Positions 1-64,000 of a stretch of DNA of 64,000 nucleotides are shown here, in pieces. Below the pieces are notes generated by a model, which ran no database searches, was not told the origin of the DNA, and saw only the letters and a list, made by a program, of their open reading frames with translations. A program made the translations under genes and the position numbers. The stretch lies in assembly GCA_963749705.1 (NCBI GenBank), contig CAVVNQ010000004.1:64001-128000 (forward strand). The letters run 5' to 3'. Source of the stretch: an uncultured Chloroflexia bacterium. Lineage in GTDB: Bacteria > Chloroflexota > Limnocylindria > Limnocylindrales > CSP1-4. Each line of letters starts with the position of its first letter. Position 1 is the first letter of the stretch.

Positions 1-864
1 GAGCTCGGTCCCGTATCGCTCCCCCACCCCGGCGATGTACTCGACCGCTGCGAGCGATCCGGCGATCCCCTCGTGGTTGAGGGTGCCCGTCTCGAACCGG
101 TCGTAGGCCGGGCGGAGCTTGTAGCTGGGCAGGGCGTCGAGCACGTCGCGGCGGCCGTAGAGGATGCCGACGTGGGGGCCGAAGAACTTGTACGCGGAGC
201 AGGCCAGGAAGTCGGTGCCGATGGCCTGGACGTCGATCGGCAGGTGCGGCGCGGCGTGGACGGCGTCCACGTAGGTCATCGCCCCCGCCTCGTGGGCGCG
301 GCGGACCAGCTCGGCGACGGGGTTGATCGACCCCACCGCGTTCGACGCCCAGCCGAACGCCACGAGCTTCGGCCGGCCGTGGAGGATCGCGTCGAACGCC
401 TCGATGTCGAGGGTGACGTCGTCCGTCCGGATGTCGACGGTCCGGACCGGGAGGCCGCGGTCCGCCGCGGCGCTGCGCCACGGTCCGACGTTCGCCTCGT
501 GATCGAGGCTGGTGACCACGATCTCGTCACCCGGCTGGAGCGAGGCCGCGATCGATCGCGCCACGTGCATCGTGAGGGTGGTCATGTTGGCGCCGAACTT
601 GATCTCGGATGGATCGGCGGCGTTGAGCAGGTCGGCCAGGGCCACGTGCGCGTCCTCGAGCACGGCATCGCTGCGCTGCGAGGTGAGGAACGGTCCGTCG
701 TGATTGGCGTTGGACTCGCGGTAGTAGCGCGAGACCGCCTCGATCACGGTGTCCGGGACCTGCGTCCCGCCCGGACCGTCGAACAACGCCACGGGTCGTC
801 CGTCCTGCCGGATGGCGAGGGCCGGGAAGCGGGCGCGGAGCGCGTCGACGTCGATTGCGGACAT
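1..864 (-). CDS. Cysteine desulfurase-like class V PLP aminotransferase (3' end truncated by the window edge)
   Basis: Not in the ORF track. Manual translation from ATG at 864: MSAIDVDALRARFPAL...FDGPGGTQVP...LDHEANVGPW...YVDAVHAAPH...CSAYKFFGPH (PLP lysine)...FETGT. SD-like GAGGAG upstream. Confidence 0.88.
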   Translation of the reverse strand, partial: MSAIDVDALRARFPALAIRQDGRPVALFDGPGGTQVPDTVIEAVSRYYRESNANHDGPFLTSQRSDAVLEDAHVALADLLNAADPSEIKFGANMTTLTMHVARSIAASLQPGDEIVVTSLDHEANVGPWRSAAADRGLPVRTVDIRTDDVTLDIEAFDAILHGRPKLVAFGWASNAVGSINPVAELVRRAHEAGAMTYVDAVHAAPHLPIDVQAIGTDFLACSAYKFFGPHVGILYGRRDVLDALPSYKLRPAYDRFETGTLNHEGIAGSLAAVEYIAGVGERYGTEL

Positions 865-983
865 GGAGCTCCTCACGGTGGCGGAGCCTCGATGCTAGCG
901 CGAGTCACGATCGCCGGTTCGGCGGCCGGGCCCGGATGGCGGCGCGACCCATCCGTTTGACCGCCGGGGTCGGCCGCCCAAAC

Positions 984-1024
984 AGGTAATTGCATTGGCA
1001 ACTACCTCGCGGATGCGGTAGCAT
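984..1024 (+). promoter_or_regulatory. Probable MarR operator palindrome plus -10 box (leaderless promoter)
   Basis: AGGTAATTGC-ATTG-GCAACTACCT (984-1007, 9 of 10 pairs), AT-rich in a GC-rich background. TAGCAT at 1019-1024 lies 6 nt before the MarR ATG. Confidence 0.65.
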
Positions 1025-1030
1025 GAGCCC

Positions 1031-1576
1031 ATGACAACGGAGCTCGTCAAGGGCGACGCGACGTCCCCCGATGCCGCCTCGGCGCCCGCCATCCCGACCG
1101 GCGATGACGGGCGACTTGATGCCTGGCGCAGCTTCCTGCACGCGCATGCGCGCCTCACCAGGCGGATGGACGAGGAGCTGCAGACGGCCCACCGCCTGTC
1201 GCTCGCGGAGTACGACGCGCTGATCCAGCTCGCCGGCAGCCCCGGACGGCGCCTGCGCATGAGCGCCCTCGCGGAGCGCGTGCTGCTGTCGCGCAGCGGG
1301 CTCACGCGGCTGGTCGATCGGCTCGAGGCGGGCGGCATGGTCAGGCGATCCGCGTGCGCAACCGATGCGCGCGGCGCGGAGGCGATCCTGACCACGACCG
1401 GCGTCCAGCGGCTGCGCACGGCGTCGCAGACGCACCTCGCCGGGGTGCAGCGGTACTTCCTGGACGTGATCGCGGCCGACGATCGGGCGGCGATCAAGCG
1501 CGGGCTGGACCAGGTGATCGACGAGCTCGGCTGCAACGCCGAGGCGGATCCCGGCCGGGCCACGGAGGAAGGCTGA
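1031..1576 (+). CDS. MarR family transcriptional regulator
   Basis: LSLAEYDAL...LRMSALAERVLLSRSGLTRLVDRLEAGGMVRR...DARG winged-helix pattern. Confidence 0.92.
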   Translation: MTTELVKGDATSPDAASAPAIPTGDDGRLDAWRSFLHAHARLTRRMDEELQTAHRLSLAEYDALIQLAGSPGRRLRMSALAERVLLSRSGLTRLVDRLEAGGMVRRSACATDARGAEAILTTTGVQRLRTASQTHLAGVQRYFLDVIAADDRAAIKRGLDQVIDELGCNAEADPGRATEEG

Positions 1577-2325
1577 CGCCGGACGTCGCCCGGCAGCCGG
1601 GACGCGTTCTGGCCGGCACCAGCGGCTTCGCGTACGCCGGCTGGGCGCCACGCTTCTACCCCGACGGGCTTCCCGCACGCGGGCGCCTCAGCCACTATGC
1701 CGCCCGGCTGCCTGCCTGCGAGCTCAACAACACGTTCTACGCGCGCCCCACCGTGGACCGGATCCGCGCCTGGTGCTCGGCGACGCCCGCCGGCTTCCGG
1801 TTCATCGTCAAGGCCCAGCGCGGGGCGAGCATCCGGGCGCTGTACGCGGATCCCGCGACCTCGGTCCCGTGGCTGACGGAGACGCTGCCGGAGTTCGGGG
1901 CACGGCTGGGCGGCGTCCTGTTCCGCGTTCCGGGTGAGGTTCCGCGCAACGACGAGCGGCTGGAGGGCCTGCTCCGCGCATGGCCCGCGAGCCTTCCCCT
2001 CGTGCTCGAGGCCCAGCACGCGTCGTGGCAGGCGGACGAGGTGTTCGCCGCGCTGCGTGCCGCCGGCGCCGTCCTGTGCACGACGGATCTCGACGAGGTG
2101 GACGACCCGCCCGACATCCGTCGCACCGGCCCGTTCCTGTACCTCCGCCTGCGACGAGCCGCCTACGACGAAGCGGCGCTCGATGCCTGGGCCCGGCGCC
2201 TGGTCCCGTTCCTCGACGACGGGCTGGATGCCTACGTGCTGTTCCGGCACGACGAGGACGGGCAGACCGCGCTCCAGGCCGAGACGTTCGCGGCACGCGT
2301 CGACCGGGTCCGCACCGGCGGCTGA
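1573..2325 (+). CDS. DUF72 (YecE-like) protein; start probably CTG at 1573
   Basis: GTSGFAYAGW...FYP...CELNNTFYARP...FRFIVKA...YLRLRR...YVLFRH motifs. No ATG/GTG/TTG between 1354 and the conserved N-terminus. Confidence 0.85.
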   Translation: MTPDVARQPGRVLAGTSGFAYAGWAPRFYPDGLPARGRLSHYAARLPACELNNTFYARPTVDRIRAWCSATPAGFRFIVKAQRGASIRALYADPATSVPWLTETLPEFGARLGGVLFRVPGEVPRNDERLEGLLRAWPASLPLVLEAQHASWQADEVFAALRAAGAVLCTTDLDEVDDPPDIRRTGPFLYLRLRRAAYDEAALDAWARRLVPFLDDGLDAYVLFRHDEDGQTALQAETFAARVDRVRTGG

Positions 2326-2416
2326 CCGACCACCCCGGCCCACCAGCCGGATCTCGTCGCGCTCGAAGCGCGGCCAGGGTGGGTCACGGTCCATGCCGGT
2401 ACCCTGTGGCCAACTG

Positions 2417-3767
2417 ATGAAGCGCCACAGGCCGGTCACCGGCACCAGCACGCCGATCCGGCCCCTTGCCCTGCCGATGACCCTCGCCCTCGTCGCTGGC
2501 CTGGTCGCATGCGGCGGGGACACGTCCCGATCCCCCGCCGGAACGCCCGTCGCCACGTCGGGTGAGTCCGGCGTCGCAACGCCGGCGACCACGCCAGCCT
2601 CGACGCCGGCGGCCACTCCGAGCTCGAGGCCGACGCCGGGGCCGACCGCGTCCGGCGTCGCCGGATCCGAACGCCCGGACCTGGCCGCCGTCTCCGTGAC
2701 CGTTGACCCCGTCGCATCGGGCTTCGCGCAGCCCTTGTTCGTCACCCCGGCAGCGCGACGGCTCGGGGCGCCTGTTCGTGCTCGAGCAGGGCGGCCGGAT
2801 CCGGATCGTCCGCAATGGGAACGTGCTGGCGACCCCGTTCCTGGACATTTCCAGCCGCGTCGCCGCCGGCGGCGAACGCGGGTTGCTCGGCCTCGCCTTC
2901 CCGCCCGGCTTCGGCGCCGGCCGGACGACGTTCTACGTGCATTACTCGGACACGCAGGGAGACACCACGATCTCGGAGTTCCGCCTGTCCCCGGACAACC
3001 CCGATGTCGCCGACGCGGCATCCGAGCGGATCCTGCTCACGGCGAAGCAGCCGTACGCGAATCACAACGGGGGCTGGATCGGGTTCGATGCTGACGGCAT
3101 GCTGCTGATCGGGCTGGGCGACGGCGGCAGCGGCGGCGACCCCGAGAACCGTGCCAGCAGCCTGGACACGCTGCTGGGCAAGATCCTGCGGATCGACGTG
3201 CTCGGTGCGGCGTCCGGGCAGGCATACGGGATCCCGGCGGACAACCCGTTCGTGGGACGGCCCGGGGCGTTGCCGGAGATCCTCCACTTCGGGCTGCGCA
3301 ACCCGTTCCGCGACAGCATCGACCCTGCGACCGGCAACCTGTGGATCGGCGACGTGGGTCAGAGCGCGTGGGAGGAGGTCGATGTCGCGCCGGCTGGGTC
3401 GCGTGGGCTCGACTTTGGCTGGCGCCGCTGGGAAGGCGCCCACTGCTACAACCCGGACACCGGCTGCGACCCCCGGGGCGTGACCATGCCCGTGTCGGAG
3501 TACCCGCACCCGACAGGGTGCTCGATCATCGGCGGCGTCGTCTACCACGGTGCCGCGATCGCGGACCTCCGTGGCGCATACCTGTTCTCGGACTATTGCG
3601 CGGGCACGCTGTGGGCGATCGATGCCGGCTTCGCGGCCCGGCAGCCGCCGATCACGCTCGCGGAGACCGGGCGTGCCATCAGCTCGCTGGGCACCGGCGA
3701 GGACGGCGAGGTCTACCTGACCGACATCGCCGGCGGCGAGCTGCTGCGGCTGGTCGCGAAGGGCTGA
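2417..3767 (+). CDS. PQQ-dependent sugar dehydrogenase (GSDH family) lipoprotein with one +1 frameshift at about 2745-2756
   Basis: One frame gives lipobox LVAC-GG, a Pro/Thr/Ser linker and VASGFAQPLFVTP. The next frame gives DGSGRLFVLEQGG, GGERGLLGLAF, NHNGG, GLGDGGSGGDP, GLRNPFR, GDVGQSAWEE. Confidence 0.85.
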
Positions 3768-3785
3768 TCGCGGCCGGTCCGAGGG

Positions 3786-4694
3786 CTACCCGGCCGGCCG
3801 GGAGGCCGTGCTCACCTCGGGCGCGGCGCTGGTCGCTGCGGGCAGTCGCCGCACCGGCCGCAGGAACAGCGCCAGGACGGCGACGACGTAGGCCGCCCAC
3901 ACGAGCAGCGTGATGACCTCGGGCTGCGAGGTGTAGCCGAGCAGCGCGCGCAGCAGCTGGCCGACGACCAGGACGGCTCCACCCGGAGCGCCCGCGATCG
4001 CCTCGTGTGGCAGGGTGCGCGAGATGTCGAACGCGATCGAGGACCCGACGGGAACCCAGCCGATCTCGACGAGCTCGTGGATCGCCCGCGACACGAGGCC
4101 GGCCGCGATGAAGATCAGCGCGATCCCCGTCCAGCGGAAGAACACCCGAAGGTCGATCAGGCGCGCGCCGCGGTAGAACCCGACACCCAGCAGCGCGGCG
4201 ATCCCGAGCCCGGCGACGGCGCCCAGGAGCACGCTTGGCGCGCCGCTGCGGACGGAGGTGGCCTGGCCGACCAGGAACAGGGACGTCTCGAGGCCCTCGC
4301 GGATGACCGCGCTGAAGGCGAGCACGGCCAGGCCCAGGACCGACCCGTCGGACAGCGCGCGCTCGAGCGCGGCGTGGAGGTCGCTCCGCACCGAGGCCGA
4401 CTGGCGGCGCATCCAGAACAGCATCCAGGTCACGACCGCGCAGGCCAGCAGCATCGCCAGGGCCTCGAACAGCTGCTCGTACGGCTCCGGCAGCTCGCCG
4501 ACCGTGATGAACAGCACCAGTCCCGCGAGCAGGCTCAGCACGATCGCGGCGGCGGTGCCGGCCCAGATCCGCCCGAACTGCGCCCGGTTCCCGGTTCGGC
4601 CGAGGTAGGACAGGATGATGCTGACGATCAGCGCCGCCTCGACCCCCTCGCGGAGACCGGTGAGCAGGCCGCTCGTGAAGGAACCGACATCCAA
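3786..4694 (-). CDS. FTR1/EfeU family iron permease
   Basis: Two RExxE motifs (LREGVEAAL, IREGLETSL) and multiple TM helices. TTG start at 4694 with AGGAG SD. Confidence 0.92.
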   Translation of the reverse strand: MDVGSFTSGLLTGLREGVEAALIVSIILSYLGRTGNRAQFGRIWAGTAAAIVLSLLAGLVLFITVGELPEPYEQLFEALAMLLACAVVTWMLFWMRRQSASVRSDLHAALERALSDGSVLGLAVLAFSAVIREGLETSLFLVGQATSVRSGAPSVLLGAVAGLGIAALLGVGFYRGARLIDLRVFFRWTGIALIFIAAGLVSRAIHELVEIGWVPVGSSIAFDISRTLPHEAIAGAPGGAVLVVGQLLRALLGYTSQPEVITLLVWAAYVVAVLALFLRPVRRLPAATSAAPEVSTASRPAG

Positions 4695-4754
4695 GGGACG
4701 TGCTCCTGTGGCGGGGTTGGGACGCGGGGACGCCGCGGCCATCGGAACGACGAG

Positions 4755-4784
4755 ATGCTAGGGCGCGTCCGACGGACTCGTCAA
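4755..4784 (-). promoter_or_regulatory. Sigma70-type promoter for FTR1
   Basis: Minus strand TTGACG-N18-TAGCAT; the spacer contains the palindrome GTCCG-T-CGGAC. Confidence 0.6.
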
Positions 4785-4935
4785 GCGCCCTTGCCGATCT
4801 CGATCAAGCGCCCCTTACCCATCGTGGCAGGGCCGTTCCCCGGCGGGTGCCGGACGCGATCCGCCAGGCTGACATGCGCCTGTAATGCGCACGCAACCGT
4901 CACAGCCGAGATCGATCACATGCGGGTCCTAGACT

Positions 4936-5040
4936 TGGCGGCGAACAACGTTTCATCCGCCGATGCCGAGCCTGTGACGGGGCCGGCAACGGGCCTCACG
5001 CCGCACGATCCGGTCCCCTCCCGGGTCGTGCGGCGTACTC
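4936..5040 (+). ncRNA. Candidate structured small RNA with a C-rich loop (could instead be an aceE 3' hairpin)
   Basis: TAGACT at 4930-4935 followed by hairpins. The last has a 16-bp stem (4998-5013/5021-5036) with loop TCCCCTC and a U-G pair that forms only on the + strand. Confidence 0.35.
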
Positions 5041-5051
5041 ATGGACGGTGG

Positions 5052-7730
5052 TCAGCGCGCGAGCGGATCCTGCGCCTCGGGGTCGACGCCGAGCTCCCGG
5101 ATCATCGCCGCGGCGCGCGTGCCGTCGATCGCGCCGGTGCGGGCAAGGCCGGCCAGCGCCGCCGCCACGATGTGCGGCGGATCGATCTCGAAGTACCCCC
5201 GCAGCGCCTCGCGCGTGTCGCTCCTGCCGAACCCATCGGTGCCCAGCGTGAGGTATGGCTGCGGAACCCAGCGGGCGACCATGTCCGGAAGCGAGCGGAT
5301 CCAGTCCGTGGCGACCACGATCGGGCCGCCGTCGGCACCCAGCACGCTGCTCACGTACGGCACCCGCGGCTCCTGGTCCGGGTTGAGCCGGTTCCAGCGG
5401 TCGACCGCGAGCGCCTCGTGGCGGAGCTGCTGGAACGACGTCGCCGAGTACACCTCGGCGGCGACGCCGAACTGCTCGGCCAGGACGTCCCGGGCGGCGA
5501 TCACCTGCTGCATGATCGAGCCGGACCCCACCAGCCGCACCTGGCCCAGCGGGTTCTCGAGCTCGGGCGCCGCGGCGTAGCGGTAGATCCCCTTGATGAT
5601 CCCCTCGTCGACACCGTCCGGCCTGGGCGGCTGCGGGTAGTTCTCGTTGTACAGGCTGACGTAGTAGAAGACGTCCTCGCCGTCGCCGTACATGCGCCCG
5701 ATCCCCTCGCGGATCACCGTCGCCAGCTCGTACGCGAACGCCGGGTCATAGGCGCGGATGACCGGGATCGTCGATGCCAGGACATGCGACTGGCCGTCGT
5801 CGTGCTGGAGGCCCTCGCCTGCGAGCGTGGTCCGCCCGGCCGTCGCACCGAGCATGAAGCCGCGCCCCCGCTGGTCGCCGAACAGCCATGCCTGGTCGCC
5901 GGTCCGCTGGAACCCGAACATCGAGTAGTAGATGTAGAACGGCACCATCGGCTCGCCGTGGGTCGCGTAGGACGTGCCCGCGGCCTGGAACGAGGCCATC
6001 GACCCCGCCTCGTTGATCCCCTCCTCGAGGACCTGGCCGTCGGTTGCCTCGCGATACGAGAGCAGGAGCTCGGAATCCACGGGCTCGTAGCGCTGCCCGA
6101 GCGCCGCATAGATGCCGGCTTCCTTGAACAGCGGGTCCATGCCGAACGTGCGCGCCTCGTCGGGGATGATCGGCACGATCCGTTGCCCGATCTGCGGGTC
6201 GCGCATCAGGTTCCGCAGCAGTCGGGTGAACACCATCGTGGTCGAGACCGCGGTCGCACTGCCCGCGTCGAACTCCTTGTCCACGTTGCCACCGGGCGCC
6301 GGCAGCGGCTGGGCGCGCACGACGCGTCGCGGCACCGGGCCTCCCAGCTGGGCGCGGCGCTCGATCATGTACCGGACTTCCTCGGATTCGGGTCCGGGAT
6401 GGAAGTACGGCGCGTCCTTGAGCTTGGCGTCCGGGATCGGCAGCTCCAGGCGGTCGCGGAACACGCGCAGCTCCGCCTCGCTCAGCTTCTTTGCCTGGTG
6501 CGTGATGTTGCGCGCCTCGACGCCGGCGCCAAGGGTCCAGCCCTTGACGGTCTTGGCCAGCACGACCGTCGGCGCGCCGCGGTACTCGGTGGCGGCCTTG
6601 TACGCGGCGTAGACCTTGCGATAGTCGTGACCACCCCGGCGCAGGTGCAGCAGGTCATCGTCGGACAGGTGCTCGACCAGGCGGCGCAGGCGCGGATCCG
6701 GCCCGAAGAACCGCTCGCGGACGTAGTCGCCGCTCGAGACGGAGAACTTCTGGAACTCGCCGTCGAGGGTGTCGTTCATCTTCTCGACCAGGACGCCGTC
6801 GACGTCGCGCGCCAGGAGCTCGTCCCACTCGCGACCCCAGACGACCTTGATCACGTTCCAGCCGGCGCCGCGGAACAGCCCCTCGAGCTCCTGGATGATC
6901 TTGCCGTTCCCTCGGACGGGACCGTCCAGCCGCTGGAGGTTGCAGTTGATGACGAAGGTCAGGTTGTCCAGCCCCTCGCGGGCCGCCAGCGAGATCCCGG
7001 CGATCGACTCGGGCTCGTCCATCTCGCCATCGCCCAGGAACGCCCACACGCGCTGCGCCGACGTGTCGCGGATGCCGCGATTGGCCAGGTATCGGTTGAA
7101 CCGGGCCTGGTAGATCGCGGCCAGCGGCCCGAGCCCCATCGAGACCGTGGGGAACTCCCAGAAGTCCGGCATCAGGCGCGGGTGGGGGTACGAGCTGAGG
7201 CCCTTGCCACCGACCTCGCGCCGGAAGTGATCGAGCGCGTCCTCGTCGAGGCGGCCCTCGAGGAAGGCGCGCGCGTAGATCCCGGGCGCCGCGTGGCCCT
7301 GGAAGAAGACCTGGTCGCCGCCGCCCGGGTGGTCCTTGCCCTGGAAGAAGTGGTTGAAGCCGACCTCGTACAGGCTGGCCGCCGAGGCGTAGGTGGCCAG
7401 GTGGCCGCCGAGCCCGGGGTACCGGTTGTTCGCCCGCAGGACCATCGCCACCGCGTTCCAGCGGATCAGCCGCCGGATCCGGCGCTCGAGCTGCTCGTCA
7501 CCCGGGAAGAACGGCTCCTGCTCGGGGCTGATGGTGTTGATGTACCGGGTGCTCGTCAGGCTCGGCAGGCCGACGTGCAGCTGGCGCGCACGTTTGAGCA
7601 GCTTGAACATCAGGAAGCGGGCGCGGTTCTCGCCGCCGTCGGCGACGACCTGGTCGAGCGATTCGAGCCACTCGCGGGTCTCTGCCTCGTCGACGTCGGG
7701 CAGCTGGTGCTTGAACTCGTCGAAGTACAT
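5052..7730 (-). CDS. aceE: Pyruvate dehydrogenase E1 component, homodimeric type
   Basis: MYFDEFKHQLPDVD...ETREWLESL, YINTI, GGHLATYAS, QGHAAPGIYARAFLEGR, SSYPHPRLMPDFWEFPTVSMGLG, ThDP motif GDGEMDEPE...NCNLQRLDGPV, LGTDGFGRSDTREALR. Confidence 0.96.
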   Translation of the reverse strand: MYFDEFKHQLPDVDEAETREWLESLDQVVADGGENRARFLMFKLLKRARQLHVGLPSLTSTRYINTISPEQEPFFPGDEQLERRIRRLIRWNAVAMVLRANNRYPGLGGHLATYASAASLYEVGFNHFFQGKDHPGGGDQVFFQGHAAPGIYARAFLEGRLDEDALDHFRREVGGKGLSSYPHPRLMPDFWEFPTVSMGLGPLAAIYQARFNRYLANRGIRDTSAQRVWAFLGDGEMDEPESIAGISLAAREGLDNLTFVINCNLQRLDGPVRGNGKIIQELEGLFRGAGWNVIKVVWGREWDELLARDVDGVLVEKMNDTLDGEFQKFSVSSGDYVRERFFGPDPRLRRLVEHLSDDDLLHLRRGGHDYRKVYAAYKAATEYRGAPTVVLAKTVKGWTLGAGVEARNITHQAKKLSEAELRVFRDRLELPIPDAKLKDAPYFHPGPESEEVRYMIERRAQLGGPVPRRVVRAQPLPAPGGNVDKEFDAGSATAVSTTMVFTRLLRNLMRDPQIGQRIVPIIPDEARTFGMDPLFKEAGIYAALGQRYEPVDSELLLSYREATDGQVLEEGINEAGSMASFQAAGTSYATHGEPMVPFYIYYSMFGFQRTGDQAWLFGDQRGRGFMLGATAGRTTLAGEGLQHDDGQSHVLASTIPVIRAYDPAFAYELATVIREGIGRMYGDGEDVFYYVSLYNENYPQPPRPDGVDEGIIKGIYRYAAAPELENPLGQVRLVGSGSIMQQVIAARDVLAEQFGVAAEVYSATSFQQLRHEALAVDRWNRLNPDQEPRVPYVSSVLGADGGPIVVATDWIRSLPDMVARWVPQPYLTLGTDGFGRSDTREALRGYFEIDPPHIVAAALAGLARTGAIDGTRAAAMIRELGVDPEAQDPLAR

Positions 7731-7931
7731 CTGGGCTCCGTGGACGCAGGGCGGTGCTCGCCCGGGCGGCGTACAGGGTAGCCCCGATGCGGGCGGCTCG
7801 CGGTCCCTGGCAGACCACGCGGCGGTCGGTTCGACCGGCGCCGGCCCACGGATGGCGCGGCCGCGGCCGTCGCGGAGCGCGTCGACTTTGTGCGCGAGGC
7901 GCACACTAGGGTCGATGCGGAGGTATCCGGC

Positions 7932-8673
7932 CTGAGCGCTCAGCCCCTCGTCCTCGTCGCCGACGACGAGCCGAGGATCACCAAGCTCGTCTCGATCGCA
8001 CTCTCGGAGGAGGGGTTCCGGGTGCTCACCGCGGCGGGAGGCGAAGAGGCGCTTGCCAAGGCCGAGGAGGTCCGCCCGGACATCGTCCTGCTCGACATCG
8101 TGATGCCGGACCTCGACGGCATCGAGGTGATGCGCCAGCTGCGCGAGCGCCGCCCGGTGCCGGTGATCCTGCTCACCGCCAAGGGATCGACGTCGGACAA
8201 GGCGAAGGGCCTCGACCTCGGCGCGGACGACTACATCGCCAAGCCGTTCCACCCGGACGAGCTGGCGGCGCGCGTGCGCGCCGTGATCCGACGCTCCGGC
8301 GGCACGCAGCCCGCCGCCGGCGTGCTCCGCTTCGACGACATCGAGATCGACCTCGAGCGTCGGATGGTCACCCGCGCCGGGACGCTCGTCCAGCTGTCGC
8401 GGACGGAGTGGCTCCTGCTCCAGCACCTGGCGGGCAACGCCGGCAAGGTCGTCCTGCACAGCGAGCTGCTGACCAAGGTCTGGGGACCCGAGTACCGCGA
8501 CGACCTGCAGTACCTCCGCGTCTGGGTGTCGCGGGTCCGCCGCAAGCTGGGCGCCAGGCCGGGCGACCCAGGTCGCATCCGCACCTTCCAGGGGATCGGG
8601 TACCTGCTCGATGTCGAGGACACGATGCACGGGCCGAGCGCGCCCGCAGACGCCCGGTGCCGGCGAACCCTGA
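7932..8673 (+). CDS. OmpR/KdpE-like response regulator (probable CTG start; probable +1 frameshift near 8652 just before the natural stop)
   Basis: VLVADDE, DIVLLDIVMPDLDG, LTAK, GADDYIAKPF receiver and wHTH VWGPEY...YLRVWVSRVRRKL...IRTFQGIGY. As assembled the frame runs to 9008 over pncA; removing one C gives DAGAGEP-stop at 8671-8673. Confidence 0.88.
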
Positions 8674-8727
8674 ACCCGGCCGCATCCGCGCGGTCACGCA
8701 CGATGACGCCGGGGTACGCTTCCGTCC

Positions 8728-9354
8728 ATGCACAGGTACCGTCGCGGCGTCGCCCTGATCGTGGTCGACGTCCAGAACGACTTTGCGGATCCGGGAGGCA
8801 GCCTCAGCGTCCGCGGGGGTGCGGACGTCATCGCGGCGATCAACGAGCAGGTCGCCCTGGCGAACGCGGGCGGAGCGCTCGTGGTGTGCACCCAGGACTG
8901 GCACCCACGGCACACGCCGCACTTCGCAAAGGACGGCGGCGTGTGGCCGGACCACTGCGTCCAGGGGACCTGGGGCGCCGAGCTCCATCCCGCCCTCGCC
9001 GTCCCTGACGGCACGGCGATCGTGCGCAAGGGCGCCAACGGCGAGGACGGCTACTCCGGGTTCACGATGCGCGACCCGGTCACGGGCGAGTCGATCCCGA
9101 CGATGCTCGAGGGCCTGCTGCAGGAGGCTGCGGTGACCGACGTGGTCGTGGCCGGGCTGGCAACCGACTATTGCGTCAAGGCGACCGCGCTCGACGCGGT
9201 CCGGCTGGGCCTTGCGACCACCGTGCTGATCGATGCCGTGGCGGCGGTCGATCTCGAGCCCGGTGACGGCGACCGCTCGCTCGCGGACCTGCGGGCCGCC
9301 GGGGTCAGGCTGACGAGGTCAGAGCAGCTGGGAACCGGGAGCGGCGCCCGATGA
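8728..9354 (+). CDS. pncA: Nicotinamidase/pyrazinamidase (isochorismatase family)
   Basis: LIVVDVQNDF, QDWHP, WPDHCVQGTWGAELHP, RKG...YSGF, GLATDYCV. Confidence 0.9.
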   Translation: MHRYRRGVALIVVDVQNDFADPGGSLSVRGGADVIAAINEQVALANAGGALVVCTQDWHPRHTPHFAKDGGVWPDHCVQGTWGAELHPALAVPDGTAIVRKGANGEDGYSGFTMRDPVTGESIPTMLEGLLQEAAVTDVVVAGLATDYCVKATALDAVRLGLATTVLIDAVAAVDLEPGDGDRSLADLRAAGVRLTRSEQLGTGSGAR

Positions 9355-9893
9355 TCCGGCGGCTGGCGGTGCTGGCGGCGCTCGGGACGGCCGGCGCGTT
9401 CGTCATCGACCTCGCCCTGAAGGCGCGTCGCGGCGATGCGCCGGTGACGCCGCTGCGGATGCTGGCCGTCGTGGACGCGCCGATCGAGGAGACGTGGGCG
9501 GTGGTCGCGGACATCCCGCTCCAGACCGAATGGATGCGCGAGATGAAGCGGGTCGAGGTGCTCACGCCGGGACCCGTGGCCGTGGGCACCCGCGGCGTGG
9601 CGACCGTCCGGATCTTCGGGATCCCGGTCAGCGATCCGGTCGAGGTGACCGAGCTGGACAGGCCCAACCGGTACGCGATCCGGCACGAGGGCCTGTTCTC
9701 GGGCGGCGGCCTGATCACGCTCGAGCCGGGTGCCGACGGCAGTACGACGATCGTGCGCTGGGAGGAGACGCTCGCCGCCCCGGTGCTGCCCGAGCTCGCG
9801 GCGGTCGTCACGGGGCCGATCCTGCGCGCGATCTTCCAGGCCGACCTCCACCGGCTCAAGCGGCTGGTGGAGACCGGCTCGGCCGACGGCTGA
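9351..9893 (+). CDS. SRPBCC (START-like) family protein with N-terminal hydrophobic segment
   Basis: VDAPIEETWAVVADI...EWM...GTRG...VTELDRP...T.VRWEE, C-terminal helix DLHRLKRLVE. ATGA overlap with pncA. Confidence 0.8.
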   Translation: MIRRLAVLAALGTAGAFVIDLALKARRGDAPVTPLRMLAVVDAPIEETWAVVADIPLQTEWMREMKRVEVLTPGPVAVGTRGVATVRIFGIPVSDPVEVTELDRPNRYAIRHEGLFSGGGLITLEPGADGSTTIVRWEETLAAPVLPELAAVVTGPILRAIFQADLHRLKRLVETGSADG

Positions 9894-9919
9894 CGGCCGG
9901 CGGCTGACGGCCCGCGGAG

Positions 9920-10825
9920 ATGGACGTCCACCTGGTCGACGCGACCTACGAGCTGTTTCGCGCCCACTTCTCGCCGCGTCCGCCCGTCCTCGGCCGCGAC
10001 GGCGTGGTGCTGTCCGGTGTCAGCGGCCTGGTCGAGCAGCTGTGCTACCTGCTGCGCGAGCAGGGGGCGACCCACGTCGGCTGCGCGACCGACCGCGTCA
10101 TCCGCTCGTTCCGCAATGACCTGTATCCGGGCTACAAGACCGATGCCGGGGTCCCGCAGGAGCTGCTCGCCCAGTTCCCCATCGCGGAGCAGGCGATCGA
10201 GGCGCTGGGGCTCGTCCTGTGGCCGATGGTCGAGTACGAGGCCGACGACGCGATCGCGGCGGCCGCCGACCGGTTCGCAGCCGACCCGCGCGTGGACCGG
10301 GTCGTGATCTGCACGCCCGACAAGGACATGGCGCAATGCGTCCGCGACGCGCGGGTGGTGCTCTGGGATCGTCGTCGCGACGTGACCTACGACGATGCGG
10401 GCGTGCGGGCGAAGTGGGGGGTGCCGCCGGCCAGCGTGCCCGACCGGCTGGCGCTGGTGGGCGATGCGGCGGACGGGTTCCCGGGGCTGCCGGGCTGGGG
10501 CGACAAGTCCGCATCGGCGGTGCTCGCCCGCTACGGGCACCTGGAGGACATCCCGGTCTCGGGCAGCGCCTGGGACGTTCCCGGGCTGCGCAACCCCGTG
10601 GGACTGGCGGCGACGCTGCGCGACCAGATGGCCGATGCGCTGCTGTACCGCGACCTGGCCCGGCTGCGGACCGCCGCTGACGGGGTGCCGATCCCGGAGG
10701 CGAGCGTGGACGAGCTCCGCTGGGACGGCGCGGATCGTGAGGCGTGGTCGGCTTTCTGCGATGCGTGGGGCCTCGACCGGCTGCGGGAGCGACCGCACCG
10801 GTGGCGCGCCCCGCAGGCGTCCTGA
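9920..10825 (+). CDS. Stand-alone 5'-3' exonuclease / flap endonuclease
   Basis: HLVDATYELFRAH, SFRNDLYPGYK, YEADDAIA, DKDMAQ, H3TH motif ALVGDAADGFPGLPGWGDKSA. Confidence 0.92.
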   Translation: MDVHLVDATYELFRAHFSPRPPVLGRDGVVLSGVSGLVEQLCYLLREQGATHVGCATDRVIRSFRNDLYPGYKTDAGVPQELLAQFPIAEQAIEALGLVLWPMVEYEADDAIAAAADRFAADPRVDRVVICTPDKDMAQCVRDARVVLWDRRRDVTYDDAGVRAKWGVPPASVPDRLALVGDAADGFPGLPGWGDKSASAVLARYGHLEDIPVSGSAWDVPGLRNPVGLAATLRDQMADALLYRDLARLRTAADGVPIPEASVDELRWDGADREAWSAFCDAWGLDRLRERPHRWRAPQAS

Positions 10826-10849
10826 CGACCTCGCCCGGGCGCCGTTCGG

Positions 10850-11767
10850 TCAGGGGCGCGGCGCCGCCTCCCCGGCAAGCCGGAGCAGGGCTGCATGGTG
10901 GGACGGCGGGGCGGCGACCACGCCGAATGCCCGGGTTGCCTTGGCCACGTCGAACCACGGACCACCCGCGGTATCGGTGACGGTCGCGCCCGCACGCTCG
11001 GCGATCAATCCGGCGGCGGCGACATCCCACGCCGACATGCCGCCGGACTGGACGAACGCGTCGAAGCGTCCGTTGGCGACGTACGCGAGCGCCAGCGCGG
11101 CCGAGCCCATGTTGCGCGAGACCCGGATCGCCCGTCGGACGGCACGCCCACGCGTGGCCACGGCGCGTCCGCCGAGCGCCAGCGACACCACGAAGTCGCT
11201 GAGCAGCTCCTTGTCCGACGCGGTCGTCGGGCGCCCGTTGAGCAGGGCCGGACCGTCGGCGGTCGCCGAGAACGTCTCCATGCGCATCGGGTCGTGGACC
11301 GCGCCGGCCGCCGGCCGGCCATCGACGATCAGGCCGACCGAGACGCAGAACACGGGGATGCCATTGGCGTAGTTGATGGTCCCGTCGAGCGGGTCCACGA
11401 TCCAGGTCCGCCCATGCTCGAGCCGGCGCGCCAGCCCTTCATCCTCCGGGCCGGCGCCGTCACCGGAGCCGGCGGCCGCGGGCCCGGAACCGGCCCCGTG
11501 ATGCGCCCCCGACTCCTCGGCCAGGATCCCGTCGCCCGGGAACCGCGTCCGGATCGCGTCGAGGATCAGCCGCTCCGAGAGGTGGTCGACCTCGGTGACC
11601 ACGTCGCGCGCCGACTTGTGATCGATCTGCTCGACCCGCTCGTAGCGCTCCAGCAGCACGCGCCCGGCCAGCTCGGCGATCTCGATGGCGAACGCCGCGT
11701 CGGCGGCAGAGACGCCAGGGCCGGGGTCGCCGGCAGATCGGCCGGGACCGGGGTCGGCCGCCGTCAC
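10850..11767 (-). CDS. Inositol monophosphatase family protein (SuhB-like)
   Basis: DVVTEVD, ILAEE, WIVDPLDGTINYANG, GSAALALAYVANGRFD, WDVAAAGLIAERAG. GTG start overlaps the upstream stop (GTGA). Confidence 0.92.
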   Translation of the reverse strand: MTAADPGPGRSAGDPGPGVSAADAAFAIEIAELAGRVLLERYERVEQIDHKSARDVVTEVDHLSERLILDAIRTRFPGDGILAEESGAHHGAGSGPAAAGSGDGAGPEDEGLARRLEHGRTWIVDPLDGTINYANGIPVFCVSVGLIVDGRPAAGAVHDPMRMETFSATADGPALLNGRPTTASDKELLSDFVVSLALGGRAVATRGRAVRRAIRVSRNMGSAALALAYVANGRFDAFVQSGGMSAWDVAAAGLIAERAGATVTDTAGGPWFDVAKATRAFGVVAAPPSHHAALLRLAGEAAPRP

Positions 11768-12243
11768 GACCCGCAGTCCGCGGTCAGCGGCCGGGCCGTC
11801 GTGCCCAGCGACACCACCACGGCATCGAACGACACCGTGGCCCCGCCGTCCACCATCGGGCTCTGGACGTACGCGGTCTCGGGTCCGATCCCGCGCAGCG
11901 ACGGGTCGTCGATCCGGCACGTGGTCCGGCCCGCCGACGAGCCCGTGTTGGTGATCGAGATCGTCACCCGCAGGCCGGCCGGGTCGGGCTGGATCCCCGT
12001 GACCTCCGAGGTGAACGGCCCGACATTGGTGATGGCGAGCCGTGCGAGCACGGCGAGCATGACGACGGCCGCGCCGATCGCGACGAACACCGTGCCGTGC
12101 GCCTGCGATGCGCCGGGGGCCCGGAGGCCGAGCGGGTTGCAGCGCTCGCACATCGACTCCGACAGCGGGATCCGCGCGCCGCAGCGCACGCAACCGTGGA
12201 GCGGCTCGGTTGCCGAGGGCAGCTGGGAAGGCGTGGAGGTCAT
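11764..12243 (-). CDS. Hypothetical membrane protein with N-terminal zinc-ribbon-like motif
   Basis: CVRC-x10-CERC, one TM helix (TVFVAIGAAVVMLAVLA), beta-rich C-terminal part with two Cys. Lies between mtnP and the IMPase gene. Confidence 0.65.
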   Translation of the reverse strand: MTSTPSQLPSATEPLHGCVRCGARIPLSESMCERCNPLGLRAPGASQAHGTVFVAIGAAVVMLAVLARLAITNVGPFTSEVTGIQPDPAGLRVTISITNTGSSAGRTTCRIDDPSLRGIGPETAYVQSPMVDGGATVSFDAVVVSLGTTARPLTADCGS

Positions 12244-12343
12244 CTCGTCCGTTGCGTGTGGGCGGCGGGTCGCCGGATCGGGTGGAGCCCTCGATGGTGC
12301 CACGGATCGTCCGACGACGATCTCCGGTGTTGGTCGGCCAGAC

Positions 12344-13192
12344 CTACAGCTCGGTCTCGTACAGCCGGATGTCGTCCGGCGACACCGCGTGGCCGTCGCC
12401 GCGCGTGAACGCGAGGGCGTCCTTCGCCCCCAGCCCGTCGAGATCCGCCGGGAACCGCGCGATCATGTCCAGCACCACCTTGCGGATCGCCTCCGCGTTG
12501 CGGTTGAACACCTCCAGCACGTCGTGGGCGGTGACCGCCTCGGTGCCCTCGAGGACGCCGGCGTCGTAATCCGTGATGAGCGCGATGTTGACGACCGCCA
12601 TGCCCAGCTCCCGGCACAGGTATGCCTCCGGGTACTGGGTCATGTTGATGACCTCCCAGCCGGCATCGCTGAACCACTTCGACTCCGCCTTGGTCGAGAA
12701 GCGAGGACCCTGGATCACGACCACGGTGCCGCCCTCGTGGACCGTGATCCCGTGCTCGCGGATCACGTCGATCGCCAGCTGCCGCAGCGTCGGGTCGTAG
12801 GTCTCGGCCGATGAGACGTGGGACACGATGGGGCCGTCGAAGAAGGTGTGGTCACGCCCCGAGGTCCGGTCGACGAACTGGTCGGTGACCACGAAATGAC
12901 CCGGCTCGACGTGGAGCTGGAGCGAGCCGGCGGCGCACGGGCTGATCACCGCCTTGACGCCCAGCGAGCGCATCGCCCACACGTTCGCCCGGTAGTTGAT
13001 CCGGTGGGGCGGGATCGTGTGCCGTCGCCCGTGGCGCGGCAGGAACGCCACTCGCCGGCCGTCGACCGTCGCCAGGAAGAAGCTGTCCGATGGCGGGCCG
13101 TAGGGCGTGTCGACCTTGATCTCGCGCACGTCCTCGAGCAGCGAGTAGAAGCCCGAGCCCCCGAACACCCCGATCTCCGCCAGTTCCGCCAC
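12344..13192 (-). CDS. mtnP: S-methyl-5'-thioadenosine phosphorylase
   Basis: IGVFGGSG, TPYGPPS, FLPRHGRRHTIPPHRINYRAN, QFVDRT, QGPRFSTKAES, INMTQYPEAYLCRELG, TDYD. GTG start with AGGAGG SD. Confidence 0.93.
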   Translation of the reverse strand: MAELAEIGVFGGSGFYSLLEDVREIKVDTPYGPPSDSFFLATVDGRRVAFLPRHGRRHTIPPHRINYRANVWAMRSLGVKAVISPCAAGSLQLHVEPGHFVVTDQFVDRTSGRDHTFFDGPIVSHVSSAETYDPTLRQLAIDVIREHGITVHEGGTVVVIQGPRFSTKAESKWFSDAGWEVINMTQYPEAYLCRELGMAVVNIALITDYDAGVLEGTEAVTAHDVLEVFNRNAEAIRKVVLDMIARFPADLDGLGAKDALAFTRGDGHAVSPDDIRLYETEL

Positions 13193-13255
13193 CGACCGTC
13201 CTCCTGCAAGCTGCAGGGCATTCTCGCATGAGCCGCCGGCGCCTAGGATGATCGG

Positions 13256-13915
13256 ATGCACGAGCAGGATGCCGGGTTCGCGTCGACCCCGGCGCGGCTG
13301 TGGCTGGCGGACTGGCGGCGGCGCGTGTTCGAGCTGTACGCGGAGGTCCGCACGATGGCGGCGACGGATCCGCCGGCCGCCCGGGAGGCCTGGCGTCGCG
13401 AGCGCGAGGCGCTGTATCGAGGCCACCCCCAGTCGCCGGTCCCCGCCGTCGAGCGCGCGACCTTCCGCACCCTGGTCTGGCCGTACGACCCGGCGCTTCG
13501 GTTCTCGGTCGCCGTGGAGCCGGCGCCCGCGACCCCCGACGTCGGCTTGGGCATCTCGCTGCCCAACAGTGGCGATGACCGGCTCTCATTCCGCCGCCTG
13601 GGACACGTCGAGCTCCAGCTGCCGGCGGGCCTCCGGCGCCTCGCGGTGTACTGGATGGACGGCTACGCGGGAGGCCTGTTCCTGCCCGTCCGGGACGCCA
13701 CCAACGGATCCGGGACATACGGCGCCGGGCGCTACCTGCTGGATACGGGCAAGGGCGCGGACCTCGGGGGCGATCCCGCGGCCGGGACGCTGATCGTGGA
13801 CGCGAACTTCGCGTTCCAGCCGTCGTGTGCGTTCGACCCGGCCTGGGCCTGCCCGCTGGCCCCGCCGGAGAACCGGCTGGACGTCGCGCTGGAGGCCGGC
13901 GAGCGGCTGCGCTGA
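13256..13915 (+). CDS. DUF1684 family protein
   Basis: HPQSP, YDP, LFLPVRDATNG.GTYGAGRYL, DANFAFQPSCAFDPAWACPLAPPENRL...AGER. Confidence 0.88.
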   Translation: MHEQDAGFASTPARLWLADWRRRVFELYAEVRTMAATDPPAAREAWRREREALYRGHPQSPVPAVERATFRTLVWPYDPALRFSVAVEPAPATPDVGLGISLPNSGDDRLSFRRLGHVELQLPAGLRRLAVYWMDGYAGGLFLPVRDATNGSGTYGAGRYLLDTGKGADLGGDPAAGTLIVDANFAFQPSCAFDPAWACPLAPPENRLDVALEAGERLR

Positions 13916-14018
13916 GCGCGTGACCGCGACACGGGGCCGGCGCGCGGCGCGGGCCTCTAACCTGGGATCGCGTCCACCGCGGCGCGGCCATATGCCCGGG
14001 CTCGCCTACCATGGCGGC

Positions 14019-14450
14019 ATGCCTGATGAGACCGACATCCTGACCGATCCCGCCCGCGACTTCCTCGCTCATCCCCATATCGCGTCCGTCGCCACGATCG
14101 ACCCCGACGGGAGCCCTCGCCAGACCGTCGTGTGGTACCGGCTCGATCCCGACGGCCGAGTGCTGCTCAACGGGCGGATGCCGCGCCGCTGGTGCAGCAA
14201 CCTCGCGCGCGACCGGCGCGTGGCGATCTCGGTCGTCGACGGCGCGGACCTGTATCGATGGATCGGCCTGACCGGGGTCGTCGAGGAGATCGATGACAGC
14301 CGTCCGCGCGCGCAGGACGACATCGTCGCGCTGGCGCATCGTTACCATCCGGAGGGCCCCGGCGACAATTCGATCGCGGCGTTCCGGGGCCAGTCGAGGG
14401 TGACCTTCCGGATCCGCGTCACGGGCATCCACGAGCATCTCGAGGATTGA
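14019..14450 (+). CDS. PPOX-class probable F420-dependent oxidoreductase
   Basis: ASVATIDPDGSPRQTVVWY...NLARDRRVAISVVD...R.TFRIRV split-barrel pattern, adjacent to cofD. TACCAT 6 nt before ATG 14019. Confidence 0.82.
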   Translation: MPDETDILTDPARDFLAHPHIASVATIDPDGSPRQTVVWYRLDPDGRVLLNGRMPRRWCSNLARDRRVAISVVDGADLYRWIGLTGVVEEIDDSRPRAQDDIVALAHRYHPEGPGDNSIAAFRGQSRVTFRIRVTGIHEHLED

Positions 14451-14454
14451 CGCG

Positions 14455-15402
14455 GTGACGGGCGGAGGGGTCGTCGCCCTTGCCGGGGGCGTGGGCGGCG
14501 CCAAGCTCGCGGACGGCCTCCAGGCGCACGTGGGCGATCGCCTCTCGGTCATCGTCAACACCGGCGACGACTGCATCCGCCACGGGCTGCTGGTCATGCC
14601 CGACCACGACACCGTCGTCTACAACCTGGCCGGGATGGAGCAGGCGGCGCTGGGCTGGGGGATCGAGGGCGACACGCACGCGGCCATGGCCCAGCTGGGC
14701 ATGTACGGCGAGGAGACCTGGTTCGGGCTGGGTGACCGGGATCTCGCGCTCCACATCGTGCGCACGGCACGGGTCGCTGCCGGCGGACGCCTGACCGAGG
14801 TGTGCCTGGGGATCCAGACGTCGCTCGGGCTGGCGGCGGCTGTCCTCCCGATGACGGACGCGCAGGTCGCGACCGAGGTCCACGCCGCCGACGGCTGGCT
14901 GGAGTTCCAGGAGTACTTCGTCCACCGGCGCCAGGAACCCGAGGTCGACGAGGTCCGGTTCGCCGGCATCGAGGCGGCAACGCCGACGCCCGAGGTGATC
15001 GCAGCCCTCCGGGCGGCCGACGCGATCATCGTCTGCCCGTCGAACCCGATCGTGTCCGTGGCCCCGATCCTCGCGGTGCGGGGCATGCGCGAGGCCATCG
15101 ACGAGGCGCGGCGGCGCGGCGTGCCGGTGGCGGCAGTGAGCCCGATCATCGGCGGACGTGCGCTCAAGGGGCCTGCGGACCGGATGCTCGCCTCGCTCGG
15201 GCGTGAGGCGTCCGCCCTCGGCGTCGCGCGCGGCTACGCCGATCTCGCGGACGTGTTCGTGCTCGATTCCGTGGATGCCTCGCTTGCCCCGGAGATCGAG
15301 GCGCTCGGCCTGCGCGCGGTCGTGACCGACACGGTCATGAGCGACGACCCGTCGCGCAGTCGCCTCGCCGGCGAGGTCCTCGCGGCCGTCTCGCAATCCT
15401 GA
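14455..15402 (+). CDS. cofD: 2-phospho-L-lactate/PEP transferase (F420 biosynthesis)
   Basis: LAGGVGGAKL, VNTGDD, PDHDTVVY, WFGLGDRDLALH, LPMTD, FQEYFV, CPSNPIVSV.PIL, VSPIIGGRALKGPADRML. Confidence 0.95.
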   Translation: MTGGGVVALAGGVGGAKLADGLQAHVGDRLSVIVNTGDDCIRHGLLVMPDHDTVVYNLAGMEQAALGWGIEGDTHAAMAQLGMYGEETWFGLGDRDLALHIVRTARVAAGGRLTEVCLGIQTSLGLAAAVLPMTDAQVATEVHAADGWLEFQEYFVHRRQEPEVDEVRFAGIEAATPTPEVIAALRAADAIIVCPSNPIVSVAPILAVRGMREAIDEARRRGVPVAAVSPIIGGRALKGPADRMLASLGREASALGVARGYADLADVFVLDSVDASLAPEIEALGLRAVVTDTVMSDDPSRSRLAGEVLAAVSQS

Positions 15403-15465
15403 GCCGGCCCGGTGCCGGACCGGCCGGCGCGGGTCGGGGTGGCTGCGCGAGGGTGCAGCGGCGTG

Positions 15466-16557
15466 TCAGCCGGCGATCAGCGCCCCCAGCCGGCCGGCGA
15501 TCTCGACCGGATCGAGCTCCAGCGCCGAGTCTCCGATCGCAAGCTCCGTCGTGATCCGGCCCGGCTCATCGGCCGGCCGCCAGGGGCCGCTCAGCAGCAG
15601 CCGTTGCTCGGTCACGAAGGACAGCAACCGCTCGTTGACCGTGGCGGCATCGCCCGCGGCGAACAGCTCGAACGTGTTGGTGTGCGGGACCGGCGGGTTC
15701 GGGGTCACCCCGGCGGGCAACGCCGCGGCAAGCGACCGGGCCCATGCGACGCAGGCGCCCATCAGGGGCAGCCGCTCGCGCAGGCCGACAAGCGCGCCGA
15801 CCGCCTCGGGCGTCATCCGGTAGACGGTGCCGCCCATCCGCCTGCGCCAGCGCCGGGCCTCGTCCACGAAGTCCGCGGGGCCCGCCAGGCACGCCCCGGC
15901 CAACCCGTCGAGGCCCTTGTAGAACGACACGTAGACGCTGTCCGCGAGCGCCGCGATGTCCGCCAGCGGACGATCGTAGAACGGCTGCGCCTCCCACAGC
16001 CGCGCCCCGTCGAAATGAACCCGGATGTCCCGCTCGTGCGCGGCCGCGGCCAGCCCCTCGAGCTCCACCCACGTCGGCAGCAGGCAGCCGGCATCGCGGA
16101 GGGGCAGCTCCACCAGGATGGCCGCGATGCGGCCCGGAAGCCTGGCCAGATCGTCCGCGGTTGCCACGTGGCGGCCGGTGGTGAGGTGCTCGATCTCCAG
16201 CCCATGGACCAGGCGCGGGCCATCCAGCTCGTGGACGAGGAGGTGGCTCAGGTCCGGCATCGCGACGCGGTGCGTCGCTGCACGGTCCGTCCACACTCGC
16301 AGCGCGCACTGCTGGGCCATGACGCCGCTGGGGAAGAACGCCGCGGCGGCCTTGCCCAGCAGCTCCGCCACCTCCGCCTCGAGCCGGGCCACGGGACCGC
16401 GCTCCGCGTACACGTCCCACTCGTCCAGCCCGAGCTCGTCGGCGGCGTCCGCGAGCGCCCGGAGCATCTCGGCGGGCGTCCGGGCACGGTGCCGGGTGAC
16501 CGTCCGGGTGCACGCAGCCGCAGCCGCACGGAAGCGTTCTCCAAACTCGTCGTCCAT
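15466..16557 (-). CDS. Low-specificity threonine aldolase family (PLP) protein
   Basis: D.Y...GPVARLE, FFPSGVMAQQ, SHLLVHE, HFDGARLWEA, DSVYVSFYKGL, RRRMGG. Confidence 0.88.
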   Translation of the reverse strand: MDDEFGERFRAAAAACTRTVTRHRARTPAEMLRALADAADELGLDEWDVYAERGPVARLEAEVAELLGKAAAAFFPSGVMAQQCALRVWTDRAATHRVAMPDLSHLLVHELDGPRLVHGLEIEHLTTGRHVATADDLARLPGRIAAILVELPLRDAGCLLPTWVELEGLAAAAHERDIRVHFDGARLWEAQPFYDRPLADIAALADSVYVSFYKGLDGLAGACLAGPADFVDEARRWRRRMGGTVYRMTPEAVGALVGLRERLPLMGACVAWARSLAAALPAGVTPNPPVPHTNTFELFAAGDAATVNERLLSFVTEQRLLLSGPWRPADEPGRITTELAIGDSALELDPVEIAGRLGALIAG

Positions 16558-16665
16558 CGTTCTCCCTTGGCGCCCGCCGGCGAAGGTCGCGGCCGCGGCG
16601 GCCGGACCGCGACAACCGTACAGCCCGAGGGTCGATGCCGGCGGGCCACGCGCTAGCATCTCGTG

Positions 16666-17319
16666 GTGCACAGCGAGCCCCCCGGCGTAAGCGAGCCCAC
16701 CCTCCCCCGCCCCGCCACCGCGGTCATCCCGGTGCGCTCGTTCGAGGGCGCGAAGTCCCGGCTGGGCTCCGTGCTCGATGCCGAGGAGCGTCGGGACCTC
16801 GTGACGCGCCTGCTCCGGCGCTCGATCGCGGCGTCGCTCGCGACTCCCGGCGTCGAGGAGGCCATCGTCGTGTCGCCGGACCCGGAGGTGCTCGAGCTGG
16901 CACTCGGCGAGGGCGCGCGCCCGGTCCTCCAGCGGTCGCGCGGCCTCAATCCGGCGCTCCAGGAGGCCCGGCTGGCGGCGCCGGCGGCCACCCGCCTGCT
17001 CGTGGTCCCGGGCGACCTTCCCGCCGTGTCGCCGGCCGCCCTGTCTGCGCTCCTGCGCGCCGGCGACGATGCCGGCTCGCCAAGCGTGGTCCTGGTCCCG
17101 GACCGGCACGGGCGTGGCACCAACGCCCTGCTGCTCGATCCACCCGACGTCATCGATCCCGCGTTCGGTGGCGACAGCCGGGCGGCGCATGCCTGGCTCG
17201 CGTCGTCGGCGGATGCCGCGTTCGTCGAGGTCCCGGGTGACCTCGGCCTGGACCTCGACACGCCGGACGACCTGCTGCTCGTCTCGGCCGCACGACCGGA
17301 GGCGCTCGGTGTCGAGTGA
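16666..17319 (+). CDS. cofC: 2-phospho-L-lactate/PEP guanylyltransferase (F420 biosynthesis)
   Basis: AVIPVRSFEGAKSRL, GLNPAL, VPGDLP, PDRHGRGTNALLL, FGGDS..AH, LDLDTPDDL. Confidence 0.94.
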   Translation: MHSEPPGVSEPTLPRPATAVIPVRSFEGAKSRLGSVLDAEERRDLVTRLLRRSIAASLATPGVEEAIVVSPDPEVLELALGEGARPVLQRSRGLNPALQEARLAAPAATRLLVVPGDLPAVSPAALSALLRAGDDAGSPSVVLVPDRHGRGTNALLLDPPDVIDPAFGGDSRAAHAWLASSADAAFVEVPGDLGLDLDTPDDLLLVSAARPEALGVE

Positions 17320-18124
17320 GGCGGCCAACGATCGCGACGAGATCCCGAGCGAGGCCGGCGAGGGCCGCGTCGAGATCCTGGCGCTGGCGGGCATGCCGGA
17401 GGTGGGGATCGGCGACGACCTGGGGCGGCTGATCGGGGACGCCCTCGAGGCGACCGCCGGCGCGCTGCCGCTGCAGGCCGGCGACGTCCTGGTCGTGACC
17501 CAGAAGGTCGTGTCCAAGGCGGAGGGTGCGGTCGTCGACCTGCGGACGGTCACGCCGCGCGCCGAGGCCGTGGACTGGGCAGCGGCATGGGACCGCGACG
17601 CGCGCCAGATCGAGGTGGTGCTGCGCGAGGCGCGGCGGGTGGTCCGGATGGAGCGGGGCGTCCTGATCACGGAGACCGAGCACGGGTTCGTGTGCGCCAA
17701 CGGCGGCATCGATGCCTCCAACGTCGGCCCGGGATCGGGCGACCTGGTCACGCTGCTGCCGCACGACCCGGACGCCTCCGCGGGACGGATCCGCGTGGCG
17801 ATCCGGACCCGGTTCGGCCACGACCTGCCCGTGGTCATCTCGGACAGCTTCGGACGACCCTGGCGGTGGGGCATCGTGGACGTGGCCCTGGGCGTGTCCG
17901 GGATCGTGCCGCTCGAGGATCTCCGGGGCGTGCCCGACGCGGACGGGCGCGTCATGAAGACGACCGTGCGCGCCGTCGCCGACGAGCTGGCATCGGCGGC
18001 CGAGCTCGCGCTGGGCAAGACCGCCGGGCGACCGGTGGCGCTGATCCGCGGCGCGAACCCGCCTCGTGGCGAGGGCACGATCCGCGAGCTGCTGATGCCC
18101 GTCGAGAACGACCTGTTCCGCTGA
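17309..18124 (+). CDS. cofE: Coenzyme F420-0:L-glutamate ligase (single domain)
   Basis: MPEVGIGDDL, DVLVVTQKVVSKAEG, GFVCANGGIDASN, LLPHDPDASA, SDSFGRPWR.G..DVALG, DELASAAEL..GK, DLFR. GTG 17309 with GGAGG SD. Confidence 0.95.
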   Translation: MSSEAANDRDEIPSEAGEGRVEILALAGMPEVGIGDDLGRLIGDALEATAGALPLQAGDVLVVTQKVVSKAEGAVVDLRTVTPRAEAVDWAAAWDRDARQIEVVLREARRVVRMERGVLITETEHGFVCANGGIDASNVGPGSGDLVTLLPHDPDASAGRIRVAIRTRFGHDLPVVISDSFGRPWRWGIVDVALGVSGIVPLEDLRGVPDADGRVMKTTVRAVADELASAAELALGKTAGRPVALIRGANPPRGEGTIRELLMPVENDLFR

Positions 18125-18224
18125 TCCCGCGCAATCTGGCAGTGCCGAACATCCGGCCCGTGGCGGCCACCGCATAGCCGCGCCCGCCCGCGCGATCGGG
18201 CACCGCCCGCGCTACTCTCGAGAC

Positions 18225-19118
18225 ATGAAGGCAGGACTGCAGATCTCGTCGTTCACCTGGCCCGACGGCGCAGAGGCGATCGGCCCCACGCTCGGGCGCA
18301 TCGTTCGCGCGGCCGACGACGCCGGCTTCGACTCCATCTGGGTCATGGACCACTTCTTCCAGATCCGTGGCGTGGGGCGAGCCGAGGAGCCGATGCTCGA
18401 GGGCTGGACCGCGCTCGGCTTCATGGCCGCGCACTCCACCACCGCACGGCTGGGGCTGATGGTGGGCGGCGTCCACTACCGATTGCCGGGCCTGTGGGTC
18501 AAGGCGGCAACGACGCTCGACGTGCTGTCCGGAGGCCGTGCCTGGCTGGGCATCGGCGCCGCATGGAACGAGGAGGAGTCGCACGGGCTCGGGTTCCCGT
18601 TCCCGCCCCTTGGCGAGCGGTTCGGGATGCTCGAGGAGACGCTGCAGATCGCCCATGGCATGTGGCAGGGCGAGCGCGGCAGCGAGGCGGCGTTCGAGGG
18701 CACGTACTACCGTGCGACGCGCCTGATGAACTCGCCCCAGGCCCTGTCGCGGCCGCACCCCCCGATCATGATCGGCGGTGGCGGTGAGCGGAAGACGCTT
18801 CGGCTGGTCGCCCAGTACGCGGACGCATGCAACGTGTTCGGCGACCCCCACCGGATCCACCACAAGTACGAGGTCCTGCGCGAGCACTGCGAGGCGATCG
18901 GGCGCGATCCCGAGGAGATCGAGCGATCGACCCTCCAGTCCGTGAGCCTGGCGCTTGACGGACGACCCGGCGACAGCCCGGCGCAGGTGGTCGACCGGTT
19001 CGGCGAGCTCGCGGACGCCGGCGCCCAGCACGTGATCTTCGGCGTCCGCGACGTCTGGGACCCGCGAACGATCGAGATCCTCGGCCGCGACGTCCTGCCG
19101 CAGCTGCGCGAGCTGTAG
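18225..19118 (+). CDS. LLM-class F420-dependent oxidoreductase
   Basis: GFDSIWVMDHFFQI, MLEGWTALGF, TLDVLSGGRAWLGIGAAW.EEE, PPIMIGGGGERKTLRLVAQYADACN. Confidence 0.93.
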   Translation: MKAGLQISSFTWPDGAEAIGPTLGRIVRAADDAGFDSIWVMDHFFQIRGVGRAEEPMLEGWTALGFMAAHSTTARLGLMVGGVHYRLPGLWVKAATTLDVLSGGRAWLGIGAAWNEEESHGLGFPFPPLGERFGMLEETLQIAHGMWQGERGSEAAFEGTYYRATRLMNSPQALSRPHPPIMIGGGGERKTLRLVAQYADACNVFGDPHRIHHKYEVLREHCEAIGRDPEEIERSTLQSVSLALDGRPGDSPAQVVDRFGELADAGAQHVIFGVRDVWDPRTIEILGRDVLPQLREL

Positions 19119-19153
19119 CGAGCGGCGGACCGTCGATGTCGCAACCTCGGCGG

Positions 19154-19170
19154 ATACCCCCAGGGGGTAT
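19154..19170. promoter_or_regulatory. CsoR/RcnR-family-type operator palindrome upstream of trxB
   Basis: Perfect inverted repeat ATACCCCC-A-GGGGGTAT. Candidate -10 TACGCT at 19184-19189. Confidence 0.7.
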
Positions 19171-19230
19171 GCATCAATCGTGCTACGCTTGGGTCAGGAC
19201 ACGCCTTCACGCAGAGATGACAATCCCACG

Positions 19231-20460
19231 ATGAGCGACGAGCAGCACGGCGACGACGCCGCGAGCAGCGACGACAACGGCACCGGCGGCGGGCTGGGCA
19301 CCATGAAGATCAACTTCGGGCCGGACGCGACGACGCCTCTGGCGGGCGCCGGCCAGAGCGGGGCGCCGCCGGCGGACACGCGCCCCGCGAGCCCCGCTGG
19401 CCCGGCTCCCGGGCTCAATCCGTTCGGTGCGATCTCGATCATCTCGGACGCGCCGTCCGATGCGATCCCGGTCCCGGGCGGCCCGGTGGACGAAGCCGAC
19501 GCGGCCCGGCGCAGCGAGTCGAAGGTGCTGATCATCGGCTCCGGGCCCGCCGGCCTGACCGCCGCGATCTACGCCGCCCGCGCGAACCTGGAGCCGCTCG
19601 TGATCGCGGGCTCGGCGCCCGGCGGTCAGCTGATGCTCACCAGCGAGGTCGAGAACTATCCGGGCTTCCCCGACGGCATCGACGGTCCCGACCTGATGGC
19701 GAAGTTCCGCGCCCAGGCCGAGCGGTTCGGCGCCCGGTTCGTGGACGTGGACATCGACCGCGCCGACTTCTCGGTCCGTCCGTTCCGGGTGTGGGCGCGC
19801 GGCGCCGAGTATCGCGGCGACAGCGTGATCATCGCGACCGGCGCGTCCGCGCTGTGGCTCAACCTCGAGAGCGAGCAGCGCCTGCGCGGTCGCGGCGTGT
19901 CCGCCTGCGCCACCTGCGACGGGTTCTTCTTCCGGGATCGCGAGATCGCCGTCGTCGGCGGCGGCGATTCGGCCATGGAGGAGGCGAACTACCTGACGCG
20001 GTTCGCGAGCAAGGTCCACCTCCTCCACCGGCGGGACGGGTTCCGGGCATCGAAGATCATGATCGACCGCACGTACGGTCACCCCAAGATCGAGGTCCAC
20101 ACCAACACCGAGGTCGCCGAGGTCCTGGGCGACGCCAAGGTCGAGGGGCTGCGGCTGCGCGACACCCGGACCGGCGATGAGCGCGAGCTCGCGATGGACG
20201 GCCTGTTCATCGCCATCGGCCACAAGCCCAACACCGACGTGTTCCGGGACTGGCTCGACGCCGACGAGAAGGGCTACCTCGTCGCGCACGACCACACCGA
20301 GAGCCAGATCGAAGGCGTGTTCATCGCCGGTGACGTCCGCGATCACCGCTACCGCCAGGCGGTCACCGCCGCGGGCGATGGCTGCAGGGCCGCGATCGAC
20401 GTCGAGAAGTGGCTCGAGGCCAAGGGGATCGCGGAGCCGACGCCCGCGACCGTCTGGTAG
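19231..20460 (+). CDS. trxB: Thioredoxin-disulfide reductase with a ~95-aa low-complexity N-terminal extension
   Basis: IIGSGPAGLTAAIYAARA, GGQLMLTSEVENYPGF, GVSACATCDGFFF, VVGGGDSAMEEA, FIAGDV.D..YRQAVTAAG.GC.AA. Confidence 0.96.
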   Translation: MSDEQHGDDAASSDDNGTGGGLGTMKINFGPDATTPLAGAGQSGAPPADTRPASPAGPAPGLNPFGAISIISDAPSDAIPVPGGPVDEADAARRSESKVLIIGSGPAGLTAAIYAARANLEPLVIAGSAPGGQLMLTSEVENYPGFPDGIDGPDLMAKFRAQAERFGARFVDVDIDRADFSVRPFRVWARGAEYRGDSVIIATGASALWLNLESEQRLRGRGVSACATCDGFFFRDREIAVVGGGDSAMEEANYLTRFASKVHLLHRRDGFRASKIMIDRTYGHPKIEVHTNTEVAEVLGDAKVEGLRLRDTRTGDERELAMDGLFIAIGHKPNTDVFRDWLDADEKGYLVAHDHTESQIEGVFIAGDVRDHRYRQAVTAAGDGCRAAIDVEKWLEAKGIAEPTPATVW

Positions 20461-20517
20461 CCCGGGCGCCACGGCGTCGCGGCGTCAGGGCGTCCCGGCG
20501 CAAGCCGCCGACGCGGC

Positions 20518-20644
20518 CCCCCAGCGCGTTCTCGTCCCCCAGCGCGTTCTCGTCCCCCAGCCCGTTCACGCCCCCAGCCCGTTCTCGCCCCCAGCCCGTT
20601 CTCGCCCCCAGCCCGTTCACGCCCCCAAGCACGTTCTCACCCCC
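20518..20644. repeat. Tandem minisatellite, 7 copies of a 17-18 bp unit plus a partial copy
   Basis: Unit CCCCCAGC(C/G)CGTTC(T/A)CG(T) starting at 20518, 20536, 20554, 20571, 20588, 20605, 20622; final C5 run at 20640. Confidence 0.93.
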
Positions 20645-20737
20645 GACTTCCTGACACATGCCCACGTCGCGGACGTAAGCCGGTGGCAACACCAGGCGGT
20701 CGCCGCCAGGGCGGACAATCGGCCGACGCCGGACCGT

Positions 20738-20849
20738 CTGGCGGACATCTGGCAGGCAGCTGGCGGCCACGGGCGGCTCCTGGTGCCCGGATCCGGCCAC
20801 GGGCGCGACGTGGGGCCGGCGAAGGGTCGCCTGGCGGACATCTGGCAGG
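20738..20849. repeat. Exact 19-bp direct repeat pair
   Basis: CTGGCGGACATCTGGCAGG at 20738-20756 and 20831-20849. Confidence 0.9.
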
Positions 20850-20966
20850 GGCGCGATCGGCAGGCGAGCGGTGGGTCTGGCGGGCGAGCGGTGGGCAGGC
20901 GCGCGGCCTGGCGATCGCCAACCGTTGCCGCCGCAACGATCGGGGTCGCGTGCTAGGGTCCCATCG

Positions 20967-23021
20967 ATGAGCTTTCGAGGCGGTGGGATGCGGTCGCTGG
21001 CGCGCGCCGGCGGATCCACCACGGGGGGCCGCCTGACGCCCCCGTCGGACGAGTTCGATCGGGTACCCCCCGAGCGGCGCGGCCGCACCGCGCGCCGGAT
21101 CACGACCTTCTTCGGGCCCTACCGTGGCCAGATCGTCGTCGTGCTCGTGGCAATTCTCGTCACGAGCCTGGTCGGGCTCGTCAATCCGTACCTGCTCAAG
21201 CTGCTGATCGATGACGTCATCGTCGGCCACCAGTTCGACAAGCTGAACCTCTACGTCGGGCTGATGATCGTGCTGCCGATCGTGTCCGGCCTGATCGGCG
21301 TCGGGCAGAGCTATCTCAACAATCTCATCGGCCAGAGCGTGATGCAGGATCTGCGGAACGCGCTCTACGCCCACCTGCAGCGGATGCCGCTCCGGTTCTT
21401 CACCGCCACCCGGACGGGCGAGATCCAGAGCCGCCTGGCCAACGACGTCGGCGGCGTCCAGCGGGTCGTGACCGACACGGCGAGCTCGGTGACCTCCAAC
21501 GTGGCCGTCGCCCTGAGCACGATGGTCGCGATGGTGCTCATCGACTGGCGCCTCACCCTGCTGTCGCTCGGGATGCTTCCGTTCTTTCTCGTGCTCACCG
21601 CGCGCGTGGGCCGGGTCCGACGACAGGTCAGCAGCGAGACCCAGAAGCGCCTGGCCGAGATGAGCGCCGTGACCGAGGAGACGCTGTCCGTGTCGGGCAT
21701 GCTGCTGGGCAAGACGTTCGGCGCGCAGGACCGATCCGTGGCGAGGTTCAGCGCGCTCAACCTCGAGCTGGCCCGGCTGCAGATCCGCCAGGCGATGGTC
21801 GGGCGCTGGTTCTTCATGATCATCGGCACGATCTTCTCGATCACGCCGGCGTTCGTGTACTGGCTGGCCGGGACGCTCGCGGCGAACGGCGACCCGAGCG
21901 CGCCGACCGCCGGCGACATCGTGGCGTTCACCACGCTCCAGAGCCGGCTGTTCTTCCCGATGGGCCAGCTGCTCAACGTCCAGGTCGAGATCCAGGGCTC
22001 GCTCGCGCTGTTCGACCGCATCTTCGAGTACCTGGACCTCGATCCCGAGATCGTGGACGCGCCGGACGCGATCGCGCTCGAGCCCGCCGACGTCCGCGGC
22101 GCCGTCGCGTTCCGCGATGTCAGCTTCCGCTATCCCAGCGAGCCGTCGTCGGCGGGCGAGGCGTCGCCGGGCGACGAGGCGGCGGCCGTGGACGGCGAGG
22201 CCAACCCGGCCGTGGCCGAGGCGGCGGCGCGCGAGCTCGTCCCGGTCGCCGGCGATGCGCAGCCCGGTGACGGGGCGGCGGCCGGGGGGACGGCGGCCGA
22301 GCCCGCCCAGCCGTTCGGCCTCGACGATGTCTCGTTCCAGGCGCGACCCGGGGAGCTGGTCGCGCTCGTCGGCCCGTCGGGGGCCGGCAAGACCACGACC
22401 ACCTACCTCATCCCGCGCCTGTACGACGTCGCTGCCGGAAGCGTCGAGATCGACGGCATCGATGTCCGGCAGATCCGGCTGGCGTCGCTCGGCCGGATCA
22501 TCGGCTTCGTGACCCAGGAGACGTACCTGTTCCACGCCTCGATCCGGGACAACCTGCTGTACGCGAAGCCCGATGCGACGCAGGAGGAGCTCGAGGCGGC
22601 GGTCGCGGCGGCGGCCATCGGTGACCGGATCGCGGAGCTGGCCGACGGGTTCGACACGATCGTCGGCGAGCGCGGCTACAAGCTCTCGGGTGGTGAGAAG
22701 CAGCGGATCGCGATCGCCCGGGTGCTGCTCAAGGATCCCCGGATCCTGATCCTCGACGAGGCGACGTCGTCGCTCGACACCGTGAGCGAGCGGCTGATCC
22801 AGGCCGCCCTGAGCCGGCTGACCGAGGGTCGTACCACGATCGCGATCGCGCACCGCCTGTCGACGATCCTGCGCGCCGATCGGATCCTGGTGTTCGACCA
22901 CGGGCGGATCGTCGAGCGCGGCACGCACCGCGAGCTGATCGCGAAGGGCGGCCTGTACTCGCGGCTGTACCACGAGCAGTTCGAGGCCGAGGCGGCGCAG
23001 CTGGCAATCCTCGGCGCCTGA
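20967..23021 (+). CDS. ABC exporter, fused permease/ATPase
   Basis: TM domain (RTGEIQSRLANDVGGVQ), Walker A GPSGAGKTT, signature LSGGEKQRIAIAR, Walker B ILDEATS, AHRLST. Confidence 0.94.
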   Translation: MSFRGGGMRSLARAGGSTTGGRLTPPSDEFDRVPPERRGRTARRITTFFGPYRGQIVVVLVAILVTSLVGLVNPYLLKLLIDDVIVGHQFDKLNLYVGLMIVLPIVSGLIGVGQSYLNNLIGQSVMQDLRNALYAHLQRMPLRFFTATRTGEIQSRLANDVGGVQRVVTDTASSVTSNVAVALSTMVAMVLIDWRLTLLSLGMLPFFLVLTARVGRVRRQVSSETQKRLAEMSAVTEETLSVSGMLLGKTFGAQDRSVARFSALNLELARLQIRQAMVGRWFFMIIGTIFSITPAFVYWLAGTLAANGDPSAPTAGDIVAFTTLQSRLFFPMGQLLNVQVEIQGSLALFDRIFEYLDLDPEIVDAPDAIALEPADVRGAVAFRDVSFRYPSEPSSAGEASPGDEAAAVDGEANPAVAEAAARELVPVAGDAQPGDGAAAGGTAAEPAQPFGLDDVSFQARPGELVALVGPSGAGKTTTTYLIPRLYDVAAGSVEIDGIDVRQIRLASLGRIIGFVTQETYLFHASIRDNLLYAKPDATQEELEAAVAAAAIGDRIAELADGFDTIVGERGYKLSGGEKQRIAIARVLLKDPRILILDEATSSLDTVSERLIQAALSRLTEGRTTIAIAHRLSTILRADRILVFDHGRIVERGTHRELIAKGGLYSRLYHEQFEAEAAQLAILGA

Positions 23022-23055
23022 TCGACGACCGGCCGCCGACCGTCGGCCAACTCCA

Positions 23056-23094
23056 ATTGCATGACTATGCAATGCTCCTGTATACTCATGCTGT
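23056..23094 (+). promoter_or_regulatory. arg operon promoter with two tandem ARG boxes
   Basis: TTGCATGACTATGCAA (23057-23072) and CTGTATACTCATGCTG (23078-23093) at a 21-bp period, overlapping -35 TTGCAT and -10 TATACT (23081-23086). argR is in the operon. Confidence 0.85.
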
Positions 23095-23161
23095 GACGAC
23101 CCTCCGCCCGATCTCCAGCCCCTCGAGCCTGCGGCCGGCGAGCCGCTGCGCGCGCCGGTGA
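23093..23161 (+). CDS. Candidate leaderless Arg-rich leader peptide (22 aa)
   Basis: GTG 6 nt after TATACT; MTTLRPISSPSSLRPASRCARR; its TGA overlaps the argC GTG. Confidence 0.45.
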   Translation: MTTLRPISSPSSLRPASRCARR

Positions 23162-24333
23162 GCGCGGACTCGACGGGCGCGGCGATCGAGGCGGGCCGTC
23201 ATTCCGAGGCCTCCCCTGCCCCGGACGCGGTGCCCGGCGCAGCGCCGACGGCGGTCGCGCGCGGCACGCGTGCGCTGGGCGGCGATCCGCTCCGCGTCGC
23301 GATCGTGGGTGCGACGGGATACGTCGGCGCGGAGCTGATCCGCCTGCTCGCGCTGCACCCGCACGCCCGGATCGTGGGACTCGTCGGGCGTGAGCGGAAG
23401 GGCGACCCCGTCGCGGGCATCCACCCCCATCTCGCGACGCAGGACCTGCGCGTGTTCGACACCGTGCCCGACGACGCCGAGGCGGTGTTCACCGCCCTGC
23501 CCCACGGCGCGGTGGCCGCACGCATCGACGAGCTCCTCGGACGCGAGCGGAGCGTGATCGACCTGGGCCCGGACTTCCGCCTCCGGGACCCCGCCGACTA
23601 CCCGACCTGGTATCACCTCGAGCACCCCCGCCCCGACCTCCTCTCGGGCGCCGTCTACGGCCTGCCGGAGCTGCACCGCGCGGAGCTCGCCGCGTTGGGG
23701 ACGACGCCCGGCGCGATCGTCGGTGCACCCGGCTGCTATGCGACGACCTCGATCCTCGCACTCGCGCCGCTCGCCCGGGCGGGGCTGATCGGCGACCTCG
23801 TCGTGGACGCCAAGAGCGGCGTGTCCGGGGCCGGCCGGGACCCGAAGGCCGACCTCCACTTCGGCGAGGTCAACGAGAGCGTCAGGGCATACGGCGTGTT
23901 CACGCATCGCCACATCGGCGAGATCGAGCAGGAGCTGGGCGCGCTGGGGCAGGACACCACCTCGAACCCCGGCGTCCGCGGCATCGACTTCCTGCCTCAC
24001 CTGATCCCGATGACCCGGGGGATCCTCTCCGCCTGCCACGTCCGGCCGACCCGCGCCGTGACGCAGGCCGAGCTCGACCAGCTGTATGCGGCCGCCTACG
24101 CCGGCGAGCCGTTCATCACCGTGACCGACACGCCGCCCGCGACCAAGCACGTCCTGGGCAGCAACGAGCTCCGCGTGTGGTGCCGGCTGGACGAGCGCAA
24201 CGGGCGGATCCTCGCGATCGCCGTCCTCGACAACCTGGTGAAGGGAGCGGCCGGCCAGGCGATCCAGGCGTTCAACATCGTCCACGGCCTGCCCGAGACG
24301 GCCGGCCTCCTCCAGCTTCCCCTCGCGCCCTGA
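23158..24333 (+). CDS. argC: N-acetyl-gamma-glutamyl-phosphate reductase
   Basis: VAIVGATGYVGAEL, ALPHG, DLGPDFRL, VYGLPEL, PGCYAT, DAKSGVSGAGR, HRHIGEI, DNLVKGAAGQAIQ. Confidence 0.96.
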   Translation: MSADSTGAAIEAGRHSEASPAPDAVPGAAPTAVARGTRALGGDPLRVAIVGATGYVGAELIRLLALHPHARIVGLVGRERKGDPVAGIHPHLATQDLRVFDTVPDDAEAVFTALPHGAVAARIDELLGRERSVIDLGPDFRLRDPADYPTWYHLEHPRPDLLSGAVYGLPELHRAELAALGTTPGAIVGAPGCYATTSILALAPLARAGLIGDLVVDAKSGVSGAGRDPKADLHFGEVNESVRAYGVFTHRHIGEIEQELGALGQDTTSNPGVRGIDFLPHLIPMTRGILSACHVRPTRAVTQAELDQLYAAAYAGEPFITVTDTPPATKHVLGSNELRVWCRLDERNGRILAIAVLDNLVKGAAGQAIQAFNIVHGLPETAGLLQLPLAP

Positions 24334-24364
24334 CGGCGCCCTTAAACGCTCCGAGGTTCCCTTG

Positions 24365-25744
24365 ATGTCCATCGCGACCGACCCGCTGCTCGCGCCGCTC
24401 CCCGCGGACCGTCCGCCGGTCGACCGCGCCGCGCGCATCCCCGCCGGGTTCGTCGCCGCCGGGACCCGCGCGGGCATCAAGTTCTCCGGACGCCACGACT
24501 TCGCGCTGATCGTCGCGGAGGATGGCGCTGTGCCGGCGGCCGCGGTGTTCACCCCCAACCGGGTCGCCGCGGCGCCGGTCCGCCTGTCGCGGGCGAACCT
24601 GCGGGCGACCGGCGGCACGGATGCCGCTGCCGGCCTCGCGCGCGCGGTGATCGGGACCTCGGGCAGCGCGAACTGCGCCACCGGGCCCGACGGCGACGCC
24701 GACCAGGTCGCGATCGGCGAGGCGGTCGCCGCGGCCCTGGGTTCGCCGACCACGGAGATCCTCCACGTCTCGACCGGGATCATCGGGATCCGGCTGCCCG
24801 TCGACCGGGTGACCGCGGAGATCGCGCGGGTGACCGGCGGAGGGCTGGCCGCGACCGATGACGCGCTCACGAATGCGGCGCTGGCGCTGCGAACCACCGA
24901 CACGACGACCAAGACGGCGTCGACGACCGTGCTGCTGCCGGGTACGGGGGGCGCGGCGGCCGTCAGCGTCACCGTCACCGGGATCGCCAAGGGTGTCGGG
25001 ATGATCCACCCGCGCATGGCGACGATGCTGTCGGTGGTCCTGACCGACGCGCCCGCGGACCCCGCGACGCTGCACGCGCTGCTCCGGGGCGCCGCAGCGA
25101 CGACCTGGGACCAGCTGTCCGTCGACGGCGACACGAGCACCAACGACACGGTGTTCGTGCTGGCATCCGGACGCGCCGCCGCGGTCCCCGCCGGCGATGA
25201 CGATGGCGCCCGGCGCGCGCTCGCGGCCGGGATCGAGGCCGTCGCACGGGACCTGGCCCGACAGCAGGCGGCGGACGGCGAGGGCGCCACGGCGCTGATC
25301 ACCTGCCAGGTCTCGGGCGCCGCCGACGATGCCGACGCGCGGGCGGTTGCGCGAGCGGTGATCTCGTCGTCGCTGGTCAAGGCCGCGGTCCATGGCCGCG
25401 ACCCCAACTGGGGCCGTCTCGCGGGCGCCGCCGGCAACGCGACGCTGGCCGATGCGGCGATCCTCGAGGCGTCGGGCATGCCCCGCGCGGACGCGGCCGC
25501 CCGGGCAGGATCCCCCGCCGCCGTCGATCCCGCCCGGTTGCGGATCGCGATCGCCGGCCACCTCGTGTACGACGGCCCGCGCGGCGGCCCCGTCCCGATC
25601 GACAAGGTCGCGGCGCGTGAGGCGATGGGCGGCGACGAGGTCCTGCTCCGGCTCGATCTGGGGCTGGGCGGCGGCACCGGCGAGGCCTTTGGATGTGACC
25701 TGACCGAAGCGTACGTGCGCGAGAACTCGGAGTACACGACATGA
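24365..25744 (+). CDS. argJ: Ornithine/amino-acid acetyltransferase
   Basis: AAAVFTPN...AAPV, STGIIG, TTDT, AKGVGMIHPRMATML (autoprocessing Thr), VDGDTSTNDTV, DGEGAT, DPNWGR, GCDLT..YV.ENSEYTT. Confidence 0.95.
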   Translation: MSIATDPLLAPLPADRPPVDRAARIPAGFVAAGTRAGIKFSGRHDFALIVAEDGAVPAAAVFTPNRVAAAPVRLSRANLRATGGTDAAAGLARAVIGTSGSANCATGPDGDADQVAIGEAVAAALGSPTTEILHVSTGIIGIRLPVDRVTAEIARVTGGGLAATDDALTNAALALRTTDTTTKTASTTVLLPGTGGAAAVSVTVTGIAKGVGMIHPRMATMLSVVLTDAPADPATLHALLRGAAATTWDQLSVDGDTSTNDTVFVLASGRAAAVPAGDDDGARRALAAGIEAVARDLARQQAADGEGATALITCQVSGAADDADARAVARAVISSSLVKAAVHGRDPNWGRLAGAAGNATLADAAILEASGMPRADAAARAGSPAAVDPARLRIAIAGHLVYDGPRGGPVPIDKVAAREAMGGDEVLLRLDLGLGGGTGEAFGCDLTEAYVRENSEYTT

Positions 25745-26523
25745 GCGAGATCGTCGTCGTCAAGCTCGGCGGGACGACCCTCAGCGAGCAGCGCCAGGTG
25801 CTGGCCGAGGTGGCCACGATCGCGCGCAAGCGGCCGGTCGTGCTGGTGCACGGCGGTGGCAAGCGCATGACCGAGTGGCTGGAGCGGCTGGGCGTGCCGT
25901 CGCGGTTCGAGGGCGGGCTGCGGGTCACCGATCCCGCCGCCCTCGAGGTCGCCGCGGCGGTCCTCCGCGGGGTCGTCAACAGCGAGCTGGTGGCCGCGCT
26001 CCACGACGTGGGCTGCGATGCCGTGGGGCTGTCCGGCGTGGACGGCGGGCTGCTCATCGGGCAGCGGGTGCCCGAGATCGGCCTGGTCGCGACCGTCGTC
26101 GGCGTGCGCCGCGACCTGCTCGACTCGCTGCTCGTCGCCGGCCAGGTGCCGGTCGTCGCGCCGCTTGCGCGCGACGAGGAGGGCATCGTGTGCAACGTCA
26201 ACGCGGACGATGCAGCCGCGGGCATCGCCGCCGGGCTCGGCGCTCGCCAGCTGGTCCTGATGACGGACGTCGATGGCGTGCGCAACGCCGCCGGCGAGCG
26301 ACTCACCTCGATCTCGATCGAGGAGGCCGAGGCGCTGATCGCCGATGGAACGATCAGCGGCGGCATGGTGCCCAAGGTCAAGGCCGCGCTGGCGGCGCTG
26401 ACCTGGGAGGGTGCCGAGGCGGTCATCGTGGATGCCGCCGCACCCGCTGCGCTCGCCCGCGCCCTGACCGATCCGACCTTCGGCACCCGCGTGTCGGCGC
26501 ACGCCCACGCCGGCGCGGCCTGA
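25741..26523 (+). CDS. argB: Acetylglutamate kinase
   Basis: VVKLGG, VHGGG, GLRVTD, NVNADDAA, MTDVDGV, GTISGGMVPKV. Confidence 0.94.
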   Translation: MSEIVVVKLGGTTLSEQRQVLAEVATIARKRPVVLVHGGGKRMTEWLERLGVPSRFEGGLRVTDPAALEVAAAVLRGVVNSELVAALHDVGCDAVGLSGVDGGLLIGQRVPEIGLVATVVGVRRDLLDSLLVAGQVPVVAPLARDEEGIVCNVNADDAAAGIAAGLGARQLVLMTDVDGVRNAAGERLTSISIEEAEALIADGTISGGMVPKVKAALAALTWEGAEAVIVDAAAPAALARALTDPTFGTRVSAHAHAGAA

Positions 26524-26527
26524 GCCG

Positions 26528-27031
26528 ATGCTCGCCAAGCGGGATCGCCACGCCGCCATCCGCCGCCTCGTGGCGAGCCGTCCCATCGGCAGCCAGGGCG
26601 AGCTCGTCGCCGCGCTCTCCGCGCTCGGGTTCGAGGTCACCCAGGCGACGGTCAGCCGCGACATCGCGGAGCTCGGCCTGGCCAAGGTCATGCGCGGCGA
26701 CCACGCCGCCTACGTCAACCCCGAGGATCTCGCGCCCGCGCAGCGTCCGCCGTCCGACGAGCGGCTGCGCCGGATCCTGGGCGACATCCCGGTCACCGTC
26801 GGGCGCAGCGGCCTGATCCTCGTCCTCACGGGCCAGCCCGGCACCGCCAACGTCATTGCCCAGGCGATCGACGAATCCACCCTCGCCGAGCAGGTCGGTA
26901 CCGTCGCCGGGGACAACACGCTCATCGTCCTGTTCCCCGACGAGCCCGCCCTGGAGCGCTGGCTCGATCGGTTCCAAGCGATCCAGGCGCCGGTGGAGCC
27001 GGCGATCCCCACGGAGGCCATGTCCCGATGA
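26528..27031 (+). CDS. argR: Arginine repressor
   Basis: SQGELV..L...GFEVTQATVSRDIAEL; C-terminal PGTA...GTVAGDNTL. Confidence 0.95.
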   Translation: MLAKRDRHAAIRRLVASRPIGSQGELVAALSALGFEVTQATVSRDIAELGLAKVMRGDHAAYVNPEDLAPAQRPPSDERLRRILGDIPVTVGRSGLILVLTGQPGTANVIAQAIDESTLAEQVGTVAGDNTLIVLFPDEPALERWLDRFQAIQAPVEPAIPTEAMSR

Positions 27032-28323
27032 ACAAGGTCGTGCTTGCCTATTCCGGAGGCCTCGATACCTCCGTCGCCGTCGCCTGGCTCAAGGAACAGT
27101 ACGGCGTCGAGGTGATCACCCTGACCGTCGACCTCGGTGGAGGCTCGATGCGCGAAGGGGTAGAGCGGCGCGCGATCAAGGCCGGCGCGTCGAAGGCGTA
27201 CGTCGTCGACGCCCGCGAGACGTTCATCCAGCAGTACGCGTGGCGCGCGCTCCAGTCCGGGGCCGTCTACCAGGGCGCCTATCCCCTGGCGACCGCGCTC
27301 GCACGACCCCTGCTCGCGCAGCTCCTGGTCGAGGTTGCCCAGAAAGAGGGTGCCGACGCCGTCGCCCACGGGTGCACCGGCAAGGGCAACGACCAGGTTC
27401 GCTTCGACATCGCGGTCCACGCGCTCGACCCCGGGCTCGAGGTGATCGCGCCGATGCGGGTGGGCATGGGCCTGTCGCGCGACCAGGAGATCGACTACGC
27501 GATCGAGCGCGGCATCGAGATCCCGATCACCAAGGCGTCTCCGTACTCGATCGACGTCAACCTGTGGGGGCGCTCGTGCGAGACGGGCGTGCTCGAGGAC
27601 CCGTGGGTGACCCCGCCGCCCGATGCGTACGAGTGGACCGTCGCGCCGGGCGATGCGCCCGACCCGGTCGATCTCGTGATCGGGTTCGAGGGCGGAATCC
27701 CGGTGTCGATCGACGGCCAGCCAATGGGCTCGGTGGAGCTGGTCCAGCGGCTCCACGACGTCGGCGGCGCCCATGGCGTGGGCCGGATCGATCACGTCGA
27801 GGATCGCCTGGTGGGGATCAAGAGCCGCGAGATCTACGAGGCCCCGGCGGCCGTGATCCTGCACACGGCCCATCACGCGCTCGAAGGGCTCGTGCTGTCC
27901 AAGGAGCAGCTGCGGTTCAACCGCCTCGTCGCCGACGAGCTGTCGCAGATCATCTACGACGGGCTGTGGTTCAGCGCCCTGTCGCGCGACCTCCGGACCT
28001 ACGCGCTGTCCTCGCAACGGGTGGTCTCGGGTGACGTGCGGATGCGGCTGGACCACGGGCGGGCGATCGTCGTCGGCCGGCGCTCCCCGCTCAGCCTGTA
28101 CGACAAGAACCTCGCCACCTACGACGAGGGCGACGCCTTCGACCACGCGTCCGCGGTCGGGTTCATCGAGATCTTCGGGCTGCCGCTGCGGGTCGAGGCC
28201 GCGCGCCACGGCGCCGTGGGCAAGCACCACGGCGCGGCGTGGACGTGGACCGAGCCGTTGCTCGAGGGCCTGCCGACCAGCGTCACGGGCGACGCCGTGG
28301 CCGGCGAGACCGGCGGCCGCTGA
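27028..28323 (+). CDS. argG: Argininosuccinate synthase
   Basis: VVLAYSGGLDTS, YPLATALARP, HGCTGKGNDQVRF, YSIDVNLWGRS.E.G.LEDP, GIKSREIYEAP. Confidence 0.97.
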   Translation: MNKVVLAYSGGLDTSVAVAWLKEQYGVEVITLTVDLGGGSMREGVERRAIKAGASKAYVVDARETFIQQYAWRALQSGAVYQGAYPLATALARPLLAQLLVEVAQKEGADAVAHGCTGKGNDQVRFDIAVHALDPGLEVIAPMRVGMGLSRDQEIDYAIERGIEIPITKASPYSIDVNLWGRSCETGVLEDPWVTPPPDAYEWTVAPGDAPDPVDLVIGFEGGIPVSIDGQPMGSVELVQRLHDVGGAHGVGRIDHVEDRLVGIKSREIYEAPAAVILHTAHHALEGLVLSKEQLRFNRLVADELSQIIYDGLWFSALSRDLRTYALSSQRVVSGDVRMRLDHGRAIVVGRRSPLSLYDKNLATYDEGDAFDHASAVGFIEIFGLPLRVEAARHGAVGKHHGAAWTWTEPLLEGLPTSVTGDAVAGETGGR

Positions 28324-28402
28324 CCCCGTCGCCGGGGGCCGCTCCCGCGCGCCCGCGCCCGGCGGGCCATCCGGTGCGCCCGACGCCGGGTAGGCTGTCG
28401 CG

Positions 28403-29689
28403 GTGACCACCACGTCGGAATCGGGCACCGGCCGCGCCATGGGACGGCGCCGCCGTGCATCCGCGGGCACGGCCGCCGCGCCGCGCGTCGACCAGCTGGC
28501 GTTCCTCCACGAGTTCGCGCAGCTCGCCACGCAGGCTCGCGACTGGGACGAGCTGATGCGAACGCTGGTCGACCGGACGACGGTGGCCCTGGGCGTCGAG
28601 GTCTGCTCGTTCTACCTGCTCGACCGCGATGGGCGGCGGCTGACGCTCGCGGCGACCAACGGGCTCGACGTGGCCAAGGTCGGCCAGGTCACGCTGCGGC
28701 TGGGCGAGGGCATCACCGGCCGTGCCGCCGAGACGCGATTGCCGGTCACGTCGCGCGACGTGACCGCCGATCCGCGATTCAGCTGGGTGCGCGGCTTCGA
28801 CAACGTCCAGCTGCACGGGATGCTGTCCGTCCCGCTGATCTGGAACGAGGCGGTGGTCGGGGTGCTCAACGTCCAGACCGCGGGCATCCGGGCGTTCACG
28901 CCCGACGAGGTCGAGTTCCTGTCGACGATCGCGGCCCTGCTGGCCGGCATCGTGGAGAAGGGCCGCCTGCAGGCCGAGGCGGAGGCGCAGCTCGACCGGC
29001 TGTCGCAGCTGGACGCGGCCCGGGCGGAGCTGCTCGCGGTCGTGACCCACGAGCTGCGCACGCCGCTGGCGGTGGTCCGCGCGTACGTCGACCTGCTTGC
29101 CGACGAGGCCACCGATGGCGAGGGCGGCAACCGGAACCTCGTCGAGACCTGGCGCGAGAGCGCCATCGACCAGGTCACGAGACTCGACCGGCTGGTGGAC
29201 TCGATCCTCGCGTCGGTGCGCGGCGAGGGGCTGACCGGCCTGCTCCGCGACCCGTTCGACGTGGTCACGGCGATCGGCGCCACCGTGGGCAACCTGGCGC
29301 TGCTGCTCCGTACCCGCGCCGTCCGCTGGGACCCGCCCACCCACCCGGTCGTCGCCCGGGGCGACGAGGCCCGCTTCCGCCAGGTGCTCGAGCAGATCCT
29401 CGACAACGAGGCGAAGTACGCGCCGCCGGAGGTCGCGGTCTCGATCGGCGTGTGGCGCCACGACGACGAGGTGCAGGTCTACATCACCGACGATGGGCCG
29501 GGCGTCCCGATCAACGACTGGGAGGCCGTGTTCCAGCCGTACGTGCGCGTCGATCGCCTGCGCGCGCGCGGATCGGGCATCGGGCTGTTCGCCGCCCGAC
29601 GGCTGATGGAGGCGATGGGCGGCCGGGTCTGGATCGAGAAGAACGGCTACGGCGGGTCGCGGTTCGTGGTGTCGCTGCCCATCGCCTGA
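28403..29689 (+). CDS. Soluble GAF-domain sensor histidine kinase
   Basis: GAF (LTLAATNGL, GEGITG.AA, LSVPL...VGVLNVQ), H-box HELRTPL, ILDNEAKY, DDGPGV, GSGIGL. No TM helix seen. Confidence 0.9.
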   Translation: MTTTSESGTGRAMGRRRRASAGTAAAPRVDQLAFLHEFAQLATQARDWDELMRTLVDRTTVALGVEVCSFYLLDRDGRRLTLAATNGLDVAKVGQVTLRLGEGITGRAAETRLPVTSRDVTADPRFSWVRGFDNVQLHGMLSVPLIWNEAVVGVLNVQTAGIRAFTPDEVEFLSTIAALLAGIVEKGRLQAEAEAQLDRLSQLDAARAELLAVVTHELRTPLAVVRAYVDLLADEATDGEGGNRNLVETWRESAIDQVTRLDRLVDSILASVRGEGLTGLLRDPFDVVTAIGATVGNLALLLRTRAVRWDPPTHPVVARGDEARFRQVLEQILDNEAKYAPPEVAVSIGVWRHDDEVQVYITDDGPGVPINDWEAVFQPYVRVDRLRARGSGIGLFAARRLMEAMGGRVWIEKNGYGGSRFVVSLPIA

Positions 29690-29725
29690 CGCGACCGACG
29701 CACTGCCGCCGGCCGCCGGATCGCC

Positions 29726-30835
29726 CTACCCGAGCGAGGTCACCACCAGCGACTCGCGGGCGCGCAGGTGCGCGTAGCGCGGCTTGACGACCTCGCTGAT
29801 CAGGCGCAGCCGCTCGTCGAACGCGACGAACGCGGACTTGAGCGCGTTGATCGTGAGCCATTCCATCTCGCCCAGCCCGATCCCGAACGCGGCGTCCAGC
29901 GCCTGAAACTCGGACGACAGCGAGACCCCGCTCATCAGCCGGTTGTCGGTGTTGACCGTCACCCGGAACCGGAGCCGGCGGAGCAGATCGAACGGGTGCT
30001 CCTCGATCGACGCCGCCGCGCCCGTGTGCACGTTCGAGGTCGGGCACATCTCGAGGGGCACGCGGCGGTCGCGGGCAAATGCCGCCAGCCGGCCCATCGA
30101 GACCGTCCCGTCCTCGTGGACGGTGATGTCGTCGACCATGCGGACGCCGTGCCCCAGTCGCTCGGCGCCGCACAGCTGGAGCGCCTCCCAGATCGACGGC
30201 AGCCCGAACGATTCACCGGCATGGATCGTGATGTGGAAGTTCTCGCGCCGGACGTGCTCGAACGCGTCGAGGTGGCGCGTGGGCCGGTAGCCGGCCTCGG
30301 GCCCGGCGATGTCGAAGCCGACCACACCGGCATCGCGCCACCTCACCGCCAGCTCCGCGATCTCCATCGACCGCGCCGCCTGGCGCATGGCCGTGATCAG
30401 CGCGCGGACCACGATCGGCCGCCCGGCGGCCTCCGCGTTCGCCATGCCGACCCGGAAGCCCTCGAGGTTGGCCTCGACGACCTCGTCCAGGGTCAGGCCC
30501 TTCTCGACCGACAGCTCTGGCGCGTACCGGATCTCCGCATACACGACGCCGTCCGCGGCCAGGTCCTCGACGCACTCGGCGGACACGCGGACGATGGCAT
30601 CGCGATCCTGGAGCACGCCGATCGTGTGCTGGAAGGTCTCGAGGTACAGCTCCAGCGACTTGCGGTCGGCGCCGCGGCGGAACCACGCCCCCAGCGCCTC
30701 CACGTCCTGCGTCGGCAGGTCGCGGTAGCCGTACTCGCGGGCGAGATCCACGATCGTCGCGGGGCGAAGACCGCCGTCGAGGTGGTCGTGGAGCAGCGCC
30801 TTGGGCGCCTCGCGGATGGTGTCGAGCGTGAGCAT
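29726..30835 (-). CDS. add: Adenosine deaminase
   Basis: [59 protein letters not shown]. Confidence 0.95.
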
Positions 30836-30962
30836 GGCGGCCTCCGGACGTTCGAGCGATCGTAGCGCGGCCGCAGGCAACCGGTAGGGCCGACGGAACC
30901 GGGTCCGGCGGCCGGACGGACGCCGGTGCGAGTCGGCACCGCCATCGGCCGCGAGCCGGGGA

Positions 30963-31007
30963 CATCGGTCATTTGCCCGATGCGTCATCTGGCTCCGGTC
31001 GTACACT
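30963..31007 (+). promoter_or_regulatory. 20-bp palindrome plus -10 box upstream of STAND-LuxR copy 1
   Basis: CATCGGT-CATTTG-CCCGATG (30963-30982), 19-nt gap, TACACT (31002-31007). Confidence 0.65.
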
Positions 31008-31016
31008 CTGCAAACC

Positions 31017-33947
31017 ATGAGCCAGGTGCGTCCCCTGCTGAGCCCGATCCTGGTCGGTCGCGACGACCTGCTTGAGCTTGCGGAGCGCCGGCTCGCGGAG
31101 GCAGCCGATGGCCATGGTCAGCTGCTGCTCCTGGCCGGCGAGGCGGGCATCGGCAAGACCCGGTTGCTGGCGGCCATCCTGCGCAAGGCGGGCGGCGCGG
31201 GCTTCCGGATCTCGAAGGGCGATCTCGCCCCGCAGGACCGGCAGGTACCGCTGGCATCGATCCTCGACCTCGCCCGGACCATGCGCCGGCTGCCCGAGTT
31301 CGGCACGCTCGGCGACGACCTGCTGGAGATCCGCGGCGGGCAGGGCGGCGACAACCTCGGCTCGCGGCGGCTGCTCGTCCGCGACATCGCCGAACGGATC
31401 ATCACATCCGTCGAGGCGCCCACCGTCCTGGTGTTCGATGACCTCCAGTGGGCCGACGAGATCAGCCTCGAGGTGATCGGCGAGCTGGCGCGCATGGGCC
31501 GCGGCATGCCGCTCCTGCTCGTGGGCGCGTACCGTGCCGACGAGCTCCCGGCTGGTTCGTATCACCGTGAGTGGCGCGCCCGCCTGCTCAGCCAGCGACT
31601 GGCCGAGGAGGCACGGCTGAGCCCAATGACCTACGAACAGACGGCGCTGGTCACGACGCTCATCCTGGGCACCGGCCTGCCGGCGCCCCGCGAGGTGGTC
31701 AAGGCGGTGTTCGAGCGGACGGACGGGATCCCGCTCCACATCGAGGAGCTCCTCGGCGCGCTCAGCGACGACGCCCGCCAGGATGGCCGTGCCATCCGCG
31801 AGGCCGTGGTCCCGGACACGATCGAGGACGCGATCCTCGCCCGCGCCGGACGACTGTCGCCGGCGGCGCGCGAGGTCGCGCGGGCCGGCGCCGTGATCGG
31901 GCGCTGCTTCGTCCCGGAGGTCCTGGCGGGCGTCCTGGACCGGCCGCTGCATGAGCTCGACGCGCCCCTCGCCGAGCTCGTCGCCAGCTCGTTCCTGTAT
32001 CCCTTCGACTTCCTCGACCGTGGCTATTACGACTTCCGCCACCAGCTGCTGCGCGACGCCCTGTACGAGAGCGTGCCGGCCGCCGACCTGCGACGGATGC
32101 ACGCGCGGGCCGGGGAGTTCGGCGCGCAGCTTGCGGGCGCCTCGGAGGTCCATGCATCCGTCCACTTCGAGCGAGCCGGCCTCAGGGCGCAGGCGTTCCG
32201 CGCCGCCCTCGCCGGCGCGCGCGCGGCCGGAGCGATGACGAGCCGGCGCGAGTCATTCGAGCTGTACGCCAGGGCCGCGGCGAACATCCCCGAGGATCTC
32301 CCGGCCCTCGAGCGCGCCGAGCTGTACGACGGCTACTTCGAGGCGGCCGCCGCGGTTGATGACGTCGCTGTGATGGTCGAGGCCGCCAGGCTGGCGCGCC
32401 GCTGGTATGTCGAGGCCGGCCTGCCGGCCGGCGCGGCGGCTGCGCTGCTCAACGAGGCGGGCGTCGCGCGCCGGGACGTCCGGCCCGCGTCGGATCGCCT
32501 GCGACTGCTCGACCAGGCCGAATCGGAGCTCCGCGAGCTGCCGGAATCGGCCGAGCGGGCGTCGCTCATGTCCGACCTCCGCCTGTTCCAGGCCCTCGTC
32601 AGCCTTGACCGGGTCCAGCTCGACGAGGCCGCCTCGTTGATCGATGAGGCGCGATCGCTGTGGCTCGCGTCGGGGAACACCGACACGCGCGGCATCGACT
32701 TCATCGCCGCGAGCGTGGACGTGCTGGCGGGGCAGGTCGACACCGGGCTCGCGACCATGCTCCGGATCGCGCGCGAGGCGCGCGACCTGCGCATGGAGAG
32801 CACCGGTGTGACGGCGTACCGGTGGGCGGCCGCCGTCGCGATCCGGGTGATGGACTATCCGAGCGCGGAGGTCGGGCTTCGGGAGGGCCTGCGCTACGCG
32901 GACGAGATCGAGCAGTCGTACTGTCGCCACGTGCTCGCGGCCACGTCGGCGCACGTTGCCTGGGCGCAGGGGCGATGGGACGATACGATCCCGGCCGCCG
33001 AGATCGAGATCGTCGAACCCGGCAGCCGCCGCGGCACGCTGGGCTCGCGTGACGCGCTCGGCTTCGTCGCGTTCGGTCGGGGGCAGGTGGATCGCGCCCG
33101 CGGCCTGTTCAACGCCTCGCTCGAGATCGGGCGCGCGACCGGCGAGGTCGAGCTGATCATGCCCGCGCTGTGGGGCATGGCCGAGACGGCGCTGGTGTCG
33201 GGCGAGCCGCAGGTCGCCATCGAGCGCTGCAGCGAGGCGCTGGAGCTGGCCGCCGCGACCGGCGAGCGGGCGCTGCTGATCCCGTTCCTGGTCACCGGCG
33301 TGCGAGCGCACCTCGCCGCTCGCCGACCCGAGGCCGCCGAGCGCTGGTCCGACCAGGTGCGGCCGATGCTCGCCGGATGGGGGCGGCGCGCGCAACCCGC
33401 CATCGACAACGCTGAGGGGTTGATCCGCCTTGCGGCGGGATCGACCGTGGCCGCCCGCACCGCGCTCGAGGCCGCGGTCGACGGCTGGGACGCCCTGGCC
33501 CGGATCTGGGAAGCGACGTGGGCCCGCCTCGACCTCGCTGCCTGCCTCCTGCGGGCCAACCGCCAGGCGGAGGCGATCCCGCTCATGCGCGACATCAAGG
33601 CGCTCGCCGAGCGCCTTGACAGCCCGCCGCTGCTCGCCCGGGCCGCGGAGCTGACCGACATCGCGCGCGGACGCGGCGGGGAGGAGGAACCGTGGCGGCC
33701 GCTGACGGCCCGGGAGTACGAGATCGCCCGGAGCGTCGCTGATGGCCTCACCAATGGCGAGATCGCGGGCCGGCTGGGCCTGTCGCCCAAGACCGTCAGC
33801 GCCCACGTCGAGCACATCCTGACCAAGCTCGGTGCCAGCCGGCGCTCCGAGATCGCCGCGTGGACCGTCGCGATCCGACCGGCGGCTGCCAGCGCCGCGG
33901 CACCGGCCACGTCGGTGACCGCGGCGGCAATCGGCGCCCGTCGCTGA
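31017..33947 (+). CDS. STAND-class ATPase / helical-repeat / LuxR-HTH regulator (MalT/LAL-like), copy 1
   Basis: LVGRDD, Walker A GEAGIGKT, Walker [33 protein letters not shown]-terminal LTAREYEIA...[27 protein letters not shown]. Confidence 0.93.
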
Positions 33948-33983
33948 CTCTCTGTCCGGCGGCAGGATCCCGCGGGCATGGAA

Positions 33984-34020
33984 CGGCCCCGGTCGCCCGC
34001 GACGGGAACGACCGGGGCCG
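33984..34020. terminator. GC-rich hairpin between convergent genes
   Basis: CGGCCCCGGTCG (33984-33995) pairs with CGACCGGGGCCG (34009-34020); no U-tract. Confidence 0.5.
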
Positions 34021-34040
34021 GGGTGCCGGCGAAGTTGCGA

Positions 34041-34382
34041 CTACCCCTCGAAGGTGCTCAGGTTCGGATTGCAGGCGATGCCGGGGTTGAGCCCGATCAA
34101 CGTGAGCTGATCGCGGACCGCCTTGGGGATCTGGCCCCACGACTGGGCGTGACCCGGATCTCCCTTGGTTGCGACGGCCTTGAGCGTGGAGTCACTGTCA
34201 TCGGTGTACCACTGGAGGTCCTCCTGGCCCGAATAGGCGCAGTCGGATCGACCGTGGACATCCTTCAGCTGGCCGTTGCCGGTGATCTCGCCGGCCATCG
34301 CGGTGCCGGCAACCATGCTGAGGGCAAGGGCGGCGGTCGCGGCGGCGATGCCGAGCCTCGATGCGGTTCGGGTGTGCGTCAT
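34041..34382 (-). CDS. Small secreted hypothetical protein (113 aa, two Cys)
   Basis: SD GGAGG; signal peptide MTHTRTASRLGIAAATAALALSMVAGTAMA followed by GEITGNG; mature part contains SDCAYSG...QSWGQ...PGIACNP. Confidence 0.8.
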   Translation of the reverse strand: MTHTRTASRLGIAAATAALALSMVAGTAMAGEITGNGQLKDVHGRSDCAYSGQEDLQWYTDDSDSTLKAVATKGDPGHAQSWGQIPKAVRDQLTLIGLNPGIACNPNLSTFEG

Positions 34383-34429
34383 TGAAATCGATCCTCCGTT
34401 GTCGTGGGAACTGTGTCGCGATCCAGGGT

Positions 34430-34678
34430 TCAGACCTCGACGCTGAGCTCGTAGACCTCGGGCGTGGGATGCCCCGCCTGCTCGTGGATCCGCATCACCG
34501 CCTCCTTCGAGGGGCCCGACGCGAGGCAGAACACCTTGCCCGCCTCGGGATCGAGCCACGCATGCTCGAAGTGCACGCCCTCCGTGTCCTCGATCGCGAG
34601 GTCGCGGTCGTGGGCCTCCTGGAGCTGCTCGCCGGTGACGCCGAAGAACCCTTCGTGCACATCCATGAACTTCGCCAT
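34430..34678 (-). CDS. DUF4242 / SCO4226-like small His-rich (putative nickel-binding) protein
   Basis: MAKFMDVH...EAHDRDL..E..EGVHF...W.DPEAGKVFCL..GPSKEAV.RIH..AGHP..EVYE; SD GGAGGT. Confidence 0.88.
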   Translation of the reverse strand: MAKFMDVHEGFFGVTGEQLQEAHDRDLAIEDTEGVHFEHAWLDPEAGKVFCLASGPSKEAVMRIHEQAGHPTPEVYELSVEV

Positions 34679-34746
34679 TTGCCACCTCCGGAATGTGGGA
34701 CGCCGGTCGTACCCTGCCCCGAGACTGGCTGATCGCGGCGAGTCCG

Positions 34747-34792
34747 TCATCGGTCGATCTACCGATGAGGGGTCGCGAGATGCACGTAGACT
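34747..34792 (+). promoter_or_regulatory. Palindrome plus -10 box upstream of STAND-LuxR copy 2, in the region divergent from DUF4242
   Basis: TCATCGGT-CGATCT-ACCGATGA (34747-34768). TAGACT at 34787-34792, 19 nt after the 20-bp core. Confidence 0.7.
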
Positions 34793-34802
34793 CCACGGCG
34801 GG

Positions 34803-37775
34803 ATGGCGACGAACGAGCTCGTGATCTGCCCGGTCCTCGTGGGTCGCGACGACCTGCTGGCGCTGGCGGGCCGACGCCTGCGTGAAGCTGCCGCGTCGCG
34901 CGGCGGGTTGCTGTGCCTCGCCGGTGAAGCCGGGATCGGCAAGACGCGGCTGGCCGGGGCAATCGAGCGACGCGCCGTGTCGGCGGGCTTCGTGATCGCG
35001 AGAGGGATCGCCTACCCGCGTGACCTCGAGGTGGCCGGTGGCGTGTTCATCGACCTTGCGCGCTCCCTCGGCCGGATCCCCGGGCTCGACCGCGTCGGTG
35101 CGGCGCTGGGCGAGCTGCTCGGTGGGCCTGGCGACAGGGCGCCGACGGCGGGCGACGCGCATCGGCGGCGGCGCATCCTCATGCTGGACGTGGTCGATCT
35201 GCTCGCGGGTCTGCCGGCGCGGACGCCGGTGATGCTCACGCTCGAGGATCTCCACTGGGCGGACGACCTGACGCTGGAGATCGTCGGGGCGCTCGCGCGA
35301 CGGCTGCCGGAGCTGCCGCTCATGGTCCTCGCGACATACCGGAGCGACGAGCTGTACCCCCGCGTCCCGATGCGCGAGTGGCGCGCGCGGCTGCTGGCGG
35401 GGCGCCTCGCGGAGGAGACGCGCGTCAGCCGCCTGGATCGCGACGGGACGGCGTCCATGGCGACCCTGATCCTCGGAACCGGGCTGCCCGCGCCGCGAGA
35501 CCTGGTGATGTCGATCCACGAGCGCTCCGACGGCGTGCCACTGCACGTCGAGGAGCTCCTCGCGGTGGTGCGGGCGGCGGGTCCGGAAGCGATCGCGTCG
35601 ACGGTGGTCCCGGAAACGCTCGACGAGGCCATCCTGCTGCGAGCGGGGCGACTCTCCGTCCGGGCGCGCCGGGTGGCCGATGCCGCCGCCGTCATCGGCC
35701 GGTCGTTCGACGTGTCCCTCCTGGCGGGCGTCGTCGACCGCTCCGCGGACCAGCTGTCCGCACCGCTCCGGGAGCTCGAGACCGCGTACTTCGTGGCCGA
35801 GACGGCCGATGCGGGTCGCCTCGACTTTCGGCACGCGCTGATCCGCGACGCGCTGTACCGGCAGGTGCCGGCGCATGTGCGCCGTCGCCTGCACGGCCGC
35901 GTCGCCGACGCCGCGGCGACGGATCCACGGTTCGATGCCGCCTTCCGGTCGACCCACCTGGAGGAAGCCGGCCGCAGCGCCGAGGCCTTCGCGGCCGCGC
36001 TCGAGGGCGGGCGCCGCGCGGCCGCCATGTCCGCCCATCGCGAGGCGCTCGAGCTGCTCGAACGGGCGCGGCGGACCGCACCACCCGAGCTGCAGCCCCA
36101 GGACCGCGCTTCGATGCTCGCCGCGCTCGCCGACGAGGCGGCCGCCACCGACGCCAACGACAACGCCGACCGGAGCTACGAGGAGGCGATCGAGCTGCTG
36201 CGCCGCGTCGGTGATCTCCGGGCGGCATCGGCGCTCGTGCCGCGCCAGGTTGCCGTCCGACACCTGCTGGGCGACGACCTGCAGGCCCGGTCCGAGCGAC
36301 TGGAGGCCGCGGTCCGCGCACTGGAGGCGGTCCCCGACGACACCGCGACACGAGCCGTGCGCGCCAGGCTGCTGTCGGGGCTGGCGGCAGCCAACATGCT
36401 CGATCGCCGGCTCGAGACCGCGATCGCGTACGGCGAGGCGGGCCGTGAGCTGGCCATCGAGACCGGCGAGCAGGGCATCGAGCTGGACGTTGCCGCGACC
36501 GTCGGCTCGTGCCTGGTGTTCGCGGGGCGCATGGACGAGGGCTGGGCGCTGCTCGAGCGCGCGGTCGCCGAGGCCCGATCGGCGCACCGCGAGTCGGAGG
36601 CTGCCCGCGCGTACCGGATGATCGGCTCGTGCGCCTCGGTGCTCGTCGAGTACGGGCGCGCCGAACGCTGGCTCGGCGAGGGCATCGAGCTGGCAGAGCG
36701 CGTCGAGCTCTGGAACCATCGCCATTACATGGCCGCGCACCTCGGTCACGTACGCTGGGCGAGTGGCGCCTGGCCCGACGCCGAGCGGCTCGCGGCACAT
36801 GCCCTTGCCGACGGCCGGGGCGGCATCACGACCCGGATCACCGCGCTCCACGTGCTCGGCTACGTCAATGTCGGCCGCGGGCATCTCGACGATGCGCAAC
36901 GGATCCTCACGGAGGCGCTCGAGCTGGGCGAGCAGATGGCCGAGCTCCAGCGGATCTCGCCCGCCGTGTGGGGCCTGGCCGAGGCGGCGCTGCTCGCCGG
37001 CGATCCGCATCGCGCCATCGCCTGGTGCGAGAAGGGCGAAGCGGCCTCCGACGCCGTGGCCGACGCTGCCTACCTGTTCCCGTTCCTCGTCACGGGCGCG
37101 CGAGCGCATCTGGCGGCCGGCGATCCGGCCGCGGCGGCTGCCTGGACCACCCGGGTGTCCGCCGCCGTGGCCCATCGCGGGATCCCCGGCACCATGCCGG
37201 CGATCGACCATGCGCGCGGCCTGGTGGAGCTCGCAAACGGCGCCACGGGACGCGCACGTGCGTCGCTGGACATCGCGCGCCGCCAGTGGCACGAGCATCA
37301 ACGGACGTGGGAGGGATCCTGGGCGGCGCTCGACCTCGCGGTCGCGCTCGCGCGCTCCAACCTGCCGGGCGAGGCGCGGCGGATCGCGCTCGAGGCGGAG
37401 GGGATCGCCGACCAGCTGGACTCGGCGCCGCTGCGGCGGGCCGCAGCGGACCTGCTGGCCAGGCTGCGGTCACGCACCGGTCCGGTGCCTCCGTGGGCGC
37501 CGCTCACGGCACGCGAGTACACGGTCGCCCGGCTCATCGCGGCGGGGTCGACCAACAGCGAGATCGCGCTGGAGCTGGGCATCGCCCCGCGCACGGCCAC
37601 GTCGCACGTGGAGCACATCCTTGCCAAACTGGGGTTCACACGGCGGGCGGAGGTGGCGGCGTGGGTCGGCCGCACGGCGGCCGCACCGTCGATGCCCAGC
37701 GAGAACGCCGGTGGCGGTGCGTCGATGTCGCTCGTCGACACGCCACGCCGCCGGGCGACAGGGAGCGATCGATGA
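34803..37775 (+). CDS. STAND-class ATPase / helical-repeat / LuxR-HTH regulator, copy 2
   Basis: [70 protein letters not shown]...STNSEIA.ELGIAPRTATSHVEHILAKLG. Confidence 0.93.
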   Translation: MATNELVICPVLVGRDDLLALAGRRLREAAASRGGLLCLAGEAGIGKTRLAGAIERRAVSAGFVIARGIAYPRDLEVAGGVFIDLARSLGRIPGLDRVGAALGELLGGPGDRAPTAGDAHRRRRILMLDVVDLLAGLPARTPVMLTLEDLHWADDLTLEIVGALARRLPELPLMVLATYRSDELYPRVPMREWRARLLAGRLAEETRVSRLDRDGTASMATLILGTGLPAPRDLVMSIHERSDGVPLHVEELLAVVRAAGPEAIASTVVPETLDEAILLRAGRLSVRARRVADAAAVIGRSFDVSLLAGVVDRSADQLSAPLRELETAYFVAETADAGRLDFRHALIRDALYRQVPAHVRRRLHGRVADAAATDPRFDAAFRSTHLEEAGRSAEAFAAALEGGRRAAAMSAHREALELLERARRTAPPELQPQDRASMLAALADEAAATDANDNADRSYEEAIELLRRVGDLRAASALVPRQVAVRHLLGDDLQARSERLEAAVRALEAVPDDTATRAVRARLLSGLAAANMLDRRLETAIAYGEAGRELAIETGEQGIELDVAATVGSCLVFAGRMDEGWALLERAVAEARSAHRESEAARAYRMIGSCASVLVEYGRAERWLGEGIELAERVELWNHRHYMAAHLGHVRWASGAWPDAERLAAHALADGRGGITTRITALHVLGYVNVGRGHLDDAQRILTEALELGEQMAELQRISPAVWGLAEAALLAGDPHRAIAWCEKGEAASDAVADAAYLFPFLVTGARAHLAAGDPAAAAAWTTRVSAAVAHRGIPGTMPAIDHARGLVELANGATGRARASLDIARRQWHEHQRTWEGSWAALDLAVALARSNLPGEARRIALEAEGIADQLDSAPLRRAAADLLARLRSRTGPVPPWAPLTAREYTVARLIAAGSTNSEIALELGIAPRTATSHVEHILAKLGFTRRAEVAAWVGRTAAAPSMPSENAGGGASMSLVDTPRRRATGSDR

Positions 37776-38674
37776 CGAGCCAATGGACCGGATCCTCGGG
37801 CGGCGTGGACTGGGTGCTGCGGCTCGACCGCGACCGGCTGCTGCCGGGGCGCCTCGTGGGCGGGCATGTGACGGTGGCCGCGCGGCGCGCGGTGGAGGCT
37901 CGCGGGCTGGTCGTGACGCTGCGCGGCGAGGAGCACTGGAAGTACCACGTCACGACGACGGACAGCGAGGGCCACAGCCACACGGAGACCCGCACCGGGC
38001 ACCAGGACCAGCCGCGCGTCCCGGTGCTCGCGGTGGCGCCCATCCGGCTCGCCGCGGGGGAGACCCGCGAGCTCGACATCCAGATCCCCGTCCCGGGTCT
38101 CGGCCCGGCCACGCTCGAAGCCGACGTCGCGGGCGTCTCCTGGGCCGTCGAGGCCAAGCTGGACATCGAGGGCGGACGCGACAGCTCGATCGAGGTGCCG
38201 GTGCGCATCCTCCAGCCGACCGCGCTGCTGCGCGCCGGCGTGGTCCACGTGGGCGAGTTCGCCCTGTTCGAGGCAGCGGACGCGCAGGCAGGCGGCGTCA
38301 CCGGCTCCATTCGCATCGACCCCGTCCCCCTGGTCCCGGGGGAGCCGTTCCGCGGCCAGCTCTCGCTGCGGCCTTCGTCGCCGATGCGACTCCAGGAGAT
38401 CCGGATGGAGCTCCGGGTGAGGGTCGAATCCACCGTCTCCGGCGGGTTCGACCAGACGCTCGTGCCCTGGTCGGCCGTCGTGGCACCCGCGATGGAGCTG
38501 GCGTCGGACCAGGTGGTCGAGGTCGCGGGGACCGTGCCGGATGTTGCCCTGCCCACGATCGAGCTGCCCCACGGGCGCGCCGCCGCCGAGCTGCACGTGA
38601 TCCTCGCGCGTGCCTGGGCGCGCGATCCACACCTCGTGCGGGACCTGGCGATCGCGACCACACGGGAGCTCTGA
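37772..38674 (+). CDS. Hypothetical protein with two beta-sandwich halves, arrestin/SpoOM-like
   Basis: ATGA-coupled to the regulator. Halves show parallel patterns: PGRLVGGHVTV..VVTLRGEE..PATL..VSWAVEAKLD and PGEPFRGQLSL..IRMELR..LPTI..AELHVIL. Confidence 0.65.
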   Translation: MTSQWTGSSGGVDWVLRLDRDRLLPGRLVGGHVTVAARRAVEARGLVVTLRGEEHWKYHVTTTDSEGHSHTETRTGHQDQPRVPVLAVAPIRLAAGETRELDIQIPVPGLGPATLEADVAGVSWAVEAKLDIEGGRDSSIEVPVRILQPTALLRAGVVHVGEFALFEAADAQAGGVTGSIRIDPVPLVPGEPFRGQLSLRPSSPMRLQEIRMELRVRVESTVSGGFDQTLVPWSAVVAPAMELASDQVVEVAGTVPDVALPTIELPHGRAAAELHVILARAWARDPHLVRDLAIATTREL

Positions 38675-38717
38675 CGCCGGCGCCCGCTCCCCCGCGGATG
38701 CGGCGGACGGGTGCCCG

Positions 38718-40136
38718 TCAGCCCTCGAGCCGGGACCTCGCCTCCGCCAGCGCCGCGGCAACGCGCGCCGGCGCCGTCCCACCGGTGACATCCGCGCTCG
38801 CCAGGGCTCCTTCGATCGTCGTCGCGGCGCGGAGCTGGGCCACGATCCCCTTCTGGCGACGGAGCCCCCGCGCGACCGGATCGTCGCTGCCGTCGAGCGC
38901 CGACCTGAACGCCTCGTCGGGCAGTGCCGCGAGCGTCGCAACTCCCTCGGCCTCGGCGCCCCCGACGAGCCCCCCGACGATGTGGTGGGCGGCACGGAAC
39001 GGGACCCCGCGCATGACCAGCGCGTCGGCAAGCGCGGTCGCCGTCGTGTAGCCCTCCTCCGCCGCGGCCTGCATTCGGGCCCGGTCGATGACGAGCGTCT
39101 CGATCAGCCCGGCCATCACCCCCAGCGACGCGTCGAGCGTCGACACGGCGGCGAACAGCGGCGGCTTGTCCTCCTGGAGGTCGCGCTGGTAGGCCAGCGG
39201 CAGCCCCTTGAGCAGCGTGAGCATGCCCGCCAGGGCGCCGATGACGCCGGCGGCGCGCCCGCGGACGAGCTCCGCCGGATCCGGGTTCTTCTTGTTGGGC
39301 ATCATCGACGACCCGGTCGAGAACGCGTCGGCGACGTGGACGAACCCGAACCGGGGGTTGGACCACCAGGTGATCTCCTCGGCCAGGCGGCTGAGGTGGA
39401 CCATCGCGAGGGCCACCGCTGCCAGCACCTCGACCACGAAGTCACGGTCGGACACGGCGTCGAGCGAGTTGGCCGTCACGCCGTCGAAGCCGAGCTCCGC
39501 GGCGGTGGTCTCGCGGTCGAGCGGGTATCCCGCGCCGGCCAGCGCACCGGCTCCCAGGGGCGAGACGTTGAGCCGGCGGCGGGCATCGAGGAGGCGGCCC
39601 CGGTCACGCTCGAGCATCTCGACGTAGGCCAGCAGGTGATGCGCGAGGAGCACCGGCTGGGCGGGCTGGATGTGGGTCGTGCCGGGCAGCACGGCGTCGC
39701 CCTCGCGCTCGGCGAGGTCCACCAGCGCCTGCTCCAGGCCGACGATCCCCGCGACGAGCCGGTCCACGGCACGCCGGGTCCACAGCCGGAGGTCGGTGGC
39801 GACCTGGTCGTTGCGCGAGCGTCCGGTATGCAGCTTGCCGCCCACGCTGCCGACGCGCTCGGTGAGCAGCGTCTCCAGGTTCATGTGGACGTCCTCGAGG
39901 GCCGGATCCCAGGCGATGGCTCCAGCTTCGACGTCCTCGCGCAGCCCGACCAGCCCGCGCTCGAGGACCGCGACCTCGTCCTCGGTCAGCAGCCCGGCGC
40001 GCCCGAGCCCGCGGACGTGCGCGATCGAGCCGGCGATGTCGTCCAGCGCGAGCACCGCATCGATCTCGATCGAGCGCGTGAACTCCGCCATCCGCGCGTC
40101 CGGCCCCTCGCCGAACCGACCGCCCCACAACTGCAT
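38718..40136 (-). CDS. argH: Argininosuccinate lyase
   Basis: MQLWGGRF, EDVHMNLE, KLHTGRSRNDQVATD, PGTTHIQPAQP, PLGAGALAG, STGSSMMPNKKNPD, KGLPLAYQRDLQEDK. Confidence 0.96.
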   Translation of the reverse strand: MQLWGGRFGEGPDARMAEFTRSIEIDAVLALDDIAGSIAHVRGLGRAGLLTEDEVAVLERGLVGLREDVEAGAIAWDPALEDVHMNLETLLTERVGSVGGKLHTGRSRNDQVATDLRLWTRRAVDRLVAGIVGLEQALVDLAEREGDAVLPGTTHIQPAQPVLLAHHLLAYVEMLERDRGRLLDARRRLNVSPLGAGALAGAGYPLDRETTAAELGFDGVTANSLDAVSDRDFVVEVLAAVALAMVHLSRLAEEITWWSNPRFGFVHVADAFSTGSSMMPNKKNPDPAELVRGRAAGVIGALAGMLTLLKGLPLAYQRDLQEDKPPLFAAVSTLDASLGVMAGLIETLVIDRARMQAAAEEGYTTATALADALVMRGVPFRAAHHIVGGLVGGAEAEGVATLAALPDEAFRSALDGSDDPVARGLRRQKGIVAQLRAATTIEGALASADVTGGTAPARVAAALAEARSRLEG

Positions 40137-40270
40137 GAAGCCTCCGTGCCGCGTAGGGAGCCATCGTACCGGGTGTCCATGGCGGGATCGGGCGGAACGC
40201 GGTCGCCGCGTGCCGCGGCCGGAGCGGTGCGACCGGGGCCACCGCGCGGTGGCCGCGGCCGATGGCGGCA

Positions 40271-40324
40271 AGGCTCAGCGCGCGGCCGACGGCGCGCGGC
40301 GAGGCTCAGCGCGCGGCCGACGGC
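40271..40324. repeat. 23-bp direct duplication of the galT 3' end
   Basis: AGGCTCAGCGCGCGGCCGACGGC at 40271-40293 and 40302-40324. Confidence 0.8.
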
Positions 40325-41364
40325 ACCACGGCGCGCAGGCGCTCGGCGGCCTCCTCGGCCGTCAGGTCCCGCTGCGGCTCGGCGAGCAGCTCGTAGCCGA
40401 CCATGAACTTGCGCACCGTGGCCCGCAGCAGCGGCGGGTAGAAGTGCGCGTGCACCTGCCAGTGCCCGGTCTCCGCGCTGCCGAACGGCGCCTGGTGCCA
40501 GCCCATCGAGTACGGGAACTGGCGCCCGAACAGCGCGTCGTAGCGGCGGGTGAGGTCCCGCAGCGCCGCCGCCAGCGCGTCGCGGTCCTCGTCGCCGACG
40601 TCGGCCAGCCGGGATGCCGGGAAGCGCGGGATGAGCAGCGTCTCGAACGGCCACGCGGCCCAGAACGGGACGACGGCCAGCCACGCCCCGTGGGCCGCGA
40701 CGACGCGCGGTCCGTCACGCTCGGCAGCCGCGTAGTCCGCGAGCAGGCGTCGTCCGTGGTCGGCGAGGTATCGCGACTGGGACTCGTCCTCGCGGGTCGC
40801 CTCCACCGGAAGCGCGTCGCCCGACCAGATCTGGCCGTGCGGGTGCGGGTTGGACGCGCCCATCGCCTCGCCCCGGTTCTCGAACACCTGGACCCACCGG
40901 TAGTCACGACCGAGCTCGGTCGTCTGCTCCGCCCAGACGTCGATGACGCCCCGGATCTCGGCCTCCGACATCCCCGCCAGGGTCAGGTCGTGACGCGGCG
41001 AGAAGCACACGACCCGGCACGTGCCACGCGTGCCCTGGGCACGGAACAGGCCGTCACCCAGGCGCACCGCCGACGTGTCCGGCCGGAGCGCGGCGAAGTC
41101 GTTGGTGAACACGAACGTGCGGTCGTAGGCCGGGTTGACCTCGCCGTTGACGCGGGTGTTGCCCGGACACAGGTAGCACTCCGGGTCGAATGCCGGCCGA
41201 TGCTCGGGCGGCTCCGGCTCCTCGGCGCCCAGCCACGGCCGGAGCGTCCGTCCCGCGGAGACCAGCACCCATTCGCCGGTCAGGGCGTTGAAACGGCGGT
41301 GGGGCTCGTCATCGAGCGCCCCGAGCGCCTCGTCGTCCGGCCTCGCAGCCGGGTCAGTTGGCAC
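40306..41364 (-). CDS. galT: Galactose-1-phosphate uridylyltransferase
   Basis: [68 protein letters not shown]. Confidence 0.96.
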
Positions 41365-42212
41365 GGATCGACACCCCCATGGCCGAAAGCTCGTCGTCCG
41401 CGACCACTACGGCATCGGCTTCCTCCTGGGCGCCTTCGCCGGCATCGACGACGACGACCTCGGGGACCGCATCCCGGAGGATGCCCAGGGCCTCGTCCGT
41501 CCAGCCCACTGTCGGTAACCACGACATCCGCCTGGTCGAGACGCGCGATCGTCGCGATCCCGACGACCCCCCATTTCGCGTGATCCGCGACCACGATGAG
41601 CCGGCGGCTCGCGTCGATCAGCGCCCGGTCCGTCTCGGCCTCGCTCAGGTTGGGACACGTGAACCCGGCATGCGCATCCATCCCGTGGACGCCCATGAAC
41701 GCGAGATCGAGGTGGACGGTACGAATCTGGGCGACGGCGAACGGCCCGACCAGCGCCTCCGAGCGGGTGCGTACGCCGCCGGTGAGGATCACCGTCTGGT
41801 CGCGCCGCCCGGTGCGGTGCAGCACGTCCGCGACCCGGATGGAGTTGGTCACGATGGTCACGCCCGGCACCTCGGCGACCCTGCGCGCGAGCACGTGGGT
41901 GGTGGTCCCGGCCGAGATCGCGATCGACATGCCCGGCTCGACCAGCTCCACCGCGGCGGCGGCGATCGCCGACTTCTCTGCCTGCTGCAGCGAGGTCTTC
42001 GCGGTGAAGCCGGGCTCGTACGAGGCCAGCCCGGACAGCGCCGTCGCACCGCCGTGCACCTTCTCGAGCAGACCCTGCTCGTGGAGCACCTCGAGATCGC
42101 GACGAACCGTCATGTCGGAGACGTCGAGCTCCCGCGCGAGCTCGACCACGCGGACCGCGCCCGACGCGCGGACGCGATCGAGGATGAGTGCCTGACGCTG
42201 GCGGGCGAGCAT
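41354..42212 (-). CDS. DeoR/GlpR family regulator with a +1 frameshift near 41497
   Basis: [11 protein letters not shown]...[11 protein letters not shown]...[27 protein letters not shown]. Removing one G restores [18 protein letters not shown] and a stop at 41354 overlapping the galT start. Confidence 0.9.
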
Positions 42213-42293
42213 CGCTCCGGCGTTTCCTCGAGGTCGTGTCGATCGCGCTGGGCCCGACGCTCCGGCCCGCGATCGACCGACCGGCGCATTATC

Positions 42294-42393
42294 ATCTTGA
42301 TCCCGGAAAGCACCTAAGTCAACGCACTCGCACAAAAAAAGTTGTTCGAATCCGCGCGAGTCTCTTGACATTGCGCAATCTGGTCGCAACAAT
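42294..42393. promoter_or_regulatory. AT-rich divergent promoter region of the galactoside locus
   Basis: + strand TTGACA (42365)-N17-AACAAT with palindrome ATTGCGCAAT (42370-42379); minus strand TTGACT (42322-42317); A7 tract between them. Confidence 0.6.
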
Positions 42394-42451
42394 CCCACTT
42401 GTCGGCCCGGCCCGCATGTGCATCGCGGAAGGTCGCGGAGGAGGTTTCAGC

Positions 42452-43822
42452 ATGGCTGATCACGACGGCCACCTTTCCGTCACGCGCCGCCAGGTGCTCA
42501 AGGGAGGCGCTGCTGTCGCGGCGCTGGGCGGAGTCTCCGCCTTCCTCGCGGCCTGCGGCTCCGCGGGCGCGACCACGGCGCCCCCGGCCTCGTCAACCGC
42601 ACCGGCTGCGTCTGCTGCCCCGCCCGAGTCCATGGCCCCGGTCACGGGCAGCCTGACGTTCGGGTCGAACTACTCCGACCAGGTCCCCAAGGACGCGATG
42701 CAGGCCGTCGTCGACGCCTTCACCGCGAAGACGAGCATCACCGTCAACGTCAACACGGTCGAGCACGGCAAGTTCCAGGACACGATCAACGCGTACCTGC
42801 AGGCGACACCGGACGATGCGTTCACCTGGTTCGCCGGCTACCGGATGCAGTTCTTCGCCGCCCAGGGCCTGGCCCTCGATATCAGCGACGTCTGGAGTCA
42901 GGTCGGCTCGAACTTCACCGACCCCATCAAGGCCGCCTCGACCGGCGCCGACGGCAAGCAGTACTTCGTCCCGTTCTACAACTACCCGTGGGGCGTCGCG
43001 TACCGGAAGAGCTTCTTCACCGAGAAGGGCTACACGGTCCCCAAGACACTCAGCGAGTTCACGGCGCTTGGCGACAAGATGAAGGCCGATGGGCTCATCC
43101 CGCTCGCGTTCGGCGATAAGGACGGCTGGCCCGCGATGGGCACGTTCGACATCCTCAACATGCGGATGAACGGCTACGACTACCACATCGGGCTCATGGC
43201 CGGCAAGGAGAAGTGGACGGACGCGAAGACCAAGGCCGTGTTCCAGAAGTGGGCGGAGCTGCTCCCCTACTTCGATCCGCAACCGTTGGGCAAGACCTGG
43301 CAGGAGGCCTGCCAGGACATGCTCAGCAATAAGGCCGGCATGTACTTCCTCGGCACCTTCCTGGGCGAGCAGGCAACCGACCCGGCTGTCCATGACGATC
43401 TGGACATGTTCCCGTTCCCGGTCTTCGGGAACGAGTACGACAGCGAGATGGCGATCGACGCCCCGATCGACGGGTTCATGGTGGCCGCGAAGGCGGTCAA
43501 CGTGGACCAGGCGAAGGCGTTCCTGGAGTACCTGGCGACCGGCGAGGCCGAGGGCATCTTCCTCAAGTCGAGCCCCAACAACGTGTTTGTCGGCAAGGAC
43601 GGCGACACGAGCACCTACACGGCGTGGCAGACGACGGCGGCTGGGATCCTCGCCGGATCCAACAAGCTCGCCCAGTTCATGGACCGGGACACCAGGCCGG
43701 ACTTCGCGGGCGCGAACGGGATGCAGGGGTTCATCCAGAACTTCCTGGGCGACCCGTCGCAGGACCTGGACAAGTTCCTGTCCGGCATCCAGGACTTCTA
43801 CGACAGCCTGCCGCCGCAGTGA
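42452..43822 (+). CDS. Carbohydrate ABC transporter substrate-binding lipoprotein, Tat signal
   Basis: VTRRQVLKGG twin-Arg, FLAAC lipobox, DAFTWFAGYRM, DGKQYFVP...WGVAYRKS; SD GGAGGAGG. Confidence 0.92.
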   Translation: MADHDGHLSVTRRQVLKGGAAVAALGGVSAFLAACGSAGATTAPPASSTAPAASAAPPESMAPVTGSLTFGSNYSDQVPKDAMQAVVDAFTAKTSITVNVNTVEHGKFQDTINAYLQATPDDAFTWFAGYRMQFFAAQGLALDISDVWSQVGSNFTDPIKAASTGADGKQYFVPFYNYPWGVAYRKSFFTEKGYTVPKTLSEFTALGDKMKADGLIPLAFGDKDGWPAMGTFDILNMRMNGYDYHIGLMAGKEKWTDAKTKAVFQKWAELLPYFDPQPLGKTWQEACQDMLSNKAGMYFLGTFLGEQATDPAVHDDLDMFPFPVFGNEYDSEMAIDAPIDGFMVAAKAVNVDQAKAFLEYLATGEAEGIFLKSSPNNVFVGKDGDTSTYTAWQTTAAGILAGSNKLAQFMDRDTRPDFAGANGMQGFIQNFLGDPSQDLDKFLSGIQDFYDSLPPQ

Positions 43823-43853
43823 TCACCAGCTGAGGCCAACGAACGAGCGCCCC

Positions 43854-44864
43854 ATGACGCAGTCCGTTCCGCAGAGCGCCCCGCCGGCCAGCACCGGCGG
43901 GGCGTCCCTGTCCCAGGGCCCATCGGCCACGGGTCCGCGTCGCTCACGGCGGCGGTTCAGCCTGCTCACGCGTCGCGACAAGGTGACCCTGGCGCTCATG
44001 GTCGGGATCCCGGCCTTCATCCACATCTTCCTGATCTGGCTGCCGACCCTGGGCTCGATCATCCTGTCATTCACCGACTGGAACGGCATCGGCGGGCTGG
44101 ACAAGATCAAGTTCGTCGGGCTCAAGAACTACGACACTCTGGTCAACCTCTACCAGCCGTTCTGGCCTGCGCTCCAGAACAACATCATCTGGCTGGTGGT
44201 GTTCCTGTTCATCGCCACGCCGCTGGGCATGCTGATGGCCGTGATCCTGGACCAGAACATCCGGGGCACCCGGATCTACCAGAGCGTGCTGTACATGCCG
44301 GTCGTGCTGTCACTGGCGATCGTCGGCTTCATCTGGGAGCTGATCTACTCCCCCGGCCAGGGGTTCATCAACAACATGCTGGTCCTGGTCACCGGCGACC
44401 AGCGGTGGGTCACATCGGGCACCACGATCGACTGGCTGGGGACCCGCGGGCTCAACTTCGCCGCCGTGATGGTCGCCGCCAGCTGGCGCCACGTCGGCTA
44501 CATCATGGTCCTCTACCTGGCGGGGCTGAAGAGCGTGGACAACACACTCCGGGAGGCGGCCTCGATCGACGGTGCGAACGCCCGCCAGACGTTCTTCCGG
44601 GTGGTGTTCCCGGTCCTCGCGCCGATCAACGTCGTGGTCCTGGTGGTGACCGTGATCGAGTCGCTGCGCGCGTTCGACATCGTGTACATCATCAACAAGG
44701 GCCTCAACGGCCTCGGTCTGCTGTCGGTCCTGATCACCACGAACCTGCTGGGTGAGGCGAGCCTGGTCGGGTTCGGGTCCGCGATCGCGGTGATCCTGCT
44801 GCTGATCTCGATCGGCCCGATCAGCTTCTACCTGTACCGGGTGCTGCGCGAGGAGCCGGCGTGA
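43854..44864 (+). CDS. Carbohydrate ABC transporter permease
   Basis: SFTDWNG, FVGLKNY, EAA loop LREAASIDGA. Confidence 0.93.
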   Translation: MTQSVPQSAPPASTGGASLSQGPSATGPRRSRRRFSLLTRRDKVTLALMVGIPAFIHIFLIWLPTLGSIILSFTDWNGIGGLDKIKFVGLKNYDTLVNLYQPFWPALQNNIIWLVVFLFIATPLGMLMAVILDQNIRGTRIYQSVLYMPVVLSLAIVGFIWELIYSPGQGFINNMLVLVTGDQRWVTSGTTIDWLGTRGLNFAAVMVAASWRHVGYIMVLYLAGLKSVDNTLREAASIDGANARQTFFRVVFPVLAPINVVVLVVTVIESLRAFDIVYIINKGLNGLGLLSVLITTNLLGEASLVGFGSAIAVILLLISIGPISFYLYRVLREEPA

Positions 44865-45763
44865 CCGCGGCCACGCTCCCGCACGCCCAGGCCACCGTCG
44901 CCAGGAAGAAGGGGCGTCGGCCGAAGTACGGCACCCACGCGTTCCTGATCGCGATGTGCGTGCTGTGGATCTTCCCGCTCGCGTGGACGATCTACACCGC
45001 GTTCCGGCCCTACGGCGAGACGGCCCGGCTGGGCTACGTGTCGGTCGGCGGTGCCTACAACCTCGACAACTTCTTCAACGCCGCCAAGGGGATGGACCTG
45101 TGGCTGCACCTGTTCGACACGCTGATCGTGGTCGTGCCGGCGATGATCCTGGTCCTGTTCTTCGCGTCCATGATCGCGTTCGCGGTGTCGCGCTACAGCT
45201 TCCGGTTCAACGTCGCGATGCTGATGCTGTTCACGGCCGGCAACCTGCTGCCCCAGCAGGTCGTGATCACCCCGCTGTACCGGATGTACCTCGCGCTGCC
45301 GCTGTTCTCGCCGCTGGCCGACCGCGGGATCTGGTACGACACGTTCTTCGGGATGATCGCGATCCATATTGCGTTCCAGCTCGGGTTCTGCACGTTCGTG
45401 CTGTCCAACTACTTCAAGCAGGTTCCCAAGGAGATCAACGAGGCGGCAGTGATGGACGGGGCGTCCGTGTGGAAGACCTACTGGTCCGTGCTCCTGCCGC
45501 TCACCCGCCCGGCGCTGGCGGCGCTTGCCACGCTCGAGTTCACATGGATCTACAACGACTTCTTCTGGGGCCTCCTGCTCATGCGGACGGGCGCCAAGTT
45601 CCCGATCACCCCGGCCCTCAGCCAGCTGTCGGGCCAGTTCTTCACCGACAACAACCTGCTCGCGGCGGGGGCGCTTCTCGTTGCGTTGCCGACGCTGATC
45701 GTGTACTTCGCGCTCCAGAAGCACTTCGTCGCCGGCCTGACCCTGGGCTCGACCAAGGGCTGA
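44861..45763 (+). CDS. Carbohydrate ABC transporter permease
   Basis: EINEAAVMDGAS, FTWIYNDFFW, LQKHFVAGLTLG. Confidence 0.93.
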   Translation: MTAATLPHAQATVARKKGRRPKYGTHAFLIAMCVLWIFPLAWTIYTAFRPYGETARLGYVSVGGAYNLDNFFNAAKGMDLWLHLFDTLIVVVPAMILVLFFASMIAFAVSRYSFRFNVAMLMLFTAGNLLPQQVVITPLYRMYLALPLFSPLADRGIWYDTFFGMIAIHIAFQLGFCTFVLSNYFKQVPKEINEAAVMDGASVWKTYWSVLLPLTRPALAALATLEFTWIYNDFFWGLLLMRTGAKFPITPALSQLSGQFFTDNNLLAAGALLVALPTLIVYFALQKHFVAGLTLGSTKG

Positions 45764-45809
45764 CATGCGACCCCCGGCCACCTGGGCCGGGTCGAGGAGG
45801 AACCGCACG

Positions 45810-48800
45810 ATGTCGCCCGCGCCGTGGGCCGACCCGGAGCTGACCGGCCGTGGCCGGCTGCCGATGCATGCCGTCCCCCACCTCGACCGGCTCGAGCTCG
45901 ACGGGACCTGGCGGTTCCAGCTGCTCCACCGGCCGGACGATCCGGTCGGCGACGGCGACTCCTGGCGCGAGATCGACGTCCCGGGTTGCTGGACGATGCA
46001 GGACACCTGGGATGGCCCGATCTACACCAACGTCCAGATGCCGTTCCCCGACCGGCCGCCGGCCACGCCCGAGGAGAACCCGACGGGCGTCTACGAGCGC
46101 TCGTTCGAGGTGCCGGCCGCGTGGGCGGACCGTCGGATCGTGCTCCACGTCGGAGCTGCAGAGAGCGTGCTCGTCGCGCAGCTCAACGGCGTCGAGGTGG
46201 GCATCAGCAAGGACTCGCACCTGGCCGCCGAGTTCGAGATCAGCGGCCTGGCTGCGACCGGGCGCCAACGACCTGCGGCTGACCGTCGTCAAGTGGTCCG
46301 ACGCGTCGTTCATCGAGGACCAGGACCAGTGGTGGCACGGCGGGATCACCCGCTCTGTGTTCCTGTACGCGACCGGTCCGGTGCATCTGGCCGATCTCCG
46401 AATCGACACCGGGCTGGACCCGGATCTCGCGACCGGGACGCTGGAGCTCGAGGTCGCGCTGGGCTGGCCCGATGGCTCGGCGCTGGAGCCCGGCTGGCTG
46501 GTGGAGGCCGCGATCGAGGGCGTCGCGGCGCCGCTGGTCGCGGTCGTGCCGGACGCACCCACGGCCGATCGCGGTCCGGGCGCGTTCGTGGTGCCGGGGC
46601 CGCCCCGGCGCGGGATCCTCGACCTCCAAAGCCTCAACGCATCGGGCACGCTCACCGACCCGGAGGACCAGGCGCGATGGCGGGAGGCGGAAGCGGTGGT
46701 CCGGCCGCCCCGCGTCGGCCGCGCACGGCTCGGCGCCCGGATCGACGGCGTGACGCCGTGGTCCGCGGAGGTGCCCGCGCTGCGGACGCTGAGCGTCGTA
46801 CTCCGCGCGCCGGACGGCAAGGTCACGGAGCGGATCGAGCGCCCGATCGGCTTCCGGCGGATCGAGGTTCGCGGTGTCGAACTGCTGGTCAACGGGCGGG
46901 CCGTGCTCATCCGCGGCGTCAACCGCCACGACTTCGACCGCCGGACCGGAAGGGTGGTGTCGGCCGAGGACATGCTCGCCGATGTGATCGCGATGAAGCG
47001 GTGGGGCTTCAACGCGCTGCGCACCTCGCATTACCCCAACGACCCGTACCTGCTCGACGTGTGCGACGAGCTGGGGCTGTACGTCATCGACGAGGCGGAC
47101 ATCGAGTCCCACGGCTGGTACGACGACGTGTGCCACGACCCTCGCTACCGGGCGGCGTTCGTGGACCGGGTCGCGCGGATGATCGAACGCGACCGGCACC
47201 ACCCCTCGATCATCTCCTGGTCGCTGGGCAACGAATCGGGCTACGGCGCCAACCATGACGCGGCCGCCGGCTGGGCGCGTAGGGCGGACCCCTCGCGGCC
47301 GCTCCACTACGAGGGCGCGATCCGGTTCGACTGGACCAGCGCCCAGACGGCGAGCGACCTCACCTGCCCGATGTACCCGCCCATCTCGGCGATCGTCGCG
47401 CACGCCCGGTCAGGCCTCCAGCGGCACCCGCTGATCATGTGCGAGTTCAGCCACGCGATGGGCAACAGCAACGGCACGCTGGCCGAGCACTGGGACGCGA
47501 TCGAGGCCACGCCCGGGCTCCAGGGCGGGTTCATCTGGGAGTGGCGCGACCACGGCCTCGACCAGCTGCTGCCCGACGGGACGGTGCGCGCCGCCTACGG
47601 CGGCGACTTCGGCGACGTGCCCAACGACGGGACGTTCGTGCTCGACGGGATGGTGTTCCCGGACCGGCGGCCAAAGCCCGCGATGTTCGAGCACATGCAC
47701 CTCGCGTCTCCGGTCCGGGCCGCGACCGACGACACCGCCATCGCCGCCGCGCGCGAGGGACGAGCCGCCCTCGAGAACCGGGGCGAGTTCCGCGACAACG
47801 GCTGGCTGCGCGCCACCTGGGAGGTGACCGTCGACGGCGAGCCGGTCACCGGCGGCGACCTGCCGCTGCCCTCGATCGCCCCGGGTGACCGGGCCGAGGT
47901 GACCATCCCCGGCTGGCGCCTGCCACCGGAGGGCGGCGAACGCTGGCTCACCCTGCGGTTCCTGACCGCCGACGCCACCGGATGGGCGCCGGCGGGCCAC
48001 GAGATGGGCTGGGCACAGGTGCCGCTCGATGCGGCAACCGGGCCCGGCGCCGCCGCCTCGACGGCGGCGGGCTGGACCGGCGGCGTCGTCCTGAACGAAG
48101 CGGGGCAGCTCCTCCTCCCCGCGTTCGCGGCGCCGCCGGCCCTGTCCCTGTGGCGGGCGCCCACCGACAACGACCGGATCGGCGGCATGGCGCAGCGCTG
48201 GGCCGGCTGGGGACTGGCGAGCCTGACCCGTCGCCTGGAGAGCATCGAGCGCGCGGCCGATGCGGTGACGGTCCGGTCGACGTGGACGACCGGGACCGGG
48301 ATCGAGCTGGCGCACGTCCAGCGGATGGCGGTCGCGCCCGACGGCCGGATCCGTGTCGATGAGGCGGTCGAGGTGCCGGCGATCCTCGACGACCTGCCGC
48401 GGGTGGGGACCGTGCTCGAGCTGGCCGCCGGCCACGAGGACCTCGAATGGTTCGGTCGCGGGCCGCACGAGACGTACCCCGACCGCCGGCGCGGCGGGCA
48501 GGTCGGCCGATGGCGGTCGACGGTGACGGACGCGGCGACGCGCTACCTGCGGCCGCAGGAGAACGGCGGGCACGCCGACACGCGCTGGCTGCGCATCTCC
48601 GGACGCGGCGCCGGGGTCCGGCTCGACCTCGACCGGCCGCGCCAGGTCTCGGTCACGCACCTGCGGGCGGTCGACCTCGACGCGGCGGCCCATGACGACG
48701 AGCTGCGACCGTGCCCCGAGACGATCGTCCATCTCGATGCCGCGCATCGTGGCGTGGGCACCGCCAGCTGCGGGCCGGATACCCTCGAGCCGTACGTCCT

Positions 48801-48858
48801 GCGCCCGGGCACGTACCGCTGGGCGTGGACGATCTCGACGGAGACCACCCCCGCATGA
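45810..48858 (+). CDS. lacZ: GH2 beta-galactosidase with a +1 frameshift near 46250
   Basis: First frame: IDVPGCW, PIYTNVQMPF, NPTGVYER, GISKDSHLAAEFE. Second frame: KWSDASFIEDQDQWW, RGVNRHD, RTSHYPN, WSLGNESG, HYEG, MCEFSHAMGNSNG, QGGFIWEW, YGGDFGD, GTASCGPDT. Confidence 0.92.
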
Positions 48859-48871
48859 GGATCCGCCCGAC

Positions 48872-51118
48872 ATGACGATCCACTGGGACGAGGACGCTCG
48901 CGAATGGCACCTCGCGAACGGCCGGATCAGCTATGCGCTGCGGGTGCTCGAGAACGGCTGGCTCGGCCATCTCCACGCGGGTGCGCCGCTGGCGGCCGGT
49001 GGCTCGCTGCGCCACCTCGGCCCCGACGCGTTCAGCGGGTTCTCGAACCGCGTCGGTGAGCCCGTCGCGCTCGAGGTCCCGGTCCCGGGCGTCGGCGACT
49101 GGCGGATCCCGGCGCTCGTCGTCGAGGCTGCGGACGGCTCGACCGTCCTCGACCTCCGCTACGCGGGCCATCGGATCCTGGCCGGCAAGCCGGACCTCCA
49201 GGGCCTGCCGTCGACGTACGTCGAAGATCCTGCCGAGGCGGAGACGCTCGAGATCGACCTCGACGACGCGCCCACCGGGCTGCGTGTCACGCTCCGCCTC
49301 ACGCTGTTCGCGGACCGGCCGATCGTGGCGCGCTCGATGATGCTGGCCAATCGCGGCGCGGCGGCGCTGACCGTGCGCTGCGCGATGAGCGCGTCGCTGG
49401 ACCTGCCCGACGCCGACTGGGCCCTGATGACGCTCAGCGGCGCCTGGGCACGCGAGCGTCACGTCCAGGACCGTCCGCTGGTTCCCGGCCGGCAGTCGGT
49501 GGGCAGCGCGCGGGGAGCGTCGGGCCTGGAGCACAACCCGTTCCTCGCCCTGCGCCGGGCGCACACGACCGAGGACACCGGCGAGGCACTCGGCCTGAGC
49601 CTTGTCTACTCGGGCAGCTTCCTGGCCGAGGCGGAGGTGGAGCCGCTGCGGACGGCGCGGCTGCGGATCGGCATCAACCCGGAGACGTTCGCCTGGCGGC
49701 TCGAGCCAGATGCCGCGTTCACCACGCCGGAAGCCGTCCTCGCCTGGTCCGGCGAGGGCCTCGGCGGCCTCAGCGAGGCGTTCCACGGCCTGTACGGATC
49801 CCGGCTCGTCCGCGGCCCGTGGCGCGACCGGCCCCGGCCGGTGGTGCTCAACAACTGGGAGGGCACGTTCTTCGACTTCGACCACGACCGGCTGGTCGCC
49901 ATGGCCACCAAGGCCCGGGAGCTGGGCGTCGAGCTGTTCGTGCTCGACGACGGCTGGTTCGGCCACCGCAACAACGACGACTCGTCGCTGGGCGACTGGA
50001 TCGTCGACCGGCGCAAGCTGCCCGGCGGGCTCGAGGCGCTCGCGCGCGACCTCCACGGGCTCGGGCTGCGCTTCGGCCTGTGGATCGAGCCCGAGATGGT
50101 CAACCCCGACAGCGACCTGTACCGCGCGCATCCCGACTGGGCGATCGGTGTGCCCGGCCGGCCGCACACCGAGAGCCGCCAGCAGCTCGTCCTCGACCTG
50201 TCGCGACCCGAGGTCGTCGACCACCTGGCCGACGCGCTGATCGCGGTCCTCTCGAGCGCGCCGATCGACTACGTCAAGTGGGACATGAACCGCAACATCA
50301 CCGAGCCATGGACGCCGTCGCTGCCCGCCGACCGCCAGGGCGAGCTGCTCCACCGCTACATCCTCGGCGTGTACGAGCTGTACCGACGGCTGGTCGAGCG
50401 GTTCCCGGACATCCTGTTCGAGTCGTGCGCCAGCGGCGGTGGGCGCTTCGACCCCGGCATGCTGGCCTACGCCCCGCAGACCTGGACCAGCGACGACACG
50501 GATGCGGTCGAGCGGCTCCGGATCCAGTGGGGCACGTCGCTCGTGTACCCGGTGTCGTCGATGGCGGCCCACGTGTCCGCCGTGCCCAACCATCAGACGG
50601 GCCGGATCGTCCCGATCTCGACCCGCGCCGCGGTCGCGATGTTCGGCGTGTTCGGGTACGAGCTGGATCCGACCGCGATGAGCGCGGCCGAGCACGATGC
50701 GGTCCGAACGCAGATCGCCTGGTACGTCGAGCGCCGCGAGCTCCTCCAGCACGGACGGTTCCTGCGGCTCCGGAGCCCGTTCGAGGGCGACGGCAACGAG
50801 ACGGCCTGGATGGTGGTCGATGGTGACGGGGGCCACGCGATCGTCGCCCACTACCGAGTCCTGTCCCACCCGCTGCCCGTGCGCAACCGGCTTCGGCTGC
50901 GCGGCCTCGATCCGGCCGCCCGGTACCGGGTCAGGGCATGGTCGGACAGCCTCGGGGCTCCTGACGGGGTGATGGACCGGGCCGGAGACGAGCTGATGGC
51001 CGTGGGGCTGGCGATCGAGCCCCGCGAGCCGCAGGCCGCGGGGGTCCGGATGCACGACGGGGAGCGCGTGATCCGGGGCGACTTCGAGGCGCGACTGTTC
51101 GAGCTCGATCGAGCCTGA
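48872..51118 (+). CDS. GH36 alpha-galactosidase
   Basis: NNWEGTFFDF, ELFVLDDGWFG.RNND.SSLGDW, FGLWIEPEMVNPDS, DYVKWDMNR, ESCASGGGRFDPG, WTSDDTDAVER, PNHQTGR. Confidence 0.95.
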   Translation: MTIHWDEDAREWHLANGRISYALRVLENGWLGHLHAGAPLAAGGSLRHLGPDAFSGFSNRVGEPVALEVPVPGVGDWRIPALVVEAADGSTVLDLRYAGHRILAGKPDLQGLPSTYVEDPAEAETLEIDLDDAPTGLRVTLRLTLFADRPIVARSMMLANRGAAALTVRCAMSASLDLPDADWALMTLSGAWARERHVQDRPLVPGRQSVGSARGASGLEHNPFLALRRAHTTEDTGEALGLSLVYSGSFLAEAEVEPLRTARLRIGINPETFAWRLEPDAAFTTPEAVLAWSGEGLGGLSEAFHGLYGSRLVRGPWRDRPRPVVLNNWEGTFFDFDHDRLVAMATKARELGVELFVLDDGWFGHRNNDDSSLGDWIVDRRKLPGGLEALARDLHGLGLRFGLWIEPEMVNPDSDLYRAHPDWAIGVPGRPHTESRQQLVLDLSRPEVVDHLADALIAVLSSAPIDYVKWDMNRNITEPWTPSLPADRQGELLHRYILGVYELYRRLVERFPDILFESCASGGGRFDPGMLAYAPQTWTSDDTDAVERLRIQWGTSLVYPVSSMAAHVSAVPNHQTGRIVPISTRAAVAMFGVFGYELDPTAMSAAEHDAVRTQIAWYVERRELLQHGRFLRLRSPFEGDGNETAWMVVDGDGGHAIVAHYRVLSHPLPVRNRLRLRGLDPAARYRVRAWSDSLGAPDGVMDRAGDELMAVGLAIEPREPQAAGVRMHDGERVIRGDFEARLFELDRA

Positions 51119-51121
51119 GGG

Positions 51122-52390
51122 TCAGCCGCCGCAGCCTTCTCCGGCCACGACGGGCGGGACCGCCGGGCCCAGCGTGAACCCCTCGCCCAGCGCCGCGAGG
51201 AAGGCGGCTCGGAGCGTCGGATCGGCCGCGATCCGCCAGTCCACGACCGCGTCGACCTCGGCTTCCGTCTTGCGCCACTCGAACCAGTTGACCATCCGGA
51301 GCCACGGGAAGCGGACCGATGCCTGCGTCCCGAACACCTGACCAAGCCACGCACGCTTGATCTCCGACTCCCCCGCCCCACCCGCGCCGGGACGGTAGAA
51401 CGCGGCGGTCTCGACGATCGCCAGCGGCTTCGAGAACCGCTCCGCGTAGCCGGTGTAGAAGTCCGGAACCGACGCCGACCCCGTCATCAGGCCCACGAAC
51501 GCACCGTCAGGCGGGAGCTCGTTCTCGCCCCACGGATACGCCAGACCCCAGAAGTACAGGCTCATGCCGACCCAGTCCACGTACCCGGGTCCCGGCCAGT
51601 ACGGCGCGTACGGATCGTCGGTCGCGTCCAGGATCCCGTCGCCGTCGGTGTCAAGGGTCGTGGCCGCCGGGCTGCCGGGCGCGGCCCCGTACCGGCCGCC
51701 GGCGTATGGGTAGCCGTCTCCCTGGTTGGGCGCCCACAGCATCGCGGACGTCGGCGAGCCGGCGTGCACCGCATCGGCGACCCGACGGAACGCCGCGACA
51801 TAGGCCGCCGGATCCTGGCCCCACGGATACCAGCTGCCGTTCATCTCGTGCGCGAACCGGACGATCGTGGGCACACGTGCCGCGCCATAGCGGGCGAGCC
51901 GGGTCGCGAGATTCGCGGCGACGGCGTCGGTCACCGCGGCCAGCCCGCCCCATGGCTCGAGCGTGACGACCAGGACGGCCCCGGCGCTCGCGGCCTGGTC
52001 CGCCGCGGCGTCGAGGTTGGCCGCGTCGCCGTCGGTGAGCGGGAACGCCACGAAGCTCACGACGTCGGCGGGTGGCCGGCCCAGCTCCGCCTCGAGCTGT
52101 GCGACGGTCTGCGACCCCCAGTCGAGGTTCATCCCCACCCAGGCGCCCGTGTCCGGCCCGTGGCGGGCAAGGGCGCCGATCGCGTCCGCCGATGACGCGC
52201 TCGATGCGCACGGGCTGGTCGCGGCCGACGGGGTGCCGGCGCTCGGGGTGCCGGCGCTCGGGGCGCTCGCCCCCGTCGATGCGGCGGGGTCGGCCGCGGG
52301 CGTCGCCGGGCCCGCGGCACACGCGGCGATGGTGACCGCGAGCACCAGGACGCGACCGGCGCGACGTACGGGAACAACGATGTGCAGCAT
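51122..52390 (-). CDS. GH26-like glycoside hydrolase lipoprotein (start uncertain, up to 52432)
   Basis: IAAC lipobox, VTLEPW, VRFAHEMNGSWYPWGQ, WAPN, PYAPYWPG..YVDWVGMSLY, KPLAIVETA, MVNWFEW; inserted DTDGDGILD loop. Confidence 0.85.
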   Translation of the reverse strand: MLHIVVPVRRAGRVLVLAVTIAACAAGPATPAADPAASTGASAPSAGTPSAGTPSAATSPCASSASSADAIGALARHGPDTGAWVGMNLDWGSQTVAQLEAELGRPPADVVSFVAFPLTDGDAANLDAAADQAASAGAVLVVTLEPWGGLAAVTDAVAANLATRLARYGAARVPTIVRFAHEMNGSWYPWGQDPAAYVAAFRRVADAVHAGSPTSAMLWAPNQGDGYPYAGGRYGAAPGSPAATTLDTDGDGILDATDDPYAPYWPGPGYVDWVGMSLYFWGLAYPWGENELPPDGAFVGLMTGSASVPDFYTGYAERFSKPLAIVETAAFYRPGAGGAGESEIKRAWLGQVFGTQASVRFPWLRMVNWFEWRKTEAEVDAVVDWRIAADPTLRAAFLAALGEGFTLGPAVPPVVAGEGCGG

Positions 52391-52468
52391 GGGATCGTTG
52401 GCCACTGTGGAAGGCGGGTGCGACGCCGTCAACGGGACGATCGTCCGGCGGACGCCGCCAGGCTGCGA

Positions 52469-53674
52469 TCAGGCGAGCCGCCGCGCCCCCGCGTTCGCCT
52501 CGACCGGGAACACCCGCGGCACCAGCCCCGTCCGGGCCGGGTAGTCGCGCAGCACCGCCTCGCGCAGCGCGTCCACCGCGTCCCGGCGCACGAGGTTGAT
52601 CGTGCAGCCGCCGAACCCCGCCCCGGTCAGCCGGGCGCCGATCACCCCCGGCGTCGCCCGCGCGATCTCCACCAGCGCGTCGAGCTCCGGGCTGCTCACC
52701 TCGTACAGGTCGCGGAGCGACGCGTGGCTCGCGTAGAACAGGCGGCCCACGGTGTCGAGGTCGCCGGCCTCGAATGCCGCGATCGAGTCCAGCACCCGCT
52801 GGTTCTCGGCGACGATGTGCTCGGCCCGGCGGGCGGCGACCGGGGCCAGCCGGTCTCGCACCCGGTCGAGCATCGAGGGCGTGACGTCACGCAGGGCGGT
52901 CACCCCAGGCTCGACCGCGGCGATCGCCGCGACGGCCGCCTCGCACTGCGCGCGACGCTCGTTGTACGCGGATGCCTCGAGCTTGCGCGGCGATCCCGAG
53001 TGGCAGGCGACCAGCGCGACGTCGTCCAGCGGCAGCGGCACCGACCGGTGCTCGAGCGACCGGCAGTCGAGCAGGAGCGCCCGGCCCGGCTCGCCGAAGA
53101 CGCACGCGAACTGATCCATGATCCCGTTGTTGAGCCCGATGTAGCCGTTCTCCGAGCGCTGGACGACATGGACCAGGCGCATCGGGTCGAGCGGCGGCCG
53201 GTCACCGCCGGACAGCGCCCAGGCGGCCACCACCTCGATCGCCGCCGACGATGACAGCCCGGCGGCCTGCGGGAGGTCCGAGGCGAGCAACCCGCGAAAC
53301 CCGCGCGGCCCGGTGCCCGCCTCGTCCAGGGCCCAGGCCATGCCGGCCACGTAGTCGAGCCACGAGTCCCGCCGCTCACCCACCGCATGGACGTCGAACC
53401 CGCCGGTCTCGCCGCTCGCCGCCAGCGTCAGCGCCACCCGGTCGTCGTCGGTGGGGACGAGGGCGATCGAGATCCCGAGGTCGATCGCGAACGGGAGCAC
53501 GAACCCCTCGTTGTAGTCCGTGTGCTCGCCGATCAGGTTCACGCGCCCGGGCGCATGCACGACGCGCACGTCGTCGGGCCGAGCGGCGGCGACCGGATCG
53601 AGCCTGACCAGCGCATCGCGAAGCGCCGCAGGGTCGCGCGCGAGGGCCGCCTCCGACGCGGCATCGAGGCTCAT
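52469..53674 (-). CDS. galK: Galactokinase
   Basis: APGRVNLIGEHTDYNEG, P.AAGLSSSAA, GIMDQ, LLDCRSLE, SHASLRDLYEVS, GARLTGAGFGGC. Confidence 0.96.
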   Translation of the reverse strand: MSLDAASEAALARDPAALRDALVRLDPVAAARPDDVRVVHAPGRVNLIGEHTDYNEGFVLPFAIDLGISIALVPTDDDRVALTLAASGETGGFDVHAVGERRDSWLDYVAGMAWALDEAGTGPRGFRGLLASDLPQAAGLSSSAAIEVVAAWALSGGDRPPLDPMRLVHVVQRSENGYIGLNNGIMDQFACVFGEPGRALLLDCRSLEHRSVPLPLDDVALVACHSGSPRKLEASAYNERRAQCEAAVAAIAAVEPGVTALRDVTPSMLDRVRDRLAPVAARRAEHIVAENQRVLDSIAAFEAGDLDTVGRLFYASHASLRDLYEVSSPELDALVEIARATPGVIGARLTGAGFGGCTINLVRRDAVDALREAVLRDYPARTGLVPRVFPVEANAGARRLA

Positions 53675-53675
53675 G

Positions 53676-54803
53676 TCACGCCACGTCGCGGCGGATCGTG
53701 AGCGACGCGATCACGGCGAAGAACACGGCGATCAGCGCGAGCACGCCGAGATCGAGCTGGAGCTCGGGCGTCGCGAGGTCCGCACCCCGGATCAGCACCT
53801 GGCGCAGGCCGTCCACCGCGTACGTGACGGGCATCACCGCGGCCAGCGGCTGCAGCAGCCCCGGCAGGCCGCTGATCGGGATCAGGATCCCGGACAGCAG
53901 GAACTGGGGGACGATCACGAGCGGGATGAACTGGACGATCTGGAGCTCGGTCCGGGCGAACGTCGACAGGAAGATGCCCAGGCTCACGGCGCCGATGGCG
54001 ACCAGCAGCACCACCAGGAACGCGACCAGCGGGCTGCCCGCCAGCTCGACCCCGAGGCCGATCGAGAACGCGGGCAGCGGCCCGATCGAGGCGACGTGCA
54101 CCGTCCCCAGCGTCCAGGTGAGCAGGATCGCGACCTGGAGCGTCGCGAACAGGGCAAAGCCCAGCGTGTACCCGGCGACGACCTCGCCGCGCGTGACCGG
54201 CGTCGCCATCAGGCGCTCGAGCGTGCCACCGGTCCGCTCCCGCAGGAAGCTGACCCCGGTCAGGATATACACGAAGAAGTAGACGAAGAACCCGATGATC
54301 GCCGGTGCGTACGGCGCGATCGGGTCCGCGCTGGGCGTCCCGTACACCGTGACGTGCTCGATCGCCGGCATCGCGCCCGACGTCATCACGCCGATGAGCG
54401 CCTTGGTCACGATGCCCACCTGGGTGGCCTCCGCGAATGGATCGAGGCCGTTGGTGATCAGGGTGACCGTGCTCCCGACCCCCTTGTCGGCCGGCAGGAT
54501 GATCCCGATCGACGCCGTCCCGTCCGCGACGGCGGCCCGAGCCGCTGCCTCGTCCGGCACCTGCGTCACCGTCCCACCATCGGCAGCGACGCCGAGCCGG
54601 AGGTTCTGGACGAAGACCGTCGCGGGAACCCCGGTCTCGACCACGGCGACGTTGACCGCCGGGGTTTCGCCCTCGCGCAGGATGAACGTGAGCAGCCCGG
54701 TCATCAGGACGGGCGCGATGAACAGGAGGGCGAGCGACGGACGGTCGCGCCGGATCTCCTGGACGACGCGCCGGAACAGGGCTCGCAGGCGACGCGGGTT
54801 CAT
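53676..54803 (-). CDS. ABC-2 type exporter permease
   Basis: EIRRDR.SL.L, LRERTGGTLERLMATP, PQFLLSG, MPVTYAVDGL. Confidence 0.9.
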   Translation of the reverse strand: MNPRRLRALFRRVVQEIRRDRPSLALLFIAPVLMTGLLTFILREGETPAVNVAVVETGVPATVFVQNLRLGVAADGGTVTQVPDEAAARAAVADGTASIGIILPADKGVGSTVTLITNGLDPFAEATQVGIVTKALIGVMTSGAMPAIEHVTVYGTPSADPIAPYAPAIIGFFVYFFVYILTGVSFLRERTGGTLERLMATPVTRGEVVAGYTLGFALFATLQVAILLTWTLGTVHVASIGPLPAFSIGLGVELAGSPLVAFLVVLLVAIGAVSLGIFLSTFARTELQIVQFIPLVIVPQFLLSGILIPISGLPGLLQPLAAVMPVTYAVDGLRQVLIRGADLATPELQLDLGVLALIAVFFAVIASLTIRRDVA

Positions 54804-55564
54804 CGGGCGGCCTCCGTCTCGCCGGCGAACTGGAGGAAGGCCTGCTCGAGGTCGTCGGTGGCGGCGGCGGCCCGCAGGTCACCTCCGGTGCCGCGCGCGA
54901 TGATCCGGCCCGCTCGCATGAACAGCAGCTCGTCGCACCGATCGGCCTCGTCCATCACGTGGCTCGATACGATCAGGGTGATCCCGTCCGCGGCGAGCTT
55001 GCGGAAGTGGGTCCAGAACTCGACCCGGAGCAGCGGGTCGATGCCCACCGTCGGCTCATCGAGGAACAGGATCGTCGGGCGGTGGACGAGCGCGCACGCC
55101 AGCGACAGCCGGCGACGCTGGCCACCCGACAGCGTGCCCGCGACCGACTCGGTTCGATCGGCCAGGTTGACGAGCTCGAGCGCCTCGACCACCGGCGCGT
55201 CGCCATCGACGCCGTAGACCGCGGCGAAGAACCGCGCGTTCTCGCCTACGGTCAGCGCCGGGTAGATCCCGTCGCTCTGGGTCATGTACCCGATCCGGCT
55301 CAGGTTGGACCGCGATGGCATCCGGACGCCCAGCACCTCGGTGTGGCCGGACGTGGCGCGCGCCATCCCCGTCAGCAGCCGGATCAGCGTCGTCTTGCCG
55401 GATCCGTTGGGGCCCAGGATCCCGTAGATGCGGCCGGGCGCGAGCTCGAACGACACCCCATCGACCGCGCGCAACGGACCGAAGGCCTTGACCAGGTCGA
55501 CCGCGCGGACCGCGGGCCGGGCCGCGGCCGCCGCGTCAGCTTGGGAGGGCGCCACGCTGTGCAC
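54800..55564 (-). CDS. ABC-2 exporter ATP-binding protein
   Basis: GPNGSGKTT, LSGGQRRR, LDEPTVGIDP, SSHVMDEA; GTG 55564 with GGAG SD. Confidence 0.93.
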   Translation of the reverse strand: MHSVAPSQADAAAAARPAVRAVDLVKAFGPLRAVDGVSFELAPGRIYGILGPNGSGKTTLIRLLTGMARATSGHTEVLGVRMPSRSNLSRIGYMTQSDGIYPALTVGENARFFAAVYGVDGDAPVVEALELVNLADRTESVAGTLSGGQRRRLSLACALVHRPTILFLDEPTVGIDPLLRVEFWTHFRKLAADGITLIVSSHVMDEADRCDELLFMRAGRIIARGTGGDLRAAAATDDLEQAFLQFAGETEAAR

Positions 55565-55591
55565 TGTTGGCTCCAGGTGCGGGAAGCCGCC

Positions 55592-55620
55592 ACCGACGAT
55601 TCGTCGGTTGATGAATTCTA
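55592..55620 (-). promoter_or_regulatory. -10 box and operator-like palindromes for the ABC-2 exporter
   Basis: Minus strand TAGAAT (55620-55615); ATTCGTC-GGTT-GATGAAT (55599-55616) overlapping ACCGACGA-T-TCGTCGGT (55592-55608). Confidence 0.55.
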
Positions 55621-55693
55621 GGTCGGCCGGCGGAGCCGACCACGGGCCGCCGGACACCGCGCGGCGGTCCGGACGGCGCGTCGGCACGGGCGA

Positions 55694-56884
55694 TCAGTCC
55701 CTGAGCGCATCGCCGCCGCCCAGCGGCACATCGGTCCGACGCCACCGACGCGCGCCCCTGGCCGGGAGATAGCGCCAACCCACCAGCGCGCCCGCCACGG
55801 CGAGCAACGCGGAGATCCCGAACAGGACCTGGGGCCCGCCCTCGGCGTACAGGAGCCCGCCGACGACGTTGGCCAGGAACGCCGCCACCCCCGCCGTGGT
55901 GATCGAGATCAACGCCTGCCCCGATCCCTGGAGGCGCGGCGGCATCACCTGCTGGATGGTCATCACGCTCGCGATCCACAGCCCCGCAAACCCGACCCCC
56001 GAGATCAGCCGGGAGGCAACGATCGCGAGCGCCGACCCGAGCACCGCCCACAGCAGGAACGCCGACACGTACAGGGCCACCGACACCACGAACAGGCCCC
56101 GGATCCCGATCCGGGGCACCGCACGGCCAGCGGCGACCATGGCACCGACCTCGGCGGCGGCCGCGACCGCGGATGACAGGGCCACCTCGGGCGCCCCGCC
56201 GCCCAGCTCGACGATCCGCAGCGACAGGAACGTGAAGCCGGCGAACACGCCGACGTACGCCAGGCCGACCGCGACCAGGACCCGGGGCATGGCCGGGTCG
56301 ACCGCGAATGCCTCGCGGATCGCGCCGCCGCGACGGTGCGCGGTGAGCTGCGCGCGCCCCAGGTCCGGGATCCGGCGCGCGACCAGCGCGATCGCGACCG
56401 CCAACACGAGGAACATGACCCCGGCCGGCCAGTACCCGAGCGCCCCGTACAGCACCCCGAATGCGACCGCCGCGACCGCGAACGCCGCGCTCGACCCACT
56501 GCGGACCCGCCCGTACTCGCGCCCGGGGTCACGCATCGCGTTGACCGCCAGCGCATCGGACAGGGGTCCCGCGGCGCCGTAGCAGGCGGCATACGCGACA
56601 TAGGCGGCCCCCACCGCAAGCGGCGGCAACGGAAGCAGGAACAGCACCAGCAGCCCCGCCGCCAGCAGGATCGACACGCTGAGCGCCCGGGCGCGCCCGA
56701 GCACGACATCGCCCAGGTGGCCCCACACGGACACCGACACGATGAACGCGACCGAGGTGAGCGCCGTCACCAGGCCGATCACGGCCGGGCTGAACCCACG
56801 GCCCGCGAGGATCACGGAGGCGAACGGACCCAGCACGGCAATCTCGGCGCCGTTGAGCACGAACAGCAGGCGAATGCGGACCAT
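55694..56884 (-). CDS. MFS transporter
   Basis: About 12 hydrophobic segments; WGHLGD, EYGRVRSG.S, P.RLQGSGQA motifs. Confidence 0.85.
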   Translation of the reverse strand: MVRIRLLFVLNGAEIAVLGPFASVILAGRGFSPAVIGLVTALTSVAFIVSVSVWGHLGDVVLGRARALSVSILLAAGLLVLFLLPLPPLAVGAAYVAYAACYGAAGPLSDALAVNAMRDPGREYGRVRSGSSAAFAVAAVAFGVLYGALGYWPAGVMFLVLAVAIALVARRIPDLGRAQLTAHRRGGAIREAFAVDPAMPRVLVAVGLAYVGVFAGFTFLSLRIVELGGGAPEVALSSAVAAAAEVGAMVAAGRAVPRIGIRGLFVVSVALYVSAFLLWAVLGSALAIVASRLISGVGFAGLWIASVMTIQQVMPPRLQGSGQALISITTAGVAAFLANVVGGLLYAEGGPQVLFGISALLAVAGALVGWRYLPARGARRWRRTDVPLGGGDALRD

Positions 56885-56938
56885 CGTGGACCCGTCCAGG
56901 GCGCCGAAGCGCGATGCCGCCGGCGCGGCGGCGTGGCG

Positions 56939-57943
56939 TCAGCCGAAGCGCTCGCGAAGCCTCGGCAGGATGACCTTCCCGTAGCGCGCGATGGCCGTCT
57001 CCTGGTCGTTGCCCGGGAAGTGGAACACGAGGTGGTTGAGCCCGTAGGAGAGGTACGGGGCGATCTGGTCCACGTGCTCGTCGGGATCGTCGGACACGAG
57101 CCAGCGGGTGTGCGCGTAGGGCTCGGCGTGCTTGGCGAGGATCTCCATCTGGCGCGGGTCGTGGACGCCGACCTTCATCTCGCCCGGCAGGGCCAGCGCC
57201 GCCCAGACCTTGGTGTCCTCCATCGCCCGCGAACGATCGGGGTCGAAGCTGACCTTCATCTCGATCATCCGGTCCATCGCCGCGGCGTCCCGCCCGACCT
57301 TCGCGGCCCCCTCGGCGAGCGCCGGCAGGAGGGTGTCGGTGTACAGCTCGGCACCCTTGCCGCTGGTGCAGATGAACCCGTCGGCGATCCGCCCGGCGAG
57401 CCTCGCCGCGGCCGGACCCGAGGCCGCGATGTAGATCGGGACGGGCGTGTCCGGGCGATCATAGACCGTCGCCTCGTGGGTGCGGAAGAACTCGCCGCTG
57501 AAGTCGACGAACTCCTCGCGCCATAGCCGCCCGATGAGGGTCACCGCCTCCTTGAGCCGCGCGAACCGCTCCTTCTGTTCGGGCCAGTCCACGCCTACGG
57601 GGACCTCGTTCATCGACTCCCCGGTGCCGACGCCCAGGATCACCCGTCCGGGGGCCAGGCAGGCCAGGGTCGCGAACGCCTGGGCAACGATCGCGGGGTT
57701 GTATCGGAATGAAGGGGTGAGCACGCTCGTACCCAGCGTCACCCGCTGGGTCGCCTGGGTCGCGGCACCCAGCCAGACGAGCGCGTTGGGGGCATGACCG
57801 TCGGTGTGGCGCCAGGGCTGGAAGTGGTCGCTCGTCCATACGGAGTCGAACCCCGCGGCCTCGGCCGCCACCGCGAGGTCCAGCAGGCGGCGGGGCGGAA
57901 ACTGCTCTGCGGACGCCTTGTAGCCGAGGGTCAGTCGGGGCAT
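56939..57943 (-). CDS. fgd: F420-dependent glucose-6-phosphate (sugar-6-phosphate) dehydrogenase
   Basis: LGYKASAEQF, SDHFQPWRH..GHAP, LGTSVLTPSFRYNPAIVAQAFATL, LGVGTGESMNE, KERFARL.E, DGFICTSGKG.ELY. Confidence 0.93.
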   Translation of the reverse strand: MPRLTLGYKASAEQFPPRRLLDLAVAAEAAGFDSVWTSDHFQPWRHTDGHAPNALVWLGAATQATQRVTLGTSVLTPSFRYNPAIVAQAFATLACLAPGRVILGVGTGESMNEVPVGVDWPEQKERFARLKEAVTLIGRLWREEFVDFSGEFFRTHEATVYDRPDTPVPIYIAASGPAAARLAGRIADGFICTSGKGAELYTDTLLPALAEGAAKVGRDAAAMDRMIEMKVSFDPDRSRAMEDTKVWAALALPGEMKVGVHDPRQMEILAKHAEPYAHTRWLVSDDPDEHVDQIAPYLSYGLNHLVFHFPGNDQETAIARYGKVILPRLRERFG

Positions 57944-57971
57944 TCGGGACCTCTGTGCGTTCTGGGCATGC

Positions 57972-58868
57972 TCAGCGGGCGATGGCGAGCACGCCGGCTC
58001 CCGCCAGGACCAGCATAGCCCCGACGATCCGGCGGGACACCTCGCCGGGGTCCCGGGCCTCGCGCAGCCGGACGACGCCCCAGGTGGTGGCGAGGAGCAC
58101 GGCGGACTCGCGGAGCGGGGCCACCACGGCGAGCGGTGCGCGCTGCAGGGCCGCCAGGACCAGCCCGTACGCGGCGACCGTGAGCACGCCCGCCGACACC
58201 GCGCGCCGGCGGGCTGCCCCGACCCCCATCGTGGCGACTGGAAGATCGCCGCGCCGGGCCCGGACGATGGCGATCAGGCCAAGCCCGAGCGCGCCCGTCG
58301 GCCACAGGATCCCCGCGTACAGCCACGGTGGCACGAGCTGGACGCCCACGCGATCGATGGCCGAGTACGAGGCGATCATCGCGCCCGTGAGCAGCGCGAA
58401 CCCGGCCGCGGATCGATCGTCGCGCGCCTCTGCCGCGCGCAGCAGGCGCCACGGCCGTTGGACGATGAGCAGGCTCGCGACCAGGAGCGCGACGCCCAGG
58501 ATCGCCCCGGGCGCCAGTCGCTCGCCCAGGACGCCGACACCCAGGATGATCGCGAGCAGCGGTGCGCTGCCGCGCGCGAGCGGGTACACGAGCGACAGGT
58601 CGCCGCGACGGTAGGCCGCGGCGAGGAACAGGAAGTACACCACCTCCACCCCGCCCGAGGCCACGCCAAGCAGCCACGCGTCGTTGGGGATCGCGGGCCG
58701 TCCCAGCGTCAGCCACCCCACCGCCACCGCGGGCACGAGCACCACGGACACCGCGACGAGCCCGACCGTCGCGGTCCACAGCGGGTCGTCCGCGGTCTTG
58801 AGCAGCACGTTCCACGCGGCGTGGAGGACCGCCGCCAGCGCGATGAAGGCGAGGGCGAGCGGATCCAC
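57972..58868 (-). CDS. EamA/DMT family transporter
   Basis: AAVLHAAWN, AYRRGDLSLVYPLARGSAP, Y.AIDRVG, VAPLRES. Confidence 0.9.
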   Translation of the reverse strand: MDPLALAFIALAAVLHAAWNVLLKTADDPLWTATVGLVAVSVVLVPAVAVGWLTLGRPAIPNDAWLLGVASGGVEVVYFLFLAAAYRRGDLSLVYPLARGSAPLLAIILGVGVLGERLAPGAILGVALLVASLLIVQRPWRLLRAAEARDDRSAAGFALLTGAMIASYSAIDRVGVQLVPPWLYAGILWPTGALGLGLIAIVRARRGDLPVATMGVGAARRRAVSAGVLTVAAYGLVLAALQRAPLAVVAPLRESAVLLATTWGVVRLREARDPGEVSRRIVGAMLVLAGAGVLAIAR

Positions 58869-58966
58869 GCGCGAAGTCTAGGGTCCGGACCCTGGCCGGC
58901 GGACCGCTCGTTGCGGGTCGGCGAAGCACTCGCCGGATGCGTGTTCGCCGCCGCCGGTTCGCCCGA

Positions 58967-59932
58967 CTACCCGGATCCGGCCGCCGGCCAGCCGCCGAGC
59001 TCGGCGAGCGTCGGCGGATCGGCGCCGGCTCGCTCGCAGGCCATCGCGGACGCGCGGACCGCGAACCGCGCCGCGTCGAGCGCCGACCGGGCGTCATGGA
59101 GGCCTGCTCGTCCCACCCCGGCGCGGACGATGGCGGCGAGGAAGGCACCGCCGAACGTATCGCCCGCACCCACCGTGTCGACGACCCGCACCCTCGGGAC
59201 CGGCACCACGTGGTTCGCACCCCCCGCGTGCACCGTGACCGAGCGACCGCCGTCGGTGAGCAGGACGACCCGGTCGCCATCCCCGGCCAGCCGGGCGACC
59301 GCCTCGGGCAGCGGGACCCCCGGCTGCAGGTAGGCGAGGTCGTCGGCGCTGACCTTGACCACGTCGGTCCGCTCCATCACGCGCGCCACCCGCGCCCGGT
59401 AGCCATCCGGATCGGCGGTGATCGATGGCCGGCAGTTGGGATCGACCATGAGGATCACGTCATCGGGAAGCGTCGCCGCCAGCGATTCCAGCGTGGTGGC
59501 CATCGGCTCGAGCACGAACCCCAGCGTGCCCAGGTGCACGGCGCGCGTCGCTGCCGGCAGCCCGGCTTGGAGCGGCCCGATGTCCACCGCCGGCGCGGAC
59601 GTCCCATCCACGTAGAACCGGTACGCCGCGACGCCGTGCTCGTCGAGCTCGGCCAGGGCGAGCGTCGTCGGCAGGTCAGTTCGCTGGACGTGGTCGAGCG
59701 ACACGCCGTCGCGGACGAGCCCGGTCTCCAGCATCCGCCCGAAGCGATCCGACGACAGCCCGCCGATCCAGGCCACCGGAACCCCCAGGCGGGCGACGGC
59801 CCGGGCAGTGTTGTACGGTCCGCCACCGGGTGCCGGCACCAGCCGTCCGTCGGCGAGCACGATCAGGTCGATCAGCGCCTCGCCGGCGACCACGATCAGC
59901 GCCGGTTCGCCGGACGTTTCCTGGCTGGTCAT
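58967..59932 (-). CDS. PfkB family carbohydrate kinase (fructokinase-like)
   Basis: GEALIDL, PGGGPYNTA...ARLG, DPNCRP, VVKVS..DL, VVDTVGAGDTFGG. Confidence 0.92.
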   Translation of the reverse strand: MTSQETSGEPALIVVAGEALIDLIVLADGRLVPAPGGGPYNTARAVARLGVPVAWIGGLSSDRFGRMLETGLVRDGVSLDHVQRTDLPTTLALAELDEHGVAAYRFYVDGTSAPAVDIGPLQAGLPAATRAVHLGTLGFVLEPMATTLESLAATLPDDVILMVDPNCRPSITADPDGYRARVARVMERTDVVKVSADDLAYLQPGVPLPEAVARLAGDGDRVVLLTDGGRSVTVHAGGANHVVPVPRVRVVDTVGAGDTFGGAFLAAIVRAGVGRAGLHDARSALDAARFAVRASAMACERAGADPPTLAELGGWPAAGSG

Positions 59933-60025
59933 GGCTGGAGGCTACTGCCTCGCGGCGGGCCGCGCCAACCCGCCGGAGCGCAGGCCCGTCGACGCCACGA
60001 CCGCCCGCGGCAGCGGATCGGCAGG

Positions 60026-60094
60026 TTGACACGGCTCGTGGCCGGACCTAGCATGCGACCTGCACATATGAGCATTGATGTACGCACATGAGCA
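60026..60094 (+). promoter_or_regulatory. Promoter and tandem operators of the microcompartment operon
   Basis: TTGACA (60026)-N17-TAGCAT (60049); TGCACATATGAGCA (60061-60074) and TACGCACATGAGCA (60081-60094) at a 20-bp period. Confidence 0.78.
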
Positions 60095-60107
60095 ACGCGG
60101 GGCGCGC

Positions 60108-61103
60108 GTGACGACCGTCGCTGCCCCGGTTCGCGGCGCCTCGGATCCGCGCCTGCTCGTTCGCGTCGCGCGGATGTACTACGGCATGGCGCTGACCCAG
60201 GAGGAGATCGGCGCGAGGCTCGGTCTGAGCCGGTTCAAGGTCGGCAGGCTGCTGGACCGGGCGGTCCGCGAGTCGATCGTGCGGATCGAGATCGTCCACC
60301 CCGCCGCCCGGCTGGTCGAGATCGAGGAGCAGCTGGTCGCCCGCTTCGGGCTGCGCGCGGCGGTCGTCGCCGACGCCGGGTCCGGTCCGGTCACCGCGGA
60401 GGGGTCGGTCGAGGCCGCGACCGCCGTCGCGCGGGAGGCGGTGGCCAGGGCTGCCGCCCGGTATCTCGCCGAGATCCGACCGACGGGCGCGATCGGCGTG
60501 TCGTGGGGCCGGACGATGCTCGAGCTGGCCCGTGCCCTGGAGCCGGGCTGGACGACCGCGACCGAGATCGTCCAGCTCAACGGGGCGACGTCACGCTCGG
60601 CGACGCCGACGCGTGCCGGCGAGATCGTGGACCGGTTCGGGGTCACCAGCGGCGGATCGATCCGGCTCATGCCCGCGCCGGCGATCGTGGGGTCGGCCGC
60701 GCTGCGGACCGCGCTCGAGGCGGACCCGTCCGTGGGCGACACGCTGCAGGCGGCCCGGCGGGCGCCGTTCGCCGTGTTCAGCCTCGGCATCCCGGAGCCC
60801 GGCAGCGTCCTCGTGGAGTCCGGGTTCGTGGCGCCCGCGGACCGGAAGCTCCTGCGCCGGGCGGGCGCGGTCGGCGACATCCTGGGCCGGTTCCTCGCAC
60901 CCGACGGCCGGATCGCGCTGCCGGACCTCGACCAGCGCACGGTCGGCCTGCCGCTCGACGAGCTCGCGGCCAAGGACCACACCATCGGGCTCGCCGCCGG
61001 ACCCGGTCGCGGTCCCATCGCGCTCGCGGCCATCCGCGCGGGCTGCGTGAACACCCTGATCACCGACGAAGGAACGGCTGACTGGCTGGTTGCGCATGGC
61101 TGA
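60108..61103 (+). CDS. SorC/DeoR(Bacillus)-type sugar-phosphate-binding regulator
   Basis: VARMYYGMALTQEEIG.RLGLSRFKV.RLL..A, IGVSWGRT, GAVGDI.GRF, NTLITDE.TA. Confidence 0.93.
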   Translation: MTTVAAPVRGASDPRLLVRVARMYYGMALTQEEIGARLGLSRFKVGRLLDRAVRESIVRIEIVHPAARLVEIEEQLVARFGLRAAVVADAGSGPVTAEGSVEAATAVAREAVARAAARYLAEIRPTGAIGVSWGRTMLELARALEPGWTTATEIVQLNGATSRSATPTRAGEIVDRFGVTSGGSIRLMPAPAIVGSAALRTALEADPSVGDTLQAARRAPFAVFSLGIPEPGSVLVESGFVAPADRKLLRRAGAVGDILGRFLAPDGRIALPDLDQRTVGLPLDELAAKDHTIGLAAGPGRGPIALAAIRAGCVNTLITDEGTADWLVAHG

Positions 61104-61719
61104 GCCGCGGATCCGCCCCACCGAGCAGGACGTGCGGGACGTGGTCCGGCGCATCGTCGACGCCGTGTACGTACCCTCGGCCACGGTCGCCCCGACGACG
61201 GCGGCCGCACACATCGATGCCGGGGCCGCCGACGGGCAGCGTCCGTCCTCCATCGCCATCGGCGCCGACCATGGCGGCTTCCGGCTCAAGGAGCAGCTCC
61301 GGCAGGCGCTGGCCGAGCGCGGCCACGCGGTCCACGACTGCGGGACCGGCAGCGAGGACGCGGTCGACTACCCGGATCTCGCGCTGGCCGTCGCGAAGCT
61401 GGTCGCCGACGGCACGTGCAGCGTCGGGATCGTCGTGGACGGCGCCGGCATCGGCTCGTGCATGGCCGCCAACAAGGTGCCCGGCGTACGCGCCGCCATG
61501 TGCTACGACCTCTCAACGGCACGCAACAGCCGCGAGCACAATCACGCCAACGTGCTCACGCTCGGGGCGCGGCTCATCGGCGCCGGGCTTGCGCTCGACA
61601 TCGTGACCGAGTGGCTGGCCACGCCCTGGGGGCCGGGTCGCCACGCGGCCCGCGTCGACAAGATCACCGCCATCGAGCGGCACTACCTGAAGGACGGCAC
61701 CGGGGTTGGGACGCGATGA
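61096..61719 (+). CDS. rpiB: RpiB/LacA/LacB family sugar-phosphate isomerase with N-terminal putative encapsulation peptide
   Basis: [63 protein letters not shown]. Confidence 0.9.
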
Positions 61720-62582
61720 CGACGATCGATGACCGGGACCTGCTGATCGAGACGATCACGCGGGAGGTGCTGGCGACGTTCTCGCTGGGCGGCGAGACGT
61801 GCATCAACTGCGGCGGGTCGTGCGCCGCGCATTGCGCGGACAAGGTCCGCGACGTCGTGACCAACGGCGCCAGCCGGATCGCGTACCACGGCCGGGGCAG
61901 CGACGTGCCGCTGGACCTCGCCGGCTACATCGACCACACCCTGCTCCGCCCCGACGCCACCGCGGCCGACATCGACCGCCTGTGCGCGGAGGCCGTCGAG
62001 CACCACTTCGCGGCGGTGTGCATCAACCCCACCTGGATCCGACGCGCGGCGGACAACGTGCGCGGGACCGATGTCGCGGTCGCCTCGGTGATCGGCTTCC
62101 CGTTCGGCGCCGCGACGACCGAGGTCAAGGCCATGGAGGCGCGCCGCGCCATCCGCGACGGGGCGCGCGAGATCGACATGGTGATCAACATCGGGGCGCT
62201 CAAGAGCGGCATGCTGGACGCGGTCCGCGAGGACATCGATCGCGTCTCCGACGCATGCCACGAGTCCGGGGCCCTCAACAAGGTGATCATCGAGACCGCG
62301 CTCCTCACCGACGAGGAGAAGGTCATCGCGTGTCACCTCGCGAAGGAGGCCAAGGCTGACTTCGTCAAGACCTCCACCGGCTACGCCTCGGGTGGCGCGA
62401 CCGTGTTCGACGTCGCCCTCATGCGCGAGGCGGTGGGCTCACGGATGGGCGTCAAGGCCTCGGGCGGGATCCGTACCGCCGAGGATGTCCAGGACATGAT
62501 CGCCGCCGGCGCCACCCGGATCGGGGCCTCCGCCGGCGTCAAGATCGTCACAGGAGAGAGGGGAGCGCGTGAGCAATATTGA
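61716..62582 (+). CDS. deoC: Deoxyribose-phosphate aldolase with N-terminal putative encapsulation peptide and Cys cluster
   Basis: [38 protein letters not shown] (Schiff-base Lys), [17 protein letters not shown]. Confidence 0.95.
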
Positions 62583-63198
62583 CCTTCGCGCCTATGTCTT
62601 CCTCGACAGCCTCCAGGCGCAGTACGCCGCGTTCCTGGGGACCGTCGCGCAGGGGTTCCTGCCGCTGGCCGGCGATGCGTCGCTGTCGATCGAGGTGTCG
62701 CCGGGCATCGAGATCAACCGGCTGACGGACATCGCCCTCAAGTCCACCTCGGTCAAGCCGGGGATGCAGATCATCGAGCGCTACTACGGCATGCTCGAGG
62801 TCCACTCCCCCTCGCAGGCGGAGGTCCGGGCGGCCGGGGCGGCCATCCTGCGCGAGATCGGGCTCGAGGAGACGGACCGGATCAAGCCCCGGATCCTGTC
62901 CAGCCAGATCATCCGCCGCATCGACGATCACCAGGCGCAGCTGATCAACCGCACCCGCCACGGCCAGATGCTGATCCCGGGCGAGACGCTGTACGTGCTC
63001 GAGCTCGAGCCCGCGGCCTACGCGGCCCTCGCCGCCAACGAGGCGGAGAAGGCGGCCCACATCAACATCCTCGAGGTCCGCTCGTTCGGCTCGATGGGCC
63101 GGATCTACCTGGGCGGCGAGGAACGGGACATCGACGTCGGCTGGCGCGCGGCGCTGGCCTCGATCGAGGGCCTCGACGGCCGCGAGGCCAAGAGCTGA
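62569..63198 (+). CDS. Tandem BMC-domain shell protein (BMC-T, CcmP/CsoS1D-like type)
   Basis: [72 protein letters not shown]. Confidence 0.9.
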
Positions 63199-63244
63199 CA
63201 CCCACCACCAATACCGGCAATCACAACGGCGAAGGAGAGGATCG

Positions 63245-63553
63245 ATGGCTGAAGCACTGGGCATGATCGAGGCGCGCGGGTTCGCCGCGATGGTCGAGGC
63301 GGCCGACGCGATGGTCAAGGCGGCCAAGGTCGAGCTGGTGAGCTACGAGAAGACCGGCGGCGGCTACGTGACCGCGGTCGTGCGCGGTGACGTCGCGGCG
63401 GTCAAGGCGGCCGTCGAGGCGGGCGTCCGGGCCGCCACCAAGGTCGGCGAGGTGGTCACCAGCCACGTCATCGCGCGGCCGCACAGCAACGTGGACCTCG
63501 TCCTCCCGCTCGGTCGTGCCGAGCAGGCCAAGGGCGAGAAGGGCGACGACTGA
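63245..63553 (+). CDS. BMC hexamer shell protein (BMC-H, EutM/PduA-like)
   Basis: [25 protein letters not shown]...[23 protein letters not shown]...HVIARPH. Confidence 0.97.
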
Positions 63554-63611
63554 CGTTCGCACCAGGGGCCGCGGTCGCAGCGCGATCGCGGCCCGGACCC
63601 GGGAGGAAGCC

Positions 63612-63899
63612 ATGCTCCTTGGACGGGTGGCCGGAACGGTCGTCTCCAGCCGCAAGGAACCGCTGATCGAGGGCTGGAAGCTGCTCCTCGTGCGCCAGCT
63701 CGACACCGACAACCACGAGGGCGGCGGCTACGTCGTCGCCGCCGACGCCGTGGGCGCCGGGGTGGGCGAGGTCGTCCTGTACGCGACGGGCAGCTCCGCG
63801 CGCCAGACCGAGATGACCAGGGATCGACCGTGCGACGCCGTGATCATGGCGATCGTCGACACCTGGGAGGTCGGCGGTCGTGAGATCTATCGGAAGTAG
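63612..63899 (+). CDS. BMC vertex pentamer (BMC-P, EutN/CcmL family)
   Basis: [15 protein letters not shown]...GWKLLLV...[20 protein letters not shown]...DAVIMAIVD. Confidence 0.96.
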
Positions 63900-63902
63900 C
63901 CG

Positions 63903-64000
63903 ATGAGCGACCTCAGCGAGCGCGACATCCAGGACATCATCGAGCGCGTCAGGCGGCGGATCGACGCCGCCTCCGAGGGCCGGGTGGGCACGGCGCTGCG
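63903..64000 (+). CDS. Partial CDS starting with a putative encapsulation peptide (next BMC cargo, possibly the aldehyde dehydrogenase)
   Basis: MSDLSERDIQDIIERVRRRIDAA amphipathic helix, 3 nt after the BMC-P stop; truncated by the window edge. Confidence 0.5.
   Translation, partial: MSDLSERDIQDIIERVRRRIDAASEGRVGTAL

Follow-up and report, generated by a model that had tools for sequence, protein, structure and literature searches.

LAL regulators are numerous and poorly understood, and to our knowledge the ligand and the DNA site have been established for almost none of them. The boxes recognized by MalT are asymmetric repeats. The lux box is an inverted repeat of 20 bp whose centre falls just upstream of the -35 position in a promoter that depends on an activator. 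The defining features of LAL regulators are an N-terminal NTPase with a Walker-A motif and a C-terminal LuxR-type HTH, and polyene clusters are named as loci that hold more than one LAL gene (PMC3282765). SCO4226 of Streptomyces coelicolor (PDB 4oi3/4oi6) is the founding protein of the DUF4242 family; its Ni-1 site is formed by Asp43, Ser46 and His76 (PMC4186839). SCO4226 adjoins phoU/phoRP and is reported to be PhoP-controlled (PMC4991794).

Two LAL paralogues around a DUF4242 gene

In the window, that is, the whole stretch of 64,000 nt that was analysed, which comes from a MAG of the class Limnocylindria (Chloroflexota) and not from an actinobacterium, all five genes of the earlier note hold up at the positions given there; in all five a third-position GC of 0.86–0.94 supports coding. 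On the plus strand, reg1 (31017–33947, 976 aa) and reg2 (34803–37775, 990 aa) enclose two minus-strand genes: sec (34041–34382), which encodes a 113-aa protein with two Cys and a signal peptide ending in AMA, followed by GE, and the DUF4242 gene (34430–34678, 82 aa; PF14026, 1.1e-21). Accordingly, reg1 is convergent with sec, and reg2 is divergent from DUF4242. A Spo0M/arrestin-like ORF (37772–38674, plus strand, 300 aa) follows, its ATG overlapping the TGA of reg2 as ATGA. The flanks hold argC/J/B/R/G, a GAF histidine kinase, adenosine deaminase (ADA), argH and galT. As the earlier note had remarked, the module itself contains no biosynthetic cluster. A scan for intrinsic terminators in 30800–38800 returned none. 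Parts of the stretch were found in five soil-metagenome DNA runs from two studies, with no RNA run listed.

Both regulators have the size (~800–1100 aa) and the architecture of LAL proteins, with an N-terminal AAA_16 NTPase containing GEAGIGKT (1.8e-18 in reg1, 2e-16 in reg2) and a C-terminal LuxR-type HTH matched by GerE (3.7e-16 and 6.4e-14); Pfam also detects TPR_12 in reg1. The residues G44, G46 and K47 and the Walker-B residue D142 are invariant in 34 sequences, and neither of the two clades described below varies at the recognition-helix residues T926, H930, E932 and H933. The two proteins are 42% identical across their full length (418/997, BLASTP), and all six motifs that the earlier note had quoted are present in this alignment. 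In the LAL tree, the reg2 clade (8 rows, SH-aLRT 96) is split from the reg1 superclade (31 rows, SH-aLRT 100), so that by this phylogeny reg1 and reg2 are members of two old paralogue clades. The tree rules out a recent tandem duplication. The genome also encodes many further GerE proteins.

Among congeners the interval between ADA and argH is variable: reg1, reg2, sec, DUF4242 and the Spo0M-like gene are each present or absent, and there is one regulator only, from either clade. The window joins two arrangements that congeners have singly, namely a reg1 that converges with sec-DUF4242, and a reg2 that diverges from DUF4242 and has the Spo0M-like gene after it.

A palindrome and a conserved layout of predicted promoters

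About 36–55 nt upstream of both reg1 and reg2 there is a 20-bp palindrome, CATCGGTC-N4-GACCGATG. The first predicted operator (30963–30982, CATCGGTCATTTGCCCGATG, 1 mismatch) is in the divergent spacer between adenosine deaminase and reg1, 36–54 nt before the reg1 ATG. The second (34748–34767, CATCGGTCGATCTACCGATG, 1 mismatch) is common to the divergent reg2 and DUF4242 genes, at 36–55 nt from the reg2 ATG and 70–89 nt from the DUF4242 ATG; neither operator is assigned to a strand. Only four sites with at most one mismatch occur in the 3.6-Mb genome, all of them upstream of some gene's predicted start codon, while among 200 shuffled versions of the half-sites the average was 0.06 genomic sites, and 1 of 200 reached four. 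The remaining two sites precede an azoreductase-like flavoprotein gene and a TasA-like secreted-protein/SipW operon, both unlinked to the locus, and a third LAL paralogue elsewhere in the genome has a palindrome with two mismatches at its 5' end. The description of the module as self-contained does not agree with this distribution. We assign the palindrome to the regulators by association, and infer that they bind it. Given the same predicted operator and the invariant recognition-helix residues, joint action of reg1 and reg2 at one promoter is plausible.

The arrangement downstream of the palindrome is also conserved. Each of the 37 LAL upstream regions that were aligned has a TA(G/C)ACT-like hexamer 17–22 nt after the palindrome and, after a further 5–14 nt, the start codon; three rows have the variants TACAAT, TACGAT and TACCCT. 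The predicted -10 boxes of reg1 (TACACT, 31002–31007, plus strand) and reg2 (TAGACT, 34787–34792, plus strand) are each separated from the preceding palindrome by 19 nt, and from the ATG by 9 nt in reg1 and 10 nt in reg2. A consensus scan found no sigma-70 promoters in 30800–38800; the promoter elements given here are read from conservation, from which we infer that TA(G/C)ACT is a promoter element. With the -10 box only 9 nt before the ATG and no Shine-Dalgarno sequence, reg1 is predicted to have an mRNA with little or no leader. The geometry of the LAL promoters hints at transcription activation. On the other side of operator 2, the hexamer CAGTCT (34722–34727, minus strand), 20 nt from the palindrome, may serve the DUF4242-sec operon as its -10 box; it is followed by a leader of ~35 nt with GGAGG. 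In orthologous DUF4242 upstream regions, an nAnnnT hexamer 20–21 nt after the palindrome was seen by eye and is weakly supported.

Association across Limnocylindria

We asked how consistently LAL genes, palindrome and DUF4242 occur together, using 35 genes of the LAL subfamily outside this genome. The palindrome lies 30–60 nt upstream of the start in 32 of them, followed by TA(G/C)ACT and ATG; the exceptions are those of L142, L147 and L160. It is found at the same fixed distance before 'solo' LAL genes that have no DUF4242 neighbour. A DUF4242 orthologue adjoins 26 of the 35 genes (18 divergent, 8 convergent) in several genera. The adjacency survives inversions and is seen in a second context, next to aldehyde dehydrogenase, a PALP enzyme and Lgt in family f4. 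Since many pairs are in one syntenic ADA-argH locus, part of this conservation is inheritance. The palindromes before reg1 and in the reg2/DUF4242 spacer, coupled with the adjacency, favor the earlier suggestion that the regulators and DUF4242-sec form a regulatory unit.

Viewed from the DUF4242 side, the palindrome (up to two mismatches) is upstream of the gene in 17 of 21 orthologue loci, degenerate in two and absent in two; the loci without it (L132, L136) likewise have no LAL neighbour, and L172 and L024 carry it before DUF4242 genes that are unlinked. Among the neighbours of this LAL subfamily DUF4242 is the most conserved, and it is the predicted target. In another genus (L175), the TasA-like/SipW target is found again, there with a perfect palindrome.

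At the level of genomes, a site with at most one mismatch is present in 19 of 21 LAL-positive and 9 of 39 LAL-negative members of family f1, counts that were cross-read by hand and come from relatives that are not independent. The LAL search scored four candidates per genome, so some LALs were possibly missed in the nine site-bearing f1 genomes. One of them, G184, with no LAL detected among its four scored candidates, has sites that resemble real operators. Of the 201 class genomes, 96 contain a match to the raw pattern, many of these lacking a LAL of this subfamily; by itself, the pattern is therefore not specific. In family f4 it matches in 49 of 66 genomes, with a LAL in 11 of 66; in five LAL-less f4 genomes, nine of the ten matches inspected were intragenic.

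DUF4242 is present in 156 of the 201 class genomes. A second, distant pair consists of LAL2 (~875 aa) and the paralogue DUF4242b (L133, L134, L135, L149 and L151), and in one Acidobacteriota MAG (L045) a DUF4242 gene adjoins a distant LAL-like gene. A role of DUF4242 as a family-wide LAL partner was rejected, as a LAL is within 1.5 kb in 5 of 29 class loci and a LAL-like gene in 1 of 23 further Chloroflexota loci outside the class.

The DUF4242 protein and nickel

The window's DUF4242 protein passes the cut-offs of both Pfam PF14026 (77.2 bits vs 28.5) and NCBIfam NF033706 (138 vs 125). It has the same length as SCO4226 and matches it with an E-value of 5.5e-29 over residues 1–79. However, the Ni-1 ligands Asp43, Ser46 and His76 correspond to Asp, Ala and Tyr, so that Asp43 alone is kept, and His3, His12 and His20 are likewise lost. 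Tyr76 is nearly invariant in 37 relatives. With two of the three main ligands replaced (Ser46 by Ala, His76 by Tyr), we rejected a reading of this protein as nickel-binding. The label 'SCO4226 family nickel-binding protein' of the NCBI model rests on ligands absent from the window's DUF4242. The genomic context also differs: SCO4226 is located beside phoU/phoRP, the window's DUF4242 beside LAL genes. Complex prediction for reg1 residues 1–890 with DUF4242, run without controls, gave 'no answer' (score 0.00), which speaks neither for nor against binding.

The secreted and Spo0M-like proteins

The sec gene starts 47 nt downstream of DUF4242 with its own GGAGGA; the short gap and the lack of an operator between the genes predict co-transcription. 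In the congener L033, where the two genes stand in the reverse order, sec comes with a palindrome of its own. Both Cys residues are invariant among 32 close homologues. Pfam had no match for sec and nothing meaningful for 12 homologues, longer ones included, and an ESM Atlas search returned unnamed clusters only. A first AlphaFold model, based on the 32 close homologues, was poor (pLDDT 49.2); a second, built from 88 diverse rows and restricted to the mature part, had pLDDT 71.5 and pTM 0.46. For the latter, Foldseek found no PDB match at E ≤10, and VIA-align against 48,161 chains none at Z ≥2; such absence of matches to a predicted model does not show a new fold. The earlier note had proposed scoring the linkage of sec to STAND-LuxR and DUF4242 genes within 5 kb. 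Close LAL genes occur in only 11 of 75 sec homologue loci, all syntenic at the arg locus of one genus; of the non-arg loci, 33 have 5 kb or more to either side, and among these there is a distant LAL-like gene in three and DUF4242 in one. The linkage is thus limited to that genus. A DUF4242 gene followed by an exported-protein gene recurs with three unrelated proteins: sec, a 106-aa family and a 180-aa family.

In the Spo0M-like protein, the N-terminal 130 residues match Pfam Spo0M (PF07070; 29.2 bits vs a cut-off of 23), a member of the arrestin-like clan, in part only (profile positions 17–132 of 213). Matches to Arrestin_N and Arrestin_C were below their cut-offs, and NCBIfam had no match. 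The gene is found in 30 of 201 class genomes and is adjacent to LAL or DUF4242 in only five; in the congener G005 it stays in the locus without both. The ATGA coupling to reg2 stands, with an identical junction after the reg2 orthologue of the congener L167; the gene's proposed part in the module is not supported. By its distribution, the gene appears to be an accessory, only loosely attached member.

Interpretation

We think it fairly probable that the locus is a regulon cassette whose LAL genes regulate themselves, widespread in Limnocylindria, and not a self-contained secretion circuit. GerE-domain dimers of reg1 and reg2 would bind the palindrome after the STAND/TPR part has bound ATP and a ligand. 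With TA(G/C)ACT taken as the -10 element and no -35 box, the centre of the palindrome would fall ~41.5 bp before the predicted transcription start, a position from which the bound regulator may act as a class II activator. Each regulator would drive its own nearly leaderless mRNA, giving positive feedback, and from operator 2 the DUF4242-sec operon would be driven in the opposite direction. The same operator would recruit the azoreductase-like flavoprotein gene and the TasA-like/SipW secretion operon elsewhere in the genome. With two regulators that differ in their sensor regions and one operator type, two signals could converge on the same promoters.

There is a smaller chance that DUF4242 is a dedicated small partner of the LAL, a feedback modulator or co-sensor docking on the STAND/TPR part, and that the window is a two-input switch whose paralogues compete or co-assemble at a bidirectional operator. 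We count in its favor the adjacency kept through repeated inversions, the LAL2-DUF4242b pair and the Acidobacteriota pair; MalT, for comparison, is a docking platform for MalY, MalK and Aes. If so, the 'nickel-binding protein' annotation would be misleading for these members.

Somewhat less probable still is that the palindrome is the operator of another transcription factor, whose targets would be the LALs, DUF4242, sec and the unlinked operons alike, while the LALs regulate something else. The sites in the nine f1 genomes in which no LAL was detected among the four candidates scored, the operator-like ones of G184 included, would fit this view, as would the abundance of other GerE proteins and the fact that the binder is assigned by association. 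On the other hand, the fixed distance to the start, 'solo' genes included, and the enrichment of sites in LAL-positive f1 genomes tie the palindrome to the LALs themselves, and a 20-bp inverted repeat is the classic type of target of LuxR/GerE dimers.

In the earlier proposal, the regulators, perhaps joined as a reg1/reg2 hetero-oligomer, switch on a metal-binding modulator and an exported protein, here taken as a nickel binder and a signal, and the arrestin-like protein belongs to the same self-contained sense-and-secrete circuit. This now seems doubtful. The common operator and recognition helix, the recurrence of DUF4242 with exported-protein genes and the ATGA coupling kept in one congener speak for it, but the predicted regulon extends beyond the locus, sec homologues lose the linkage outside a single genus, the Spo0M-like gene usually lies elsewhere and persists in G005 without LAL or DUF4242, the Ni-1 ligands are not kept, and congeners get by with a single regulator from one clade or the other.

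That common genes came to lie together between adenosine deaminase and argH by chance or by inheritance alone, without any functional connection, is already disfavored and very improbable: the interval does vary among congeners and DUF4242 is common in the class, but neither accounts for the common operator or for an adjacency kept through inversions and in the f4 context. We give almost no credence to an anti-phage STAND (Avs-like) defence locus, likewise already disfavored, since, although AAA_16 is combined with TPR and BrxC_BrxD gives a weak hit that stays under the cut-off, PADLOC gave weak matches to the HTH region only and matched no defence family, the C-terminus is a LuxR HTH and not an effector, and the genes carry a predicted autoregulatory operator.

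Relation to known systems

Read as a regulon cassette, the locus provides a first regulatory context for DUF4242, and a LAL subfamily in which the predicted operator is sharply defined, the promoter layout fixed and the conserved target tiny. These features would make it a compact system for studying the STAND-LuxR mechanism and promoter sharing by two paralogues; as the hosts are uncultured soil Chloroflexota, any test must be heterologous. In their length of ~980 aa, Walker-A NTPase, TPR/MalT-like sensor region, LuxR HTH and occurrence as more than one LAL per locus, reg1 and reg2 are like known LAL regulators. They differ in that no biosynthetic or catabolic cluster is adjacent, the conserved neighbour being a DUF4242 gene, and in their host, an uncultured Chloroflexota lineage. 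Whereas MalT boxes are asymmetric, the predicted target here is a perfect 20-bp palindrome. The locus is like LuxR at the lux box in this respect, with a 20-bp inverted repeat at a comparable position and positive feedback, here predicted; yet LuxR is a small acyl-homoserine-lactone receptor, while reg1 and reg2 are STAND NTPases with TPR repeats. Judged from sequence, the locus thus appears to encode an ordinary kind of regulator with unusually clear predicted wiring.

Gene content of the regulator locus

Sequence comparison delineates the locus as a new, well-delimited regulator of the large ATP-binding LuxR type (LAL), for which an operator, a promoter layout and a core regulon can be predicted. 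Gene calling by third-position GC (window G+C, 72%; source genome, a 3.6-Mb MAG that is 88% complete) bore out all five genes proposed in the earlier note. The LAL genes reg1 (31017–33947) and reg2 (34803–37775) lie on the plus strand, and both products have AAA_16, TPR and GerE domains. They are alike over their whole length (42% identity), and every motif quoted for them earlier is present in the alignment. Between them, on the minus strand, are the gene for an 82-aa DUF4242 protein (34430–34678; PF14026, E = 1.1e-21) and, 47 nt beyond it, the gene for sec (34041–34382), a 113-aa two-Cys protein that has a signal peptide and matched no family in the profile search. An arrestin-like gene (37772–38674, plus strand) begins at an ATGA overlap with the reg2 stop codon; its product scores above the Pfam cut-off for Spo0M and below it for Arrestin_N and Arrestin_C, and is here called Spo0M-like.

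The locus is flanked by argC/J/B/R/G, a GAF histidine kinase gene, an adenosine deaminase gene, argH and galT. The real start of the deaminase gene, beside reg1, is near 30835. The arginine genes come in two parts (23065–28323 and 38718–40271): argC, argJ, argB, argR and argG are transcribed rightward; 10 kb away, beyond the variable regulator locus, argH is on the opposite strand. The stretch from argB to argR showed neither argD nor argF. A galactoside-use cluster (40306–51118) comprises galT and genes for a solute-binding protein, an ABC permease, a GH2 beta-galactosidase and a GH36 alpha-galactosidase.

A shared palindrome and its predicted promoter context

When the 260 nt preceding each DUF4242 orthologue were aligned, a 20-bp palindrome, CATCGGTC-N4-GACCGATG, emerged about 70–110 nt before the start codon. 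With at most two mismatches it is found at 17 of 21 loci; it is degenerate in two and absent from two, and these last two lack the LAL neighbour as well. The window's genome has only four sites with at most one mismatch, against a mean of 0.06 for shuffled half-sites, which reached four in 1 of 200 shuffles. Of the four, one precedes reg1 (30963–30982) and one lies between DUF4242 and reg2 (34748–34767). The others are elsewhere in the genome, one 63–82 nt before an azoreductase-like flavodoxin-fold gene and one about 80 nt before a secreted-protein gene that is followed by a SipW-type signal peptidase gene. Judging from the resemblance of its signal-anchor sequence, we call this secreted protein TasA-like; it has no match in Pfam or NCBIfam. 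The same secreted-protein/SipW target recurs in another genus (L175) behind a perfect palindrome. Since one predicted operator precedes both of these distant targets, the idea of a self-contained module is not supported. In another genome (L179 of G204, 2070–3240), a 1-mismatch palindrome lies about 85 nt before a Lipoprotein_15 'secreted repeat' gene, which encodes a further exported protein.

A search of 201 Limnocylindria genomes with reg1 as query (E up to 1e-80) placed the LAL subfamily in 34 genomes and 13 of 43 genera; such class-wide tallies include a few unpublished genomes, on which the locus-level claims do not depend. Thirty-five LAL genes from outside the window's genome were mapped by script, with one unpublished genome omitted. 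The palindrome (up to two mismatches) lies 30–60 nt upstream of the start in 32 of the 35, including 'solo' genes without a nearby DUF4242 gene. Moreover, a DUF4242 orthologue adjoins 26 of them, in 18 cases divergently and in 8 convergently. The pair occupies the adenosine deaminase–argH context in several genera of family f1 and another context (aldehyde dehydrogenase, PALP enzyme, Lgt) in family f4. The common palindrome and this adjacency uphold the earlier view of the regulators and the DUF4242–sec pair as one unit.

The LAL upstream regions are uniform in layout: in 37 of 37, the palindrome is followed after 17–22 nt (mostly 19) by a TA(G/C)ACT-like hexamer and, 5–14 nt further, by the start codon. 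No Shine-Dalgarno sequence was seen in the 5–14 nt between hexamer and start codon of these 37 regions, and a scan for consensus promoters gave no match. Should the hexamer be a -10 box, the palindrome would be centred near -41.5 and stand in for the -35 box, as in class II activator geometry, and the LAL mRNA would have little or no leader.

Candidate binder of the palindrome

We infer that the LALs themselves bind the palindrome. The site has a fixed position before LAL genes, the recognition-helix residues are invariant in both the reg1 and reg2 clades, and a 20-bp inverted repeat fits a GerE dimer. The distribution of sites across family f1 points the same way: sites with at most one mismatch occur in 19 of 21 LAL-positive versus 9 of 39 LAL-negative genomes, a comparison made by hand among related genomes that are not independent. 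Against this assignment, the bare pattern matches 96 of 201 class genomes (reversed control, 2 of 201), and in family f4 it matches 49 of 66 genomes, of which family only 11 of 66 have a LAL of this subfamily. In five LAL-less f4 genomes, 9 of 10 inspected matches fall inside ORFs, most with G+C-rich spacers; on this small sample, such matches are probably not operators. Also against the LALs as binder, operator-like sites precede DUF4242 in G184, an f1 genome scored as LAL-negative; the search for LALs covered only four candidates per genome and may have missed some.

Three f4 genomes (L189, L190, L191) carry an identical CATCGGTCCTGCGACCGATG inside an orthologous ORF of about 450–490 aa; this conserved intragenic sequence mimics the operator.

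Two old paralogues in a variable locus

A maximum-likelihood LAL tree of 42 rows was built with IQ-TREE (quick search, LG+G4), taking three distant LAL2 proteins as the outgroup. In it, reg2 belongs to an 8-row clade that spans families f1, f3 and f4 (SH-aLRT 96) and reg1 to a superclade of 31 rows (SH-aLRT 100). This split rules out a recent tandem duplication and marks the two as old paralogues. The same palindrome type precedes genes of both clades, and the sensor regions of reg1 and reg2 diverge far more than their HTH regions. Divergent sensors combined with a common predicted operator are consistent with two inputs acting on the same promoters; the two regulators may also form hetero-oligomers. 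A third paralogue in the genome (49% identity to reg1) falls in the 'solo' subclade; it has a different context, no DUF4242 or sec gene nearby, and a palindrome with two mismatches at its 5' end.

The usual gene order in the genus is adenosine deaminase (leftward), reg1 (rightward), then sec, DUF4242 and argH (leftward). One congener (L138) has reg1 and DUF4242 and lacks sec. Two others (L022, L167) have a LAL of the reg2 type alone, transcribed away from DUF4242; in one of these two the Spo0M-like gene comes next and overlaps it by ATGA, as in the window. A further congener (L173, L174) has neither LAL nor DUF4242 and keeps the Spo0M-like gene between deaminase and argH. By gene order, the window is the union of the reg1-convergent and reg2-divergent arrangements of its congeners.

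L173 and L174, two contigs of G005, carry a near-identical argH/Spo0M-like/adenosine deaminase stretch, which may reflect duplication or an assembly artefact. In L182 (G100) a 1-mismatch palindrome lies at about 2045 between adenosine deaminase and argH, an interval that showed neither LAL nor DUF4242; a cassette since lost may have left the palindrome behind. In another genus (L145 of G108 and L148 of G147, about 2905–2999), adenosine deaminase and LAL are divergent and only about 90 nt apart. The palindrome sits halfway between them, at about 39 nt from where the deaminase gene starts, and in that genus the regulon may include the deaminase.

Genus-level companions: sec and the Spo0M-like gene

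The protein sec belongs to a genuine family of fair size, with 1169 matches in a collection of 5.8 billion proteins, and 166 clusters at 50% identity. Its two Cys are invariant in 32 close homologues and present in 90% or more of 88 diverse rows. Its linkage was checked within 5 kb of a sec homologue at 75 genome loci. A LAL-like gene was present at 15, of which 11 represent the same syntenic arg locus (54–79% identity to reg1, versus 27–30% at the other four). DUF4242 was present at 13, namely the 11 arg loci, L024 and L026. Many other loci are on short contigs; among the 33 non-arg loci that extend 5 kb or more in both directions, three have a distant LAL-like gene and one has DUF4242. The palindrome is absent from all stand-alone sec loci, and sec itself occurs in 11 of 36 congeners of the window genome. 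As close LAL genes are near sec solely at the 11 syntenic loci, the general linkage to STAND-LuxR genes proposed earlier shrinks to one genus. Within that genus sec does belong to the regulator unit, because it follows DUF4242 without an intervening operator and has its own palindrome copy in the one species where the order is swapped (L033).

A general linkage of the arrestin-like gene fares no better: it is present in 30 of the 201 class genomes and adjoins LAL or DUF4242 only in the window, G239, G008, G011 and G228 (the last a fragment at a contig end). We regard it as an accessory gene, a passenger of reg2 at the level of the genus.

DUF4242 and its pairings

A LAL lies within 1.5 kb of DUF4242 at 5 of 29 class loci and 1 of 23 further Chloroflexota loci, which rules out LAL pairing as a family-wide property of DUF4242. 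A second, distant pairing joins LAL2 (about 875 aa) to a paralogue, DUF4242b. LAL2 genes are found at L133 (7171–9789), L134 (10163–12808), L135 (796–3429), L149 and L151; their products are 26–33% identical to reg1/reg2, and the adjoining DUF4242b is 33–40% identical to the window's DUF4242. Behind the pair, L133 and L134 each encode an exported protein of about 180 aa. This family, with no Pfam match and a C-terminal motif close to H.W.W..NPSG.F..WNP..SC, is encoded behind DUF4242 in L133 (10125–10667), L134 (9157–9810), L131 (about 10080–10650) and L177 (2370–2921); one case lies behind the palindrome, and one member has a C-terminal membrane anchor.

Comparison with known systems

The window's DUF4242 aligns to SCO4226 (PDB 4oi3; E = 5.5e-29) and passes the NCBI model 'SCO4226 family nickel-binding protein'. 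SCO4226, whose gene lies beside phoU/phoRP in Streptomyces (PMC4991794), is reported to bind nickel with low affinity (Kd 10 µM) and to form its Ni-1 site from Asp43, Ser46 and His76 (PMC4186839). The passages returned by a full-text literature search did not link SCO4226/DUF4242 to LuxR or LAL regulators. Unlike SCO4226, the window's protein has Asp, Ala and Tyr at the Ni-1 positions, so that only Asp43 is kept, and His3, His12 and His20 are lost too; Tyr76 is nearly invariant among 37 relatives. The nickel-binding role suggested earlier is thus unsupported. Residues that are invariant include D6, H8, H23, D26, W41, C51 and H65.

The position of the lux box matches the class II-type placement near -41.5, and the LAL palindrome would have the same geometry if the hexamer is the -10 box.
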